From Candidatus Goldiibacteriota bacterium HGW-Goldbacteria-1 (GTDB lineage: Bacteria > Oederibacteriota > PGYV01): 64,000 nucleotides of DNA. Positions within the stretch are counted from its first letter, which is position 1; each line of letters begins with the position of its first letter. The notes below the pieces were generated by a model, which did not search any database, was not told the DNA's origin, and saw nothing but the letters and a program-made list of their open reading frames with translations. The stretch spans positions 16,367-80,366 of the forward strand of contig PGYV01000006.1 of assembly GCA_002839855.1 (NCBI GenBank). The letters run 5' to 3'. Both the position numbers and the translations under genes were made by a program. Of the stretch, positions 1-64,000 are shown piece after piece.

Positions 1-921
1 GCAGGTTCTGTTGAAAGCGCGGTTAAACCCGGTGATGTTCCGGCTGTCGCGTGGCATGACGATATAGCCGGCCAGCAGGACGTGTACTATCTTTATCATA
101 TCTGCGGCTATGTAACGCCGACGCATACCCCTACTGTAACAATGACCGTTACCGTTACAAATACGGTCACCTGTACAGCCACAATAACATTAACACAACA
201 GATTACCCCGACAGCAACGTGCACTGTAACCGCCACTATTACGCCCGCGCCTGTTGATTTGAAACCCGTAAAAAAAGCTATTGGTGAAAATCCGCGTATT
301 GGTTCGGAAATCACATATGAAATTACCCTTGAAAACGATTCGGATTTTATTATCTATAATCCTGCTTTGTGGGACACGCTTCCGAATGAAATATATTACG
401 CTTCACGCATATCCGGTCCGGAGCCTGACACAGTATATAGTTCGGGAAATTATTATTACTGGAGCCTGCCCGATACCGCTTTAAATCCGGGCAGTTCAAT
501 TACCATAAGGTTCAGTACCAGGATAGCATCAATAAGGCCGGATGGAATAATAACGAATACTGTATATGCCGATTACATGGACCAGCATTATAATACCGAG
601 AATCACAGGCATCCGCCTGTATGCTCTGATATTTCTTATTTTCCGCAGGGAATCGCGGCAGTATACCCGAATCCGTTTAACCCCGCCACAGCTGTCGGCG
701 GTAATATGAAATTCATTAACCTTGTCCCTGATTCAAGGGTGGAAATATATAATATTTCCGGAGAACACATAATAAGTATGCATTCGCCGGGCGTTGTGGT
801 TTTTTGGAACGGGACAAACAGGGCGGGACAAAAAGTATCGCCCGGTGTTTATTATTATGTTATAATTAATTTAATTACCCGGGAAAAAATAAAGGGTAAA
901 TTTTTTGTTGTATCAAAATAA
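1..921 (+). CDS. C-terminal part of a secreted DUF11-repeat protein with a T-X linker and a canonical T9SS/FlgD-Ig-like C-terminal domain (5' partial)
   Basis: The open frame continues upstream of position 1. A TPTVTMTVTVTNTVT linker is present. A DUF11-like segment reads ITYEITLENDSDF..YNPALWDTLP. The C-terminus reads VYPNPFNP...VEIYNISGE...WNGTNRAGQKVSPGVYYYVI, which fits the Por-secretion-tail/FlgD-Ig consensus. Confidence 0.7.
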   Translation, partial: AGSVESAVKPGDVPAVAWHDDIAGQQDVYYLYHICGYVTPTHTPTVTMTVTVTNTVTCTATITLTQQITPTATCTVTATITPAPVDLKPVKKAIGENPRIGSEITYEITLENDSDFIIYNPALWDTLPNEIYYASRISGPEPDTVYSSGNYYYWSLPDTALNPGSSITIRFSTRIASIRPDGIITNTVYADYMDQHYNTENHRHPPVCSDISYFPQGIAAVYPNPFNPATAVGGNMKFINLVPDSRVEIYNISGEHIISMHSPGVVVFWNGTNRAGQKVSPGVYYYVIINLITREKIKGKFFVVSK

Positions 922-935
922 CGGAGGTAATATTA

Positions 936-1484
936 ATGAAAAAAATTCTTTTAGTTTCTGTCCTTGTAGCGGTTTTATGCGCGCCTGTATTAAGCGATGA
1001 GCTTTCTGCGGATACTAACGCCAATTCAAACGTTACCACAACAACTGTTTATGATATTTTTATGCACGAGGACATTGCCACAAACGTACTTATGGGATGG
1101 GGCGGACTGTCGCTTGGCACAGGTTTGGTAATGTTTTCGAACGGAAATGAATTTGTAAAAGGTTACGGGCTTACAAACCTGATATGGGGCGCGGTTGATA
1201 CGGCGCTTGGCATATGGGCAAAGCAGAGCATTGATTTTAGAAAGGCAAATATTACCCCGGAAAAAGAACTGCAGGAATTTAAAGATAATATCTGGCTGAA
1301 TATGATAATAGACGGCGCCTGTATTCTGGCGGGAACCGGAATGCTGGTATGGGGAAATGAAAGCGTAAAAGGGTATGGAGCGGGAGTTTTGACACAGGGT
1401 ATATTTTTAATTACCTTTGACGGCGTGAATTTCATGATGGCAGAGAACCTTTCGAAAAGATATCCGGATACAACCGCAAACTGA
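936..1484 (+). CDS. small secreted/membrane hypothetical protein with an internally duplicated Gly-rich hydrophobic segment
   Basis: RBS GGAGG lies 8 nt upstream. A signal peptide MKKILLVSVLVAVLCAPVLS is present. Two related halves occur: GWGGLSLGTGLVMFSNGNEFVKGYG and GTGMLVWGNESVKGYG. Confidence 0.5.
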   Translation: MKKILLVSVLVAVLCAPVLSDELSADTNANSNVTTTTVYDIFMHEDIATNVLMGWGGLSLGTGLVMFSNGNEFVKGYGLTNLIWGAVDTALGIWAKQSIDFRKANITPEKELQEFKDNIWLNMIIDGACILAGTGMLVWGNESVKGYGAGVLTQGIFLITFDGVNFMMAENLSKRYPDTTAN

Positions 1485-1752
1485 TTGAATTTAATAGGGC
1501 AGGGTTAAAACTTTGTTTACAGACTTGTGTATATTAAGCTGAGTAACAAAGAAAATAAATGCTATAAGCAGGTTTGACCCATATTAATCCTGCTTTCCAG
1601 GGATGCAGGAAAGAATAATACTGAAAACTCAGAACTGTTGAATGAAATACGCAACAGTAACATAGGGTGGATAATTTTAAAAGTAATGAATGGAACAAAA
1701 GAGGATAAAAAAGCAAAGCAGGAAGTGAATTAAATAATGAACTTATACAGGT

Positions 1753-3321
1753 ATGAGAAAAAATGAAAAATTAATAAGTGATAAAGGTTTGATCCCCGGC
1801 CCGCATAATCAACAAAACAAACGAAAGAGGAGTTCGCTGACTTTGAAAATAAAATTTTTAAACTTCATAATACCTGTTTTCTTATGTGTTCTTGCCTTTT
1901 CAATCGTTCTGCCGAACGCAGATAAATCAATTTGGTATGATGAAGCCTGTACTGTTGATTTTTCAAGGCTTGTTCCGTCCGGACTGACAGAAATGCTTTC
2001 ATCCGGCAATAATCTTCCGGCTTACTATTATTTTATGAGTGCATGGACCTTTGTTTTCGGAATTAGCGAGACAGCACTCCGGTTACCCGGGATATTCTTT
2101 TATATAATTTCAACTGTTCTTGTTTTTTTATTCGGGAAAAACCTTTTCAAAAACACCGGTTTTGCTTTCGTTTCAGCGCTTATATATCTTCTTTTGGAAA
2201 TAAACACAACAAACGCAGTCAGTGCCAGACCCTACGGAATGCTGGCATTGCTAAGCTTACTTTCGTTAATGCTATTTCATAAACTTTTTATCGAAAAAGA
2301 ATACAGTCTTGTCTCAGGCATATCTTTTGTGGCTGTAAATATTGCAGGTAGTTTTACCCACATTTGGTTTTTCTTTTCTGTGTTGCCGCAAATTATTTTT
2401 TATCTGAAAAGCAACAAAATCACAGGTAAACGTTTTCTTGTTCTGTTTTTGAGCTCTTTCACTCCTTTTATTTTATTATGGAGCCCTATATTGCTGGCTC
2501 AAATGCAAAACGCCAGCAATGATTGGATGTTATTTCGTGGAGACGATCTGAGAGTGACAATTCAGTATTTCACAGCCGGAAAATTAAATACTATCTTCAT
2601 GTTTTTTTTGATACCTGTACTTGCAGGAGTTTTAGTTTCAAGACTGAAAAAAGATACTGCCAAAATTAATTACTTTTCCGAAAATGCTTCTTTTCTTTTT
2701 ATTGTTATCACTTTCAGTCTGCTTACCCCATACCTGATTTCATATTTCAGGCCGATATATGTCGTTGACCGCGGCCCTATTATTGCCGCAGCTCCATTTG
2801 CCCTGCTTCTTGGTTATCTTGGAAGTATTTCATATAAACCTTTTTTTTATCCGGCCGCAGCCTACTTTTCGATTTTTTTGTATATTACGCTGTATTCATC
2901 GCGCGCTGTTTATTTCGATACCGACAAAATAATAACAAAGGTAATAATTTCAAACTCCCGCAACGTTCGGCAAATAGTTTTATTTAACGAATCACAAAGA
3001 CAGGTAAAATACTATTTTAACAGGCTGCACTTTAATGGAGAGGTTTCGTTCTCAGATATACCCCTTATACTGTCTTATTCAAATATCTCCGAGTGGCGGA
3101 AACTTCCTGACAATATCCAAAATAAACTTCTTAGTGAATATACAAACAGTTTGAACAGAGATGGAAATCTGCTTTTTGTTTTCAATGATGCTGATGTTGA
3201 AAAAGAAAACTTTGCTCCGATATTTGAAAGCCTGAGAAAAAGCCGCAACATTCTCAGCATCAAGGAAATGAAAAGTTTAAGTTTAATACTTATAAACTTC
3301 GGGCCGCCGGTTAAATACTAA
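1753..3321 (+). CDS. polytopic membrane protein, GT-C (ArnT/PMT_2-like) glycosyltransferase family candidate
   Basis: The 522-aa protein has at least 10 hydrophobic helices. A WYDEA motif sits in the first loop, matching the DE motif of GT-C fold glycosyltransferases. Confidence 0.45.
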   Translation: MRKNEKLISDKGLIPGPHNQQNKRKRSSLTLKIKFLNFIIPVFLCVLAFSIVLPNADKSIWYDEACTVDFSRLVPSGLTEMLSSGNNLPAYYYFMSAWTFVFGISETALRLPGIFFYIISTVLVFLFGKNLFKNTGFAFVSALIYLLLEINTTNAVSARPYGMLALLSLLSLMLFHKLFIEKEYSLVSGISFVAVNIAGSFTHIWFFFSVLPQIIFYLKSNKITGKRFLVLFLSSFTPFILLWSPILLAQMQNASNDWMLFRGDDLRVTIQYFTAGKLNTIFMFFLIPVLAGVLVSRLKKDTAKINYFSENASFLFIVITFSLLTPYLISYFRPIYVVDRGPIIAAAPFALLLGYLGSISYKPFFYPAAAYFSIFLYITLYSSRAVYFDTDKIITKVIISNSRNVRQIVLFNESQRQVKYYFNRLHFNGEVSFSDIPLILSYSNISEWRKLPDNIQNKLLSEYTNSLNRDGNLLFVFNDADVEKENFAPIFESLRKSRNILSIKEMKSLSLILINFGPPVKY

Positions 3322-3778
3322 TGTCCGCCTTTACTGTCTTTGCATTAACTTGGTTATGCTGTCAAAACCCGCTTACAGACTTTAGTATAATAGGAATAAG
3401 ATGAGCGGTAAAGAAAATTAACGCTGTAAACAGGGTTTGGCCGGATATTATAATTTTTTATAACCTTTGACGGCGTTTATTTCATGATGGCAGAGAACCT
3501 TTCAAAAAGGTATCCGGATACCGCTACAAACTGATTAGATATATTATGTAACCGGTTAATTGACCGGTAAAATAACCGTAAATGATTAGACACATTAACT
3601 TATACTGGAATAGTATCCTTTGACGTAGTCATGGCTTACTGTCCCTGTAAAATCCTTTGTTTTCGTGGGGGATTGCTTAATTTTACATAACGCAATAAAC
3701 ACCTTCTATTAAAATAATGCATTTATACAAACCTACAAATTCCAGAATATAAAATCTAACAATCCCAACATACAAATG

Positions 3779-3811
3779 TCCCTAAAGGCACAAATAGTGC
3801 CTTTAGGGACA
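3779..3811 (+). other. perfect 14-bp-stem hairpin in a ~590-bp AT-rich non-coding region
   Basis: GTCCCTAAAGGCAC-AAATA-GTGCCTTTAGGGAC lies about 100 nt upstream of CDS 3914. Confidence 0.6.
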
Positions 3812-3913
3812 TTTATTCAAAATAAATATTACATAATACCTATGTTTTGACAGTTTTTTGGAAGGAATGAATCTTGCTTATTGTTATATGTAAATTGCCA
3901 GGAGGTGAAAGTT

Positions 3914-4291
3914 ATGGAACCGGACTTCAATTTAGAGCTTGAACAGATGATAGCCAACAAGCACAGAGTTCATGTAAGTGAAGAGGTTCGCTATAAAATC
4001 CTGGACAGGGAAGATGAAGAGTTTCAGGGCCTTTATATGGAAGCAAGGACAATTTCAATAAGCAAGAAAGGGTTAATTCTTCTTATGAAACACAGGGTAA
4101 AACCCGAAGATGCAATGATTGTTGAACTGATACTTGGTGCGGAAAAACGTAAAATTAAGACCTGCTGTGAGTCAATTGGCTGCAGAAAGGAAAGTTTTAA
4201 CAAAGGATATGAAGTGGAAGTGCAGTTTTTGATCTTAAAAGATGAAGACAAAGAATACATTGAACATTATATGAAACAAAACAGCGCCTGA
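3914..4291 (+). CDS. small cytoplasmic protein, possible PilZ-like domain
   Basis: RBS GGAGGTG precedes the ATG. KHRVHV and ISISKKGLIL segments weakly resemble the PilZ RxxxR / DxSxxG motifs. Confidence 0.3.
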   Translation: MEPDFNLELEQMIANKHRVHVSEEVRYKILDREDEEFQGLYMEARTISISKKGLILLMKHRVKPEDAMIVELILGAEKRKIKTCCESIGCRKESFNKGYEVEVQFLILKDEDKEYIEHYMKQNSA

Positions 4292-4359
4292 CTTCTGTGG
4301 ATTATCACAAGTAATTAATAGTGCATGTGATAATCTGCAGAAATGCAAAAGCTCTTTTC

Positions 4360-4415
4360 GCGTCCCTGCCTAATTCACCGCCCCCCCCGAAAAAGGCAGG
4401 GACGCGCTTTTTAAT
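4360..4415 (+). terminator. rho-independent terminator downstream of CDS 3914..4291
   Basis: A 12-bp stem GCGTCCCTGCCT / AGGCAGGGACGC is followed by a TTTTT run. Confidence 0.6.
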
Positions 4416-4482
4416 TATGCTTTTAAATCATAATCTTGCGCCGCCGCCGCTATTGTTGTATAATAAATTTAAAGAGGTGGCT

Positions 4483-5040
4483 ATGGCTTTTAAATGTCCG
4501 CGTTGTAATCAGGTAAACAAAGATGGAAGCGATACGTGCTGGAGCTGCCATACCATATTTGCCACCGGCGAAAAAAAACCGCTTGATATGAAAGTTAAAA
4601 AGTCAATTTTCTCAACGTTAAAAAGGGAAAAGGTTGATTTTAAAGTGGTTTCATCTGATTTTCCCGGGACAATTGCATTATATTTTTCAGCCCCTCCCAA
4701 AGAACGTTATATTCTTGCAAGGCTTACCGTATTTTTTCTTGTACTAAACCTTTTTAATAACATTATTTTTTATTATTTTAAAGGCGTTACACAGGCACAG
4801 GAAAATGCGGGCAGCATAACGACTTTTCTGGTAGTTTTTATAGCTATATACAGCGCTGTTATCTGTATAGCGCGGCTTAAAGCTGACACGGATTTTCCCG
4901 GAAAAACAGCTTACTTTTTTTACCTGTTTTTTATTCCTATTTTCGCTTTTGGTTATATTGTCCCGTCTTATTACCCGAATTTCAGGTTATTTCTGGAAGG
5001 TGCGCTGCTTATATGGAATGCGGTTCTGTTAAGGCCATAG
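4483..5040 (+). CDS. zinc-ribbon membrane protein (hypothetical)
   Basis: RBS AGAGGTGG precedes the start. An N-terminal CPRC...CWSC zinc ribbon is followed by 3-4 hydrophobic helices. The ORF-track start at 4321 lies inside the upstream terminator and is unlikely to be the true start. Confidence 0.5.
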   Translation: MAFKCPRCNQVNKDGSDTCWSCHTIFATGEKKPLDMKVKKSIFSTLKREKVDFKVVSSDFPGTIALYFSAPPKERYILARLTVFFLVLNLFNNIIFYYFKGVTQAQENAGSITTFLVVFIAIYSAVICIARLKADTDFPGKTAYFFYLFFIPIFAFGYIVPSYYPNFRLFLEGALLIWNAVLLRP

Positions 5041-5049
5041 TTTTATAAG

Positions 5050-5078
5050 TTGACATAACCGCTTTTTTTTTATATATT
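5050..5078 (+). promoter_or_regulatory. sigma70-like promoter for the LacI-family gene
   Basis: TTGACA, a 17-nt spacer, then TATATT, about 30 nt upstream of the ATG at 5111. Confidence 0.4.
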
Positions 5079-5110
5079 TGTTTTAACGTTAAAATTAAAG
5101 GAGCCATAAA

Positions 5111-6103
5111 ATGAGCATTACAATAAAAGATGTTGCCAAAAAAGTCGGGGTTACCGCAACCACGGTATCAATGGTAATCCGCAACGACCCAAGGATAAGC
5201 GATAAAACCAAAGAGAAAGTTTTAAAGGCTGTAAAAGAGATGAATTATTATCCCAATCAGATTGGGCGAAGCCTTGTTAAAGGCAAGACAAATGTAATAG
5301 CCGTTGCGTCATCAATGTTTTATGGCCCTTTTAAAATAGATATCTTTAACGGGATAGACACCGGTGTCGTTGAAACGGATTATACCACACTGCATTTTTC
5401 AGCGCGCGCGGATCAGGAAGCTGAATTGTTAAAGGAAATTGTTTATGGAAGGCGTGCAGACGGCGTAATTGCAATTAACATGAGGACAGAAAAAGAAACA
5501 CTGCAGGCATACAATGATACCGGCCTGCCGATAGTATTTGTTGAAGAGACATTTGACGGTTTTGCCGGAGTTAAAGGCGACAGTTTTAAAGGCGCGTATA
5601 AAGCAACGGAGCGCTTTATTAAAACAGGAAAGAAAAACATAGGTTTAATCAGCGCCGTGTACACTCATCTTTCATGCGTGACCGACAGGGAGAAAGGTTT
5701 TATGCAGGCGCTGGCTGATAACGGGCTTAAATATGATGAAAGCAAGACACTGCGCAGTGCCGCTTATAATTTTCAGGAAGGGCAGGATTTGATGGACAAA
5801 ATTATAAATGATAAAATGCAGGTGGATGCGGTATTTTGCAGCGCCGGAGACCTTGTCGCAATGGGGATGATAAAAAGGGCCAAAGAAAAAGGCGTTAAAA
5901 TTCCCGATGATATTGCAATTATAGGATACGACGGGCTTGATACGGGCTCTCTTGTAACACCTTCGCTTACCACTTTAAAGCAGCCGGTTGTGGATATGGG
6001 GCGCGCTGCTTTTGATATGTTAAAGAAACTTATGGAAGAAAAGAATGTCAAAAAAGAAATAAAGGTATTTGAACCTGAACTGATTATCAGGGAAAGCGCT
6101 TAA
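5111..6103 (+). CDS. LacI-family transcriptional regulator
   Basis: The N-terminal HTH reads IKDVAKKVGVTATTVSMVIRN. A periplasmic-binding-protein-like effector domain follows. Confidence 0.9.
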   Translation: MSITIKDVAKKVGVTATTVSMVIRNDPRISDKTKEKVLKAVKEMNYYPNQIGRSLVKGKTNVIAVASSMFYGPFKIDIFNGIDTGVVETDYTTLHFSARADQEAELLKEIVYGRRADGVIAINMRTEKETLQAYNDTGLPIVFVEETFDGFAGVKGDSFKGAYKATERFIKTGKKNIGLISAVYTHLSCVTDREKGFMQALADNGLKYDESKTLRSAAYNFQEGQDLMDKIINDKMQVDAVFCSAGDLVAMGMIKRAKEKGVKIPDDIAIIGYDGLDTGSLVTPSLTTLKQPVVDMGRAAFDMLKKLMEEKNVKKEIKVFEPELIIRESA

Positions 6104-6130
6104 ACAAAAACACAAACACGGAGACTGAAA

Positions 6131-8191
6131 ATGGCTAAAAAGCACCTGATTGTTTTAACGTTAATTCTTATGGCTGCGTTTATTTACGCTTCGCCTGTTT
6201 CTGAAAACGGGCAGCTTAAAGTAAACGGGCTTCAGCTTGTTAATCAATGCGACACGCCGGTGCAGCTGCGCGGCGTTTCCACGCATGGTATAGGGTGGTT
6301 TGACGGCTGTTATACTCAGGCTGCGGTTCAGTACGCGGCAAATACAATGAATTCGGATTTGTTCAGGATTGCAATGTATGTAAAAGCTTCGGAAAGCGGC
6401 TATCTTCAGGACCCGGCGTATTGGACATCGCGCGTTAACCAGATGGTGGACTGGATAGGCGCGGCGGGAATGTACGCTTTAATTGACTGGCATATATTAA
6501 ATGATGACCCGAATAATTTTATAGAAGACGCAAGGATATTCTGGACTGCAATGGCAACAGAACACAAGGATAAAAACTTTGTGATATACGAATTATGCAA
6601 TGAACCTAACGGCGTGACCTGGGCTCAGATAAAAGCTTACGCCGAAGATATTATTCCGCGTATAAGGGCCATTGACCCGGACGCGGTTATTGTAGTCGGT
6701 ACGCCCAACTATTCGCAGCTGGGCGCCGATGTTGTAAATGACCAGATACTTGAACCCAATATAATGTACGCGTTTCACTTTTACGCGGGTACACATTCCA
6801 CGTCCATGCTTATACCATATATAAACCAGATTCCGATATTTGTATCCGAATGGGGCGCAAGCAATGCTTCCGGCGACGGCGGCGACAATTATCCGCGCGC
6901 GCAGCAGTTTATGGATATAATGTCCGGCGTTGACACGATAAACAATCCGCAGGGCATAAAACTAAGCTGGGCTTCATGGTCGTATTCCGACGACAGGGAC
7001 TGGGCAACTGACCAGCACTTAAAATCCACGTCGCATCTTACTTTAAATTCCTGCAGCACAACCGGCTGGACAATAGCAAATTTAAGCACGGCAGGGCAGT
7101 TTGTTGCCGCTAATATTACCAATCCTGCAAGAAATTTTATCTGCTGGACTGCAACTGAAACTCCTGTCGGCGACCCGCATACGCCGACAGTTACAAGGAC
7201 TGTAACGCCCACAAGAACAATAACTTCGACGCCTGTCCCTGATTTAATTTATAACGGCGATATCGCGGGTTATACACTTGCGGACGGCAGCGTCAACAAC
7301 GCGGCAATGTTTTCTGAACCGGCGGCGGGGAACACGGGCAATGCGATGCAGATTGCTTACACTGCGGGAGGATGGCAGGAAGCCCGGTGGATGACAACTG
7401 CAAGGCCCAGAAATGACAGGACATATATAAGTATTGATGTAAGGGCGACGGCAGGCACGATAAGCCAGCTGCTTTTTATACCTGATTGGAACACATGGAC
7501 AAACCGCGCAACAGATAATGATTTTAACGTTGCCGCATACGTGCCTGGCGGTGTGATAACAACAACATGGAAGACCGCGTATATCCCGCTTTCAAAAGTT
7601 TATAACCCGTATCCGACAACCCTTGGGACAATGAGGTTTATCTCTAACAGCGCCATATATACAGTTCAGATTGATAATATAAAGTTCTTTGACGCGTCAG
7701 TATGGACGCCCACAGTCACAAGGACAAGGACACCCACAAGGACAGCTACAAGGACAAGGACGCCCGCGGCAACAATGACTGCAACCCCCACTGTTACAAT
7801 GACTCCGCAGGCGACTTATACGCCCACGTTGACGGCTACTGTTTATGTGGAACCTACGGTTACGCCCACTATTTCCGCCAATATAAGGATAACAATAGGC
7901 GATCATTTTCCTTATCCCAACCCTTCAAACGGAAGAAGCGTTAATATACGTTACCAGATAAAGACCGGTTTCGCGAAAAATGTTAAAATACATATATATA
8001 CGCTTGGCGACAGAAAAATAGATATGATAAAGGATTCTGACAGCGCGCCCGGTTTTCACGATGTGCTGTGGCGACCCAAACAGCAGCTTTCCAACGGAAT
8101 GTACTATTATATAATGGAGGCTGACAACGGGCGGACAGGGGACAGATTAAAACGCGATGTGGTTCAGGGTGCGATTGTAGTGCTTAAATAA
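6131..8191 (+). CDS. secreted GH5 endoglucanase (cellulase) with an unclassified CBM-like domain, T-X linkers and a conserved C-terminal sorting domain
   Basis: A signal peptide is present. GH5_2 hallmarks are VIYELCNEPNG (acid/base), FHFYAGTHS and FVSEWG (nucleophile). The CBM-like domain lies at about 7244-7700. The C-terminal domain YPNPSNG..YYYIMEADNG..VVLK lies at 7880-8188. Confidence 0.9.
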   Translation: MAKKHLIVLTLILMAAFIYASPVSENGQLKVNGLQLVNQCDTPVQLRGVSTHGIGWFDGCYTQAAVQYAANTMNSDLFRIAMYVKASESGYLQDPAYWTSRVNQMVDWIGAAGMYALIDWHILNDDPNNFIEDARIFWTAMATEHKDKNFVIYELCNEPNGVTWAQIKAYAEDIIPRIRAIDPDAVIVVGTPNYSQLGADVVNDQILEPNIMYAFHFYAGTHSTSMLIPYINQIPIFVSEWGASNASGDGGDNYPRAQQFMDIMSGVDTINNPQGIKLSWASWSYSDDRDWATDQHLKSTSHLTLNSCSTTGWTIANLSTAGQFVAANITNPARNFICWTATETPVGDPHTPTVTRTVTPTRTITSTPVPDLIYNGDIAGYTLADGSVNNAAMFSEPAAGNTGNAMQIAYTAGGWQEARWMTTARPRNDRTYISIDVRATAGTISQLLFIPDWNTWTNRATDNDFNVAAYVPGGVITTTWKTAYIPLSKVYNPYPTTLGTMRFISNSAIYTVQIDNIKFFDASVWTPTVTRTRTPTRTATRTRTPAATMTATPTVTMTPQATYTPTLTATVYVEPTVTPTISANIRITIGDHFPYPNPSNGRSVNIRYQIKTGFAKNVKIHIYTLGDRKIDMIKDSDSAPGFHDVLWRPKQQLSNGMYYYIMEADNGRTGDRLKRDVVQGAIVVLK

Positions 8192-8205
8192 CGGCAGGAG
8201 ATAAA

Positions 8206-10473
8206 ATGCGTAAATTTTACCTGACACTCACCGCTCTTTTATGCTGTTCGGTTTTTCTTTCAGCCGCTGACAGCGATATTGTTTATTGCGGTGCAGGATA
8301 TAAACCTGTAATGTCAAAAAAGGCATCGGTTAATGTGCCCTGCACCTCGTTTCAGGTGCTTAGGTCATCGGATAATGCATCTGTTTATTCCGGCACTGCA
8401 TCAGCGCCTGTATATACTTCTGACAGCGAAAGAAATGTTTATGTTCTGGACTTTTCGCCGCTTACAACGCCGGGCAATTATTACATAAATGTGGACGGGG
8501 TGGGCAGGACGCAGGGTTTTGAAATTTCAGAAACGGTTTTTGAGGATGTTTTTAAAAAAGTTTTTCTTGGAATGTATATGTGGCGGTCCGGAACCGCGGT
8601 TTCTTATACTTACGGCAGTACAACATATTCCTGGAACGCCGGACATATGGCTAACGCGAATTTATACTATTCAAACGAGCCGTATTCAAATTCATACAAG
8701 GACGGCACAGGCGGCTGGTATGACGCTGGAGATTACGGAAGATACCTGGGAAATGTGGGGATAACAGTATGGCCTATGTTTATGGCGTGGGAAGATTTCG
8801 GCGATTCAATAAATGCCATGACATACGGGATTCCTGATTTAAATCCGGGGATGCCGGAATATCTTCAGGAAATAAAATGGGAAACCGACTGGCTGTTTAA
8901 AATGATGTACGCGGACGGCAGCGGTAAAATTCACGATAAGCTTACAAGCAAAAATCACACTTCAATGAACGTGTTGCCCGCGAATGACACTTCGCTTATG
9001 TATTTTCTTCCGTGGAGCACGTATGCCACTTCTAATTTCGCCGGCACGATGGCAATGGCGGCAAGATACTTCGCGCCCTATGATTCGTTTTACGCGCAGG
9101 AATGCCTTGACGCCGCGGAACTTGCGTTTCAGGCATTAATAGACAATCCGTCAATAGTAACATTTGACGCTTACGGGCTTGGTTTTTACACCGGCATTTA
9201 TAACGGAGATGACGCGGGCAACAGGATATGGGCGGCCGCGGAACTTTTTGCGTCCACGGGAAAAACGGTTTACCGCGATTATTTTGAAGCAAGGGCTTCA
9301 AGCGGATATATGCAGTCTATATATGACTGGAATAATCTTTTAGATATGGCTATGCTTACTTATTATTTCTGCGACAGGCCGGGTAAGAATTCGGTCATTA
9401 CGGACAGGATAAGAACCAACACGATAAATACAGCAAATGGGATTGTTTCATCCGTTAATTCTCATGGCTATGGAAGGTCAATGTCAAATCACTGGTGGGG
9501 AAGTAACGGCGTGGTGGCAAGGATGTCTGTGATTTTATATTCGGCTTTTAAAATGACAGGGGATTACAAATATAGAAATGCCGGCTTTGAAATATTAAGC
9601 CATCTGTTTGGCAGAAATCATTTTGGACGCTCTCAGGTAACGGGTATCGGCACTAACCCCGCGCTTTATCCGCATGACAGAAGGTGTAATGCCGACGGAA
9701 TTGCCGCGCCGATACCGGGGTATCTTGTGGGCGGTTCGCATGGGTCTAATAATACGGATGACCCGATAATTGGAGCAATGCCCGCTGGGCTTCCAAAGGC
9801 CGCGTATTGGGTCGATAATGTGGGTTCTTATTCATCAAATGAAATTGCCATTAACTGGCAGGCAGGGCTGATATACGGTGTTGCTGCTTTTTTAAAAGAC
9901 GGGCCGGCGCCTACGGTTACGCCTACCGTTACGGTAACCCTGACAAGAACAAACACTCCTATTGTATCGCCGACGCCGACAAGGACACTTACAGCGACAA
10001 AGACAGCCACAAGGACAATTACTTTTACAAGCACAGCTTCGCCTACGCCTACAATTACGTTGACATCAACGGTTACGCCGTTTGTGACATCCACGCCCAC
10101 GTTTACCATAACCATGACGTCAACAATAACAATTACAGCCACCCCAACTTCCGAAATTCCTTCGGTTTATATAACGGTGGGTGAACATTTTCCTTATCCA
10201 AACCCGTCAAAAGGAAATGAAATTAAAATAAGATATCAGATAATAAAAGGGCTGGCAAAAACAGTTAACATTCATTTTTACACCCTTGCAGACAGAAAGT
10301 TTGACACGATAAAAGAGAATAACATAGGTATAGGATGGCATGAAGTTTTGTGGAAGCCCAAAAAGAAACTTGCGTCCGGAATGTATTATTATGTCATTGA
10401 AGCGGACAACGGGAAGTTTGGTGGATTAAATAAGAAAGCTATAAAGCAGGGTGCGGTTGTGGTAATAAAATAG
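8206..10473 (+). CDS. secreted GH9 endoglucanase with N-terminal Ig-like domain, T-X linker and C-terminal sorting domain
   Basis: The GH9 signature GGWYDAGDYGRY is present. A CelD_N-like N-terminal domain precedes it. The linker PTVTPTVTVTLTRT lies at 9903-10155. The C-terminal domain lies at 10156-10470. Confidence 0.9.
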   Translation: MRKFYLTLTALLCCSVFLSAADSDIVYCGAGYKPVMSKKASVNVPCTSFQVLRSSDNASVYSGTASAPVYTSDSERNVYVLDFSPLTTPGNYYINVDGVGRTQGFEISETVFEDVFKKVFLGMYMWRSGTAVSYTYGSTTYSWNAGHMANANLYYSNEPYSNSYKDGTGGWYDAGDYGRYLGNVGITVWPMFMAWEDFGDSINAMTYGIPDLNPGMPEYLQEIKWETDWLFKMMYADGSGKIHDKLTSKNHTSMNVLPANDTSLMYFLPWSTYATSNFAGTMAMAARYFAPYDSFYAQECLDAAELAFQALIDNPSIVTFDAYGLGFYTGIYNGDDAGNRIWAAAELFASTGKTVYRDYFEARASSGYMQSIYDWNNLLDMAMLTYYFCDRPGKNSVITDRIRTNTINTANGIVSSVNSHGYGRSMSNHWWGSNGVVARMSVILYSAFKMTGDYKYRNAGFEILSHLFGRNHFGRSQVTGIGTNPALYPHDRRCNADGIAAPIPGYLVGGSHGSNNTDDPIIGAMPAGLPKAAYWVDNVGSYSSNEIAINWQAGLIYGVAAFLKDGPAPTVTPTVTVTLTRTNTPIVSPTPTRTLTATKTATRTITFTSTASPTPTITLTSTVTPFVTSTPTFTITMTSTITITATPTSEIPSVYITVGEHFPYPNPSKGNEIKIRYQIIKGLAKTVNIHFYTLADRKFDTIKENNIGIGWHEVLWKPKKKLASGMYYYVIEADNGKFGGLNKKAIKQGAVVVIK

Positions 10474-10478
10474 ACGGC

Positions 10479-10583
10479 GGCTAGGCAGCTAGGCAGCTAG
10501 GCAGCTAGGCAGCTAGGCAGCTAGGCAGCAAGGCGGCAAGGCGGCAAGGCGGCAAGGCGGCAAGGCGGCAAGGCGGCAAGGCG
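10479..10583. repeat. tandem octamer microrepeats, left arm of a composite intergenic element
   Basis: (GCTAGGCA)x6 followed by (CAAGGCGG)x7. The reverse-complement arm, (GCTTCCCA)x4 + CCGCCTAGCTGCCTAGCTGCC, lies at 10871..10925. Confidence 0.85.
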
Positions 10584-10870
10584 GGCGCACCTTTTAAGGT
10601 GCGGTTGTAGCGAGCATGCGAAGCGGAAATCCCGGCAATGAAGCGAGCTTGCAATCTGAAGCGGGCGGGACAGTTGGTTGTTAATATGAAGAATATTTTA
10701 AATAGAATAGAACCAGTATAAAACGGATTAATTATATAAAAACATAATCAAAACAACGCGGGCTAAAGACCCGCGTCTACCAAGGCACAAAGAAACTTCC
10801 AACCATCCAACCATCAAGGTGTCTTAAATATATTCCGTGCTTTTATCATCTATCTCTGATATGTCTTATA

Positions 10871-10925
10871 GCTTCCCAGCTTCCCAGCTTCCCAGCTTCC
10901 CAGCCGCCTAGCTGCCTAGCTGCCG
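10871..10925. repeat. reverse-complement tandem microrepeat arm, right end of the composite intergenic element 10479..10925
   Basis: CTTCCCAG is repeated 4 times, then CCGCCTAGCTGCCTAGCTGCC. This is the reverse complement of the left-arm motif. Confidence 0.85.
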
Positions 10926-11082
10926 TATTTCTCCCTTATTTCATTGCCAATCTATCCCTGTTTTAGTATAATAAACACCGTTTCAGAATTGCACTTTGAC
11001 CGAAACTTTAAACGCTTAAATTTGTCAAAATAATTGTTAAATGTGATAACCGCAAAAAGAATAATTTAAGGAGAAACGGCAC

Positions 11083-14000
11083 TTGAAAAAACTAACATTG
11101 CTGACTATAGCCGTTTTGTTTATAACAGTTAATATTTTTTCCGCACAAAATAATGCCATCCGCGTGGACATGGAGGGTTATAGAACCCTTGGTAATAAAT
11201 ATGTAATTCTTGTCGGGAATTCTGCTACATCATTCACCGTTAAAACTGTTTCGGGCGGTACAACTGTATTTACCGGCACTTTTTCGGCGGCTGTTGCCGA
11301 TGCCGCGTCCGGTGATTCTGTTAAAACAGGCGATTTTTCCGCGCTTACAACACCCGGCGAATACTACGTAGCGGTAACAGGGTTGGGCGAATCTTATAAC
11401 TTTAGAATATCCGATACCATTCATACTGACACTTTAACCACTCTTATGCGGGGATTTTACGGGCAGCGCTGCGGCGCATCTGTAACCTTAACTCACAGGG
11501 GAACCACTTTTACCCACGGCGCGTGCCATTTAAATGACGGAACTTACGCGGGTTCAACCGGATTAAACGGGACAAAGAATACAACCGGAGGCTGGCACGA
11601 CGCCGGCGATTACGGCAAGTACGCCTTAAACTGCGGCGTAACAAACGGCGAGCTTCTTCTTATGTACGAAAAATATTACGATGCGCTTGAACACATTAAT
11701 CTTGGGCTTCCATATTCCGGCGGCGCGCTGCCTGACGTTCTGACCGAAATTAAATACAACCTTGACTGGCATAAAAAAATGCAGCACACAAACGGCGGTG
11801 TTTTCCACAAACTTTCAAACGGCTTTCCTCAGAATATTATGCCGACGTCAGATACTGATACAAGGTATATCTTTGCAATATCTTCCGCCGCGACCGCGGA
11901 TTTTGCGGCTGTAATGGCAATTGCGGCGCGCGTTTTTGATATGTATGACGCCGCGTACGCCGCGGAATGCCTGACAGCCGCACAAAACGCGTGGGCTTTT
12001 TTACAGGCAAACCCCAATATTGTCCCGGCCGGCGGTTTTACTGACGGCAGTATGGGCGGAATTTACGGCGATACCGATGACAGTGATGAAAGGTTATGGG
12101 CGGCGGTTGAACTGTTTAACACCACAGGCGAGGCGCAGTATAATACTTATGTTGCCGCGCATTATACGGATAGAACGCTTACATTAATGTCTGACCTTGG
12201 CGATGATTGGAAAGAACTTCATCCCGTTGCTTATATGTCATATATGCAGTCCAAACAGCCATCGGTAAATACCACCGTGGTTAACGCTATGAAAACGTTA
12301 TTTCAGCCGCAGGTTAACACGTTCAGGAACAGGGTGCAGTCAACGAACGGGTATAAGTTTGTACTTAACTCCGGCGATTATTACTGGGGCTCAAACTCTG
12401 TTGCTTTAAACAGGGCGATACGGCTTGTTGCGGCATCGGAAATATTCGGAGATGATACTTATAAAGACGCCGCGGAAGAAGTGCTTCATTATATCCTTGG
12501 CAGAAACGCCATGAATAAATCTTATCTTACTTACGTCGGCGAGGTTTACACGAACCAGCCTCATCACCAGCCGTCTGCCGCGGATGGAATTACGCCGCCC
12601 TGGCCCGGGATTCTTGCCGGAGGGCCAAATGAATATTACGATACAATAGGGGCGCCGGCAAAATGTTATGTTGATGATGCAGGGAATTACACTTCCAACG
12701 AAGTGGCAATAAACTGGATGGCGGCGTACGCTTATGTGCTTGCGGCTTTTGTTCCGACGCCGGGGCCTACAAATACGCCTACCAATACCCCCACGTCTTT
12801 ATGCCACCCGCTTACATGTACTTTTACGCAGACAAGCACACCGACTGTCACTGCCACGCCGATAAATGTTTTAAGGGTAAATGTGGCGGGGGCTCAGGTA
12901 ACCACCGGCGGAAATGTCTGGCTTGCCGACAAAGCATATATAGCGGGAAGCTGGGGTTATAACACACCCGCAAATACCGGCGACCGTACCGCGCTTGGAA
13001 ATATTGTAAACAACACAACAGATGATGTTTTGTATCTTACGGAAAGATGGGGCGCGGCGCTTTCTTATACTTTTGACCTTGCAGACGGCTGGTATCTTGT
13101 CACGCTTAAATTTAATGAAATGTTTGTAAACAGCGCCAATGCCAGGCTGTTTAATATACTTCTTGAAGGGCAGGTTGTGGAATCGTCTTTTGACGTTTAT
13201 GCCGTTAATAACAGCCAGGCATACGCGGTTGACAGAAGTTATCCGGTATTGTTAACAGATGGAAAACTGAACATTGACCTTACGCAGGTAACCGAAATGT
13301 GTATTTTAAACGCGCTGCGGATAGAATCATATTACCCTCCAACCGCCACTTATACATACACTCCTTTAAACACAAATACGTTCACAAATACCGCGACAGC
13401 AACCGCTACATTTACAAATACATCCACAAGCGAATGCTATCCGCTTACATGTACGTTTACAAATACCAATACTTACACAAGCACACAAACGCCTACAAAC
13501 ACGCCTGTGCCCACTCCGATACGCGTAAACTGCGGAGGCGCGGCTTATCTTGACGGCGCGGGGAACACATGGGCTGCGGATTATGGGTTTACCGGCGGGA
13601 CTGCCACATCTGTAACTGACGCGATTGCAGGCACAACAGATGACACGCTTTATCAAAGCGAAAGGTACGGAAACCCGTCATATACTTTTACCGTTCCAAA
13701 CGGATATTATGATATTACGTTTAAGTTCGCTGAAACATGGTTCAACGCGGCAGGGGAGAGGATTTTTGACGTAAGTGTGGAGGGAGTAACTGTAATTGAC
13801 AATCTTGACTTATATGTATCAGCTCCCGGAGCAATGCGCGCGTATGATGTAATTATATCAAATGTTTTAATTACGGACGGGCAGATAAATATAACCGCTT
13901 CATCCGCGGTTGACAGCGCCAACTTCCGCGCCATTGCAATAATCCCCGCGGGCCCGGCGCCTACATTCACATATACAAATACGGTGCCTCCGACAAACAC

Positions 14001-15168
14001 ACATACGAACACAAATACCGATACTGCGACAGCCACATCCACTTTCACAAACACTTATACGGCAACAGATACCGCCACAAGCACATATACTTATACGCAT
14101 ACCAGTTCACATACCGCCACAAATACACCGGAGCCTCCCACAAATACACATACCGCAACTGATACCGCGACATATACTTATACGAATACAAATACATCCA
14201 CTTTCACATATACGCATACACATACGGCAACGCATACCAATACGGAAACCCCGACAGACACAAATACCGCAACAATTACAAACACTCCGCCGCCGGGCAG
14301 CACAAACACGCATACTTTCACAATTACATCAACTCCGTCGGATACTCATACCGCCACATATACTTATACTTACACATTTACAAATACGGCAACGCAGACC
14401 TATACCGAAGTGCCTCCGACCTTTACAGGTACTTTCACGGAAACGTTTACGTTCACATACACTTCAACTTACACGCACACGGCAACAATAACAGATACGG
14501 TTCCGCCGGGAAGCACGTCCACTAACACCCCCACGCAAACGCTGATTCCGTCAAATACCCACACGCATACGGCCACTGAAACAAGTACTTATACAAACAC
14601 TTATACCGCCACAAATACTTTTACGGAAACAAACACGGTTCCGCCGGGAAGTACAAACACTAACACTCCCACAGAAACGCTGATTCCGTCAAACACTGAT
14701 ACCGCTACACATACACACACGCATACGTTTACAAATACATACACGGCTACAAGTACACCTGTTATTCCGACTGATACGCATACGGCAACGGCAACGGTTC
14801 CGGCGCCCACAGCCACGATTACAAATACTCCCTCTTCCATTATCGCGGAAGACGCAAAACAGATAATTTCTGAAGTTATGATTTATCCAAATCCTTATAA
14901 TTCTAAAATTTCTCCGGCAGGACCCTTTGTCATATTTAAACTTGCGAAGAATGCCGCAGGAGTGTCGCTTAGAATATATTCATCTTCATTCAGGCTTGTG
15001 AAAAATATTGAATTTGAAGGAGTATTTACGGCAGGGTTGAACAGGGCGCATACCCGCGCAGAAGATTTTAAAAATCTTTCAAACGGCACTTATTATTTTG
15101 TCCTGACAGCGGACGGTGCATCAGGAAAAGCCAAAAGCAAAGCGGATAAGATGATTGTCTTAAAATAG
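11083..15168 (+). CDS. secreted GH9 endoglucanase with two malectin-like CBMs, a ~300-aa alternating-Thr region and C-terminal sorting domain
   Basis: A TTG start follows RBS AAGGAGAAA. GGWHDAGDYGKY marks the GH9 domain. Two INCGG / NCGGAAY...ERWG domains resembling malectin/CBM57 lie at about 12850-13320 and 13516-13945. A (T-X)n region lies at 13950-14830. The C-terminal domain lies at 14850-15165. Confidence 0.85.
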   Translation: MKKLTLLTIAVLFITVNIFSAQNNAIRVDMEGYRTLGNKYVILVGNSATSFTVKTVSGGTTVFTGTFSAAVADAASGDSVKTGDFSALTTPGEYYVAVTGLGESYNFRISDTIHTDTLTTLMRGFYGQRCGASVTLTHRGTTFTHGACHLNDGTYAGSTGLNGTKNTTGGWHDAGDYGKYALNCGVTNGELLLMYEKYYDALEHINLGLPYSGGALPDVLTEIKYNLDWHKKMQHTNGGVFHKLSNGFPQNIMPTSDTDTRYIFAISSAATADFAAVMAIAARVFDMYDAAYAAECLTAAQNAWAFLQANPNIVPAGGFTDGSMGGIYGDTDDSDERLWAAVELFNTTGEAQYNTYVAAHYTDRTLTLMSDLGDDWKELHPVAYMSYMQSKQPSVNTTVVNAMKTLFQPQVNTFRNRVQSTNGYKFVLNSGDYYWGSNSVALNRAIRLVAASEIFGDDTYKDAAEEVLHYILGRNAMNKSYLTYVGEVYTNQPHHQPSAADGITPPWPGILAGGPNEYYDTIGAPAKCYVDDAGNYTSNEVAINWMAAYAYVLAAFVPTPGPTNTPTNTPTSLCHPLTCTFTQTSTPTVTATPINVLRVNVAGAQVTTGGNVWLADKAYIAGSWGYNTPANTGDRTALGNIVNNTTDDVLYLTERWGAALSYTFDLADGWYLVTLKFNEMFVNSANARLFNILLEGQVVESSFDVYAVNNSQAYAVDRSYPVLLTDGKLNIDLTQVTEMCILNALRIESYYPPTATYTYTPLNTNTFTNTATATATFTNTSTSECYPLTCTFTNTNTYTSTQTPTNTPVPTPIRVNCGGAAYLDGAGNTWAADYGFTGGTATSVTDAIAGTTDDTLYQSERYGNPSYTFTVPNGYYDITFKFAETWFNAAGERIFDVSVEGVTVIDNLDLYVSAPGAMRAYDVIISNVLITDGQINITASSAVDSANFRAIAIIPAGPAPTFTYTNTVPPTNTHTNTNTDTATATSTFTNTYTATDTATSTYTYTHTSSHTATNTPEPPTNTHTATDTATYTYTNTNTSTFTYTHTHTATHTNTETPTDTNTATITNTPPPGSTNTHTFTITSTPSDTHTATYTYTYTFTNTATQTYTEVPPTFTGTFTETFTFTYTSTYTHTATITDTVPPGSTSTNTPTQTLIPSNTHTHTATETSTYTNTYTATNTFTETNTVPPGSTNTNTPTETLIPSNTDTATHTHTHTFTNTYTATSTPVIPTDTHTATATVPAPTATITNTPSSIIAEDAKQIISEVMIYPNPYNSKISPAGPFVIFKLAKNAAGVSLRIYSSSFRLVKNIEFEGVFTAGLNRAHTRAEDFKNLSNGTYYFVLTADGASGKAKSKADKMIVLK

Positions 15169-15485
15169 CAGCTAGGCAGCTCAGCAGCTTAGAAGCTCAG
15201 TTTAGATCTGGTAGGCGCACCCTTCAGGGTGCGGTTATAGCAAGCCTGCGAAGCGGAAATCCCGGCAATGAAGCGAGCTTGCGAGTGAAAGCAGGCGGGA
15301 CAGTTGAACTTGGTTGTAAACAAAACGACTTCTGCCTCTGTTATAACGACGTTATTACTATGCGTACGAAACAAAAAAAATCGCAACAATTAAATCTAAA
15401 CAGTACGGGATAAAAACCCACATCTACCAATACCAAACCTTCAGAGCCGCCAAGCCGCTTAGCTGCCCAGCTGCTTAGCTGCAGT
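15169..15485. repeat. composite palindromic intergenic element with microrepeat arms, hairpin A and a conserved 70-nt module
   Basis: Left arm GCAGCTAGGCAGCTCAGCAGCTTAGAAGCTCAG. Hairpin A lies at 15209-15240. The module GCGAAGCGGAAATCCCGGCAATGAAGCGAGCTTGC lies at 15249-15283. Right arm GCCGCCAAGCCGCTTAGCTGCCCAGCTGCTTAGCTGCAG. Confidence 0.8.
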
Positions 15486-15609
15486 CCTTTGTTAAACATT
15501 TAACCGCAACTTTTTAACGTTAAAACTGTCAAAAGTATGGTAATATACAGGAACGTGATTTTTCATTATGAAATGGCTTAAAATACCATGCAAAAAAGAG
15601 GAGATTTCA

Positions 15610-18546
15610 ATGAAAAAATCTTTAAACGCCTTATTAATGGTGTTTATCTTTATTCCTTTATTATATGCCACGCCTGTATCTGAAAACGGCGAGCTTAAGC
15701 TTGTCGGAAATCAGCTTTCCAATTCATGCGGAAATCCGGTCCAATTAAAAGGAATGTCCAGCATGGGGCTTCAGTGGTACGGCGTTGGTCAGTGTCTGGA
15801 TACCGCCACTATGGATTATATGGTTAATACAATTGGAATTGATGTATTCAGGGCTGCTATGTATGTTGATGAAGGCGGATACCTGACTGATAAAACGAAA
15901 TACTCTAATATGGTAAATACAATTGTTGACTGGTGCGAAGCACGGGGTATTTATGTGATAATTGACTGGCATATGCTTACGCCGGGCGATCCTAATGCTC
16001 ATATTAATGAGGCCAAAACTTTTTTCGCGGAAATGTCATTAAGGCATAAAGATAAAAAGCACGTAATATATGAAATCTGCAACGAACCTAACGGCGTTTC
16101 GTGGTCAACTGTTCAGACTTACGCGAATATCATAATCCCCATAATCCGCGCAAATGACCCTGACACCATAATAATAGTAGGTACGCCTAACTGGTCACAG
16201 CTTGGTACTGATGTTGCAAATAATAAATTAAACTATACAAATATTATGTACACGTTTCATTTCTATGCCGCATCACATTCCACCGGCTTAGTTACGCCCT
16301 TTACCGATAAACTTCCAATTTTCTGTACAGAGTGGGGCATAAGCGATGCAAGCGGAAACGGCGCAATTGACACTGCAAACGCCACGAATTTTTTAAACAT
16401 ATTTGACGGAGCCAATACAGGCGGTCAGAAAATAAGCTGGGCAGGGTGGTCGTGGTGTGATAAAAACGAATCTTCTGCGTATCTGCAGGCAGGGTCGTGC
16501 CTCAGCAACCCGCCAAGGTTTACAACCGCGGGTAACTATATAATAGGCAAGATTCAGACGAATCCGAATAACTGGACAGCGTGTAACGCGCAGACTCCCA
16601 CTTTTACAAAAACAATAACACCGGGCGGGCCTACGTTTACACCCACCAGAACGCCCACTCCTTTTGCAAGTTTGTTGGTCAACTGTGCCGGGCCGCAGTA
16701 TACAAATGCGGAAGGCGTATGGCAGGCTGATAAAGCTTACGCGGCAGGAAGCTGGGGATATGTGGGTGGTACGGTTGTAAGCAGGGGAAGTGTGGCAATT
16801 GGCAATACCACAGATGACACGCTGTATCAGACTGAACGTTATGCGGACCCGGTGGAATACAGGTTTGATATTCCTAACGGGACATATTCGGTTACGTTTA
16901 AAATGTGTGAATCTTATTGGGGAAACACGACAGGCGGAAACGGAAGCAGGATATTTGACATAGTAGCGGAAAACAATACTGTAGTAAACAACCTTGATTT
17001 GTACGCGGTGGCGGGATATAACAATGCTTATGACGTAACGGTCAATATTACCGTAAATGACGGGCAGCTTAATATATCAATGCCTGCTGATGTTGATAAC
17101 GGGCTTATTAACGCGATAAAAATTGTAAACGCGGCTTCTGTGACAAACACTCCCACAAGGACCAATACGTTTACCGCCACAAGGACGCATACAAATACGT
17201 TTACAAAAACATTCACGCACACTTTTACAAGGACGAATACTTTTACCGCGACAAGGACAAACACCTTTACCGCGACAATTACTCATACTTTTACAGCCAC
17301 AAGGACAAATACGCCCGTACCTCCCACAAACACGTTTACAAATACGGCTACAAGGACATATACGCCGGTACCTCCCACAAACACATTTACAAATACGGCG
17401 ACAAGGACATATACGCCGGTACCTCCCACAAACACATTTACAAATACGGCTACAAGGACATATACTCCTGTGCCGCCAACAAGCACATTTACTGACACAG
17501 CCACAAAGACAAATACGCCCGTTCCGCCTACAAACACGTTTACTAAAACGGCTACAAATACTGCAACAAACACATTTACAAATACGGCAACTAACACAGC
17601 CACAAAAACAAACACGCCTGTGCCGCCGACAAACACATTCACGAACACTGCCACAAAGACAAACACGCCGACTGTTACGGAAACACCTATCCCGGGCAGC
17701 ACTGATACGTTTACACATACAATAACAAATACATTTACAAAAACAAATACGTTTACAAATACGCATACTGCAACTGATACATTTACGCCTGTTCCGCCCA
17801 CAAGTACGTTCACAAACACGGCGACAAATACATTTACAAATTCCAATACCGCCACCAATACAAATACCGCCACAATTACAAACACGCCTCCGCCGGGAAG
17901 CACAAATACGTTTACGCACACAATAACAAATACATTTATAAATACGGCCACAAATACGTTCACGTCAGTGCCGCCGACAGCCACGCATACATATACAAGG
18001 ACGTTTGTAAATACGGCCACAAACACTTTCACGTCAGTGCCGCCGACAGCCACGCATACATTTACAAGGACGTTTATAAATACGGCCACAAATACGTTCA
18101 CGTCAGTGCCGCCGACAGCCACGCATACGTTTACCGTTTCTTATACTGAAACAGCCGTTGTTTTTACCCCCACATATACCTTTACGGCAACCGTAACTGT
18201 TGTGTTTACAGGTACGCCAACGCCGGTTGCTACTGAAGGCAAAAAAGCCGAAATTAAAGATGTTGATGTTTATCCGGTTCCTTTTGGAAAAAAAGGGAAC
18301 GTATATTTTGAATTTACCCTTACCAAAAGCATGAACTCCGTTGAGCTGAAGATTTATTCTTCGGGTTACAGGCTGTTAAAGAGAGTTGATGTTTCTTCGG
18401 CATGCGTTCCCGGAAGAAAGAAGAGCGCAATAGCGGCAGGGGAATTTGTAAATCTTGCAAATGGGACGTATTATTTTGTACTGGAAGGTAATAGCGCGGA
18501 CGGATATGTGAGAAGCAGGACAGAGAAGATGATAATTTTAAAATAG
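15610..18546 (+). CDS. secreted GH5 endoglucanase with a malectin-like CBM, a ~360-aa T-X/PVPP repeat region and C-terminal sorting domain
   Basis: RBS AGGAG precedes the ATG at 15610. GH5 hallmarks are [11 protein letters not shown] and FCTEWG. The malectin-like domain reads [10 protein letters not shown]...TERYADP. The repeats [17 protein letters not shown] occur 3 times. The C-terminal domain lies at 18240-18543. Confidence 0.85.
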
Positions 18547-18707
18547 AGGCTTGGATGCTTTGAGGCTTGGATGCTTTGAGGCTTGGAAAGCTTGGCAGCT
18601 CGGCTTGAGTCTTTTGTCATGGTAGGCGCACCCTTTAGGGTGCGGCAGTCAGCTGTGGTTAGGCATTTGTTGTCCTGGTAGACGCGGGTCTTTAGCCCGC
18701 GGCAGTT
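18547..18707. repeat. intergenic microrepeat arm plus hairpin families A and B
   Basis: (GAGGCTTGGATGCTT)x2.5 lies at 18547-18610. Hairpin A GGTAGGCGCACCCTTTAGGGTGCGGCAGT lies at 18621-18650. Hairpin B GGTAGACGCGGGTCTTTAGCCCGCGGCAGTT lies at 18676-18707. Confidence 0.85.
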
Positions 18708-18849
18708 GGATTTGTTTTAAAACAGAACACGCGCATAATACCGAGCAATGTAATAATAGGCTCGGTATTAAAAGGCGGGGCTACCAGGGCTTAATACATA
18801 AAAAATTATATTTAAGTTATTACAAATGACAGAACAGGAGAATGATTTT

Positions 18850-21800
18850 ATGAAAAAAGGGATACTGAAATTACTTACAGGGCTTTTAATATTAATCCCG
18901 TCGTTTATATTCTCTGCGGATTCTCAGGTTAGGGTAAATTCTGTGGGATTTCTTCCTGCAAATGACAAAGGGGCGTCGGTCTCTACGGCGGTTTCGGGCT
19001 TCAACAAACGCTGTTGTTTTTTCTTCAACCGCCGCTAATATCACCGGGCCGGTTAATGCAACTGATTCCAATGAAACTGTTTATAAACTTAATTTTACCT
19101 CTTTTACAACACCCGGCACCTATTATGTTGATGTGACCGGCGTCGGCAGGTCGGTTAATTTTACTATAGCGGATAATGTATATAATGATGCTTATATTAC
19201 TTCTTATAAATCCATGTATTACTGGCGCTGCGGAATGGCTGTCAGCGCTGTTACAAACGGGCAGACTTTCGGGCACGGCGCGTGCCATACAAATGACGCG
19301 AATCAGAACTACATAGGATTTGGAAGCAATATTAGGGACGGAAAAGGCGGCTGGCATGATGCCGGAGATTTTAACAAATATATAGTTAACGCAGGCATAA
19401 CAATGGGTATGTTCTTCATGGCGTGGGAACATTACGGAAGCGTACTGAACAATATCCCGCTTACATACATGCCGAATACAGTTGCAGGTTATCCGGAGTA
19501 TAATGTATCGGCGTATCCTGATTTTCTGAAAGAATTAAGGTGGGAAATGGACTGGGTTTTAAAAATGCAGTATCCGGACGGTTCCGGTAAAGTTTCCCAT
19601 AAATTAAGCACCCTGAATTTCGGCGGTTTTATAATGCCGGAAACAGAAACCGCAACCCGCTATTATGTTGACTGGGGTTCTGCGGCTACCGCTGATTTTG
19701 TGGCGATGTGCGCAATGGCTGCCAGAATTTTCTACCCGTATGACCCTGTGTACGCGCAGAAATGCCTTGACGCGGCATGGGTAAGTTATAATTTTCTGCG
19801 CACAAATACGGCGAATAAAAACCCGGATCAGTCCGCATTTACAACCGGAGGATATGGGACAACAGACAGCGACGACAGGCTATGGGCTGCAGCTGAAATG
19901 TGGGCCACGACAGGTGATGCCAATGCAAAGACAGACCTTGATAACAGGGCAAATGCTTATTCCGATAAAACGGATGAGGATTTTGACTGGGGCAACGTAA
20001 AAAATCTGGGCATGTACACGTATTTGATGTGCACAAGGACAGGCAAGAACACAGCTATTGTAAATGATATACAGGCTGATTTGATTGCCGATGCAAACAC
20101 TATAGTTACAAAGAAAAATAATCACGCGTATTCAAGGCCTTTGGGCACAAATTTTTACTGGGGCTGCAATGGTTCGGTAGCAAGGCAGACAATGCTGCTT
20201 CAGATTGCCAATATGGTGTCGCCCAACGCTAACTATGTTAATACAGCGCTTGATTCGCTTGGATATCTTCTTGGAAGAAACCCTTTCAGGCGTTCATATG
20301 TAACGGGAATCGGGACAAGCCCTCCGATGTACCCGCATGACAGGACGTCCGGCGCGGATGGTATAACAAATCCTGTGCCGGGATATCTTGTAGGCGGTTC
20401 TAACGGAACCAACAGCGGCGACCCCGCTTTAACCGCAATGCCGGCAGGCCTTGGTGCCGCTATGTACTGGACAGATAATCAGGATTCATATGCCTCAAAT
20501 GAAATTGCTATAAACTGGCAGGGAGCGCTTGTTTACGCGCTTGCGGGTTTTTGTAAAAATCCGTCAGTACCCACATTCACGCCCACTAATACAAATACGC
20601 CCGACGGCCCCACATATACTTTCACAAATACGGCTACGCAGACAAATACGTACACGCCGTCGCATACATTCACGGTTACACCCACTGTTGTATTACCTGT
20701 GGCAATTTGTTCCGGGCCATCTTTGATAATTGACGGAAGCCTGGATGAAGCTTTCTGGCAGGCAGGGGAATGGACTGAGGTTTTAAAAGTGGTTACGGGT
20801 ACAATGCCTGCGCCCGTATCCGCGCGTTATAAAGTGCGGTATGATGATTATGGTTTTACCCTTGGCGTGCAGATTACTGACAGCGCGCTTTACAATGATT
20901 CCGGCACAGAATGGTATAACGACGATTCGGTTGAACTTTACCTTGATGTTAATAATGATAAAAGCACAACATACGACGCTGATGATTATCAGTTCAGCGT
21001 GCGCTACGTCGAAGGTATAATAAGGGAACAAAGCGGTGATCCCGGAAACGCTTACGCTGCTTACGGCTATATTGTGGGAGGTTACACGGTTGAAATTGAT
21101 GTGCCATGGGCCGATTTGGGAGTTACCCCTTTTGAAGGCATGGTAATGGGTTTTGACGTAGGCGTAAATTATGACCAGGACGGCGATGAAAGGGAAGGTG
21201 TTTTGATGTGGAACGGCACAAGCACCAACTGGCAGAACCCTTCAAATTTCGGCGAAGTAACCCTTGGCGCGCCGTGCGGTGCCGCGGAAACGCCCACGCA
21301 CACTTATACCAACACATCCACTTACACGCATACTGCGTCATACACATCAACCTTTACAAACACAGCAACAGTGCCTACAAACACGTTTACAAGCACAGCA
21401 ACAGTGCCTACAAACACGTTTACAAACACAGCAACAGTGCCTACAAACACGTTTACAAGCACAGCAACTGCACCTACATATACTTTTACGAGCACAGCAA
21501 CTGCACCTGCAAATACGTTTACGAGCACAGCAACTGCACCTGCAAATACGTTTACGAGCACAGACGTTTACAAATACGGCAACTGTTCCGACAAATACTT
21601 TCACTAACACGGCAACTGTACCGACAAATACATTTACTAATACTGCAACAGTCCCTACAAATACGTTTACAAGTACTGTAACAGTCCCTACAAATACGTT
21701 TACAAGTACAGTAACAGTATCTACAAATACATTTACAAGCACAGCAACAGCGCCGACAAATACTTTCACTCAAACTCCAACAATTCCAACGCCTACATAT

Positions 21801-22139
21801 ACTGTAACCCCTGTGATACAGGAAGGGGATAAACAGAAGATTACGGATGTAATGGTTTTCCCGCACCCATATAACGCTTCCAAAAATCCTTACGCCGGCA
21901 TAAAGTTTAACCTTTCCAAAAGCGCGGCTGTGGTAAAGATAAGATTATATTCATCAGCTTTCAGGTTGTTGGAAGAATCGGACATAGCAAAAAACTGCCA
22001 CCCGGGCAGTAATATCGGCGCGATAAGCGGAAGAAGGCTGTCAACAATGTCCAACGGGACGTATTATTTTGTCCTGATCTCGGAAGATAATGCAACAGAG
22101 GTCAGAAGTAAAGTGGATAAGATGATAATAATGAAGTAA
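18850..22139 (+). pseudogene. GH9 endoglucanase - CBM9-like - T-X repeat - C-terminal-domain gene interrupted by two frameshifts
   Basis: Three consecutive ORFs in different frames together give a complete protein. The pieces are a signal peptide + Ig-like N-terminus (frame 1), a GH9 domain with GGWHDAGDFNKY plus a CBM9-like domain IDGSLDEAFW (frame 2), and TFTNTATVPTN repeats plus the C-terminal domain (frame 3). The shifts fall at about 18990-19000 and at 21563/21564, where one 33-nt repeat unit is truncated to 16 nt. Confidence 0.7.
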
Positions 22140-22140
22140 T

Positions 22141-22355
22141 GGTTAGAATGAAAACCTTATCCCATAACCTGTTATCCCATATCCCATAAATAAAGGCATA
22201 CATCCGGCCGCGTCTTTACCTATGGGATAGGTGAATGTTGGTATTATCAAATTTCGAATCTCGAATTTCGATTCTCGATACACTTCCGTCCCTCACGCTT
22301 TAAACCGTCCCTCATGTTTTCCTAGCTGCCTAGCTGCCTAGCTGCCTAGCCGCTT
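22141..22355. repeat. intergenic repeat cluster
   Basis: TTATCCCATA / TATGGGATA inverted pairs. An (AATTTCGA/ATCTCGA) tandem at 22249-22280. A CCGTCCCTC module. (CCTAGCTG)x4 at 22322-22354. Confidence 0.75.
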
Positions 22356-22448
22356 CTCTTTCCTCAATTTTTCTGCTATAATCATCACAACTTTATTCAT
22401 TTGTTTTTGTCCAAAAACGAATTAACGCCTTATATCAAAGGAGAAAAG

Positions 22449-25400
22449 ATGACACTTAAACGGGTTTTAGCCACGGTATTTCTTCTTTCCATATTAAACT
22501 CTTACATTATTAGTGCGCCGATAACAGAGCAGATTATCGTTGACCAGATAGGGTACAGGACAACTGCCGACAAATGGTTTATGATTGCGGATCCAAGGAC
22601 GGGTTATAACGCAGCTGTTACATACGTTCCGGGTGCAAGCGTGGAATTAAGGCGCGCATCTGATGATATATCGGTTATGACTATCCCCGTTACCGCATGG
22701 AATGCCGGCGCGGAACATTCCCAGTCCGGCGATGTGGTATGGCAGGGAAATTTTTCCGCATATACAACGCCCGGTACTTATTACATATTTGACACCACAA
22801 ACAATACTCAGTCATTTGATTTTGATATTGCGGATGATACGTATAACACAATTCTTGAAAGCTCTGTTAAATCCTATTATTACCAGCGGTGCGGTACGGC
22901 AATTACCGGCGCTCACGGCGGTACGTGGACACATGCCGCTTGCCATACAACCACTCAACAGACTGCGCGCCTTTACGACGCATCACTTGGCGGCGATCAG
23001 GGAGCGGCAACCGCACGCGACATTACCGGCGGATGGCACGATGCCGGCGATTACAGAAAGTACACATCTTGGATGGCTGTTATAGTATGGGACTTGGCTT
23101 ATGCTTACGAATGGAACCCGGACGCATTTTCGGATGCTACCGGAATTCCGGAATCTAACAATGGCGTACCGGATATATTAGATGAAATAAAATGGGAACT
23201 TGACTGGCTTTTGAGAATGCAGGGTACAAACGGCGCGCTTTATTCAGGCGCATTTGTCGTGACAGGAATAAACGGAACAGGAAACGGTATCGGAGACCCG
23301 TCAACAGAGAACAGGCAGTATTTTTATGCCAACTATTCAACAGCGGCCACAGGTTCCGGCTGTTCGTCATTCGCAATAGGCGCTCGCCTTTTTGCGCCTT
23401 ATGAAGCAGCTTATCCGGGTTATTCCGCCGCGCTTCAAATCGCCGCCGAAAACGCGTGGGCTTATCTTCAGGCAAATCCTTCGAATATTACTTACAATCA
23501 CACCGGGTTTGATAACGCCAACGCCAATAAAGGGGTTGATGCTGACAGGGGGCACAGGATAATGTCGGCAGCGGAACTATACAGGCTGACCGGAGATACA
23601 GATTATAGAACTTATATTGACGATCACTACGATGACCCGCCTTCTACCGGAGTGCATAATCCGATTACAAGCGGATATTTTGAAACAAGCGGTTCTTATG
23701 AAATTCAAAGGGGATTGATTTCTTACTGCCTGGTGCCGGGCGCCACGTCATCAGTTGTAACCGCGGTAAAAAATTCAATCAATCAGGGTATACAGAACCA
23801 GGCTTATGGCCAGCGCAATAACGACCCATATAAGTCTTATACTTGGGATGGCCATCACTGTTGGGGTTCAAACGGAATCAAATCTGAATGGGGCAATCTT
23901 TGCGTCTTTGGTAATAAGTTAAATGTTAACGCCGGGCTTTCTGCGGCATATTTAAAAACAGGCGAAGAGTATCTTCATTACATTCACGGGCGCAACCCTA
24001 ACGCGTTTAATTACATTACACAGTCTCAGCTTTACGGCGCGGATAAGCCGATAAAGCAGATATATCACGGCTGGTTTCACCACGGCACGGTTTGGGATAT
24101 AAATCCAGCGCCCGGAATATTATCCGGCGGGCCTAACTGGTACTTTGTTCCTGACGCTTCGTATATAGGCACAATAGAACCGCCGCAAAATCAGCCGCCC
24201 ATGAAATCATATAAGGATTGGAACACAAGCTGGCCGGAAAATTCATGGGAAGTAACGGAAAATTCAACGGGCTACCAGTCGCGATACACTCTGCTTGCTT
24301 CGTTTTTCGCCTCTGCCGCGGGCCCGACAGCCACGCCCACATATACTTTTACCTATACCGATACAATAACACCCGGCGGGCCTACGTTTACTTTTACGCA
24401 CACGCCCACTGAAACATTTACAAACAGCCACACTTCCACACAGACGCCCACGCCTGTAAGCGTGCTTTTTAATACCTGCGATACCATAAATTACAACGGC
24501 GCCTGGACAGAAACCGCTTCTACAATATCCATCAACACAATTGAAACAGCGGCCATTACGCAGGGGACAGGCGCGCTTCAGATTGATGTTGAAACAATTG
24601 CGGCATGGCAGGACGGAATAGCATCACTTGGCGGTTTTGTTCCGTCAGACTGGAGCGGTATTGCACGCATTGAAATGGATGTTTATATCGCGCCCGGCGA
24701 AGAACCTTGGGGCGCGGCAGATACTTATCATCAGCTTGTATTAGTTGTGGATTCAAATGATACTTCAAAATGGTACAGGACTATTACAGCAAATCAGAAT
24801 ATTACAACAGGCATGAACCACCTGGTGTTTACAATAAACTGGGCACTTGATTTGGACCCTGACCCGATACTGCCCATAGACGCAATTAGCAATCTTACAT
24901 TTATTATAAATTCAGAGACAGGAAATACAGGGACGTTATATTTTGACAATATGATCCTTTATTCAACAGCATCCCCGGAGACACCAACCGCCACGATAAC
25001 ACTTACCCCGGTAATTTCCGCGACGGCAACAGCGACAGTTACAATGACAGAAGTATTATCCGCCACGGCGACATTAACAGCAACTGCAACAGTTACAATG
25101 ACAGAGGTGTTTTCGTTAACTATAACCAAGACGCCTACCGCGACAGTAACTGTAACACAGGATATATCATCCACATCGACGCCGACGGCAACGGCAACAG
25201 GAACTTCGACGGTGGAGGTCTCCGCTACATCAACACAGACAGCAACCCCCACGGCAACGCATACGGAAGAATTATCCGCGACAGTTACAAATACAATCAC
25301 TGTAACAATAACAATTACTTCGTCCTTAACTTTTACGGCAACGCCGACCATAACGCTGACGCCGGTTATTTCCGCTACAAATACGGTTACAAGGACAATT

Positions 25401-25871
25401 ACTATCACGTCATTTACATCTCCGACACCAACAGTTACGCCTTCTATAACAGCCACTTTTACACGTACAATCACGGTGACGGTTACTCCCACTGTTACAA
25501 ATATTATAAACACATTAACCCCAACCGTTACGCTTACACCGGCAATTCAGGAAGGGGATAAACAGGAAATTACAGATGTATTTATTTACCCGCATCCGTT
25601 TAACCCTGAATCTGACGAGATGAAAATGTTTATCAGATACAAGCTTTCAAAAAGTACAGGGTTGGTGAAACTGCGTTTATATTCGTCGGCGTTCAGGCTG
25701 ATAAGCGAAACAGAAATATCCCAAAACTGCACCCCGGGAATAAACACCGGAAGCGTAAACAGGGGAAAACTGAAAAACCTTTCCACAGGAACGTATTATT
25801 TTGTGTTAACCACAGATAACGGCGAAGGCGAAATTAAAAGCAAGGTGGATAAACTGATTATAATGAAGTAG
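22449..25871 (+). CDS. secreted GH9-family glycoside hydrolase with N-terminal Ig-like domain, an unclassified CBM-like domain, a T/V-rich linker and C-terminal sorting domain
   Basis: RBS AAAGGAGAAAAG precedes the ATG. GGWHDAGDYRKY marks the GH9 domain. The CBM-like domain lies at about 24465-24965. A TATxTxT linker lies at 24966-25540. The C-terminal domain lies at 25545-25868. Confidence 0.8.
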   Translation: MTLKRVLATVFLLSILNSYIISAPITEQIIVDQIGYRTTADKWFMIADPRTGYNAAVTYVPGASVELRRASDDISVMTIPVTAWNAGAEHSQSGDVVWQGNFSAYTTPGTYYIFDTTNNTQSFDFDIADDTYNTILESSVKSYYYQRCGTAITGAHGGTWTHAACHTTTQQTARLYDASLGGDQGAATARDITGGWHDAGDYRKYTSWMAVIVWDLAYAYEWNPDAFSDATGIPESNNGVPDILDEIKWELDWLLRMQGTNGALYSGAFVVTGINGTGNGIGDPSTENRQYFYANYSTAATGSGCSSFAIGARLFAPYEAAYPGYSAALQIAAENAWAYLQANPSNITYNHTGFDNANANKGVDADRGHRIMSAAELYRLTGDTDYRTYIDDHYDDPPSTGVHNPITSGYFETSGSYEIQRGLISYCLVPGATSSVVTAVKNSINQGIQNQAYGQRNNDPYKSYTWDGHHCWGSNGIKSEWGNLCVFGNKLNVNAGLSAAYLKTGEEYLHYIHGRNPNAFNYITQSQLYGADKPIKQIYHGWFHHGTVWDINPAPGILSGGPNWYFVPDASYIGTIEPPQNQPPMKSYKDWNTSWPENSWEVTENSTGYQSRYTLLASFFASAAGPTATPTYTFTYTDTITPGGPTFTFTHTPTETFTNSHTSTQTPTPVSVLFNTCDTINYNGAWTETASTISINTIETAAITQGTGALQIDVETIAAWQDGIASLGGFVPSDWSGIARIEMDVYIAPGEEPWGAADTYHQLVLVVDSNDTSKWYRTITANQNITTGMNHLVFTINWALDLDPDPILPIDAISNLTFIINSETGNTGTLYFDNMILYSTASPETPTATITLTPVISATATATVTMTEVLSATATLTATATVTMTEVFSLTITKTPTATVTVTQDISSTSTPTATATGTSTVEVSATSTQTATPTATHTEELSATVTNTITVTITITSSLTFTATPTITLTPVISATNTVTRTITITSFTSPTPTVTPSITATFTRTITVTVTPTVTNIINTLTPTVTLTPAIQEGDKQEITDVFIYPHPFNPESDEMKMFIRYKLSKSTGLVKLRLYSSAFRLISETEISQNCTPGINTGSVNRGKLKNLSTGTYYFVLTTDNGEGEIKSKVDKLIIMK

Positions 25872-26130
25872 ACGCTTGGATGGTTAGATGGTTAGAGGCT
25901 TGGTTAATTCTTATGTCTTGGTAGACGCGGGTCTTTAGCCCGCGTTGTTTTGATTTGATTATGTAAAAACGGACCAACTGCCGCGGGCTAAAGACCCGCG
26001 TCTACCAAGACTAAAACAAACCGACCCTCTGCCCATCCAACCTTCCGACCTTCAGTTTTTACTTCCGTCCCTTCGTTCCTCATGTTTTTCCTAGCTGCCT
26101 AGCTACTTAGCTGCCAAGCTGCCGCCTTTT
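25871..26130. repeat. composite palindromic intergenic element
   Basis: Left arm GCTTGGATGGTTAGATGGTTAGAGGCTTGG. Hairpin B at 25919-25948 and its inverted copy at 25981-26008. Right arm CCATCCAACCTTCCGACC...CTAGCTGCCTAGCTACTTAGCTGCC. Confidence 0.8.
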
Positions 26131-26216
26131 AAACCATTTGACACTTTTGCCCTAATTTTGTATATTGTTTAAACGGTTAAACAATACGCCTTTATTAATA
26201 TTATCGGGAGAAAACT

Positions 26217-29200
26217 TTGCTGCGCAGAACGCTTTTTACAGTGATGGTTTTGCTTGTTTTTATTACCGGCCTGCGCGCTTCTTCTATAATACCAACCCAG
26301 GCGTGGTCGCGCGATGTGGGCGCTTCCGGCTATACCGACGGCGCGCCTATAGGCGGCTTTGGCGCAGGAACAATTACATGGAAAAATAACGGGGATTTTT
26401 ACCTTTCACGCCTTGACATTGGCGCCGGCGATGAAACGGGAACTTTTACCGCGGCCAACACTAACTGCAAATTCTTTATGTATCAGAAACCGGCGTCAGG
26501 TGCGGCTACAGTACAGCGCCTTGATTCTGCTAACTTAGGCACAGGGCAGGCTGTTTACAATTCGCTTTTTCCTTTTGCGTGGGTCAACTATTCCGGCAGC
26601 AGGTTTAATGTAAAAGCAAAAGTGACGCAATACTCTCCGCTTATTCCCGAAGATTATCAGCGCGTAAGTTATCCTGTGGGCGTTTATGAATGGGAGCTTA
26701 CAAACCCCACAACCCAGAACTATGACGCGGCAATAATGTTAACGTGGGAAAATCCCTATGGTTCTTCGGCTTCGCTTGTAACGGACGGAAATTATACCGG
26801 CCTTGTTTTAAACAAAGCAGGCACAGGCACGCCAACGCTTGAAACACAGGGTGAGTTCTGCCTTGCGTCTTTATCATCGGCGAACGTTACAGTCACAAGA
26901 ATGTCAGCGGCAAACAGGGCCGCCCTTGAAACTGATTTTTCCACGGACGGCGCGCTTTCAAATACAGTCGGCAGCAACACAATAGGCGCGGTTGCTTTTA
27001 AGGTCACCCTTGCGCCGGGTCAGACAGTAAGGATTCCAATAATATTATCGTGGGACATTCCAATAACACAGTCGCAGTATAACGCCAAGTGGTACAGAAA
27101 ATATACGCAGCACTTTAACCGCCTTGGGACAAATTCGTGGGCAATAGCGCGTGAAGCGCTTGCTGACAGGTCTGTGTGGGAACAGAAACTTGATGAATGG
27201 ATTCACAGGATAACCGATAACCCCAATTACCCCGAATGGCTTAAATCCATGCTGTTAAATGAAATGTATATTTATTTTACCGCAGGCACATACTGGGAAG
27301 CGGGCGCTGCTTCAGGGCAGGCGGACAACCCTTCGGAAAATATGTTTTCGCATCTGGAATCATATATTTATGATTTTTACGGCACGTCAGACGTAAGGTT
27401 TTACGGTTCATGGGCTTTGTTCATGAACTGGCCGGAAATTGACAAGCAGTGCATAAAACAATTTTCAGACTCTGTTTACAACAACCGCTCTGACAGGCCC
27501 GCGGGATTAGGGACAACCGCGCACGATATAGGTTCAAGGGCCGATGTCTTTACACGCTGGAACGCTTACGTGTACAGGGATTCCACAAACTGGAAAGATT
27601 TAAATTCCAAACTTGTGCTTATGGTTTACCGCGACTGGCACTTAACAGGCAGGACAGATTCGGCTTTTCTTGATTACTGCTGGCAGCCGTGCAAAATAGC
27701 AATGGAAAAAACCGCAACGCAGGACGCGGACGGCGACGGGCTGCCGGATTCCAACGGTATAGACCAGACTTATGATGACATGGATTTAACAGGCGACACT
27801 TCATACTGCGGCGGGCTGTATCTTGCGTCATTGCTTGCGGCAAAAGAAATGGCGCTGGCAAAGGGCGAAACCGCGCTTGCGCAGACGTATCAGGACAGGT
27901 TTGATTTCGCGCAGCCCAACTTTGAATCACAGCTGTGGACGGGGCAATATTACAGGATTGATACTGACAGCCATGATCCAACCAGGATAATGTCAGACCA
28001 GCTGTGCGGTCAGTGGTATAACAAAGCGCTTGGGCTTCCCGGAATAGTGTCAGACGCCAATGCGGTTTCTTCTTTTCAGAAAATATACGATAATAATTTT
28101 GCCAAATTCGGGAACGGCACGCACGGTGTAATTAACGTAATGAACGCGAACGGTACAATAGACACAACTTCAAGCCAGACAGAAGAATGCTGGGTTGGCA
28201 CTTCGTGGGGCGTTGCCGCGGGAATGATTCATCAGGGAATGGAAGCGCAGGCTGACGATATAGGCCAGTCGCTTTTAAACACAATCTGGAATACCGGGCA
28301 GTACTGGTTTAGGACACCCGAAGCGTTCCGCGTTAACCTTACAATACCAAGGGCGTTTTATTATATGAGGGCAACAGCGGTGTGGGCTGTTAAACACGCG
28401 TATGATTCCGTACATCCCGTGCCCACTTATACGCCTTCGCCCACTGCCACGAATACCAATACCTGGGACCCCGCGTATCCAACATATACTTTTACCAATA
28501 CAGCAACGGCAACCAATACAAGTACTTATACCCATACAGCCACAGTAACGCCTACATTTGCCGACATCAGGGTAAACTGCGGCGGGGCGGCACACAATGA
28601 CGGAACGCATATATGGGCGGCGGATTATGGTTACACCGCGGGTACGGCGGCAGGGCCTTCGGGTGCGGTTGCGGGCGCGCCTGCAGGGCAGGGAACGCTT
28701 TATCAGACCGAAAGATGGGGAATGTCCGCGTACACTTTTAATAACATTCCTTTTGGCACTTATGATATAACTTTAAAATTTGCGGAGACGTATTCGGGCG
28801 CTTATTCTGTGGGTGCAAGGGTATTTGATGTATTTATAGAAGGCACACGCGTACTTGATGATTTTGATATTTTTGCCGAAGCCGGCGCAAGCACGGCGCT
28901 GGATAAAGTGTTTAGCGCCGTTCAGGTTTCTGACGGAGTCTTAAATATTACTTTTTCGGCATCTGTTGACAACGCTAACATTACCGCCATTGAAGTTGTG
29001 CTTGTTTCGCAGATGCCCACTTCAACGCACACTTCAACCGCCACGCGCACGCCCACCGCCACTTCTACTTATACAGCCACGGACACACAGACACCTGACC
29101 CGTTATGGACAAAGACTTTTACCTATACATATACGGACACGGCAACAAACACGGCAACTTATACTTATACAAATACATATACAATCACAAACACGCCTAC

Positions 29201-30932
29201 AGCCACGTTTACCGCCTCAATCACGCCCACGCGGATTGATGACCTTTTTATTGACTGCGCGTCCAATGATAATTACACAGACGGGCAGGGAAATATCTGG
29301 CTTGCGGATCAGGCGTATGGCGGCGGCAACGCGTGGGGATATGTCACAGCAGGTTCCACAAATGACTGGTACACCGGCGAGATTACCTTAACAAATGATG
29401 ACGAACTGTATCAAAGCGAAAGGTGGTCGGGCAGCGGCAATACACTTTTACAGTATAACGCGGATACGGGAAATGGGATGTTTGAAGTTGAACTTCATTT
29501 TACAGAAGGGTTCTGCACGGCTGCGGGATGCAGGCAGTTTAATATCGCCCTTGAATCGCTTACAGTTGAAACCAATCTTGATATATACGCGGAAACAGGC
29601 GCGCAGCGTGCGGCGCTTGTAAAAACTTATTACGTTGAAGTTACAGACGGCACTTTAAATATTAATCTTACTCAGGGAAGCGCGGACTGGCCGCTTATTA
29701 ACGCGATAAGGATAAGTACGTATTATCCTCCCACAAACACGCCTACAAATACAGTCCCCGAGACACCCACATATACTTTCAGCGCCACAAGTACGTTCAG
29801 TAATACGCATACATATACAAATACACAAACTTATACTCAGACTCCCGTATCTACAAGCACTTATACTGATACCGCCACGCACACTTACACGGACACATAT
29901 ACTGAAACCGCCACAAACACACCTGTAAATACAGACACAAATACAAACACCGCCACATACACGCATACATACACGGTAACTGATACAGCCACAGACACGC
30001 ATACAGCAACCATAACTTATACCCCTTCGGATACGGTTACAGGCACACCGCCGTCAACGCACACGTTTACGGACACGCCCACAGAGACTTACACATATAC
30101 ATTCACACAGACTTATACTGAAACTCCTGCAGACACGTTTACGCACACCCCTGAAAATACCAATACAAATACACCCCAGGATACTTTCACACATACTTAT
30201 ACAGCCACATACACTTATACTTCAACAAATACAAACACAAGCACAGAAACATATACGCCTACTATTACGAATACCTTTACAGACACAATTACACCCGGCG
30301 GCCCCACGCTTACGTTTACTGATACGCCGACAGAAACCGGCACACCCACGCACACACATACAAGCTCAAATACAAACACCGCAACAAATACAAACACAGT
30401 TACTGATACGGCGACAAATACAGCAACTGATACCGTAACCCATACAAATACATACACCGCAACATTTACCGCCACATACTCACAGACACCGTCATATACA
30501 TCATCACTTACAGAAACTCCTGTTTTTACGCAGACACACACGTTTACTTATACGGCCACAGAAACGCCTGTCTTTACAGCAACACCGACATATACAAAGG
30601 TTCCCGCGGACAAACAGGAAATTACAGAAGTACTGCCATACCCAAATCCGTTTAACCCGTCGCGTTATAACTATGTAAGGATATCATTTAAAATAGCGCA
30701 GCCGGATACAGAACGCCTTTCGTTGAGGATATATTCATCGTCATACAGATTAATAAGGGAAGTATCGTACGAACGTGATGCCCTTACGCAGATTGTGAAC
30801 AGGGGATACATACAATACGAATCCAAACACCTTGAAACTTTATCCAACGGCACATACTATTTTGTCCTTTTAGCCGGAGAACAGGGCGACGAAACAAGAA
30901 GCAGGGTGCAGAAGATTATAATTATTAAATAG
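26217..30932 (+). CDS. secreted GH116-like (GBA2/DUF608-type beta-glucosidase family) enzyme with two malectin-like CBMs, a ~290-aa alternating-Thr region and C-terminal sorting domain
   Basis: A TTG start follows RBS GGGAGAAAA. The N-domain motifs PIGGFGAGTITW and LFPFAWVNYSG resemble the GH116 N-terminal domain and are followed by an (alpha/alpha)6-like region. Malectin-like domains IRVNCGGAAH...TERWG and IDCASNDNYTDG lie at about 28565-29010 and 29240-29710. The C-terminal domain lies at 30600-30929. Confidence 0.6.
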   Translation: MLRRTLFTVMVLLVFITGLRASSIIPTQAWSRDVGASGYTDGAPIGGFGAGTITWKNNGDFYLSRLDIGAGDETGTFTAANTNCKFFMYQKPASGAATVQRLDSANLGTGQAVYNSLFPFAWVNYSGSRFNVKAKVTQYSPLIPEDYQRVSYPVGVYEWELTNPTTQNYDAAIMLTWENPYGSSASLVTDGNYTGLVLNKAGTGTPTLETQGEFCLASLSSANVTVTRMSAANRAALETDFSTDGALSNTVGSNTIGAVAFKVTLAPGQTVRIPIILSWDIPITQSQYNAKWYRKYTQHFNRLGTNSWAIAREALADRSVWEQKLDEWIHRITDNPNYPEWLKSMLLNEMYIYFTAGTYWEAGAASGQADNPSENMFSHLESYIYDFYGTSDVRFYGSWALFMNWPEIDKQCIKQFSDSVYNNRSDRPAGLGTTAHDIGSRADVFTRWNAYVYRDSTNWKDLNSKLVLMVYRDWHLTGRTDSAFLDYCWQPCKIAMEKTATQDADGDGLPDSNGIDQTYDDMDLTGDTSYCGGLYLASLLAAKEMALAKGETALAQTYQDRFDFAQPNFESQLWTGQYYRIDTDSHDPTRIMSDQLCGQWYNKALGLPGIVSDANAVSSFQKIYDNNFAKFGNGTHGVINVMNANGTIDTTSSQTEECWVGTSWGVAAGMIHQGMEAQADDIGQSLLNTIWNTGQYWFRTPEAFRVNLTIPRAFYYMRATAVWAVKHAYDSVHPVPTYTPSPTATNTNTWDPAYPTYTFTNTATATNTSTYTHTATVTPTFADIRVNCGGAAHNDGTHIWAADYGYTAGTAAGPSGAVAGAPAGQGTLYQTERWGMSAYTFNNIPFGTYDITLKFAETYSGAYSVGARVFDVFIEGTRVLDDFDIFAEAGASTALDKVFSAVQVSDGVLNITFSASVDNANITAIEVVLVSQMPTSTHTSTATRTPTATSTYTATDTQTPDPLWTKTFTYTYTDTATNTATYTYTNTYTITNTPTATFTASITPTRIDDLFIDCASNDNYTDGQGNIWLADQAYGGGNAWGYVTAGSTNDWYTGEITLTNDDELYQSERWSGSGNTLLQYNADTGNGMFEVELHFTEGFCTAAGCRQFNIALESLTVETNLDIYAETGAQRAALVKTYYVEVTDGTLNINLTQGSADWPLINAIRISTYYPPTNTPTNTVPETPTYTFSATSTFSNTHTYTNTQTYTQTPVSTSTYTDTATHTYTDTYTETATNTPVNTDTNTNTATYTHTYTVTDTATDTHTATITYTPSDTVTGTPPSTHTFTDTPTETYTYTFTQTYTETPADTFTHTPENTNTNTPQDTFTHTYTATYTYTSTNTNTSTETYTPTITNTFTDTITPGGPTLTFTDTPTETGTPTHTHTSSNTNTATNTNTVTDTATNTATDTVTHTNTYTATFTATYSQTPSYTSSLTETPVFTQTHTFTYTATETPVFTATPTYTKVPADKQEITEVLPYPNPFNPSRYNYVRISFKIAQPDTERLSLRIYSSSYRLIREVSYERDALTQIVNRGYIQYESKHLETLSNGTYYFVLLAGEQGDETRSRVQKIIIIK

Positions 30933-31420
30933 AGGCTTGGACGCTTAGATGCTTAGATGCTTGGCAACATAGAGTCCGCGCGTTTTTGCTTTTGCTCTTG
31001 TAGGGATAGCGCTCCCGCGCTGTCCGGCTCTTTTTGTTTGGTATTAAATGTTTGGTAGGCGCACCTTTTAAGGTGCGGTAGTTGATTTTTTCTTTATGTT
31101 CTGGATCTTTTGTCCTGGTAGACGCGGGTCTTTAGCCCGCGGCAGTTATCTTGTCTTGGAACTTGTAGGGACGGCGTTCCCTCGCTGTCCGGTTCTTTTG
31201 TTGTCTGGTATTAAATGTTTGGTAGGCGCACCTTTTAAGGTGCGGCAGTTGATTTTAATCTGTGAATTAAATCAAAACAACGCGCCCTGAAAGGACGCGG
31301 CTACCACTGCCAAAACAAACTGACCCGCCGCCCCTCGCGTTTTAAACCGTCCCTCCGTGCATCTGTCCCTCCGTCCCTCGTGTTTTCCCAAGCCTCTAAC
31401 CATCCAAGCTTCCAAGCCTC
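30933..31420. repeat. composite palindromic intergenic element containing a duplicated ~95-nt unit
   Basis: Arms GAGGCTTGGACGCTTAGATGCTTAGATGCTTGG (30933-30969) and CCAAGCCTCTAACCATCCAAGCTTCCAAGCCTC (31385-31420). Hairpin A at 31054-31083 and 31220-31251. Hairpin B at 31116-31148. The unit CTTGTAGGGA..CGCTGTCCGG.TCTTTTGTT..GGTATTAAATGTTTGGTAGGCGCACC occurs twice. Confidence 0.8.
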
Positions 31421-31437
31421 AGTTGTTAAAAAAACAG

Positions 31438-31499
31438 TTGTCTGAACAAATAATTTCTGTTGACATCAGGCGGGATAATATATATACTTGTCCGAACAA
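31438..31499 (+). promoter_or_regulatory. sigma70-like promoter of the marR-OMF-RND operon flanked by two TTGTCYGAACAA palindromic boxes (candidate MarR operators)
   Basis: -35 TTGACA at 31460-65, a 17-nt spacer, -10 TATACT at 31483-88. TTGTCTGAACAA lies at 31438-49 and TTGTCCGAACAA at 31488-99. Confidence 0.45.
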
Positions 31500-31568
31500 C
31501 AATATAGTTGCTTAGACAAGTATTAACATTCCGTTAACTGTAAATTAGCGGAAGGAGAGCAGGTTGAG

Positions 31569-32051
31569 ATGACAGAACAGAAAAAGGATAAAAGCCTGAA
31601 TAACCAGGTGGGTTGGAACCTTTACCGCACGGGCATGATGATGCGCAGGGAAGGGGCAAGAATGCTTATGAGGTATAACCTTACCCCGGAGCAATGGCAG
31701 ATAATGATGATACTTGGAAGCAAAGGGGCGCTTACGCAGAAGGCGCTTGGCGATATTACGCTTCAGGACGCGCCTGCTGTTTCAAGGGCTGTTCAGCGCC
31801 TTATAGGAAAAAATTACGCCAAGAAAAGTTCAAGCGATAAAGACAAAAGGGCTGTGCAGGTGGAAATTACCGATAAGGGCGTGCTGCTTCTTTCGGATAT
31901 TGTATTAAGAATGAAAAAAGCGCACAGGGTTAAAGATATTTATCAGAACTTTTCTGATGCTAAAAAAAGGCAGCTTATAAAACTGCTTACTGAATTACGG
32001 TCAAATTTGGAAAATAATATACATCCGGATAACTTTGGAGGAGAAAAATGA
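31569..32051 (+). CDS. MarR-family transcriptional regulator
   Basis: A winged-helix region reads LTPEQWQIMMILGSKGALTQKALGD...DKRAVQVEITDKG. Confidence 0.85.
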   Translation: MTEQKKDKSLNNQVGWNLYRTGMMMRREGARMLMRYNLTPEQWQIMMILGSKGALTQKALGDITLQDAPAVSRAVQRLIGKNYAKKSSSDKDKRAVQVEITDKGVLLLSDIVLRMKKAHRVKDIYQNFSDAKKRQLIKLLTELRSNLENNIHPDNFGGEK

Positions 32052-33535
32052 AAAGATTAATAGCACTGGTTTTAAGCGCGGTATTTATCGCGGGCACGGT
32101 ATCGGCGGAGCCTTTGGCATTTAATGACGCTTTAAAAAACGCTTTTGAAAAAAATACATCCATAACAAAAGCGTATTCGGACTATAAAATTTCAAAAGCG
32201 GTGGTAGAACAGACATACGGCATGTTTGATGTAATGCTTGATGCCGGCGTCAATTATATAGAACAGAGGGACCTTGCAACTTCCCCGCTTTCGCCGTCCG
32301 AATTAAAAGTCCTTTCATATAATGTGGGGCTTTCAGAGAAAATATTCACAGGCGGGTTTCTTGGGTTAAAACTTACAAACGACAGAACCACAATGCTTTA
32401 TGGTGATATTGACCCCATGATGGCGGCGTTTTTAGGGCCGGCAGAAACATACGACCCTTCGCTTTCAATATCCCTTTCTCAGCCTCTGTTAAAAGGCGTA
32501 TGGGGCAGGCCTGATGAAAAAGCCATTGAGATAGGGAAAAAATCCATCCTTCTTTCAAAAGAAGCCCTGAAAAATACTGTTTATAATCAGATATCAGCCC
32601 TGCGTGAATCGTTTTATTTTGTATATATGTCCGATGAAATGCTGAAAACACAGAAAAAGCTGTACGAAGACGCAAGCAAGTTCTATAAGGAAACGCTGAA
32701 TTTAAAGCAGATAGGAATGAGGGAAACAAAAGATGTTTATCAGACGCAGGCTTCCTTATTATCGGCTGAAGCGGGCATTACACCTGCCGAGAATCAGCTT
32801 AAGTTTGCCAAAGAACAGTTTTTGAACCTTGCGGGTTACTCTGACGCGCAGTGGGAAAATATAGAAGTTGAAATGACAGGCGCTGTTGAAGAAATAGAGA
32901 TTCCCGGCGGACTGAATTCCCAAATGGAAGAAACCCTTGTTGATTTTCAGCCCGAAGTTGTAATGGCAAAGCTGGGGATGGATATGACCGGAATTGAAGA
33001 TGATATGAAATTCGCGGACATGCTTCCGGAACTTAACCTTATCGGCAGCTATGGAATTGACGGGCTTGGAACAGATATGGACGGTGCGTTTGATACTCTG
33101 TCCACAAATAATTACAATAACTTTATGGTGGGCGTGAATCTTAAATATTCATTTCCTAACAGGGGAAACATAGCCGCAAAAAGCCAGACAGAAGAAAAAC
33201 TGAAGAAAGCCCGGGAAGATTATGAATTTTTAAGAAGGCAGATGAAGATAATGATAAGGGACGGGTACAGAAAACTGCTTTCCGCTAAAAATGATTATGA
33301 AAAGAAAAAAGAAGCCACAGAACTTCAGAATAAAAGGCTTGGTATAGAAGAAAAAGATTTTAAACAGGGCAGGTCTTCAACAAGGGAACTGTTAATGGCG
33401 CAGACAGACGCTTCAACCGCAAAGTTAAGCGAGATAGGTTCTTTTATTACATATATTCAGGCGGTAAATAACTGGAGTAAAATTTCGGGAAAATATAACG
33501 GGTATTTTGAAGAATACCTTAAAGACAAGGAGTAA
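32048..33535 (+). CDS. outer-membrane efflux protein (TolC-like OEP family)
   Basis: A signal peptide is present and the length is ~495 aa. The architecture is two-repeat and coiled-coil rich. The gene overlaps marR by 4 nt and sits immediately upstream of RND pumps. Confidence 0.7.
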   Translation: MKRLIALVLSAVFIAGTVSAEPLAFNDALKNAFEKNTSITKAYSDYKISKAVVEQTYGMFDVMLDAGVNYIEQRDLATSPLSPSELKVLSYNVGLSEKIFTGGFLGLKLTNDRTTMLYGDIDPMMAAFLGPAETYDPSLSISLSQPLLKGVWGRPDEKAIEIGKKSILLSKEALKNTVYNQISALRESFYFVYMSDEMLKTQKKLYEDASKFYKETLNLKQIGMRETKDVYQTQASLLSAEAGITPAENQLKFAKEQFLNLAGYSDAQWENIEVEMTGAVEEIEIPGGLNSQMEETLVDFQPEVVMAKLGMDMTGIEDDMKFADMLPELNLIGSYGIDGLGTDMDGAFDTLSTNNYNNFMVGVNLKYSFPNRGNIAAKSQTEEKLKKAREDYEFLRRQMKIMIRDGYRKLLSAKNDYEKKKEATELQNKRLGIEEKDFKQGRSSTRELLMAQTDASTAKLSEIGSFITYIQAVNNWSKISGKYNGYFEEYLKDKE

Positions 33536-33538
33536 TTC

Positions 33539-36500
33539 ATGGGCCTGATACGTTATTTTGTAAAGAAAAGTATTTTAGTAAATTTAGTGGCGGTTTTCAT
33601 CACGTTAATCGGTTTCTTTATGTTCTTTACATCCGCAAAGGAAGTGTTTCCAAATATTCAGATGGGTTATATTGTAATAACAACCGTATATCCTCAGGCT
33701 GGTTCCGAAGAAGTTGAAAAGCTTGTCACCATACCCATTGAAAACGCCATAGAAGATGTTGACGGGATTGATAAAATCACTTCCTGGACATCTGAAGGCA
33801 TGTCAATGATAGGAATAGAACTTGTCGCTGACGCTAATATCAAAGAGGCTCTTGATGATATTGAAAAAGCGGTTGATGCTATAAGCGATCTGCCGGACGA
33901 AGCAATGGACCCCAATGTTTTTGAGATTGCGTCTGATATCTTTCCGGTTATTAATGTCTCTGTTTCCGGCGGCAAAGATTATGCACAGCTTAGGGAAGCT
34001 TCAAAAAGGCTTGAAGAAAGGCTTCTGGAAGTAAAGGGTGTGGGTGAAATTGAAATGTGGGGTTATTACGACAAAGCCCTTTGGATAGATGTAGACAAGA
34101 ACGAACTTGACAGATACGGCCTTACGCTTTTTAACTTCATTTCAACACTGCAGGACAGGGATATTTCAATGCCCGCGGGAAACAAGACGTTTGACAGGTA
34201 TGAATACGCGGTAAGGTTCCTGTCTCCCATGGACAGCAAAGAAGATGTTGAAAATGTAATCTTACGTTCTAATGATGCGGGCAGAAAACTTCAGGTAAAA
34301 AATGTCGCTGAAGTAATTGACGGTTTTCAGGACGAAGATATGTACCTGCGTTCGCAGGGCCAAAGGGCTGTTCTGTTTGATGTTTTAAAAAATCAGGGCA
34401 AAGACAGCATTAAAATAGCAAAGCAGGTCCGTGAAATAGCGCTTAACCTTGAAAAAGAATTCAACGGCGATATTAAAGTTTCATTTTCCAATGATATGTC
34501 CATTTACCTTCAGGACAGGCTGGATGTGCTTTATTCAAACGGCGCTTTTGGAGCGCTGCTGGTTGTGGGCATGCTTATGCTTCTGCTCCGCCCATCCATA
34601 GCTGTTTTTACCGCGCTTGGCCTTCCGGTGGCTTTTGGAATATCATTTTTTGCAACAAACCAGTTGGGCATTTCGTTCAACATGATGTCAATTTTCGGTT
34701 TCATAATGGTTCTGGGTATGCTTGTGGATGACGCGATTGTTGTCGGAGAAAATGTCTACCGGCATATGGAAATGGGAAAGGATACATATAACGCCGTTGT
34801 GGACGGGACATCGGAAATGATAATGCCGGTTATTGCTTCTGTGTCAACCACTATCGCGGCATTCTCGCCGCTGATGATGATTGGCGGCATGATGGGAGAA
34901 TTCCTATCTGCCATCCCCAAAGTTATAATTATTGCATTGGCAGCGTCTGTAATAGAATGCTTCTTTATTCTGCCTTCTCATCTGGCGGATTTTGTAAAGC
35001 AGAAAACGCGCGGTAAAGGCGAACAGTTACAGGAGCATTGGTTTGAAGTGCTTAAGGAAAAATACGGCAAACTTCTGGAAATATCCCTGTATAAAAGGGG
35101 TACAACCGCGGTTCTGATAGCCCTTATGTTTATTTTTGGAATAGGGCTTGAAATGAGAAACGGTTTTTCTTTTACTGATTCACAGGTAAATGAAATAGAG
35201 ATAAAACTAAAAACTAATAAAGAGTTTTCAGTGGATGATACGGAAAGAATTGTCAAAGATATAGAAAAAATAGTTTTGGAGCTTGATCCAAAAGACCTTG
35301 AAGCGGTTAACAGTTTTGTGGGTATGTGGAATTCCACAAACGGCCCGCCGACTTTTGCCCCGAATATCGGAAATATTGCGGTAATTCTTCATATAGAAGA
35401 TAACAGAAAGACGAAAGACGCCAATAAGATACTTGAAACGTTAAGAAACCGCATAGGCATGCCGGAAGGCGTAAAGACCCTTGATATTAAAGTTGTTAAA
35501 GGCGGCCCGCCGTCAGGCGAAGAAATTGATGTCGCCATATCCGCGGACAGTTTTGACAGGGCGGTTGCGGTTTCAGAAGAGTTTATGGAAGCGGTAAAAA
35601 AGATTAATTTTGCCGATACTAAAAAAGATTCCGCCGCGTTTTATAACCCTGTTGCTTCTTTAAATACGGATTTTGAAGAGGGCAAAAAAGAATTAAGGTT
35701 TGTTGTTGATGAAGCAAAAGCTTCAAGGGCGGGGGTAAACCTTACGCAGGCAAGTATAATAATGAGGTCCGCGATAGCCGGTTTTAAACTGAAAACCATT
35801 AAAAAACTGGGCGAAGACATAGAGGTTAAAGTAAGGGTGAACGAACAGTCAATTGCCACTATTGATGATGTGCTTCAGTTAAAGGTGCCAAACATGATGG
35901 GCAACAGGATTCTGCTGCGGGAAATCGTGAAAGTTGAACAGGGCACAACATATTCGCAGTTAAAGCATATTGACGGCAAAAAGAGCGTATCGGTAATTGG
36001 AACTCTTAAAAAACCCGTTAAAAAAGACAAAGGCGAATCAAACGTCGTTAAAGCAGAAGCGGATAAAACTGAAAAAACAAAGATAAAAAAAGAACCAAAT
36101 ATAAATGTTAACTTTTTTAACATGAAGATGAAAGGCGTTATTAAGGAATTTGAAGAAAAATATAAAGATGTGCGCTTTGAAACAGGCGGCGAGCAGGAAG
36201 CTATGGCGGAAGGTTTTCAGGATTTGGGAAAAGCTTTTGTTGTCGCGCTCTTTCTGATATTTATTATCCTTGCGACGCTGTTTAACTCGCTTGTTCAGCC
36301 GTTTATAATAATGCTTGCCATACCTTTTGGGTTTATAGGCGTTATGTGGACGCTTGTATTCCACGGCATGTCAATTTCATTTATGGCATTCATGGCGTTT
36401 GTGGGTTTAACGGGTGTTGTTGTAAATAATTCTCTTATTATGGTTTCTTTTATAAACGGCCTGATTGCGGAAGGAAAATCCTTTGAACACGCGATTATTG

Positions 36501-36790
36501 AAGGGTCTAAAACAAGATTAAGGCCGATAGTGCTTACGACTTTCACCACGGTAATCGGGCTTATGCCGCTGGGATACGGATGGTTTGGCGGAAATGACCC
36601 TATGATTACGCCTATGGCGGTTGTGTTTGCGTGGGGGCTGCTGTTTGCCTCTTTTGTAACGCTGTTCATTATTCCAAGTTTTATGGTAACTGTTAATAAT
36701 CTTAAAATTTCCATAAAAAGAAAACTTGGAAAAGGCGGGGAAGAGAAAAAGGCTTTCAGTAAGAAAGAAAGCAGTCAGAAGATAAGTTAA
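33539..36790 (+). CDS. RND efflux transporter (AcrB/HAE1-like), paralog 1
   Basis: The 1083-aa protein has 12 TM segments and two large periplasmic loops. Conserved RND motifs are GLPVAFG, VDDAIVVGEN and FNSLVQPFIIMLAIPFG. Confidence 0.9.
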   Translation: MGLIRYFVKKSILVNLVAVFITLIGFFMFFTSAKEVFPNIQMGYIVITTVYPQAGSEEVEKLVTIPIENAIEDVDGIDKITSWTSEGMSMIGIELVADANIKEALDDIEKAVDAISDLPDEAMDPNVFEIASDIFPVINVSVSGGKDYAQLREASKRLEERLLEVKGVGEIEMWGYYDKALWIDVDKNELDRYGLTLFNFISTLQDRDISMPAGNKTFDRYEYAVRFLSPMDSKEDVENVILRSNDAGRKLQVKNVAEVIDGFQDEDMYLRSQGQRAVLFDVLKNQGKDSIKIAKQVREIALNLEKEFNGDIKVSFSNDMSIYLQDRLDVLYSNGAFGALLVVGMLMLLLRPSIAVFTALGLPVAFGISFFATNQLGISFNMMSIFGFIMVLGMLVDDAIVVGENVYRHMEMGKDTYNAVVDGTSEMIMPVIASVSTTIAAFSPLMMIGGMMGEFLSAIPKVIIIALAASVIECFFILPSHLADFVKQKTRGKGEQLQEHWFEVLKEKYGKLLEISLYKRGTTAVLIALMFIFGIGLEMRNGFSFTDSQVNEIEIKLKTNKEFSVDDTERIVKDIEKIVLELDPKDLEAVNSFVGMWNSTNGPPTFAPNIGNIAVILHIEDNRKTKDANKILETLRNRIGMPEGVKTLDIKVVKGGPPSGEEIDVAISADSFDRAVAVSEEFMEAVKKINFADTKKDSAAFYNPVASLNTDFEEGKKELRFVVDEAKASRAGVNLTQASIIMRSAIAGFKLKTIKKLGEDIEVKVRVNEQSIATIDDVLQLKVPNMMGNRILLREIVKVEQGTTYSQLKHIDGKKSVSVIGTLKKPVKKDKGESNVVKAEADKTEKTKIKKEPNINVNFFNMKMKGVIKEFEEKYKDVRFETGGEQEAMAEGFQDLGKAFVVALFLIFIILATLFNSLVQPFIIMLAIPFGFIGVMWTLVFHGMSISFMAFMAFVGLTGVVVNNSLIMVSFINGLIAEGKSFEHAIIEGSKTRLRPIVLTTFTTVIGLMPLGYGWFGGNDPMITPMAVVFAWGLLFASFVTLFIIPSFMVTVNNLKISIKRKLGKGGEEKKAFSKKESSQKIS

Positions 36791-36893
36791 ATGGAAATCC
36801 CGGATTTATTTTACCGGGCATAACAGGCTGAATGTTATAATATAGTGGAAAGGCCGTTTACGGTTTTTCCACTATATATTTACAGGGGTGAAC

Positions 36894-39800
36894 ATGAAGA
36901 TAATTGAATTTTTTGCCAAGAAACACATACTGGTAAATCTTCTGGCTGTGTTTGTGACTGCCGCGGGTTTTTATACTTTTCTTACTTCGCCCAAAGAAGC
37001 TCTGCCTGAAATCAAATTCGGGCTGATAGTGATACAGACTCTTTATCCGTCAGCCGCGCCGCAGGAAGTTGAAAAACTTATTACCACCCCGATAGAAGAG
37101 GCAATAGACGGCATAAAGGGTATTGACAGTATTACATCTTCATCATCTGAAGGGGTTTCAATAGTAAGTATCACTTTAAAATCGGGAATTAAAGACGCTT
37201 CTGTTATTTTAAATGACATTAAAGGTGCAATTGATAAAATACGCACTCTGCCCGCTGACGCGCAGGACCCGGTTGTAAGCGAACTTACAACTGATGAATT
37301 TCCGGTAATACAGCTTTCCGTTTCCGGCGGAAGCAATTACGGCGAATTAAGAGAAGCCGCAAAATTTATAGAAAACAAACTGTCTAAAATCCGCGGCGTT
37401 ACAAAGGTTGATAAAATTGGTTATTATGACAAAGTTATATGGGTTGAATCTGACGCGGAAAAGGAAAGAAAGTACGGCGTTACTCTTTTTAACATTGCCA
37501 ATGCCCTTAAAAACAGGAATATTTCAATACCCGCCGGCAATAAGGTGTTTGACGGTTATGAGAATTCCATCAGGGCCCTTGCGGAAATTAAAGACAGCAA
37601 AGATGTCGGCGGTGTGATTCTAAGGTCAAACGATGTGGGCAGATACATAAATATTGCTGACGTGGCGGATGTTTATGAAGGATTTTCTGATTCAGACTTT
37701 TTAACAAGGGCGGACGGAGAGACCGCGATACTCTTTACAATACTTAAAACAAGCGGCGATGACACGCTTCGTATCAGCAGGGATGTAAAAGAAAATATAA
37801 AAAGCATAAAAACTCTTATACCGCCGTCGGTCAGGATAAAATTTTCCAATGACACATCATTATTTGTCAAAGACAGGCTTAATATTGTATTTTCAAACGG
37901 CATAGCCGGGGCGTTTTTGGTTGTAGCCATCCTGCTTTTGATGCTAAGGCCGTCAATAGCCGTAATGACCGCGCTTGGCCTTCCTGTGGCATTTGGACTT
38001 GCGCTTATAACTTTAAAAGCGCTTGGATTATCCTATAATATGCTTTCGCTTTTTGGCTTTGTTATGGCGCTTGGGCTTCTTGTAGATGACGCCATAGTTG
38101 TGGGGGAAAATGTTTTCAGGCATATGGAAATGGGAAAAAGCGCCATGCAGTCAGCTGTTGACGGGGCCGCGGAAATGGTAATTCCCGTAACCGCGTCAGT
38201 TGCAACCACTATAGCCGCGTTTTTTCCTCTGTTAATGGTAGGCGGTGTGCTTGGAAGTTTTCTGGCGCCTATTCCGACGGCGATTATTATAGCTATTACC
38301 GCGTCATTGATGGAATGCTACATAATACTGCCTTCGCATCTGGCTTATTTCGGGCAGTTTGGCGGTTCCGGCAGGCTGGCCCCGCTGCAGGATTCATTTA
38401 CAAACACACTGAAAAATATTTACCTGAAAGTTCTTACCCCGGTTCTTAAACACAGATGGAAATTTATCGGTGTTATGATGGTTATTTTCCTGGGGGCGGT
38501 TTTCGCGGGCGGGATGAAAGGGGTGGAATTTTTCAGCCAGGAAACTGACGCCATAAACATAAAAATAAAGTGTGATAATCTTTTTTCCATAACGGATACG
38601 GATAAGGTTGTAAGGCAGATAGAACAGAAGCTTGACGGAAATCTTTTAAAAGATGACGTGGAAACAATTTTCTACTATATAGGAAAGTATCCAAATTCCC
38701 AGGGGCAGCCCGAAACCGGCAGCAATCTTGCGCAGATAGAAATTTATCTGAAATTAAAAGCTGAAAGAAAAACCAAAGACACCAATGACGTGATAAGCGC
38801 GGTCAGGCAGTTTGTAGGCAAGCCCGAAGGTGTAACCGACATAAAAATATCCGGAGTCACCAGAGAAGGCGGACCGGGAAGAAATGACATTGATTATTCG
38901 GTTGTGGGCGATTCGTATGAAAAACTTCAGCCTGCGGTTTTGGAACTTATTACGGCCGCGAAAACCATCAGCGGGGTCACTGAAATATCGGCTAACCTTG
39001 AACAGGGAAAGAAAGAACTGCGCCTTATCATGGACGAAAAGAAAGCGTCACAGGCCGGTATTATGCTGTCGGATATAGGAATGATGCTGCGCGGAGCAGT
39101 AGCGGGCGTAAAAGTAACATCAATAAAGAGGGACGGGGAAGATATAGACGTCATAGTAAAGGCAAAAGATTCAGAGATAAAATCATTAGATGACCTGCTG
39201 TCCCTGAAAATCCCAAACAGGACAGGCGCAAATATACCCCTGAAGAATCTGGTATCAATAGAAAAAGGCTACAGCTATTCCGTGCTTAAACACAAGGATA
39301 CAAAAAAGGCAATAAGTGTTCTGGGGTCTATTGATAAAAAAGAAACAACCGTAAACAGCGTAAATTCAAAACTGCTTGAAAAAATAGCGGCGCTTAAGAT
39401 GAAATATCCGGATGTTGAATTTATAACAGGCGGGGAGTTTAAAGAGATGCGGGAAACGTTCAGGTCTTTGGGGAACGCTTTTGCCGTGGCATTATTCCTT
39501 ATATTCATTATATTGGCCACGCTTTTTAATTCACTGATTCAGCCGTTTATTATAATGCTTGCAATACCTTTTGGATTTATGGGAGTTATGCTTACGCTTG
39601 CAATTCACGGCATGCCTGTATCATTCGGAGCGTTTATGGGGTTTGTGGGGCTGTCAGGCGTGGTTGTAAATAACTCTTTGATAATGACGGATTTTATAAA
39701 CAAAAATATTAAAAGCGGGATTGCTTTTGAAGAAGCTGTTTTAAGCGGTGCAATATCAAGGTTAAGGCCTATCTTTCTTACAACCGCAACCACCGCGGCC

Positions 39801-40010
39801 GGTTTATTGCCGCTGGGATACGGCCTTTTCGGCGCAAACGACCCATTCTTAAAACCTGTAGCGCTTGTTTTTGCGTGGGGTCTGATATTTTCCACGGTGG
39901 TAACTCTTTTTATGATACCGGTATTTACCGTTATGATGCACAATTTAAAAGTAACCTTTTTACGCGTTTTCCGCAAAGACAAAAACAACGAATACGCGTT
40001 TAAAAAATAG
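36894..40010 (+). CDS. RND efflux transporter (AcrB/HAE1-like), paralog 2
   Basis: The same RND motifs are present and the protein is about 45% identical to paralog 1 by eye. RBS AGGGG precedes the ATG at 36894. Confidence 0.9.
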   Translation: MKIIEFFAKKHILVNLLAVFVTAAGFYTFLTSPKEALPEIKFGLIVIQTLYPSAAPQEVEKLITTPIEEAIDGIKGIDSITSSSSEGVSIVSITLKSGIKDASVILNDIKGAIDKIRTLPADAQDPVVSELTTDEFPVIQLSVSGGSNYGELREAAKFIENKLSKIRGVTKVDKIGYYDKVIWVESDAEKERKYGVTLFNIANALKNRNISIPAGNKVFDGYENSIRALAEIKDSKDVGGVILRSNDVGRYINIADVADVYEGFSDSDFLTRADGETAILFTILKTSGDDTLRISRDVKENIKSIKTLIPPSVRIKFSNDTSLFVKDRLNIVFSNGIAGAFLVVAILLLMLRPSIAVMTALGLPVAFGLALITLKALGLSYNMLSLFGFVMALGLLVDDAIVVGENVFRHMEMGKSAMQSAVDGAAEMVIPVTASVATTIAAFFPLLMVGGVLGSFLAPIPTAIIIAITASLMECYIILPSHLAYFGQFGGSGRLAPLQDSFTNTLKNIYLKVLTPVLKHRWKFIGVMMVIFLGAVFAGGMKGVEFFSQETDAINIKIKCDNLFSITDTDKVVRQIEQKLDGNLLKDDVETIFYYIGKYPNSQGQPETGSNLAQIEIYLKLKAERKTKDTNDVISAVRQFVGKPEGVTDIKISGVTREGGPGRNDIDYSVVGDSYEKLQPAVLELITAAKTISGVTEISANLEQGKKELRLIMDEKKASQAGIMLSDIGMMLRGAVAGVKVTSIKRDGEDIDVIVKAKDSEIKSLDDLLSLKIPNRTGANIPLKNLVSIEKGYSYSVLKHKDTKKAISVLGSIDKKETTVNSVNSKLLEKIAALKMKYPDVEFITGGEFKEMRETFRSLGNAFAVALFLIFIILATLFNSLIQPFIIMLAIPFGFMGVMLTLAIHGMPVSFGAFMGFVGLSGVVVNNSLIMTDFINKNIKSGIAFEEAVLSGAISRLRPIFLTTATTAAGLLPLGYGLFGANDPFLKPVALVFAWGLIFSTVVTLFMIPVFTVMMHNLKVTFLRVFRKDKNNEYAFKK

Positions 40011-40019
40011 TTTTTTAAT

Positions 40020-40255
40020 ATTGTTATAGTTTCGTCACCCGCATTGTCCGGCTCTTTTGTTTGGTAGGCGCACCTTTTAAGGTGCGGCAGTTTATCTTGT
40101 CTTTGAACTTGTATTAATATCACGAATGCCTGCGATGTCTCAACATTCACGCTATCCGGCTCTGTTTGCTCTTGTATCTTCCAATCATCCAACCCTCCGA
40201 CCTTCTGACCCTCAGTTTTCCTTCCGTCCCTCCGCACATCCGTCCCTCTGATCTA
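40020..40255. repeat. intergenic repeat cluster
   Basis: Hairpin A at 40062-40092. The CCAACCCTCCGACC / CCGTCCCTCCG module at 40181-40250. Confidence 0.75.
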
Positions 40256-40419
40256 TTTTTGCACAAAAATAACCACAACAAAAACGCTTTTTGTTTGTCT
40301 AAATATCATTGAAACTAAAGCGTTTTTGTTAAATCGGGAATAAAGCAATTGACGGGGGATTAATTAAAAGTTATTATTTAAATGAATTAAGGGAATCAAC
40401 AAATATACGGGAGAAATTA

Positions 40420-43400
40420 ATGAACAAACTGAAAGCTAAGCTGCTCTCCTTATTAATAATATTTATTCTGGCAGGCGCGGTATTCGCCGAACCCTATACC
40501 TGGAAAAGCGTGCAGGTGGGCGGCGGCGGATTTGTGACCGGTTTTGTTTATCACCCCCTTGAACAGAACCTTCTGTACGCGCGCACAGACATGGGCGGCG
40601 CTTACAGGTGGGACAATACAAACAGCAAATGGATTCCCATAACAGATTCCATGACAAGGGACAACGCCGATAATATGGGTATTTTAGGAATGGCGGTTGA
40701 CCCGTCTGATGTAAACAGAGTCTACATGCTTTGCGGCAAATACACACAGAGCTGGGCGGTCAATGGGAATTTTCTTGCGTCAAATGATAAAGGCAATACC
40801 TGGACAATTAACGCGCTTAACTTTAAAGTGGGCGGCAACGAAGTTGGCCGCGGCGCAGGCGAAAGGGTGGCGGTTGACCCTAATCTTGGAACTGTAATAT
40901 TTGTCGGAAGCTCCGGCACCACTCCAAGCGGATTATGGAAATCCACGAACAGAGGGACTTCCTTTACACAGGTAACATCATTCCCGCAGACAATAATAAA
41001 TTTTATTATCTTTGATAAAAATTCAACTGTCACAGCCGCCGGCACACAGACGGTTTATGTGGGAGCGGGCGTTAACGGCAGCAGCCTTTATAAAAGCACG
41101 GATGGCGGCGCTACATGGACTTTGGTTGCAGGGCAGCCGGCAGGCGTGCAGGCGTTCCGCGGAGTCTTAATCGGCACCACATTTTATCTTACATACGCAA
41201 GCAATAACGGGCCCAATAACAGCAACGCCACGGGTTATGTTTATAAATACAATACATCAACAGGGGCATTCACCAATATCACGCCTGTTACCACCGGCTT
41301 TGGTTATTCCGGTATATCGGTTGACCCACAGAACACTGACAACATAATTGTTTCCACGCTGTTTCGATGGACGCCAATGGACGCTATTTATTACTCCACA
41401 AACGGCGGCACAAGCTGGACAGAAAAAAATGCGACAGCCACATGGGACAGGACATACGCGCCATATTCTGCTTCAAGCAGCCCGCACTGGGTAACAGATG
41501 TTCAGATAGACCCGTTTAACTCCAACAAAGCAATCTGGAATACCGGATACGGATTATGGATGACTTCTAACCTGCAGAGCGCGCCTGTGAAATGGGAATT
41601 TAATAACAGGGACCTTGAAGAAACGGTTCCACTGCAGATTATAAGCCCGCCTTCCGGCGCTAATCTGCTGACCGCAATGGGCGATATAGACGGTTTCAGG
41701 CACAACGATTTGGATGTTTCTCCGCCGCAGGGAAGGTACAGCCCGAATAAAGGCACCACATTATCAATAGCATTCGCGGAAAGCGTACCGCTTAAAATTG
41801 TAAAAGGGTATAATTCATCTCCGTTCGGCGCTTATTCAACTGACGGCGGCACAACGTGGATAGATTTTTCTTCTTATCCTTCCGGTACTTCAGGCGGCGG
41901 CAGCAAGGCGATTGCAATTTCCGCAAACGGCACTAACATAGTCTGGTCGCCTGCAGGTGCTGCAGTTTCATACTCTACTAATAACGGCTCTTCGTGGACA
42001 ACATCAGCGGGAAGCCCGCCGGCGAATTTTAGCCCGGTGGCTGACAGAATAAATTCAAGTAAGTTTTATTTATATGACGGTGTTACCGGCACAATGTGGC
42101 GTTCCACAAATGGCGGCGCAACATTTGCCGCTGCAGCATCAGGGCTGCCAATGGTTCCAAGCTGGGCCCCGGCTGACGGCGTCTGCGCGGCAGCGCCGGG
42201 CAATGAAGGGCACTTATGGATAACAACAGCCGCAGGCGGACTTTACAGGTCAACTGATTCAGGCGCCACAGCGGTAAAAGTAAACAGCGTTACAGCGGCT
42301 TACAGAATTGGTTTTGGAATGGCGGCATCGGGCTACACGTATCCGGCAATTTATATGCAGGGGATTGTAGGCGGGGCCCTTGGTTTCTACCGGTCAATTG
42401 ACACGGGCGCAACGTGGGAAAGAATAAATACAATTGCCAATCAGTACGGCTACGTACATCAGATAACAGGCGATCCGCGAATTTACGGCAGGTGTTATGT
42501 TTCAGCAGAAGGCCGCGGCGCGCTTTACGGCGATCCTGCAGGCACCCCAACCGACACACCGACAAGCACTTACACAGTAACACCGGGCGGCCCCACATTC
42601 ACATTCACACAGACGCCCACAGATACGGCAACCGCAACGCCTACAAACGCGTACAAACTTATATATGACGGCGATACACCGGGATACATGCTTGCTGACG
42701 GCGCTATTAATACAAATACTGCCGGTTCTTTAACCGAAGGCGCAGGCGGAGTTACAGGAAATGGAATGATAGCCGCTTATACATCCCCGGCTTATTGGGG
42801 GCAGGCGCAGTGGGACATCCCCGGCGCAAACCAGCAGATGGACGGGAATACGGATATTGTATTTAACATAAAAGCTTTAACAGGTACTGTTTCACAGTAT
42901 CTGCTTTATCTTGACTGGACTTACGCGTTTATAACTGTCGCAAACTATCTTGAAGAAGGCGGCGCGATAGACACAACATGGAAGACTGTCAGAATTCCTA
43001 TAGCGGACGTACTTTCCAATACACATACTGCCATTTATTACCTTGCGTTTATTAACAACGCCGATACAGACTACTCCGTAATAGTTGACAATGTCCGCTT
43101 TGAAGGGGCGGCCGCGGTTTCAACATCCACGTTTACAAACACCGCGACACAAACAAGTACTTACACATCAACTTACACGGCTACAAATACATACACGCAA
43201 ACGGAAACAGAAGTGCCCGCGACAAATACTTTTACGCAGACGTATACCGAAACTTTTACTGCCACAGCAACAGACACAAACCTGATATCAACCAATACTT
43301 TTACATCAACGCCTACTGATACCTCAACAGCCACATATACCAATACAGAAACACAGACTTCGGCGGATACCCCCACAGACACATTCACCAACACGTCAAC

Positions 43401-45270
43401 TTATACAAACACAGAAACAGAAACCCCCACGCAGACTTACACATTCACGGACACGGTAACCCCGGGCGGGCCCACATTTACGGACACACCTACAGCCACA
43501 CAGACTTTTACGCCTATGCCTTGCGCGTGCGGTGTGGTTTACGGCAACACCAATACAACCGCAATGGTAGGGGCAAGTATATATAATTCGCTGACCGCCA
43601 TTCCTATATATGTTTCCGAAAACACAATAATGGAAAGCATGGGTGTCCACCTTGTCTCAAGCGCCGGCGGATATATAAAGATGGCGCTTTACACAAATGA
43701 CGGGTCAGCGCCTTTGAATCTTATTGTATCTTCAACAGACACGCCTTCGGCTGCGGGCTGGAATATCGTGGACGTTGTTGATACGCCTTTAACCGCGGGT
43801 GTTTATTGGATAGTTATAAATACAGAAAGCGGAATACTGGTAAGCGCAATGGCGGGAATGCAGAACGCGGAGCTTTACACCGGATATTTCAGTGAAGCTT
43901 CCGCAATGCCGGCAACATTCCCGACAGCCGGTGTATCGCCCGGCAACGGCAGTTACGCGCTTGTAATTAACGCGTGCCCGGGTTCATGTGACACACCCAC
44001 GGAAACGCCAACGCCTGTTCTGCCGTGCATGTGTGAAGATGATTTTGGTTTACAGTATACTCCGACAGCGGCAACGGTAAATATATCCGGTTATGTTTCC
44101 GCAAACGTTTATTATATGGGATATAACGGCACATTAAGCGGAATTGACCTGCACGTGGAATCGGGTTCGGGATATGTCCGCCTTGCGGTTTATTCAAATG
44201 ACAATTCCACGGGGACAAATGTCCCTTACATACTGCAGGTGCAGACAGAAGAAACTGCGGTAACAACAGGGGATAACTTAATACCGCTGCCGTCAGCTCA
44301 TTTGAATTCAGGAATCTATTGGATAGCAATTCAAATGTCGCCCGGACTTATGGTTTCAAGGGATATAGGCAGCAGCGGCGATGAAATGTATTATGAAATG
44401 ACTTACGGAAATTTTCCAGGATTTCTGCCGTGGCCAATGGGGCAAAGCGCGGGCAATTGGGCATTCAAGGTAAACTACTGCCCGGATACCTGCAATACCC
44501 CTACAGAGACTTTTACAGCCACTTATACTTACACAGACACACAGACGGCGACATTTACGCAGACGTACACAGAAACATATACCGCAACAGAAACAGTTAC
44601 AACAGGCGGGCCTACATTTACGTTTACTGATACGCCCACAGAAACCTTTACAGAAACTGCGACAGAAATATTTACAGAGACTCCCACGGAAACAGCGGCA
44701 GAGACTGCGACATACACAAACACCGTCCCGCCCGCGTCCACTTCAACATACACGCATACAATCACTGATACATACACTTATACAGCCACGCACACTTATA
44801 CAAACACAGCGACTTTTTCACACACAAACACTTTAATACCTTCAGACACTTACACACAGACTCCGTCACAGACGCCTACAAACACCAACACTTACACGGC
44901 AACAGTAAGTGTTCCCACAAACACATTCACGCCCACACCCGTGGCAACAGAAGCGGAATTTAAGGTGAAAGACCAGCTTGCTTACCCGAACCCGGTAAAC
45001 CCCGGCGACAACCCGTATATTTTTGTGAAGTATTACGCCACAAGAAATTACAAAGAGGTTCATTTCAGAATGTATTCGTCGTCGTTAAGGCTGGTGGATG
45101 AAATCGCGTATAAAAATTCTTATACAGCGGGCAATCACGTAATCCCGATACCGGATAAACATTTTAAAGGCCTCGCCAACGGCGCTTATTACTATTTAAT
45201 TCTGCTTATTGACAACGACGGCAAAGAAGCCCGCGGCCCGGTAGGGAAGATAATAGTTCTTAAGAAGTGA
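40420..45270 (+). CDS. secreted BNR/Asp-box repeat beta-propeller glycoside hydrolase (GH74-like) with a CBM-like domain, two Cys-bracketed unknown domains, T-X linkers and C-terminal sorting domain
   Basis: At least 8 S-x-D-x-G-x-T-W type motifs are present (STDGGATW, STNGGTSW, STDGGTTW, STNNGSSW, STNGGATF, STDSGATA, SIDTGATW). The CBM-like domain at 42655-43110 is homologous to the one at 7244-7700. The tandem domains lie at 43505-43990 and 44000-44490. The C-terminal domain lies at 44940-45267. Confidence 0.6.
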   Translation: MNKLKAKLLSLLIIFILAGAVFAEPYTWKSVQVGGGGFVTGFVYHPLEQNLLYARTDMGGAYRWDNTNSKWIPITDSMTRDNADNMGILGMAVDPSDVNRVYMLCGKYTQSWAVNGNFLASNDKGNTWTINALNFKVGGNEVGRGAGERVAVDPNLGTVIFVGSSGTTPSGLWKSTNRGTSFTQVTSFPQTIINFIIFDKNSTVTAAGTQTVYVGAGVNGSSLYKSTDGGATWTLVAGQPAGVQAFRGVLIGTTFYLTYASNNGPNNSNATGYVYKYNTSTGAFTNITPVTTGFGYSGISVDPQNTDNIIVSTLFRWTPMDAIYYSTNGGTSWTEKNATATWDRTYAPYSASSSPHWVTDVQIDPFNSNKAIWNTGYGLWMTSNLQSAPVKWEFNNRDLEETVPLQIISPPSGANLLTAMGDIDGFRHNDLDVSPPQGRYSPNKGTTLSIAFAESVPLKIVKGYNSSPFGAYSTDGGTTWIDFSSYPSGTSGGGSKAIAISANGTNIVWSPAGAAVSYSTNNGSSWTTSAGSPPANFSPVADRINSSKFYLYDGVTGTMWRSTNGGATFAAAASGLPMVPSWAPADGVCAAAPGNEGHLWITTAAGGLYRSTDSGATAVKVNSVTAAYRIGFGMAASGYTYPAIYMQGIVGGALGFYRSIDTGATWERINTIANQYGYVHQITGDPRIYGRCYVSAEGRGALYGDPAGTPTDTPTSTYTVTPGGPTFTFTQTPTDTATATPTNAYKLIYDGDTPGYMLADGAINTNTAGSLTEGAGGVTGNGMIAAYTSPAYWGQAQWDIPGANQQMDGNTDIVFNIKALTGTVSQYLLYLDWTYAFITVANYLEEGGAIDTTWKTVRIPIADVLSNTHTAIYYLAFINNADTDYSVIVDNVRFEGAAAVSTSTFTNTATQTSTYTSTYTATNTYTQTETEVPATNTFTQTYTETFTATATDTNLISTNTFTSTPTDTSTATYTNTETQTSADTPTDTFTNTSTYTNTETETPTQTYTFTDTVTPGGPTFTDTPTATQTFTPMPCACGVVYGNTNTTAMVGASIYNSLTAIPIYVSENTIMESMGVHLVSSAGGYIKMALYTNDGSAPLNLIVSSTDTPSAAGWNIVDVVDTPLTAGVYWIVINTESGILVSAMAGMQNAELYTGYFSEASAMPATFPTAGVSPGNGSYALVINACPGSCDTPTETPTPVLPCMCEDDFGLQYTPTAATVNISGYVSANVYYMGYNGTLSGIDLHVESGSGYVRLAVYSNDNSTGTNVPYILQVQTEETAVTTGDNLIPLPSAHLNSGIYWIAIQMSPGLMVSRDIGSSGDEMYYEMTYGNFPGFLPWPMGQSAGNWAFKVNYCPDTCNTPTETFTATYTYTDTQTATFTQTYTETYTATETVTTGGPTFTFTDTPTETFTETATEIFTETPTETAAETATYTNTVPPASTSTYTHTITDTYTYTATHTYTNTATFSHTNTLIPSDTYTQTPSQTPTNTNTYTATVSVPTNTFTPTPVATEAEFKVKDQLAYPNPVNPGDNPYIFVKYYATRNYKEVHFRMYSSSLRLVDEIAYKNSYTAGNHVIPIPDKHFKGLANGAYYYLILLIDNDGKEARGPVGKIIVLKK

Positions 45271-45271
45271 C

Positions 45272-45850
45272 GCAGCTTGGCAGCTAGGCGGCTAAGCAGC
45301 TAGGCTAAAAAAAAATAAGGTTTGGTAGGCGCACCCTTCAGGGTGCGGCAGTTGGTCTTGTTTTATTTCAATCTAAACACCGCACCCTAAAGGGTGCGGC
45401 TACCAAACCAAAGCAAATAACGGATTGTATATAAAAATGTTTCAGATGTGGTAGACGCGGGTCTTTATCCCGCGGCAGTTAATGTGTAAATCCCGGTAAT
45501 TTCTTCGCTATAGCTTAATTGCTTAACCCGCTTATGCTTAATATTTATAATGCCATTTGTGACTATAATCACTGTTTTTTCATCTTTATTAAGTATAATT
45601 GTTATAGATGTAGGGGCGGTGTTTTAGGCAGAGATGGTGAGGTAAAAGCGGCGGATGAAAATCCGCCGCTTTTATTTTTAGCAAATATGTTTTTTAAAGT
45701 AGAGACGCAACATGTTGCGTCTCTACTTTAAAATATAAAACCCGCACCCTAAAGGGTACGCCTACCAGATCCATGCCAAACCTTCCGTCCCTCCGGCCAT
45801 CGTGTTTTTATGCCAAGCCTCCAACCATCCAAGCCTCTAAGCCTCCGCCT
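45272..45850. repeat. composite palindromic intergenic element
   Basis: Arm (GCAGCTWGGC)n at 45272-45305. Hairpin A at 45323-54 and its inverted copy at 45379-45408. Hairpin B at 45448-80. A terminator-like hairpin at 45645-80. Palindrome C at 45697-45730. Inverted hairpin A at 45741-68. Right arm CCGTCCCTCC...CCAAGCCTCCAACCATCCAAGCCTCTAAGCCTCC at 45781-45850. Confidence 0.8.
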
Positions 45851-45897
45851 TTAAAAAACAATATCTTTATCTCAATAATTATTATATAATTTTCATC

Positions 45898-47487
45898 ATG
45901 TCATCAAAACAAATTGCAAAATCAGCCGCTATAGTCAGTTTAATTACCATGCTAAGCAGGGTGCTTGGCTATGTGCGCGACGCCATTTCAGCGGCTATTT
46001 TAGGCGTTGGCTGGGTCTCTGATGCGTTCTTTGTGGCATTCCGCATACCCAACATGCTCCGCAGCCTTCTGGCAGAAGGCGCCTTGTCATCCGCTTTCAT
46101 CCCCGTATTTACAGATTACCTTGAGAAAAAGGACAGAAGGGAAACCTGGCTTCTTGCTGTTAATGTCTTAAACGCGTTATCACTTTTATTAGTCCTTATA
46201 ACCTTCGCGGGAATTGTATTCGCGCCGTTTATTGTAACCATAATGGCGCCCGGCTTTATCAATGACCCGCAGAAATTTCAGCTGACAGTATCGCTTACGC
46301 GGTGGCTTTTTCCTTTTATACTTTTTGTAAGCATTGCAGCTTTGTTTCTTGGAATATTAAACTCGCTTAAAAAATTCTCCATTCCTGCATTTGCGCCGGT
46401 TGTCCTTAATATCTCCATGATTTTATCCGGAGTATTTATCTGCCCGCGCCTTGGCGACACCCCGGAAACGCAGGTCTACGGCTGGGTATTTGGCGCGCTA
46501 TTTGGGTCATTTCTTGAAATATTAATCCAGTGGATACCTTCTGTAAAAGAAGGGCTTGCATGGAAACCGTTTATTAATTTAAAAGATGAAGGTTTGCGCA
46601 GAATAGGCAAGCTAATGATACCCGCCACACTGGCGCAGTCGGTCACGCAGATTAACCTTCTGGTAAATACAATCCTTGCATCACTGCTTGTAGAAGGCGC
46701 AGTCACATATCTTTATTACGGCAACCGCCTTATGCAGCTGCCGCTTGGGGTATTTGGTGTTGCCGTGGCAACTGTTTCTTTCCCGTTTATATCACAGTAC
46801 GCGTCAAGAGGGGATTTTGATTCTCTCCGCGACACCATACATTCATCACTTAAGCAGGCATTTTTTGTCGTCCTGCCCGCATCCGCGGGTTTAATAGCGT
46901 TAAGTGTGCCGATAAACCTGCTTCTTTTTAACTACGGCCGTTTTCAATACGACGACGCCATAAAAACAGCAGGCGTTTCCGCGGTTTACTGCACAGCCAT
47001 ATTCGCGCACACAGGGGTAAAGATTCTAACCCAGGTTTTCTACGCCATAAACAAAGCAGGAACAGCGGTAAAAATTTCCGTCTCTTCCATGATAATAAAC
47101 ATTCTTCTATGCGTTTCGCTTATGTTTTCCATGAATTACCTTGGTTTGGCGCTTGCCACATCACTTGCCGCGTTGATTCAGTTCATAGCGCTATATTTTT
47201 ACCTGTCTAAGTTCATCAACGGCTTAAAGACAAAAGAATTCCTGGCATATTGTGCAAAGGTCACGGTAATTTCGCTGATTATGGCGGGATTGTCGTATTT
47301 AACTTACTATCTGTTAAATGCCAACTTTAACGCCGCAGATTTCTCCCGCACTATTAACGGCTTTATAGTCCTTGCCGCAATAACGGTGGGAGTTATCTCA
47401 TATGGAATAATGGCAAAACTCTCCGGCCTTGATTACGCGGAAAGAATAATGCAGGGGATTGTTAACAGGTTTAACAAGAAAAAGTAG
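45898..47487 (+). CDS. murJ: lipid II flippase MurJ (MviN)
   Basis: The N-terminus SRVLGYVRDAISAAILGVGWVSDAFFVAFRIPNMLRSLLAEGALSSAFIPVF is diagnostic. The protein has 14 TM helices and 529 aa. Confidence 0.93.
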   Translation: MSSKQIAKSAAIVSLITMLSRVLGYVRDAISAAILGVGWVSDAFFVAFRIPNMLRSLLAEGALSSAFIPVFTDYLEKKDRRETWLLAVNVLNALSLLLVLITFAGIVFAPFIVTIMAPGFINDPQKFQLTVSLTRWLFPFILFVSIAALFLGILNSLKKFSIPAFAPVVLNISMILSGVFICPRLGDTPETQVYGWVFGALFGSFLEILIQWIPSVKEGLAWKPFINLKDEGLRRIGKLMIPATLAQSVTQINLLVNTILASLLVEGAVTYLYYGNRLMQLPLGVFGVAVATVSFPFISQYASRGDFDSLRDTIHSSLKQAFFVVLPASAGLIALSVPINLLLFNYGRFQYDDAIKTAGVSAVYCTAIFAHTGVKILTQVFYAINKAGTAVKISVSSMIINILLCVSLMFSMNYLGLALATSLAALIQFIALYFYLSKFINGLKTKEFLAYCAKVTVISLIMAGLSYLTYYLLNANFNAADFSRTINGFIVLAAITVGVISYGIMAKLSGLDYAERIMQGIVNRFNKKK

Positions 47488-47692
47488 TTTGTGTACTTGT
47501 TTTCTTTTTCTAATGTAGAGACGCAACATGTTGCGTCTCGCTTTTATGTGTGAATTTAAATTCTTGGTAGACACGGGTCTTTAGCCCGCGGCAGTAGATT
47601 TGATTCTGTTTATATCAGAAATCGCTCCTACGCTGTCAGCGTTTTTACAATGATTTGATAAGGGTAGTTGTTTAATTTTTCGCCAAAAATAG

Positions 47693-48133
47693 GTGGAGTT
47701 TATGAATAATAAAAATTCTTTAATTGTTTTCATTTCTTTTGTGTTTTGTTCTGTGTTTAGTGTCGTGTTTTTTTATCTTGTTAAAGGGGGATATGATTCA
47801 AACTCGGCGATTCGTTCATACTTTCTACTTGGCCAGTTGATGTGCGTCCTGATGATTGTCTATGCTGATGTTACGTATTTCTCGAATATTGACAAAGACA
47901 ATATGTTTAGATTTTTATTTCATCAAGTTATTATTTCTGTTACGTCGTTAATGAATTTAGTAATCATTCAACATTATATGGGAGTAATACTATTGTTCAA
48001 ACTACCGGTCGGATTTTTAATAATGATTAACATACTTATATTAACAACTGTTTTAGCTGCTATTTTATTTTCTCTTGAAAAAATATTCTTAAAATTTTGG
48101 GTTAAAGATAAAAGTGACACAATTCATTATTAA
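47693..48133 (+). CDS. hypothetical small membrane protein
   Basis: Four hydrophobic helices. No recognisable motif. Confidence 0.35.
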   Translation: MEFMNNKNSLIVFISFVFCSVFSVVFFYLVKGGYDSNSAIRSYFLLGQLMCVLMIVYADVTYFSNIDKDNMFRFLFHQVIISVTSLMNLVIIQHYMGVILLFKLPVGFLIMINILILTTVLAAILFSLEKIFLKFWVKDKSDTIHY

Positions 48134-48439
48134 AAAAAACACTGTTAGATCCTAGTTAATGCCTTGATGATTTAAATTCAACTACCGCGGGCTGAAGACC
48201 CGCGTCTACCAGGACGAAACAACTACTCGAAAACCACGCGCCCTGCCGACTCCTCCATAGCAAATGACATTTCCGCGACGGCAGGAAAAGGACGCGGCTA
48301 CCGGAATTTAATACAAAATAAAAAACAACATAATACTTTTTATCCTGTTTAGGTGTTAAATAGGTTGACTAATACCCAAAAAATTATTAAAATATGGGGT
48401 ATTCGGGCTTAATTCTGTCTATGGAAAGGGATTTTTATA

Positions 48440-49384
48440 ATGCGGAAAAGGACTGTTGTATTATTTGTGATTTTATTATTTGTATTATATTTATTTTCCG
48501 TGAAAGACGCTGATAAAACGGAAAACACGAATAAAAAACAGACTAAAGCGTCAATTAACCCAATAAATAAAGGCAAAATCGCTTTAATAGACATATACGG
48601 GGAAATTGGGGATACCACTTACGTTCTAAAACAGCTGCACAATTTCAGCAATATGAAAAATGTTAAAGCGATCGTCCTTCGCATAAACAGCGGCGGCGGC
48701 GCAATGGCCGCTTCGCAGGAAGTTTACAGCCTTGTAAGAAGAATCAGTTTAAGCGGCAAGCCCGTGGTTGTTTCAATGGGCGACGTGGCAGCTTCCGGCG
48801 CTTATTACATTGCTGCCGCGGCTGACAGGGTTGTGGCAAATTCAGGCACATTAACCGGCAGCATAGGCGTTATTATGATGTACATGACAGCGCGCGGCCT
48901 TTTGGATAAAATAGGCGTTGATTACGTTACTTTAAAGACGGGAAAATATAAAGATATCGGCTCTTTTGCGCGCGCCGCAACCAAAGAAGAAAAAGACCTT
49001 ATGATGTCCGTCCTTAAAGACGCGTTAAGCCAGTTTGTGGATGATATAGTGGAAGTGCGCTATGAAGCAATTGCCGCAGGCGCGGGTATCAAGGCAAAAA
49101 ATGATAAAGTAAAAAAACGGCTGGTAAAAGCTTACATGCTTTCCAATATAGCGGACGGCAGGCTTTTTACGGGTAATCAGGCGTTTAAACTTGGGCTTGT
49201 GGATTCCATAGGCACTATTGACGACGCAATTGAAGACGCGGCAAAAATGGCCGGTATAACAGGAAGGCCTTTTGTCGTAAAAGAAAGGTACAAACCAACT
49301 TTTTACGGCCTGCTGGAATCATCGCTTGCCGGGCTTGGTTTTAAATCAAAAATTCCATTAAATGGAAAATACTCATTAAGATAA
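48440..49384 (+). CDS. sppA: signal peptide peptidase SppA (36K type, S49 family)
   Basis: An N-terminal TM segment is present. The S49 core reads GGAMAASQEV...VVVSMGDVAASGAYYIAAAADRVVANSGTLTGSIGVI. Confidence 0.88.
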   Translation: MRKRTVVLFVILLFVLYLFSVKDADKTENTNKKQTKASINPINKGKIALIDIYGEIGDTTYVLKQLHNFSNMKNVKAIVLRINSGGGAMAASQEVYSLVRRISLSGKPVVVSMGDVAASGAYYIAAAADRVVANSGTLTGSIGVIMMYMTARGLLDKIGVDYVTLKTGKYKDIGSFARAATKEEKDLMMSVLKDALSQFVDDIVEVRYEAIAAGAGIKAKNDKVKKRLVKAYMLSNIADGRLFTGNQAFKLGLVDSIGTIDDAIEDAAKMAGITGRPFVVKERYKPTFYGLLESSLAGLGFKSKIPLNGKYSLR

Positions 49385-49402
49385 GCATATACACGGAGGT
49401 TC

Positions 49403-51871
49403 ATGATGGCAGACGCAAATAAAGGACCGAAAGATATGACACCTAATCCGCTTGAAGACGCGGAAAAGGCAAAAAAGGGTAAAGAAGAAAAGGCGGCAGC
49501 TCCCGCGGAACCCGAAGTTCCCGCAGGCCCAACGCCGGAAGAAATTGCGGCGCAGAAAGCCGAAGAGGAACAAAGTTCAATAATGTGGACGCGCGCGCTT
49601 CAGGTGGCGCTTTTAATCGGCGGCGCATTCCTGTTATTTCTGGGATTATCAGGCGAAAAGTTAATGTCGCTGCCCGCGGTAGCCGGCGGACTTTTATTTG
49701 TGCTGGCGGCTTTAATAGGCACAAAACTTTATCCCAGAATAAAAAAAGAAAACGCTTCAAAGCTGGGTTCGGTATTAAGGCTGGTGTTATTAGGCCTTGC
49801 ATCCGCTCTGGCAATATTTTACATAGTACAGCTGTTTAAACCGTTATCGCAGAAAATAAATATGGACGTAATAATGGCGGTACTTGCCGCGTGCTTTATA
49901 ATTTTCTGCGTTGAATTTATTGCCTACATGATTCACAACCCCAAGAAAATTTTATCTGACATCCTTATGTTTATAGCAACAGTGCTTTCAGCGGGAATGA
50001 TACTTGCTTTTTACTGGCACTTTGTTGTGCCTGCAATTGTGGCTGCCGCATTGGCTATAGCGCTTGTTTTATACGCGGTTAACAAAGACCCGTTAAAAGA
50101 TGACGGAAGGCTTGGTTTCAGGCTGTCAATGGCGGCAATAACGCTGCTTTTAAGCGGCCTTGTACTTGTTTACGCCGCGGGAATTTTTAATTATGCCAAA
50201 CAGGAAGTTTTAAGTTACACTGAAATAACACCGGCTTATAATAACGCCCCGCAGAACCTTGCGTGGTCAAATGACAGCTGGGCTCTTGCTTATACGGTTT
50301 TTAACCCCAAGAAAGGCGAAAACACGGTTAACATTATTCATGGCCTTACAAGGGGAATTACCGAAATAAAGACCACTCAGGAAACCGCAATACCGCGTTA
50401 TCTGGATGCGCCTGTCTGGAATAAAAACGGAAACCTGCTTATATTCTCCGGCGCTGCAACTGAAAATGGCGCCAGAAATATCTGGGCCGCTTCGTTTAAC
50501 CTTACATTAATGGAACTGCCCGATAATCTCCGCGAAAAATACGGCGATTACACGTACAACGCGATAAAGATGAAAGAAGAAAAAAAGAAAAACATATTTA
50601 ACTGGTTTGGAAAGAAAAAAGTTAAACCCTTATACACGGGAGACATAGAAACATTTGAAGACCAGGAAGCAAAGATAAAATACGAAAAACAGCTCCGTTC
50701 CAAAGAGCCTTCCGCTCCGCCCGGATTACCCAAGACCCTTGTAACAAGTTTTGACAAGGTAATTGATATGCCTTCAAACGCCATCACGCATAAAACCGCA
50801 TGGTCGCCGGACGCAAAAAGTTTTGTTGTGGCTGCAGCTGCACAAGATGGCGGCGATAATAACCTTTGGACAACAAACACCGAAAAACAGGAAATGTCAC
50901 AGCTTACAAAAGGGTTCAATAAATTTATGCCCCTTTGGTCTCCTGACGGTTCCAAGATATTATATGTAAGCAAGATTGACAGCTATACTTTCCTTGAAGT
51001 GAAAAACGAAAACGGTTCAGACGCAAGGGAATTAAACGTAAACAGGGCAAAAGACAAAGCCCTTTTCCCGTTGTGGAATTCACAGCAGAATAAGGTTATT
51101 TACATCAAGAATAATAAATTTGTTATTATGAATGCGGATTCAACCAACGGCAAGAACCTTTCAAAAGAAACGCTTCCGGATTCGCCTTTCTGGCTGACTT
51201 CTGAAAAGAAAAAGGTTATCCTTAATTTCACGGAAAGCGGCGAGATATGGAGAATCTGGACAATTAATAAAGACGGCAAAAACAATAAGGAAATTTTCAA
51301 GAGAAGCTGTGCGGGCTTTTCACAGCCAAAATGGTCATATGACGGCAAGGCAATTGCGGTCGGCGTAAATCACAAGGAAAGCGGCGAAATATGGCGCCTT
51401 GACGGAACCGGCGGAAACGAGCTTAACCTGTTTACAACAAAAAATGCCGTAACAGAACTTGAATGGGGCCCGTCATCTGAAAGGCTTGCGTTTATCGTTA
51501 AAAAAGGCCCTGCGGATAAGACCACGTTACAGGAAATGTGGGTGGTTGATAAAGAAGCCACCAATCCTTTACGTATTTATTACACCCAAAAGGGGAAGAT
51601 AAGCAACATGACATGGGACCATCAGAGCAAACGCCTTGCCTTTGAAGAGACATACCACAAATTTTACTTTCATGATGACGTAACAACAATAAGGATAGTT
51701 CACGCGATAGACGGGGAATTATGGGAATTGCTTCCCTATGAATTCTTCGGCAAAAACCCCGTCTGGACAGACGACGGCGATGTAATTGCGTACGTAGGCT
51801 GGAACAATTTCATAATGCCATCCATGCCCGGCATTTCAAGTTATAAGCTGTGGGCGGCAAGGGTACAGTAA
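49403..51871 (+). CDS. membrane protein with a charged N-terminus, ~6 TM helices and a C-terminal TolB-like PD40 beta-propeller
   Basis: RBS GGAGG is present. A KE/PA-rich N-terminus is followed by TM helices at aa 60-260. PD40-type repeats include WSPDAKSFVVAA and WSPDGSKILYVS. Confidence 0.6.
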   Translation: MMADANKGPKDMTPNPLEDAEKAKKGKEEKAAAPAEPEVPAGPTPEEIAAQKAEEEQSSIMWTRALQVALLIGGAFLLFLGLSGEKLMSLPAVAGGLLFVLAALIGTKLYPRIKKENASKLGSVLRLVLLGLASALAIFYIVQLFKPLSQKINMDVIMAVLAACFIIFCVEFIAYMIHNPKKILSDILMFIATVLSAGMILAFYWHFVVPAIVAAALAIALVLYAVNKDPLKDDGRLGFRLSMAAITLLLSGLVLVYAAGIFNYAKQEVLSYTEITPAYNNAPQNLAWSNDSWALAYTVFNPKKGENTVNIIHGLTRGITEIKTTQETAIPRYLDAPVWNKNGNLLIFSGAATENGARNIWAASFNLTLMELPDNLREKYGDYTYNAIKMKEEKKKNIFNWFGKKKVKPLYTGDIETFEDQEAKIKYEKQLRSKEPSAPPGLPKTLVTSFDKVIDMPSNAITHKTAWSPDAKSFVVAAAAQDGGDNNLWTTNTEKQEMSQLTKGFNKFMPLWSPDGSKILYVSKIDSYTFLEVKNENGSDARELNVNRAKDKALFPLWNSQQNKVIYIKNNKFVIMNADSTNGKNLSKETLPDSPFWLTSEKKKVILNFTESGEIWRIWTINKDGKNNKEIFKRSCAGFSQPKWSYDGKAIAVGVNHKESGEIWRLDGTGGNELNLFTTKNAVTELEWGPSSERLAFIVKKGPADKTTLQEMWVVDKEATNPLRIYYTQKGKISNMTWDHQSKRLAFEETYHKFYFHDDVTTIRIVHAIDGELWELLPYEFFGKNPVWTDDGDVIAYVGWNNFIMPSMPGISSYKLWAARVQ

Positions 51872-51886
51872 AAATTTAGTTTTTAA

Positions 51887-52090
51887 AGTAGAGACGCAAC
51901 ATGTTGCGTCTGGTTTTAAATAAAAAAAGAGGCGCAGAAATGCGCCTCTTTTTTTTGTCTGTTTTTAGTATTGTTTATATATGTATTGGTATATGCAGAT
52001 CTCTTGTATTTATAACGTAGAGACGTATCATGATACGTCTCGTTTTTGATTTTTAACAGCGAGACGCAATGTATTGCGTCTCTACATTAA
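51887..52090. repeat. cluster of family-C palindromes plus a bidirectional rho-independent terminator
   Basis: GTAGAGACGCAACATGTTGCGTCT at 51887-51912. Terminator AGAGGCGCAGAAATGCGCCTCTTTTTTTT at 51926-51957. Variants CGTAGAGACGTATCATGATACGTCTCG at 52017-45 and GCGAGACGCAATGTATTGCGTCTCTAC at 52061-90. Confidence 0.85.
51926..51957 (+). terminator. rho-independent terminator after the PD40 membrane-protein gene
   Basis: A 9-bp GC-rich stem with a GAAA loop and a T8 run, flanked 5' by an A7 run (bidirectional). Confidence 0.75.
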
Positions 52091-52311
52091 ACAACAAACT
52101 ACAAAATCTAGCGGGATAAAGACCCGCGACTATCAACGCTCTTATGTTTGACCGAGCTGCCGTTCTTCGTTTTTCCCAAGCATCTAACCATCCAATCTTC
52201 CAAGCATCCATATTGCATCTACTTTCAAAATCCTATTGACAACAAATTGCTAATCTGACAAAATAGTGATAATGGCATAGTAGTTCCACCAAACAAAACA
52301 GGAGAAACACA

Positions 52312-54255
52312 TTGTTTAAAAAGACTATACTGACATTAGCGGTATTTTTCCTGCTAAGCGGAACAGCATTTTCAGATATAGCACAAATCGGGACTACTTC
52401 TAACAACTTTCTGAAGATTATGGCACCCGCAAAGGCCGCCGCAATGGGTGAAACTTATGTTGCGCTGGCGGATGATGTGAATTCCATTCAATATAATCCG
52501 GCGGGATTGTCAAAAAGCATGCTTTCAGGAATATCGTTCACTCATATTATATGGTTTCAGGACATCGCGTTTGAAAACCTTAACCTTTCTTTTCCTTCAC
52601 CTGCGGGCACTTTTGGTTTTTCAATTAATTGGATGCACTTTGCCGACACAATGTTTAAAACAGAAGTTGACCCCGCTTCCATAACAGGATATTCCACAGA
52701 ATACGAATTCAGCCCTTATAGTTTTTACGGAACTCTGGCGTACAGCAAAGAATTTTCACGCGACTTTTACATAGGCGCAGCCCTTAAAATATTAAATTAC
52801 GCCATTGACCCCAATGACGACAAAGGTTCCGCGTTATCATTTATGGCTGATTTTGGACTTATCTATGACATGGAATTTTTAGAAGGGCTGTCCGCGGGCG
52901 TATCATTTAAGAACCTTGGCCCCGGCACTTCTTTTGTAAAAGAAACTTACCTTCAGCCTATGAACATCCTTGCCGGAATAGGCTTTGAAAGCCAATACTT
53001 TGACATAGAAGGCGGCGTTGAATATTACTCTGACAACAATATAAATTACTCCATCGGCGCAAATATCACTCTGTTTGAAGCCTTAAATTTAAGGGCCGGA
53101 TACAAAGGCGGCACAGTGCCGCGCCTTTCTTTTGGCGGCGGCATAGAATTCGGCGGAGCGGCAATTGATTACGCTTTTGTTCCTTATACTATAGACGGGC
53201 TTGGTTATACGCACAGGGCCACATTAACTTACAGCTTCGGCTCTCCGGAAGTTAAATTAAAAACTTATCCTGCTGTGTTCTCGCCAAACGGGGACAAAGT
53301 TGTGGATTACGTAAGGTTATTACCCGATGTCATGTCGCCGTCCAAAGCAAGGGCCGCGTCAATAAAAATTACAGACGCAATGGGAATAGCGGTCAGGACA
53401 GTAAAAATAAATCTCCGCAAAAAACTGTTCTGGAACGGAATGGATTCTCTTGGCATGCCTGCCGCAGAAGGCGATTACTTTATTCAGCTTGATGTTGATT
53501 ATGGCAAGGGAATTAAATCATCCTCCGCGCCGGCAAGGGTAGAAGTGGACTTAACACCGCCTTCTATTACTGTTGACGGCAGCCCCAAACTTGTAAAGCC
53601 GGGCAGGCTTGATACCCTGCTTGTACCGGTTAATTTTAACCTGTCCGCTTTTGACAAAAACGGCATTGGGCAGTGGAAACTTGTCATCTACGGCCCTGAT
53701 AACCTGCCTTTCAGAACTTATACGGGAACAGGCGACCCTATGATGGTAACATGGGACGGCAAAGACGACCTTGGCATAAACCAGGTGGATACAGGCAAAA
53801 CATATTCGTACGCGCTGTTTGCCTCTGACAGCGTTGGCAACTGGGGCAAAAGCAGGGCTAAACAGGTAAAAATACTTTTCAGAGAAGTGGTTATTAACCT
53901 TTCCGCTGACACGCTTTTTGACCTTGGCAAAGCGGACGTAAAGATAGCGGTTTACAGCGATATCAAAAAGATTGCCGACCAGATAAAGGGCTATCAGAAC
54001 CCCAAAATAACAGTGGAAGGCCATACAGATAACCTGCAGATGAAGCGCGGTGTTTACGCGGACAATATGGAACTTTCAAAAGCCAGGGCGCAGGCGGTTG
54101 TTAATTTCTTTGTGGAACTTTTTGAAATGGACAGGAATATTTTCAGGGTGGTGGGTTATGGCGAAAGCAGGCCGGTTGCTGATAATAACACTCCTGAAGG
54201 CAGGCGTGATAACAGAAGGGTTACAATAAGAATTTCAGGGATTGTTTATGAATAA
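52312..54255 (+). CDS. outer-membrane protein: N-terminal PorV/FadL-like beta-barrel + two FlgD-Ig-like domains + C-terminal OmpA peptidoglycan-binding domain
   Basis: A TTG start follows RBS AGGAGAAA, and a signal peptide is present. The N-terminal motif AKAAAMGETYVALADDVNSIQYNPAGLS resembles the PorV/UPF0164 barrel signature. FSPNGDKVVDY...WNGMD..G..AAEGDY and a second similar unit follow. The C-terminus VEGHTDNLQ...LSKARAQAV...RRVTIRI is a classic OmpA_C domain. Confidence 0.6.
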   Translation: MFKKTILTLAVFFLLSGTAFSDIAQIGTTSNNFLKIMAPAKAAAMGETYVALADDVNSIQYNPAGLSKSMLSGISFTHIIWFQDIAFENLNLSFPSPAGTFGFSINWMHFADTMFKTEVDPASITGYSTEYEFSPYSFYGTLAYSKEFSRDFYIGAALKILNYAIDPNDDKGSALSFMADFGLIYDMEFLEGLSAGVSFKNLGPGTSFVKETYLQPMNILAGIGFESQYFDIEGGVEYYSDNNINYSIGANITLFEALNLRAGYKGGTVPRLSFGGGIEFGGAAIDYAFVPYTIDGLGYTHRATLTYSFGSPEVKLKTYPAVFSPNGDKVVDYVRLLPDVMSPSKARAASIKITDAMGIAVRTVKINLRKKLFWNGMDSLGMPAAEGDYFIQLDVDYGKGIKSSSAPARVEVDLTPPSITVDGSPKLVKPGRLDTLLVPVNFNLSAFDKNGIGQWKLVIYGPDNLPFRTYTGTGDPMMVTWDGKDDLGINQVDTGKTYSYALFASDSVGNWGKSRAKQVKILFREVVINLSADTLFDLGKADVKIAVYSDIKKIADQIKGYQNPKITVEGHTDNLQMKRGVYADNMELSKARAQAVVNFFVELFEMDRNIFRVVGYGESRPVADNNTPEGRRDNRRVTIRISGIVYE

Positions 54256-54290
54256 AAAAAATATTTTTAAATTTAAGGGGAGGCAGTAAA

Positions 54291-55070
54291 TTGAGAAGAA
54301 AACAGTCGTATGACACAACAGTACAGTCGGTAGAAAGGACGCTGGATATTATAGAGACTTTAAGCGCGCACAAAACAGGCGTGGGAGTAACAACTCTTTC
54401 CAAAGAACTTAAACTTCACAAAAGCACTGTTCACAGGCTTTTAACCACGTTGATGCTGCGCAAATACGTGGAACAGGACACAGAGACTTCCAAATACCGC
54501 CTTGGAATGCGTTTATTTGAACTTGGAAACGCCGTGCTTTCAAAGCTTGATATCCGTCAGCACGCCATGCCTTATTTAAGGCAGCTGTGGAGGGAAACCG
54601 GCGAGACGATAGGCCTTGCCATTGTTGACCAGTATAAAGTCCTTTACGTTGACGTCCTTGAAACCCTTGAACGCGTAGGGGTAAAGTCCAACGTCGGCGA
54701 ACGCATGCCGCTGCACGCTTCTGCCTGCGGAAAAACATGGCTTGCCAGCCTTCCGGACGAGAGAATAAACGAAGTTATTAAACTTATCAAATTTGAACCT
54801 ATGACGCCTTACACGATAGATAACGAAGCCAAATTAAAGGAAGCCATAAAACAAAGCCGCGACATTGGTTATTCCGTGGACAATCAGGAATATTCGCCCG
54901 ATTTAATCTCTGTGGCTGCAGCTGTAAGAAACTTCAGAGGCAGGGTAATTGCATGCGTTGCAATCACTGCGCCTGCGTTAAGGACAGACGAAGCAAGAAT
55001 CAAAGACCTTGGCGAGCGTGTAAAGGTTGCTTCGCAGAAAATTTCCCAGAGCATGGGGTTTAATAAATAA
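54291..55070 (+). CDS. IclR-family transcriptional regulator
   Basis: A TTG start follows RBS AAGGGGAGG. The HTH reads VGVTTLSKELKLHKSTVHRLLTTL. A C-terminal IclR effector domain is present. Confidence 0.85.
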   Translation: MRRKQSYDTTVQSVERTLDIIETLSAHKTGVGVTTLSKELKLHKSTVHRLLTTLMLRKYVEQDTETSKYRLGMRLFELGNAVLSKLDIRQHAMPYLRQLWRETGETIGLAIVDQYKVLYVDVLETLERVGVKSNVGERMPLHASACGKTWLASLPDERINEVIKLIKFEPMTPYTIDNEAKLKEAIKQSRDIGYSVDNQEYSPDLISVAAAVRNFRGRVIACVAITAPALRTDEARIKDLGERVKVASQKISQSMGFNK

Positions 55071-55074
55071 GAAC

Positions 55075-55325
55075 AGGTTACAAGTAACAGGTTACAAGTA
55101 ACAGGTTACAGGTTACAGGTGACAGGTGACAAGTTACAGGTGACAGGTGACAAGTTACAGGTGATACGGCACAGGTTTGGGTTTGGTAGGCGCACCCTTT
55201 AGGGTGCGGCAGTTGAATGGCTTAGATTTGGTAGACGCGGGTCTTTAGCCCGCGGCAGTTGAAGTTGGTTATCAGCTGTAACTTGTAAGCTGTAACTTGT
55301 AACTTGTAAGTTGTTACTTGTTACA
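55075..55325. repeat. composite palindromic intergenic element
   Basis: Left arm (CAGGTTACAAGTAA / CAGGTGACAAGTTA)n at 55075-55165. Hairpin A at 55184-55215. Hairpin B at 55228-55260. Right arm (CTGTAACTTGTAAG)n at 55270-55325 in reverse complement. Confidence 0.85.
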
Positions 55326-55367
55326 ACTTTTTTTTAACACTTCATTTTAACGATAAAAGGAGACATT

Positions 55368-57543
<2,176 letters not shown>

Positions 57544-57597
57544 CAATTCCGTACGGGTAACACCCGGGAAATGCAAAAAAATGGAGGTTCTATTATT

Positions 57598-57972
57598 ATG
57601 TTTACAACTTTACTTTTCGCAGCAGAATCAGCAGTACCGGCAGCAGGAGCGGCAGCACCGGGCCAGCCGTCAATGATTGCATCTTTTTTACCTTTGGTTC
57701 TTATTTTTGTGGTTTTCTATTTTATGTTCATCATGCCGCAGCGCAAGGAACAGAAGAAACTTAAAGAAATGATGGCTTCACTTAAGGTCGGCGATAAGGT
57801 TGTTACCAACGCAGGCATAGTGGGAACCATAGGCAAGATACTTGAAAAAGACGACGTTCTTGCCATAAAGTGCGGAGAAAACACCACGATAAACGTACTT
57901 AGGGCTTATGTTTCCAGAAAAATAGAAAAAGAAGATGCTTCGCCTGTACAGGCAGAAGAACCTAAAAAATAA
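57598..57972 (+). CDS. yajC: preprotein translocase subunit YajC
   Basis: RBS GGAGG is present. A single TM segment is followed by FIMPQRKEQKKLKEMMASLKVGDKVVTNAGIVGTI. Confidence 0.88.
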   Translation: MFTTLLFAAESAVPAAGAAAPGQPSMIASFLPLVLIFVVFYFMFIMPQRKEQKKLKEMMASLKVGDKVVTNAGIVGTIGKILEKDDVLAIKCGENTTINVLRAYVSRKIEKEDASPVQAEEPKK

Positions 57973-58955
57973 TGTCGGAATTCCGTAAGGATCCGCTAAG
58001 CAATCGGTGGATAATCACACTGGATGACAAGACTTTCATCCCCACAACCGGCAGGGCATTGCCTGCAGACCTTCCTGAAAAGGACGAAAACTGTCCTTTT
58101 TGTCCGGGCAATGAAGATAAAGCCGGCAAAGAAATATACAAAGTGGATTCTGCCAAGGGCGAATGGGCCATACGGGTGGTTCCTAATAACAATCCTTACC
58201 TTCAGATAGAGACACAGCTTAAGAAAAAAGGCGACACCATATATGATATCATTGCCGGCACAGGGGCTAACGAGGTAATAATAGAAACCCCGCTTCACAA
58301 TGGCGGCTTTGATAACATTTCGCAGGAGCAAGCCGCGGAAATTATCAAGGTTTACAGGGCAAGAATGTTAGACCTTTTAAAGGATGACCGCCTTGAATAC
58401 ATCCTTATCTTTAAAAACAAGGGCTCTCGCGCTGGGGCAAACCTTGTGCATCCGCATTCCCAGTTAATGGCAATGCCTGTAATTCCAAAGACAATTTCAG
58501 ACGAGATGACAGAAGCAGAGCAGTATTATAAATTCAAAACCCGCTGCCCTTTCTGTGATACGCTGGAAGCGGAGCTTTCCTCGCGCTTAAGGCTTATAAA
58601 AGAGAGCGAAAACTTTGTAAGCTTTGTCCCGTTTGCTTCAAGGACGCCTTTTGAAGTCTGGATAATGCCAAAACATCACACAAGCCATTTCTACACCATA
58701 AACGACGCCATGTCGGCGGAACTGGGCGCCCTGTTAAAAGATTCCATTTCAAGGGTCAACAAGGCCCTAAATCACCCGCCTTACAACTACATGATACACA
58801 CCGCTCCGGCAAAATCACCGGAAATTCCTTTCTTCCACTGGCACATAGAAATTCTGCCAAGGGTTAAAAGTATTGCCGGGTTTGAATGGGGAAGCGGTTT
58901 TTACATTAATCCCACACTGCCGGAAGAGTCCGCGGAATACTTAAGGGGGCTTTAA
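57972..58955 (+). CDS. galT: galactose-1-phosphate uridylyltransferase family (HIT-like, COG1085)
   Basis: The zinc site CPFCPGNE and the HIT-like HPHSQLMA are present. The second half carries CPFCD and HWHIEILPR. Confidence 0.75.
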   Translation: MSEFRKDPLSNRWIITLDDKTFIPTTGRALPADLPEKDENCPFCPGNEDKAGKEIYKVDSAKGEWAIRVVPNNNPYLQIETQLKKKGDTIYDIIAGTGANEVIIETPLHNGGFDNISQEQAAEIIKVYRARMLDLLKDDRLEYILIFKNKGSRAGANLVHPHSQLMAMPVIPKTISDEMTEAEQYYKFKTRCPFCDTLEAELSSRLRLIKESENFVSFVPFASRTPFEVWIMPKHHTSHFYTINDAMSAELGALLKDSISRVNKALNHPPYNYMIHTAPAKSPEIPFFHWHIEILPRVKSIAGFEWGSGFYINPTLPEESAEYLRGL

Positions 58956-60175
58956 TGCCTTCCGCCAAATCCGAAGACAGGATACTTACGGTATCAGAAG
59001 CCTCTGTGATTGTTAAAGAGTTACTTGAGGGCGGGCTTAATAATGTATGGATTAAAGGCGAAATATCAAATTATTCAACCCCTTCTTCAGGCCATGTTTA
59101 CTTCACCTTAAAGGATAACGACAACCAGATTAAGGTGGCGTATTTCAGGGGTGCGTCCAAATGCAATAAATTAGGGATTGAAGACGGCAAAGAAATAATG
59201 GTTTTTGGAAGGGTGTCAGCTTACGGCAAGCGTTCCGAATACCAGCTTATTGCTTCTGAAATTCAGGTAACAGGAGTTGGTGCGTTACTTGTAGAATTCG
59301 AGAAATTAAAGAAAAAACTTAGCGATAAAGCTTTATTTAAAGAAGAACATAAACGCCAAATACCTTATCCGCCTGCGCGCATCGCGATAGTGACAAGCCC
59401 TACGGGCGCCGCCATCAGGGATGTCATTAAGATTCTTAAAAAAAGATACACATCGCTTTATGTTCTTGTGTGCCCATCTTTAATGCAGGGCAACGAAGCT
59501 CCCGCGCAGATAATTAAAGCCATTAACGATATCAACGAAGACGGCAGTTTTGACGTTATCCTTTTGACACGCGGCGGCGGCTCTATGGAAGATTTATGGG
59601 CTTTTAACGACGAAAACCTGGCACACGCCATATATGATTCCAAAACACCGGTAATTTCCGCCGTAGGCCACGAAATAGACTTTACCATAGCGGATTTTGT
59701 GGCTGACATGCGCGCTCCTACGCCTTCGGGCGCCGCAGAGATGCTTGTCCCGGACACCGCGGACATTGTCCGCAGGCTTACGGTAATCAGGGACAGAATT
59801 AGTTCTTCGCTGGAATCCATTGTGGACTTAGGGCAGGAGCGGTTAACCAAACTTATGCAGAGATACGGCTTTAAAATGCCGTTTAAAATTTATGAAGACT
59901 CTTCACGGCAGCTGGATGAACTTCAAATACGGTTAAAAAAAGCGTTGTCTTACAGCGTTGAGGGCACGGAATCAAAACTTAACCTTTTAAAAGAGAAAAT
60001 GCAGCTGTTAAACCCGCTGGCAGTTTTAAAAAAAGGCTATTCTGTAGTCTATGAAACATCCACGGGAAAAGTGGTGACTGACGCGTCGCGCTTAAAAGCG
60101 GGCGATAATCTTGACATTAAAGTATTCAGCGGGCAAATAGCAGCCACTGTAGACACCATAAAAAAGAACAAATAA
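58955..60175 (+). CDS. xseA: exodeoxyribonuclease VII large subunit
   Basis: An OB-fold N-terminus reads VWIKGEISNY...GHVYFTLKD. The catalytic core reads RIAIVTSPTGAAIRD...LTRGGGSMEDLWAFNDE. Confidence 0.9.
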   Translation: MPSAKSEDRILTVSEASVIVKELLEGGLNNVWIKGEISNYSTPSSGHVYFTLKDNDNQIKVAYFRGASKCNKLGIEDGKEIMVFGRVSAYGKRSEYQLIASEIQVTGVGALLVEFEKLKKKLSDKALFKEEHKRQIPYPPARIAIVTSPTGAAIRDVIKILKKRYTSLYVLVCPSLMQGNEAPAQIIKAINDINEDGSFDVILLTRGGGSMEDLWAFNDENLAHAIYDSKTPVISAVGHEIDFTIADFVADMRAPTPSGAAEMLVPDTADIVRRLTVIRDRISSSLESIVDLGQERLTKLMQRYGFKMPFKIYEDSSRQLDELQIRLKKALSYSVEGTESKLNLLKEKMQLLNPLAVLKKGYSVVYETSTGKVVTDASRLKAGDNLDIKVFSGQIAATVDTIKKNK

Positions 60176-60202
60176 AACGGTTAATAAAACCGGGAGGTAA
60201 TA

Positions 60203-60526
60203 ATGGCAAAAAAAGCGCAGGAAGCAAAAGCGGGATTTGAAATTTTCTTAAACGAAATAGAACAGATAGTGGACAGCCTTGAATCAGGGGAGCTGTCACT
60301 TGATGACGCCATAGCACAGTATGAAAAAGGAATGGCGCTTGCGGAAAAATGTGAAAAATCACTTAAAGAAGCCAAGATGAAAATTGAAATTGTGAAAAAG
60401 AAAACTGTAAAAGGGCTGGAAACAGAAAATTTTGAAGACGGCGATGACGACGAAGATGAAAACGGCCCCGAAGATAACGACGATGATGATGACAATGACA
60501 ACAACGACGGAAAGCTTCCGTTTTAA
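60203..60526 (+). CDS. xseB: exodeoxyribonuclease VII small subunit with an acidic D/E-rich tail
   Basis: FEIFLNEIEQIVDSLESGELSLDDAIAQYEKGMAL is present. The gene position after xseA is typical. Confidence 0.85.
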   Translation: MAKKAQEAKAGFEIFLNEIEQIVDSLESGELSLDDAIAQYEKGMALAEKCEKSLKEAKMKIEIVKKKTVKGLETENFEDGDDDEDENGPEDNDDDDDNDNNDGKLPF

Positions 60527-60544
60527 ACATCAGCAGAGGATAAT

Positions 60545-61426
60545 ATGAAAAAACTATTAAATGAACTTATACAGATGACTGACGGCGCGCTTAAAGGTTA
60601 TTTATTGCCGCAAAAAGGCCACCCCGCGCGCATTTATAAAGCCATGCAGTACAGCATCTTTGCCGGCGGAAAAAGACTAAGGCCTGTTTTATGCCTTATG
60701 GCGGCCAAAGCTTGCGGCCTTTCATACAAAGACGCGCTTCCTGCGGCATGCGCGCTGGAAATGATTCATACCTATTCGCTTATTCACGACGACCTGCCGG
60801 CAATGGATAATGATGACTTGCGCAGGGGCAAACCCACCTGCCATAAAAAATTTGACGAAGCTACGGCAATTCTTGCCGGCGATGCGCTTTTAACAAAGGC
60901 ATTCGAAACCGCGTTAAGCGCTTCAGAAAATAAAAAGACATCCAAAACAGCACTTCGTGCGGCTTTAGAAATTGCCAAAGGCGCGGGCGCAGAAGGCATG
61001 GTTGGCGGACAAATGGCGGACATAGAAAACGAAGGCAAAAAACACACAAAAAAGGCGCTGTTATATATTCACGGCCATAAAACAGGGTCGTTAATAACCG
61101 CGGCAGTTACGGCAGGCGCGATACTTGCGGGCGCTGACACTAAAAAAGAAAAACTTTTCCGCGCTTTCGGCGAAAAAATAGGCCTTGCGTTCCAGATAGC
61201 CGATGACATACTTGACGAGACCGGCGATGAAAAAAAGATGGGCAAGAAGTTAAGAAAAGACAGCGGCGCCGGAAAACTGACCTGGCCCGCAGTATTCGGC
61301 CTTGATGAATCACGCAAAAAAGCTTTTAAATTACTCTTTGAAGCAAGGCAGATTTTAGGTAAAATAGGTACCGGTACAAAAGGCTTATCCGCGCTTGCGG
61401 AATTGTTTGTAAACAGAACACACTAA
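60545..61426 (+). CDS. ispA: farnesyl-diphosphate synthase (geranyltranstransferase)
   Basis: FARM LIHDDLPAMDNDDLRRGKPT and SARM FQIADDILD are present. Confidence 0.9.
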   Translation: MKKLLNELIQMTDGALKGYLLPQKGHPARIYKAMQYSIFAGGKRLRPVLCLMAAKACGLSYKDALPAACALEMIHTYSLIHDDLPAMDNDDLRRGKPTCHKKFDEATAILAGDALLTKAFETALSASENKKTSKTALRAALEIAKGAGAEGMVGGQMADIENEGKKHTKKALLYIHGHKTGSLITAAVTAGAILAGADTKKEKLFRAFGEKIGLAFQIADDILDETGDEKKMGKKLRKDSGAGKLTWPAVFGLDESRKKAFKLLFEARQILGKIGTGTKGLSALAELFVNRTH

Positions 61427-61438
61427 AGGAGATTATAA

Positions 61439-61918
61439 ATGAGTTCATTTGTTGACGGATTAAAGGACTTTTGGGATGTATTAATTGTTATAATTACCCA
61501 CAAAATATTTTATACCACTTTTATTTCGTGGTTTGCTGCGCAGTTTATTAAGTTCGCGCTTAACCTGATACTGCACCACAAAATAAATTTTCACCTGCTG
61601 GTGGGGACCGGCGGAATGCCTTCATCGCACACAGCCACCGTTATCGCGGTTACAAACGCGGTTGGAATGGATTCGGGTTATGATTCGGCGGTCTTTATGG
61701 TGGCGCTGTGCTACTGTATCGTGGTTATAAGCGACGCAATGGGCGTAAGAAGGGCTGCGGGCAAGCAGGCGGAAGTGCTTAACAAAATGATGGATGAATT
61801 CGGGCACCAGAAGTTTTCGCCGAACCGGTTAAAAGAACTGCTTGGCCATACGCCCCTTGAAGCTATTGCCGGAATTCTTATAGGGCTTTTCCTTTCCATC
61901 ATTATTTATAACTGGTAA
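61439..61918 (+). CDS. divergent PAP2/DUF212 family membrane protein (YuiD-like)
   Basis: GMPSSHTATV and ISDAMGVRRAAGKQAEVLNKM match the acid-phosphatase/vanadium-haloperoxidase-related DUF212 pattern. Confidence 0.65.
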   Translation: MSSFVDGLKDFWDVLIVIITHKIFYTTFISWFAAQFIKFALNLILHHKINFHLLVGTGGMPSSHTATVIAVTNAVGMDSGYDSAVFMVALCYCIVVISDAMGVRRAAGKQAEVLNKMMDEFGHQKFSPNRLKELLGHTPLEAIAGILIGLFLSIIIYNW

Positions 61919-61920
61919 TC

Positions 61921-63813
61921 ATGAAAAAATACACCGTTTTAAACAGGGTAAATTTACCGTCAGACATAAAAAAACTTGACGCGGCGGAATTAAACACGCT
62001 TGCCGCCGAAGTGCGTTCCTATATGACCGATGTTGTTTCGCGGACCGGCGGGCATCTTGCTTCGTCGCTTGGCGCGGTGGATGTTACCATAGCGCTTTTA
62101 AAATGTTTTGACACCCCCAACGATAAAATAATCTGGGACGTGGGCCATCAGTCATACGGTTATAAAATACTTACAGGCAGAAAGCACGCCTTTAAAACTT
62201 TAAGGCAGTACGGCGGAATTTCCGGTTTTTTAAAACGGGATGAAAGCAGATACGACGCTTTTGGCGCGGGGCACACATCCACATCCATCTCCGCGGCTAT
62301 GGGTTTTGCCACAGCCCGCGACGTAAACAATAAAAACAACTTTGTAACCGCCGTAATAGGCGACGCTTCGCTTGCAAACGGAATGGCGCTTGAAGCAATG
62401 AACCACATAGGCTCTGAAAAAACAGACATGCTTATAGTGGTTATAGACAATGAAATGTCAATTTCTCCCACGGTGGGCGCACTGTCCACACATTTAAACA
62501 GGATTATTTCCGGAAAATTCTACAACGACCTGCGCGCGTCCGCGAAAAACGTAATAGAAAAAATACCCAAAATAGGCGTCCCTGCTTCCCATGTAATCAA
62601 GCACCTTGAAGAAGGGGTTAAATCCATTTTTTCGCGCGGTATTATCTTTGAAGACCTTGGTTTTATGTGTTATGGCCCCATAGACGGGCATGATATAGAA
62701 CTTCTTTGTTTCGCCATTAACAATATGAAAATGATAAAGGGGCCAAAACTGCTTCACGTTATCACTAAAAAAGGCAAAGGGTATGAACCGGCAGAAAAAA
62801 ATCCCACGCTGTTTCACGGAATCGGCGGTTTTGACAGGGAAACAGGCGAACCTTTAAAGCCCAAAATATGCGGCACGGCTTATTCCAAAGTATTCTCTGA
62901 AAAACTTGTCAGGCTTGCTTCTAAAAACAAAAAAATAATAGCCATCGTGGCGGCAATGATAGAAGGCACCAACTTAATAAAATTTAAAGAGAAATTTCCT
63001 TCGCGTTTTTTTGACGTGGGCATAGCCGAAGAACACGCCGTAACTTTTGCGGCAGGGCTTGCGGCAGAGGGTTTTAAACCGGTTGTTGCCGTTTATTCCA
63101 CCTTTATGCAGCGGGCTTACGACCAGATAATTCACGACACGGCAATGCAGAAACTTCCCGTGATATTCGCGCTTGACCGCGCCGGCATTGTCGGCGAAGA
63201 CGGCCCCACACATCACGGCGCGTTTGACATAGCATTTATGCGTTCGGTGCCCGGTATGGTGGTAATGGCGCCTTCAGATGCCGCGGAACTTGAAAAAATG
63301 CTTGAAACTGCCGCCGCCTATAACGAAGGCCCCGTAAGCATAAGGTTCCCGCGCGGCGATTCCTGGACATTTGACGGCAACGGCAATAAACCCGTTAAAA
63401 TAGGCAGGTCAAGAACCATTAAAAAGGGCGTTTCGCTTACCGTTGTATGCCTTGGGCATCCGCTTCCGGAAGTAATTAAAGCCGCGGCGCAGGCAGAAAA
63501 AAACAGAAGGGTTTCAATAGAGATAATTGACGCGCGTTTTGCCAAACCGATTGACATCTCAACAGTTCTTGCGTCTGTTTCAAAAACAAAAAGACTTATA
63601 ACTGTGGAAGAAGGCGGTATAGAAGGCGGTTTTGGCCAGGCGTTAATATCAGGGCTTCATCAGGCGGGGCTGAATAAATTTGAATCGCATATAATTGCCA
63701 TAAAGGATTCTTTTGCGGGCCAGGGAAAAATGAGCGCCATTAAACACGACTGCGGCCTTGACAGTGCGGGCATTTTAAAAGAAATCAATAAGATGCTTTT
63801 TAAAAGCAGATAA
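61921..63813 (+). CDS. dxs: 1-deoxy-D-xylulose-5-phosphate synthase
   Basis: The TPP motifs GHQSYGYKILTGR and GDASLANGMALEAMNH are present. The transketolase-like C-terminus runs to 630 aa. Confidence 0.95.
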   Translation: MKKYTVLNRVNLPSDIKKLDAAELNTLAAEVRSYMTDVVSRTGGHLASSLGAVDVTIALLKCFDTPNDKIIWDVGHQSYGYKILTGRKHAFKTLRQYGGISGFLKRDESRYDAFGAGHTSTSISAAMGFATARDVNNKNNFVTAVIGDASLANGMALEAMNHIGSEKTDMLIVVIDNEMSISPTVGALSTHLNRIISGKFYNDLRASAKNVIEKIPKIGVPASHVIKHLEEGVKSIFSRGIIFEDLGFMCYGPIDGHDIELLCFAINNMKMIKGPKLLHVITKKGKGYEPAEKNPTLFHGIGGFDRETGEPLKPKICGTAYSKVFSEKLVRLASKNKKIIAIVAAMIEGTNLIKFKEKFPSRFFDVGIAEEHAVTFAAGLAAEGFKPVVAVYSTFMQRAYDQIIHDTAMQKLPVIFALDRAGIVGEDGPTHHGAFDIAFMRSVPGMVVMAPSDAAELEKMLETAAAYNEGPVSIRFPRGDSWTFDGNGNKPVKIGRSRTIKKGVSLTVVCLGHPLPEVIKAAAQAEKNRRVSIEIIDARFAKPIDISTVLASVSKTKRLITVEEGGIEGGFGQALISGLHQAGLNKFESHIIAIKDSFAGQGKMSAIKHDCGLDSAGILKEINKMLFKSR

Positions 63814-63828
63814 AACGGGGTTAAACTT

Positions 63829-64000
63829 ATGCTTTCGGAAATTAAAATACAGAATTACGCGCTGTTAAAAGAGGTTCGGGTGGAATTTCACCCCGGCCTG
63901 AATATTTTAACCGGCGAAACCGGCGCGGGAAAATCCATTATAATCGGCGCGCTTGACATAGCGTTAGGGGAACGCGGATACGTGGAAAACATCCGCACAG
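63829..64000 (+). CDS. recN: DNA repair protein RecN (5' partial, continues beyond window)
   Basis: MLSEIKIQNYALL...LNILTGETGAGKSIIIGAL is the Walker A of the SMC-like RecN. Confidence 0.8.
   Translation, partial: MLSEIKIQNYALLKEVRVEFHPGLNILTGETGAGKSIIIGALDIALGERGYVENIRT

Follow-up and report, generated by a model that had tools for sequence, protein, structure and literature searches.

A cysteine-bracketed tandem module in a GH74 protein of Candidatus Goldiibacteriota is a candidate glycan-binding cassette

Results

Architecture of the host protein

The gene described here lies in a 64-kb stretch of DNA (the window) from a Candidatus Goldiibacteriota MAG. An exact-sequence look-up finds its product in NCBI under the accession PKL91444.1, where it is annotated as a hypothetical protein, and the same gene is present on ENA and Logan contigs. 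The features of the gene, as read from the ORF list and its translation, from database searches and from structural models, are as follows.

40420..45270, + strand: whole gene, encoding a multidomain GH74 protein of 1616 aa, probably secreted (ORF list, translation)
40420..40488, + strand: probable Sec signal peptide, MNKLKAKLLSLLIIFILAGAVFA followed by EP (inferred by reading the translation)
40483..42543, + strand: GH74 catalytic domain, aa 22–708 (phmmer against the PDB)
42649..43113, + strand: CBM11-like module, aa ~744–898 (weak PDB match)
43114..43518, + strand: Thr-alternating (TxTxT) low-complexity linker (translation)
43519..43992, + strand: D1, aa 1034–1191, from PCAC to CPGSC, predicted disulfide-stapled beta-sandwich module
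43993..44022, + strand: D1–D2 linker, ten residues, T/P-rich (pLDDT <50 in the didomain model)
44023..44496, + strand: D2, aa 1202–1359, from PCMC to CPDTC, paralogue of D1 (BLASTP against D1; clusters with D2 domains from other proteins)
44497..44949, + strand: second Thr-alternating linker (translation)
44950..45267, + strand: C-terminal sorting-like domain, ~105 aa (common to seven other ORFs of the window)

In a phmmer search of the PDB, residues 22–708 match 6p2m with an E value of 5e-251 (839.6 bits) and other GH74 xyloglucanases, 2cn2 and 6mgj among them, with E values of ~1e-142. By this full-length catalytic-domain match, the host is at the level of sequence a true GH74, xyloglucanase-type enzyme, in agreement with the GH74-like protein recognised in a first-pass annotation of the same DNA. 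GH74 catalytic domains are composed of tandem seven-bladed propellers. The CBM11-like module matches the CBM11 of C. thermocellum endoglucanase H (1v0a/2lro) weakly (E=0.009), finds no match in Pfam, and shares 39% identity with a module of the GH5 ORF at 6131–8191. That the host already has this module was counted against glycan binding by D1 and D2. Thr accounts for 262 of the 1616 residues of the whole protein. The C-terminal domain, whose homologues match FlgD_ig and Por_Secre_tail weakly, resembles a T9SS C-terminal sorting domain in its sequence and may be one, and the protein is probably secreted. A match of D1 to Por_Secre_tail (13.4 bits, E=0.056) was rejected as spurious.

D1 and D2 form a paralogous repeat bracketed by cysteines

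D1 and D2, each 158 aa in length, align end to end over 163 columns with 30% identity and 47% positives (BLASTP, E=1e-19). The similarity is far above chance, and the two modules are a real paralogous repeat. D1 begins PCACGVVYGN and ends NACPGSCD, while D2 begins PCMCEDDFGL and ends NYCPDTCN. The first-pass annotation had described two tandem, related domains of ~160 aa that start with PCxC and end with CPxxC, a description borne out here, with all of its quoted motifs in frame in ORF 40420–45270; its coordinates for the two domains (43505–43990 and 44000–44490) are off by 6–23 bases, and the frame that starts at 43505 is full of stop codons. A domain HMM run over all six frames of the 64-kb window found no copies beyond D1 and D2.

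The bracketing cysteines, four in D1 and four in D2, make up eight of the 11 Cys of the whole protein. Cys bracketing is a feature of the family. Specifically, among 79 near-full-length copies, C2 and C153 alone are present in 37, all four cysteines (C2, C4, C153 and C157, domain numbering) in 31, and none in five. From these counts, the cysteines are gained and lost as coupled N- and C-terminal pairs, as would be predicted for the disulfide staples proposed in the first-pass annotation, and the bonds themselves, C2–C153 and C4–C157, are those that we infer. Near-invariant positions of the family are R54, Y58, W81–N82 and Y96–W97. An argument from strand periodicity about the faces formed by R54/A56/Y58/D60 and W97/A99/Q101 was dropped as too speculative. 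D2 of the window has GDN at the position of the near-invariant GWN; this loss of the Trp was counted against glycan binding.

The four-Cys form is an ordered pair carried by diverse hosts

The four-Cys form is always found as an ordered D1–D2 pair, which we refer to as the cassette. Across 14 proteins, domains at the same position score a mean of 111 bits against each other, versus 79 bits for domains at different positions, and among the four best matches listed per domain, all but one entry is the same-position domain of another protein. By these scores, D1 is orthologous to D1 and D2 to D2 across proteins. The linker that joins them is 6–32 aa long among homologues and has a pLDDT below 50 in the AlphaFold2 model of the didomain, for which the pTM is 0.65; with this pTM and a disordered linker, a fixed D1–D2 interface lacks firm support and was set aside. 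Named members are mostly Goldiibacteriota, as judged from a few NCBI names.

The cassette is carried by GH74 proteins, GH9 cellulases, a PL14+DUF4434 protein, a triple CIA30/CBM11 protein and stand-alone secreted proteins. This range of hosts for the same ordered pair argues against the xyloglucan-type substrate put forward in the first-pass annotation. The stand-alone proteins P0009 and P0015 start with signal-like sequences. Elsewhere the cassette sits after the catalytic and CBM modules and before the lineage-specific C-terminal sorting-like domain, and the extreme C-terminus of 15 of the 17 cassette-bearing homologues matches an HMM built from the C-terminal domain copies of the window. 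Neighbouring enzymes of the window carry malectin pairs or CBM9 where the cassette sits, and the cassette occupies a CBM slot. It is found in just one of about nine carbohydrate-active enzymes of this cluster. Seven other enzymes of the window have the same C-terminal domain without D1–D2, indicating that sorting does not need the cassette.

D1 and D2 belong to a large superfamily

Word-indexed searches returned one close orthologue fragment (P0001) for a D1–D2 query and six short proteins for a 63-sequence profile, and a genome scan with the didomain as a single query gave no relative among 185,579 species genomes. Because the word index was apparently swamped by the Thr/Pro-rich linkers, we used an exhaustive HMMER profile search instead, which located the domain in 1334 representative proteins at E≤1e-3 and in 180 at E≤1e-10. 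Most of these proteins hold two to five copies. In the wider family, the domain also lies beside modules that are not CAZymes (NHL, PKD, GSDH, Peptidase_C1 and MopE), and this company was counted against glycan binding.

Neither D1 nor D2 matches a CBM, Ig or lectin family of Pfam-A or NCBIfam at E≤1. The first-pass annotation, which had seen no CBM or Ig family in the modules, is upheld on this point, and in neither library did the profile of a known CBM or lectin family match clearly. It is very improbable, in our judgement, that the cassette belongs to a defined CAZy CBM family that Pfam and the PDB do not contain, or to another curated lectin family, and was missed here.

Relatives of D1 and D2 do reach curated families, below their thresholds. 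In a Pfam-A scan of 63 family members, only DUF4082 and Lectin_like were matched by more than one member, and the individual scores given are all under threshold. DUF4082 (PF13313; 143 model positions, cut-off 28.4 bits) is matched by 14 of the 63 (best E=6e-6; those given score 14–18 bits), with domain positions ~35–115 aligned to model positions ~20–100, while D1 and D2 find no match to it at E≤1. Lectin_like (PF18560, from Cwp84; cut-off 27 bits), whose fold corresponds to residues 335–497 of 4ci7, is matched under threshold by three of the 63, and by neither D1 nor D2. The choice-of-anchor R model (NCBIfam NF041539; 155 positions, cut-off 30 bits) is matched by 35 of the 63 relatives (best E=2.2e-7; those given score 15.8–28.8 bits, under the cut-off), with no match for D1 or D2 at E≤10; judged from these profile scores, the relation is one of remote homology rather than membership. 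PHROG 25864 was assessed by significant HMM match, as its library has no curated cut-off. D1 matches it significantly (E=5.1e-7, 30.5 bits) over the domain core only, residues 24–114 aligning with positions 47–142 of a 193-position model, and 34 of the 63 family members also match (best E=6.3e-10). The matches to choice-of-anchor R, DUF4082, Lectin_like and PHROG 25864 are collinear where they are given per protein. A literature search on DUF4082 and 'choice-of-anchor R' found nothing functional.

It is thus well supported that D1 and D2 belong to a large extracellular superfamily, functionally uncharacterised, of which the four-Cys pair is a variant. The modules are new, as first proposed, in that they lack a match in Pfam-A and NCBIfam; as part of an existing superfamily, revealed by the sub-threshold matches of their relatives, they are not.

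The predicted fold resembles CBM-like and lectin-like domains

AlphaFold2 predicts the domain as an all-beta sandwich with high confidence (pLDDT 95.7, pTM 0.90), in accordance with the beta-sandwich suggested from the sequence. Among solved structures, the closest folds are those of mycobacteriophage tail proteins, the CBM-like domain, as yet unclassified, of FjoAcXE-type acetylxylan esterases, the Cwp84 lectin-like domain and PHR domains. In BFVD, 70 fold matches were obtained at E≤1e-3; most are unnamed, and the named top matches include minor tail, collagen-repeat and pectate-lyase-type proteins. The fold, as modelled, is common among phage proteins.

The closest solved relative is cyanophage A-4(L) gp25 (A4 gp25; 9jwb chain Z), labelled 'plastocyanin-like' by its depositors and matched by the family profile A2 with E=4e-4. 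The CBM-like domain of A4 gp25 probably belongs to PHROG 25864. A4 gp25 is an auxiliary capsid cement protein that forms trimers on the virion; the role shown for it is capsid stabilisation through protein–protein interactions, which was counted against glycan binding, and glycan binding has been suggested at most (PMC12002296).

Discussion

On balance, we favour the reading that D1–D2 is a non-catalytic glycan-binding cassette, not specific for xyloglucan, within a large uncharacterised superfamily. D1–D2 would then be an extra CBM or lectin unit, placed after the catalytic and CBM modules and ahead of the C-terminal sorting-like domain, and would keep the enzyme, or the surface of the cell on which it is displayed, attached to polysaccharide of the plant cell wall. 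With CBM-like or lectin-like domains as the nearest solved folds, a binding role is plausible; glycan binding observed experimentally for some relatives, the diversity of the hosts and the place of the cassette in a CBM slot also count in its favour. The first-pass annotation's proposal of a binding module for a xyloglucan-type substrate is therefore retained as to binding and abandoned as to xyloglucan.

A bolder form of this reading is tentative and, to us, somewhat doubtful. It holds that the four-Cys pair founds a new, largely Goldiibacteriota-specific CBM family, that the two non-identical sandwiches jointly bind an insoluble plant cell-wall glucan (cellulose or a cellulose–xyloglucan composite), and that this explains part of the adhesion of Goldbacteria to cellulose and gives the choice-of-anchor R/DUF4082/PHROG 25864 superfamily its first function. 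Goldbacteria were captured through binding to cellulose, in a paper that mentions neither GH74 nor this domain (PMC7031533); an organism of this kind fits the favoured glycan-binding reading as well.

Other roles have to be weighed against glycan binding. The cassette could dock the enzyme on a surface protein or on an envelope glycan of its own cell, thereby building a surface enzyme complex comparable to cohesin–dockerin, Cwp84 or A4 gp25. As a trimer, A4 gp25 attaches to capsid proteins (PMC12002296), the enzyme Cwp84 is associated with the S-layer (PMC4089489), homologues in phage tails bind glycans of the bacterial envelope (PMC13033339), and the cassette and the lineage-specific C-terminal domain occur together in 15 of 17 homologues. 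Attachment of this kind is nonetheless unlikely in our estimate: a cassette present in one of about nine CAZymes of the cluster fits a general assembly device poorly, and A4 gp25 is anchored to the capsid mainly by a separate N-terminal arm, not by its CBM fold (PMC12002296). A passive spacer or stalk, in which rigid stapled beads and Thr-rich linkers keep the catalytic domain off the cell surface without a ligand, would suit a cassette placed between long low-complexity linkers near the C-terminal sorting-like domain, with a predicted disordered stretch of 6–32 aa between its two halves. We consider it quite unlikely, as a spacer needs no two distinct paralogues in fixed order across GH74, GH9 and PL14 hosts and leaves the near-invariant polar and aromatic residues (R54, Y58, W81–N82, Y96–W97) unexplained. 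In addition, seven enzymes nearby have this C-terminal domain and manage without the cassette, and stand-alone proteins composed of a signal peptide, D1–D2 and the C-terminal domain exist.

These stand-alone proteins, together with the 'plastocyanin-like' label of 9jwb_Z, could also hint at a catalytic role for D1 and D2, or at binding of a metal or redox cofactor. The pattern of conservation makes this barely credible: the invariant positions are Gly, Tyr, Pro, Trp and the stapling Cys, and we reject catalytic and copper-site readings because no His, Asp/Glu or Cys motif typical of an active or copper site is conserved. Close fold matches, moreover, contain no enzyme except where the fold is an accessory domain.

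If the cassette does bind polysaccharide, it would found a new CBM family and open to experiment, for the first time, a superfamily with more than 1300 representative protein clusters, which takes in choice-of-anchor R, DUF4082, the Cwp84 lectin-like domain and many tail and capsid proteins of phages. Such binding would also help to explain how Goldiibacteriota, an uncultured candidate phylum, adheres to cellulose and breaks it down, and would tie bacterial enzyme-targeting modules to the receptor-binding domains of phages. On the applied side, small binding modules locked by disulfides make useful fusion partners for biomass enzymes. Should polysaccharide binding fail, D1 and D2 would still represent a well-delimited, confidently modelled domain family outside the coverage of Pfam and NCBIfam.

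Several known systems can be compared with the cassette. Choice-of-anchor R (155 positions) and DUF4082 (143) have lengths like that of the module, and their collinear matches, in 35 and 14 of the 63 family members respectively, span the conserved core R-x-A-x-Y ... GWN ... G-x-YW; both are found in multidomain secreted proteins whose C-terminal anchors vary, and their library descriptions mention neither the four-Cys staple nor obligate D1–D2 pairing. The PHR domains of MYCBP2 and BTBD2 (3gbw, 3hwj, 3no8) are eukaryotic and intracellular, with no sequence similarity to the module detected; they are not known to act as lectins or to bind carbohydrate, which was counted against glycan binding. 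A4 gp25 is 15–17% identical to the module, has TGD in place of GWN in the aligned stretch, and has a single copy of the domain with an N-terminal capsid anchor, in contrast to the paired D1–D2 (PMC12002296). The lectin-like domain of Clostridioides difficile Cwp84 (4ci7, PF18560) binds Ca2+ and packs on the cysteine protease and propeptide, and its role is described as unclear by its authors (PMC4089489). The mycobacteriophage tail proteins (Douge gp20 central fibre, 8zdp/8zdq; Bxb1 gp29 tail spike, 9d93) are 10–20% identical to the module and are parts of trimeric virion fibres whose targets are bacterial envelope glycans. Specifically, on arrays, mycobacterial glycans are bound by the CBM-like domains of Douge gp20 (PMC13033339); D1 aligns with a part of gp20 that may be one of these. 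[quoted passage not shown] This domain is present in one copy without Cys staples and, unlike the linker-separated D1 and D2, is packed tightly on the SGNH catalytic domain as part of the active site; in PbeAcXE it contributes Arg25, Asn26 and Arg139 to the contacts with the MeGlcA-Xyl ligand (PMC9105624).

Two related cysteine-bracketed modules in the GH74 protein

The 1616-aa GH74 protein is encoded by the largest ORF of its region of the window and is an exact match to NCBI PKL91444.1, annotated as "hypothetical protein" in a Candidatus Goldiibacteriota MAG. Its features are as follows.

40420-45270, + strand: ORF of the GH74 protein
aa 1-23: putative Sec signal-peptide-like region, as read from the translation
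aa 22-708: bona fide GH74 domain (PDB 6p2m, E=5e-251)
42649-43113 (aa ~744-898): weakly CBM11-like module
43114-43518: Thr-alternating linker
43519-43992, + strand (aa 1034-1191): D1, PCACGVVYGN ... NACPGSCD
44023-44496, + strand (aa 1202-1359): D2, PCMCEDDFGL ... NYCPDTCN
44497-44949: Thr-alternating linker
44950-45267: shared C-terminal domain, ~105 aa

The CBM11-like module is thus followed by long Thr-alternating linkers, D1, a 10-aa linker, D2, a linker and the C-terminal domain. Over their full length, D1 and D2 share 30% identity and 47% positives (BLASTP E=1e-19), and each contains four bracketing cysteines, together 8 of the 11 cysteines of the protein. What the first-pass annotation had observed here, two related, cysteine-bracketed segments, is confirmed; all the peptides it quoted are found in frame. 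Its coordinates were 6-23 bases off and its start at 43505 was out of frame. The window contains no further copies of the module besides D1 and D2.

The ~155-aa CBM11-like module is 39% identical to a module (~7220-7730) of the GH5 ORF 6131-8191. For the copy in the GH74 protein, Pfam gives nothing and the single PDB match is weak (1v0a, E=0.009); it may be a divergent CBM11. The linkers, which are 135-150 aa long and also occur in neighbouring enzymes, follow the pattern TxTxTxT with Y, F, N, D, E or Q interposed, and threonine makes up 16% of the residues of the protein. These linkers may be O-glycosylated or extended, and their repeats seem prone to frameshifts.

A domain family missed by curated libraries

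D1 and D2 give no Pfam-A match at E<=1, which bears out the earlier impression, by eye, that they match no common CBM or Ig family; they also give no meaningful NCBIfam match at E<=10 and no PDB match by sequence. A word-indexed search found solely a fragment of a close orthologue (87% identity). We then built a profile from the 4 available copies and searched it exhaustively over 1.84 billion representative proteins, retrieving 1334 proteins at E<=1e-3, of which 180 reach E<=1e-10 and 29 reach E<=1e-30, and most of the best 150 proteins carry 2-5 copies. On this sequence evidence, D1 and D2 represent a real domain family missed by curated libraries.

Conservation was counted over 79 near-full-length copies, in D1 numbering. 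Specifically, G9 (79/79), Y58 (78/79), P65 (75/79), L68 (70/79), S72 (61/79), G80-W81-N82 (78, 70 and 63 of 79), L91 and G94 (68 and 67), Y96-W97 (79 and 76), A99 (60/79) and P131 (74/79) are conserved, as are C2 (70/79) and C153-P154 (71 and 62 of 79), with C4 and C157 conserved in ~40% of copies each. C2 and C153 occur without the other pair in 37 copies, all four cysteines occur in 31 and none in 5, the pattern expected for two disulfides, whose pairing we infer, that would tie the N-terminus to the C-terminus.

Remote sequence and fold relatives

We scanned 63 family members singly against profile libraries.

Remote profile matches among 63 family members (members matched; best E)
NCBIfam NF041539, "choice-of-anchor R": 35/63; 2.2e-7
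Pfam DUF4082: 14/63; 6e-6
Cwp84 Lectin_like: 3/63
PHROG 25864: 34/63; 6e-10

D1 of the window itself matches PHROG 25864 (E=5e-7). The matches shown for each protein are collinear across the conserved core and every one lies under the curated cut-off (choice-of-anchor R, <=28.8 bits against 30; DUF4082, 14-18 bits against 28.4), indicating that the modules share a superfamily with these families and are members of none by the curators' criteria. In a literature search, choice-of-anchor R was not discussed and DUF4082 was given no function.

Fold relatives (fold-comparison score)
17.8: 9jwb_Z, cyanophage A4 capsid protein
14.5: 9d93, mycobacteriophage Bxb1 tail spike gp29
13.0: 9euf, phage phi812 baseplate protein
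12.8: 9kqz, polyvinyl-alcohol esterase (SGNH)
12.7: 7tog, acetylxylan esterase PbeAcXE (SGNH)
12.2: 4ci7, Cwp84 lectin-like domain
10.0-10.9: 3gbw, 3no8 and 3hwj, PHR domains
10.1: 7tok, isolated FjoAcXE "CBM"
~6-7: various ordinary CBM32, CBM6 and F5/8C domains

Foldseek gives the same picture and adds the central fibre gp20 of mycobacteriophage Douge (E=1.8e-4), and the family profile finds 9jwb_Z by sequence (E=4e-4). A viral structure library yields 70 matches at E<=1e-3, the majority unnamed; the top matches that do have a name are chiefly minor tail, collagen-repeat and pectate-lyase-type proteins.

An ordered D1-D2 pair

The family comprises three tiers: the four-cysteine form (CxC ... 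CPxxC), always in exactly two tandem copies; the two-cysteine form, in 3-5 tandem copies; and distant cysteine-free copies. Among 14 four-cysteine proteins, each domain's four top-listed matches are, with one exception overall, domains at the same position in other proteins, and same-position pairs score a mean of 111 bits versus 79 bits for different-position pairs. It follows that the D1-D2 pair is ancient and travels as a unit with a fixed order.

Architectures of cassette-bearing homologues
GH74: window protein, P0002, P0023
GH9: P0017, P0021, P0022
PL14 plus DUF4434: P0019
Three CIA30/CBM11 modules: P0006
Stand-alone (signal-like N-terminus, D1-D2, linker, C-terminal domain, nothing else): P0009, P0015

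The window's C-terminal domain, used as an HMM, matches at the extreme C-terminus in 15 of 17 cassette proteins, and named members are Goldiibacteriota, except one short contig binned as Spirochaetia. The D1-D2 linker is T/P-rich and varies from 6 to 32 residues across homologues, and in the didomain AF2 model (pLDDT 84.8, pTM 0.65) it has pLDDT < 50, figures that do not point to a fixed D1-D2 interface.

In D2 of the window, GWN is replaced by GDN (44257-44265, aa 1280-1282), at a position where Trp is present in 70/79 copies. The change recurs in the orthologue P0001 (87% identity); in P0002, a homologue at 54% identity, the Trp is retained, and D2 of P0015 has Glu. An acidic residue in this place suggests that the Trp is exposed rather than part of the core, and the function of the window's D2 may, to judge from its sequence, have changed or been lost.

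In a different genome (locus L083, 8001-9937, on an 868-kb contig), the 283-aa protein P0152 carries this domain family only, and the GH5 cellulase gene that follows it directly in the same orientation begins within its gene, another domain-cellulase association.

Gene cluster and shared C-terminal domain

The window holds a cellulolytic gene cluster whose enzymes, of families GH5, GH9, GH116 and GH74, come with malectin pairs, CBM9 and the shared C-terminal domain.

6131-30932, 40420-45270, 55368-56450: closely packed genes for carbohydrate-active enzymes, all on one strand (GH5, GH9, GH9 with two malectins, GH5 with malectin, GH9 with CBM9, GH9, GH116 with two malectins, GH74, GH5)
32048-40010: mid-way interruption (outer-membrane factor gene and two AcrB-type RND transporter genes)

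The DXS gene of the window has one relative at 84% (a MAG) and none other > 50%. Goldbacteria were named cellulose degraders because they adhered to labelled cellulose, and their commonest CBM is CBM11; the text of that paper mentions neither GH74 nor the D1/D2 domain (PMC7031533).

The C-terminal domain is common to eight secreted enzymes of the window, the GH74 protein and the ORFs ending at 8191, 10473 (a weak match, E=0.012), 15168, 18546, 22139, 25871 and 30932. Its motif, YPNP ... LRIYSS.FRL ... KMIILK, reads like that of a T9SS or FlgD-Ig-type sorting domain; the window copies fall under Pfam and TIGRFAM thresholds, and homologues give weak FlgD_ig and Por_Secre_tail matches. A 647-aa protein (52312-54255, +) has a C-terminal OmpA domain and an internal FlgD Ig-like domain, and may be an envelope protein tied to the sorting or anchoring of these enzymes. 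The GH9-CBM9 ORF 18962-21607 (+) leaves frame inside its Thr-rich linker repeat, ending '...TFTSTDVYKYGNCSDKYFH*'; ORF 21264-22139, which overlaps it in a different frame, picks up the same 'TFTNTATVPTNTF' repeat and bears the shared C-terminal domain. This arrangement in 18962-22139 (+) resembles a frameshift within the repeat, either an assembly error or the mark of a pseudogene.

Putative function of the cassette

We cautiously favour D1-D2 as a putative non-catalytic glycan-binding cassette. It occupies the slot that malectin pairs or CBM9 occupy in neighbouring enzymes. Seven enzymes of the window bear the C-terminal domain but lack the cassette, which argues against a sorting or general anchoring role. 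Its closest fold relatives so far tested bind glycans or help glycan binding. In particular, on glycan arrays the CBM-like domains of Douge gp20 bound alpha-glucan and LAM/AM fragments of mycobacterial type (PMC13033339), and Arg25, Asn26 and Arg139 of the PbeAcXE CBM-like domain contributed to bound MeGlcA-Xyl (PMC9105624); the Cwp84 lectin-like domain is of unknown function according to its source paper (PMC4089489). The first-pass annotation had suggested that the modules may bind a xyloglucan-type substrate; that link is not supported, since GH9 and PL14 hosts and stand-alone forms show that the cassette is not xyloglucan-specific.

Docking onto a protein partner or the cell's own envelope gains from A4 gp25, an auxiliary capsid cement protein whose body is a CBM according to its authors and "might" bind host receptors (PMC12002296). 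We regard such attachment as unlikely. That the cassette is a passive stalk is decidedly unlikely, as two diverged paralogues kept in one order, with aromatic and polar residues conserved, speak against a simple spacer. Membership of an existing CAZy CBM family is very improbable, and a catalytic or metal-binding role scarcely credible. For the D1-D2 cassette, the fold is already known, and its superfamily has curated function-less models for sister families. What is new is a well-delimited subfamily undetected by any curated model, its inferred two-disulfide staple, and the fixed-order pair in which it invariably occurs on carbohydrate-active enzymes of a candidate phylum, making D1-D2 a good candidate for a putative new CBM family.
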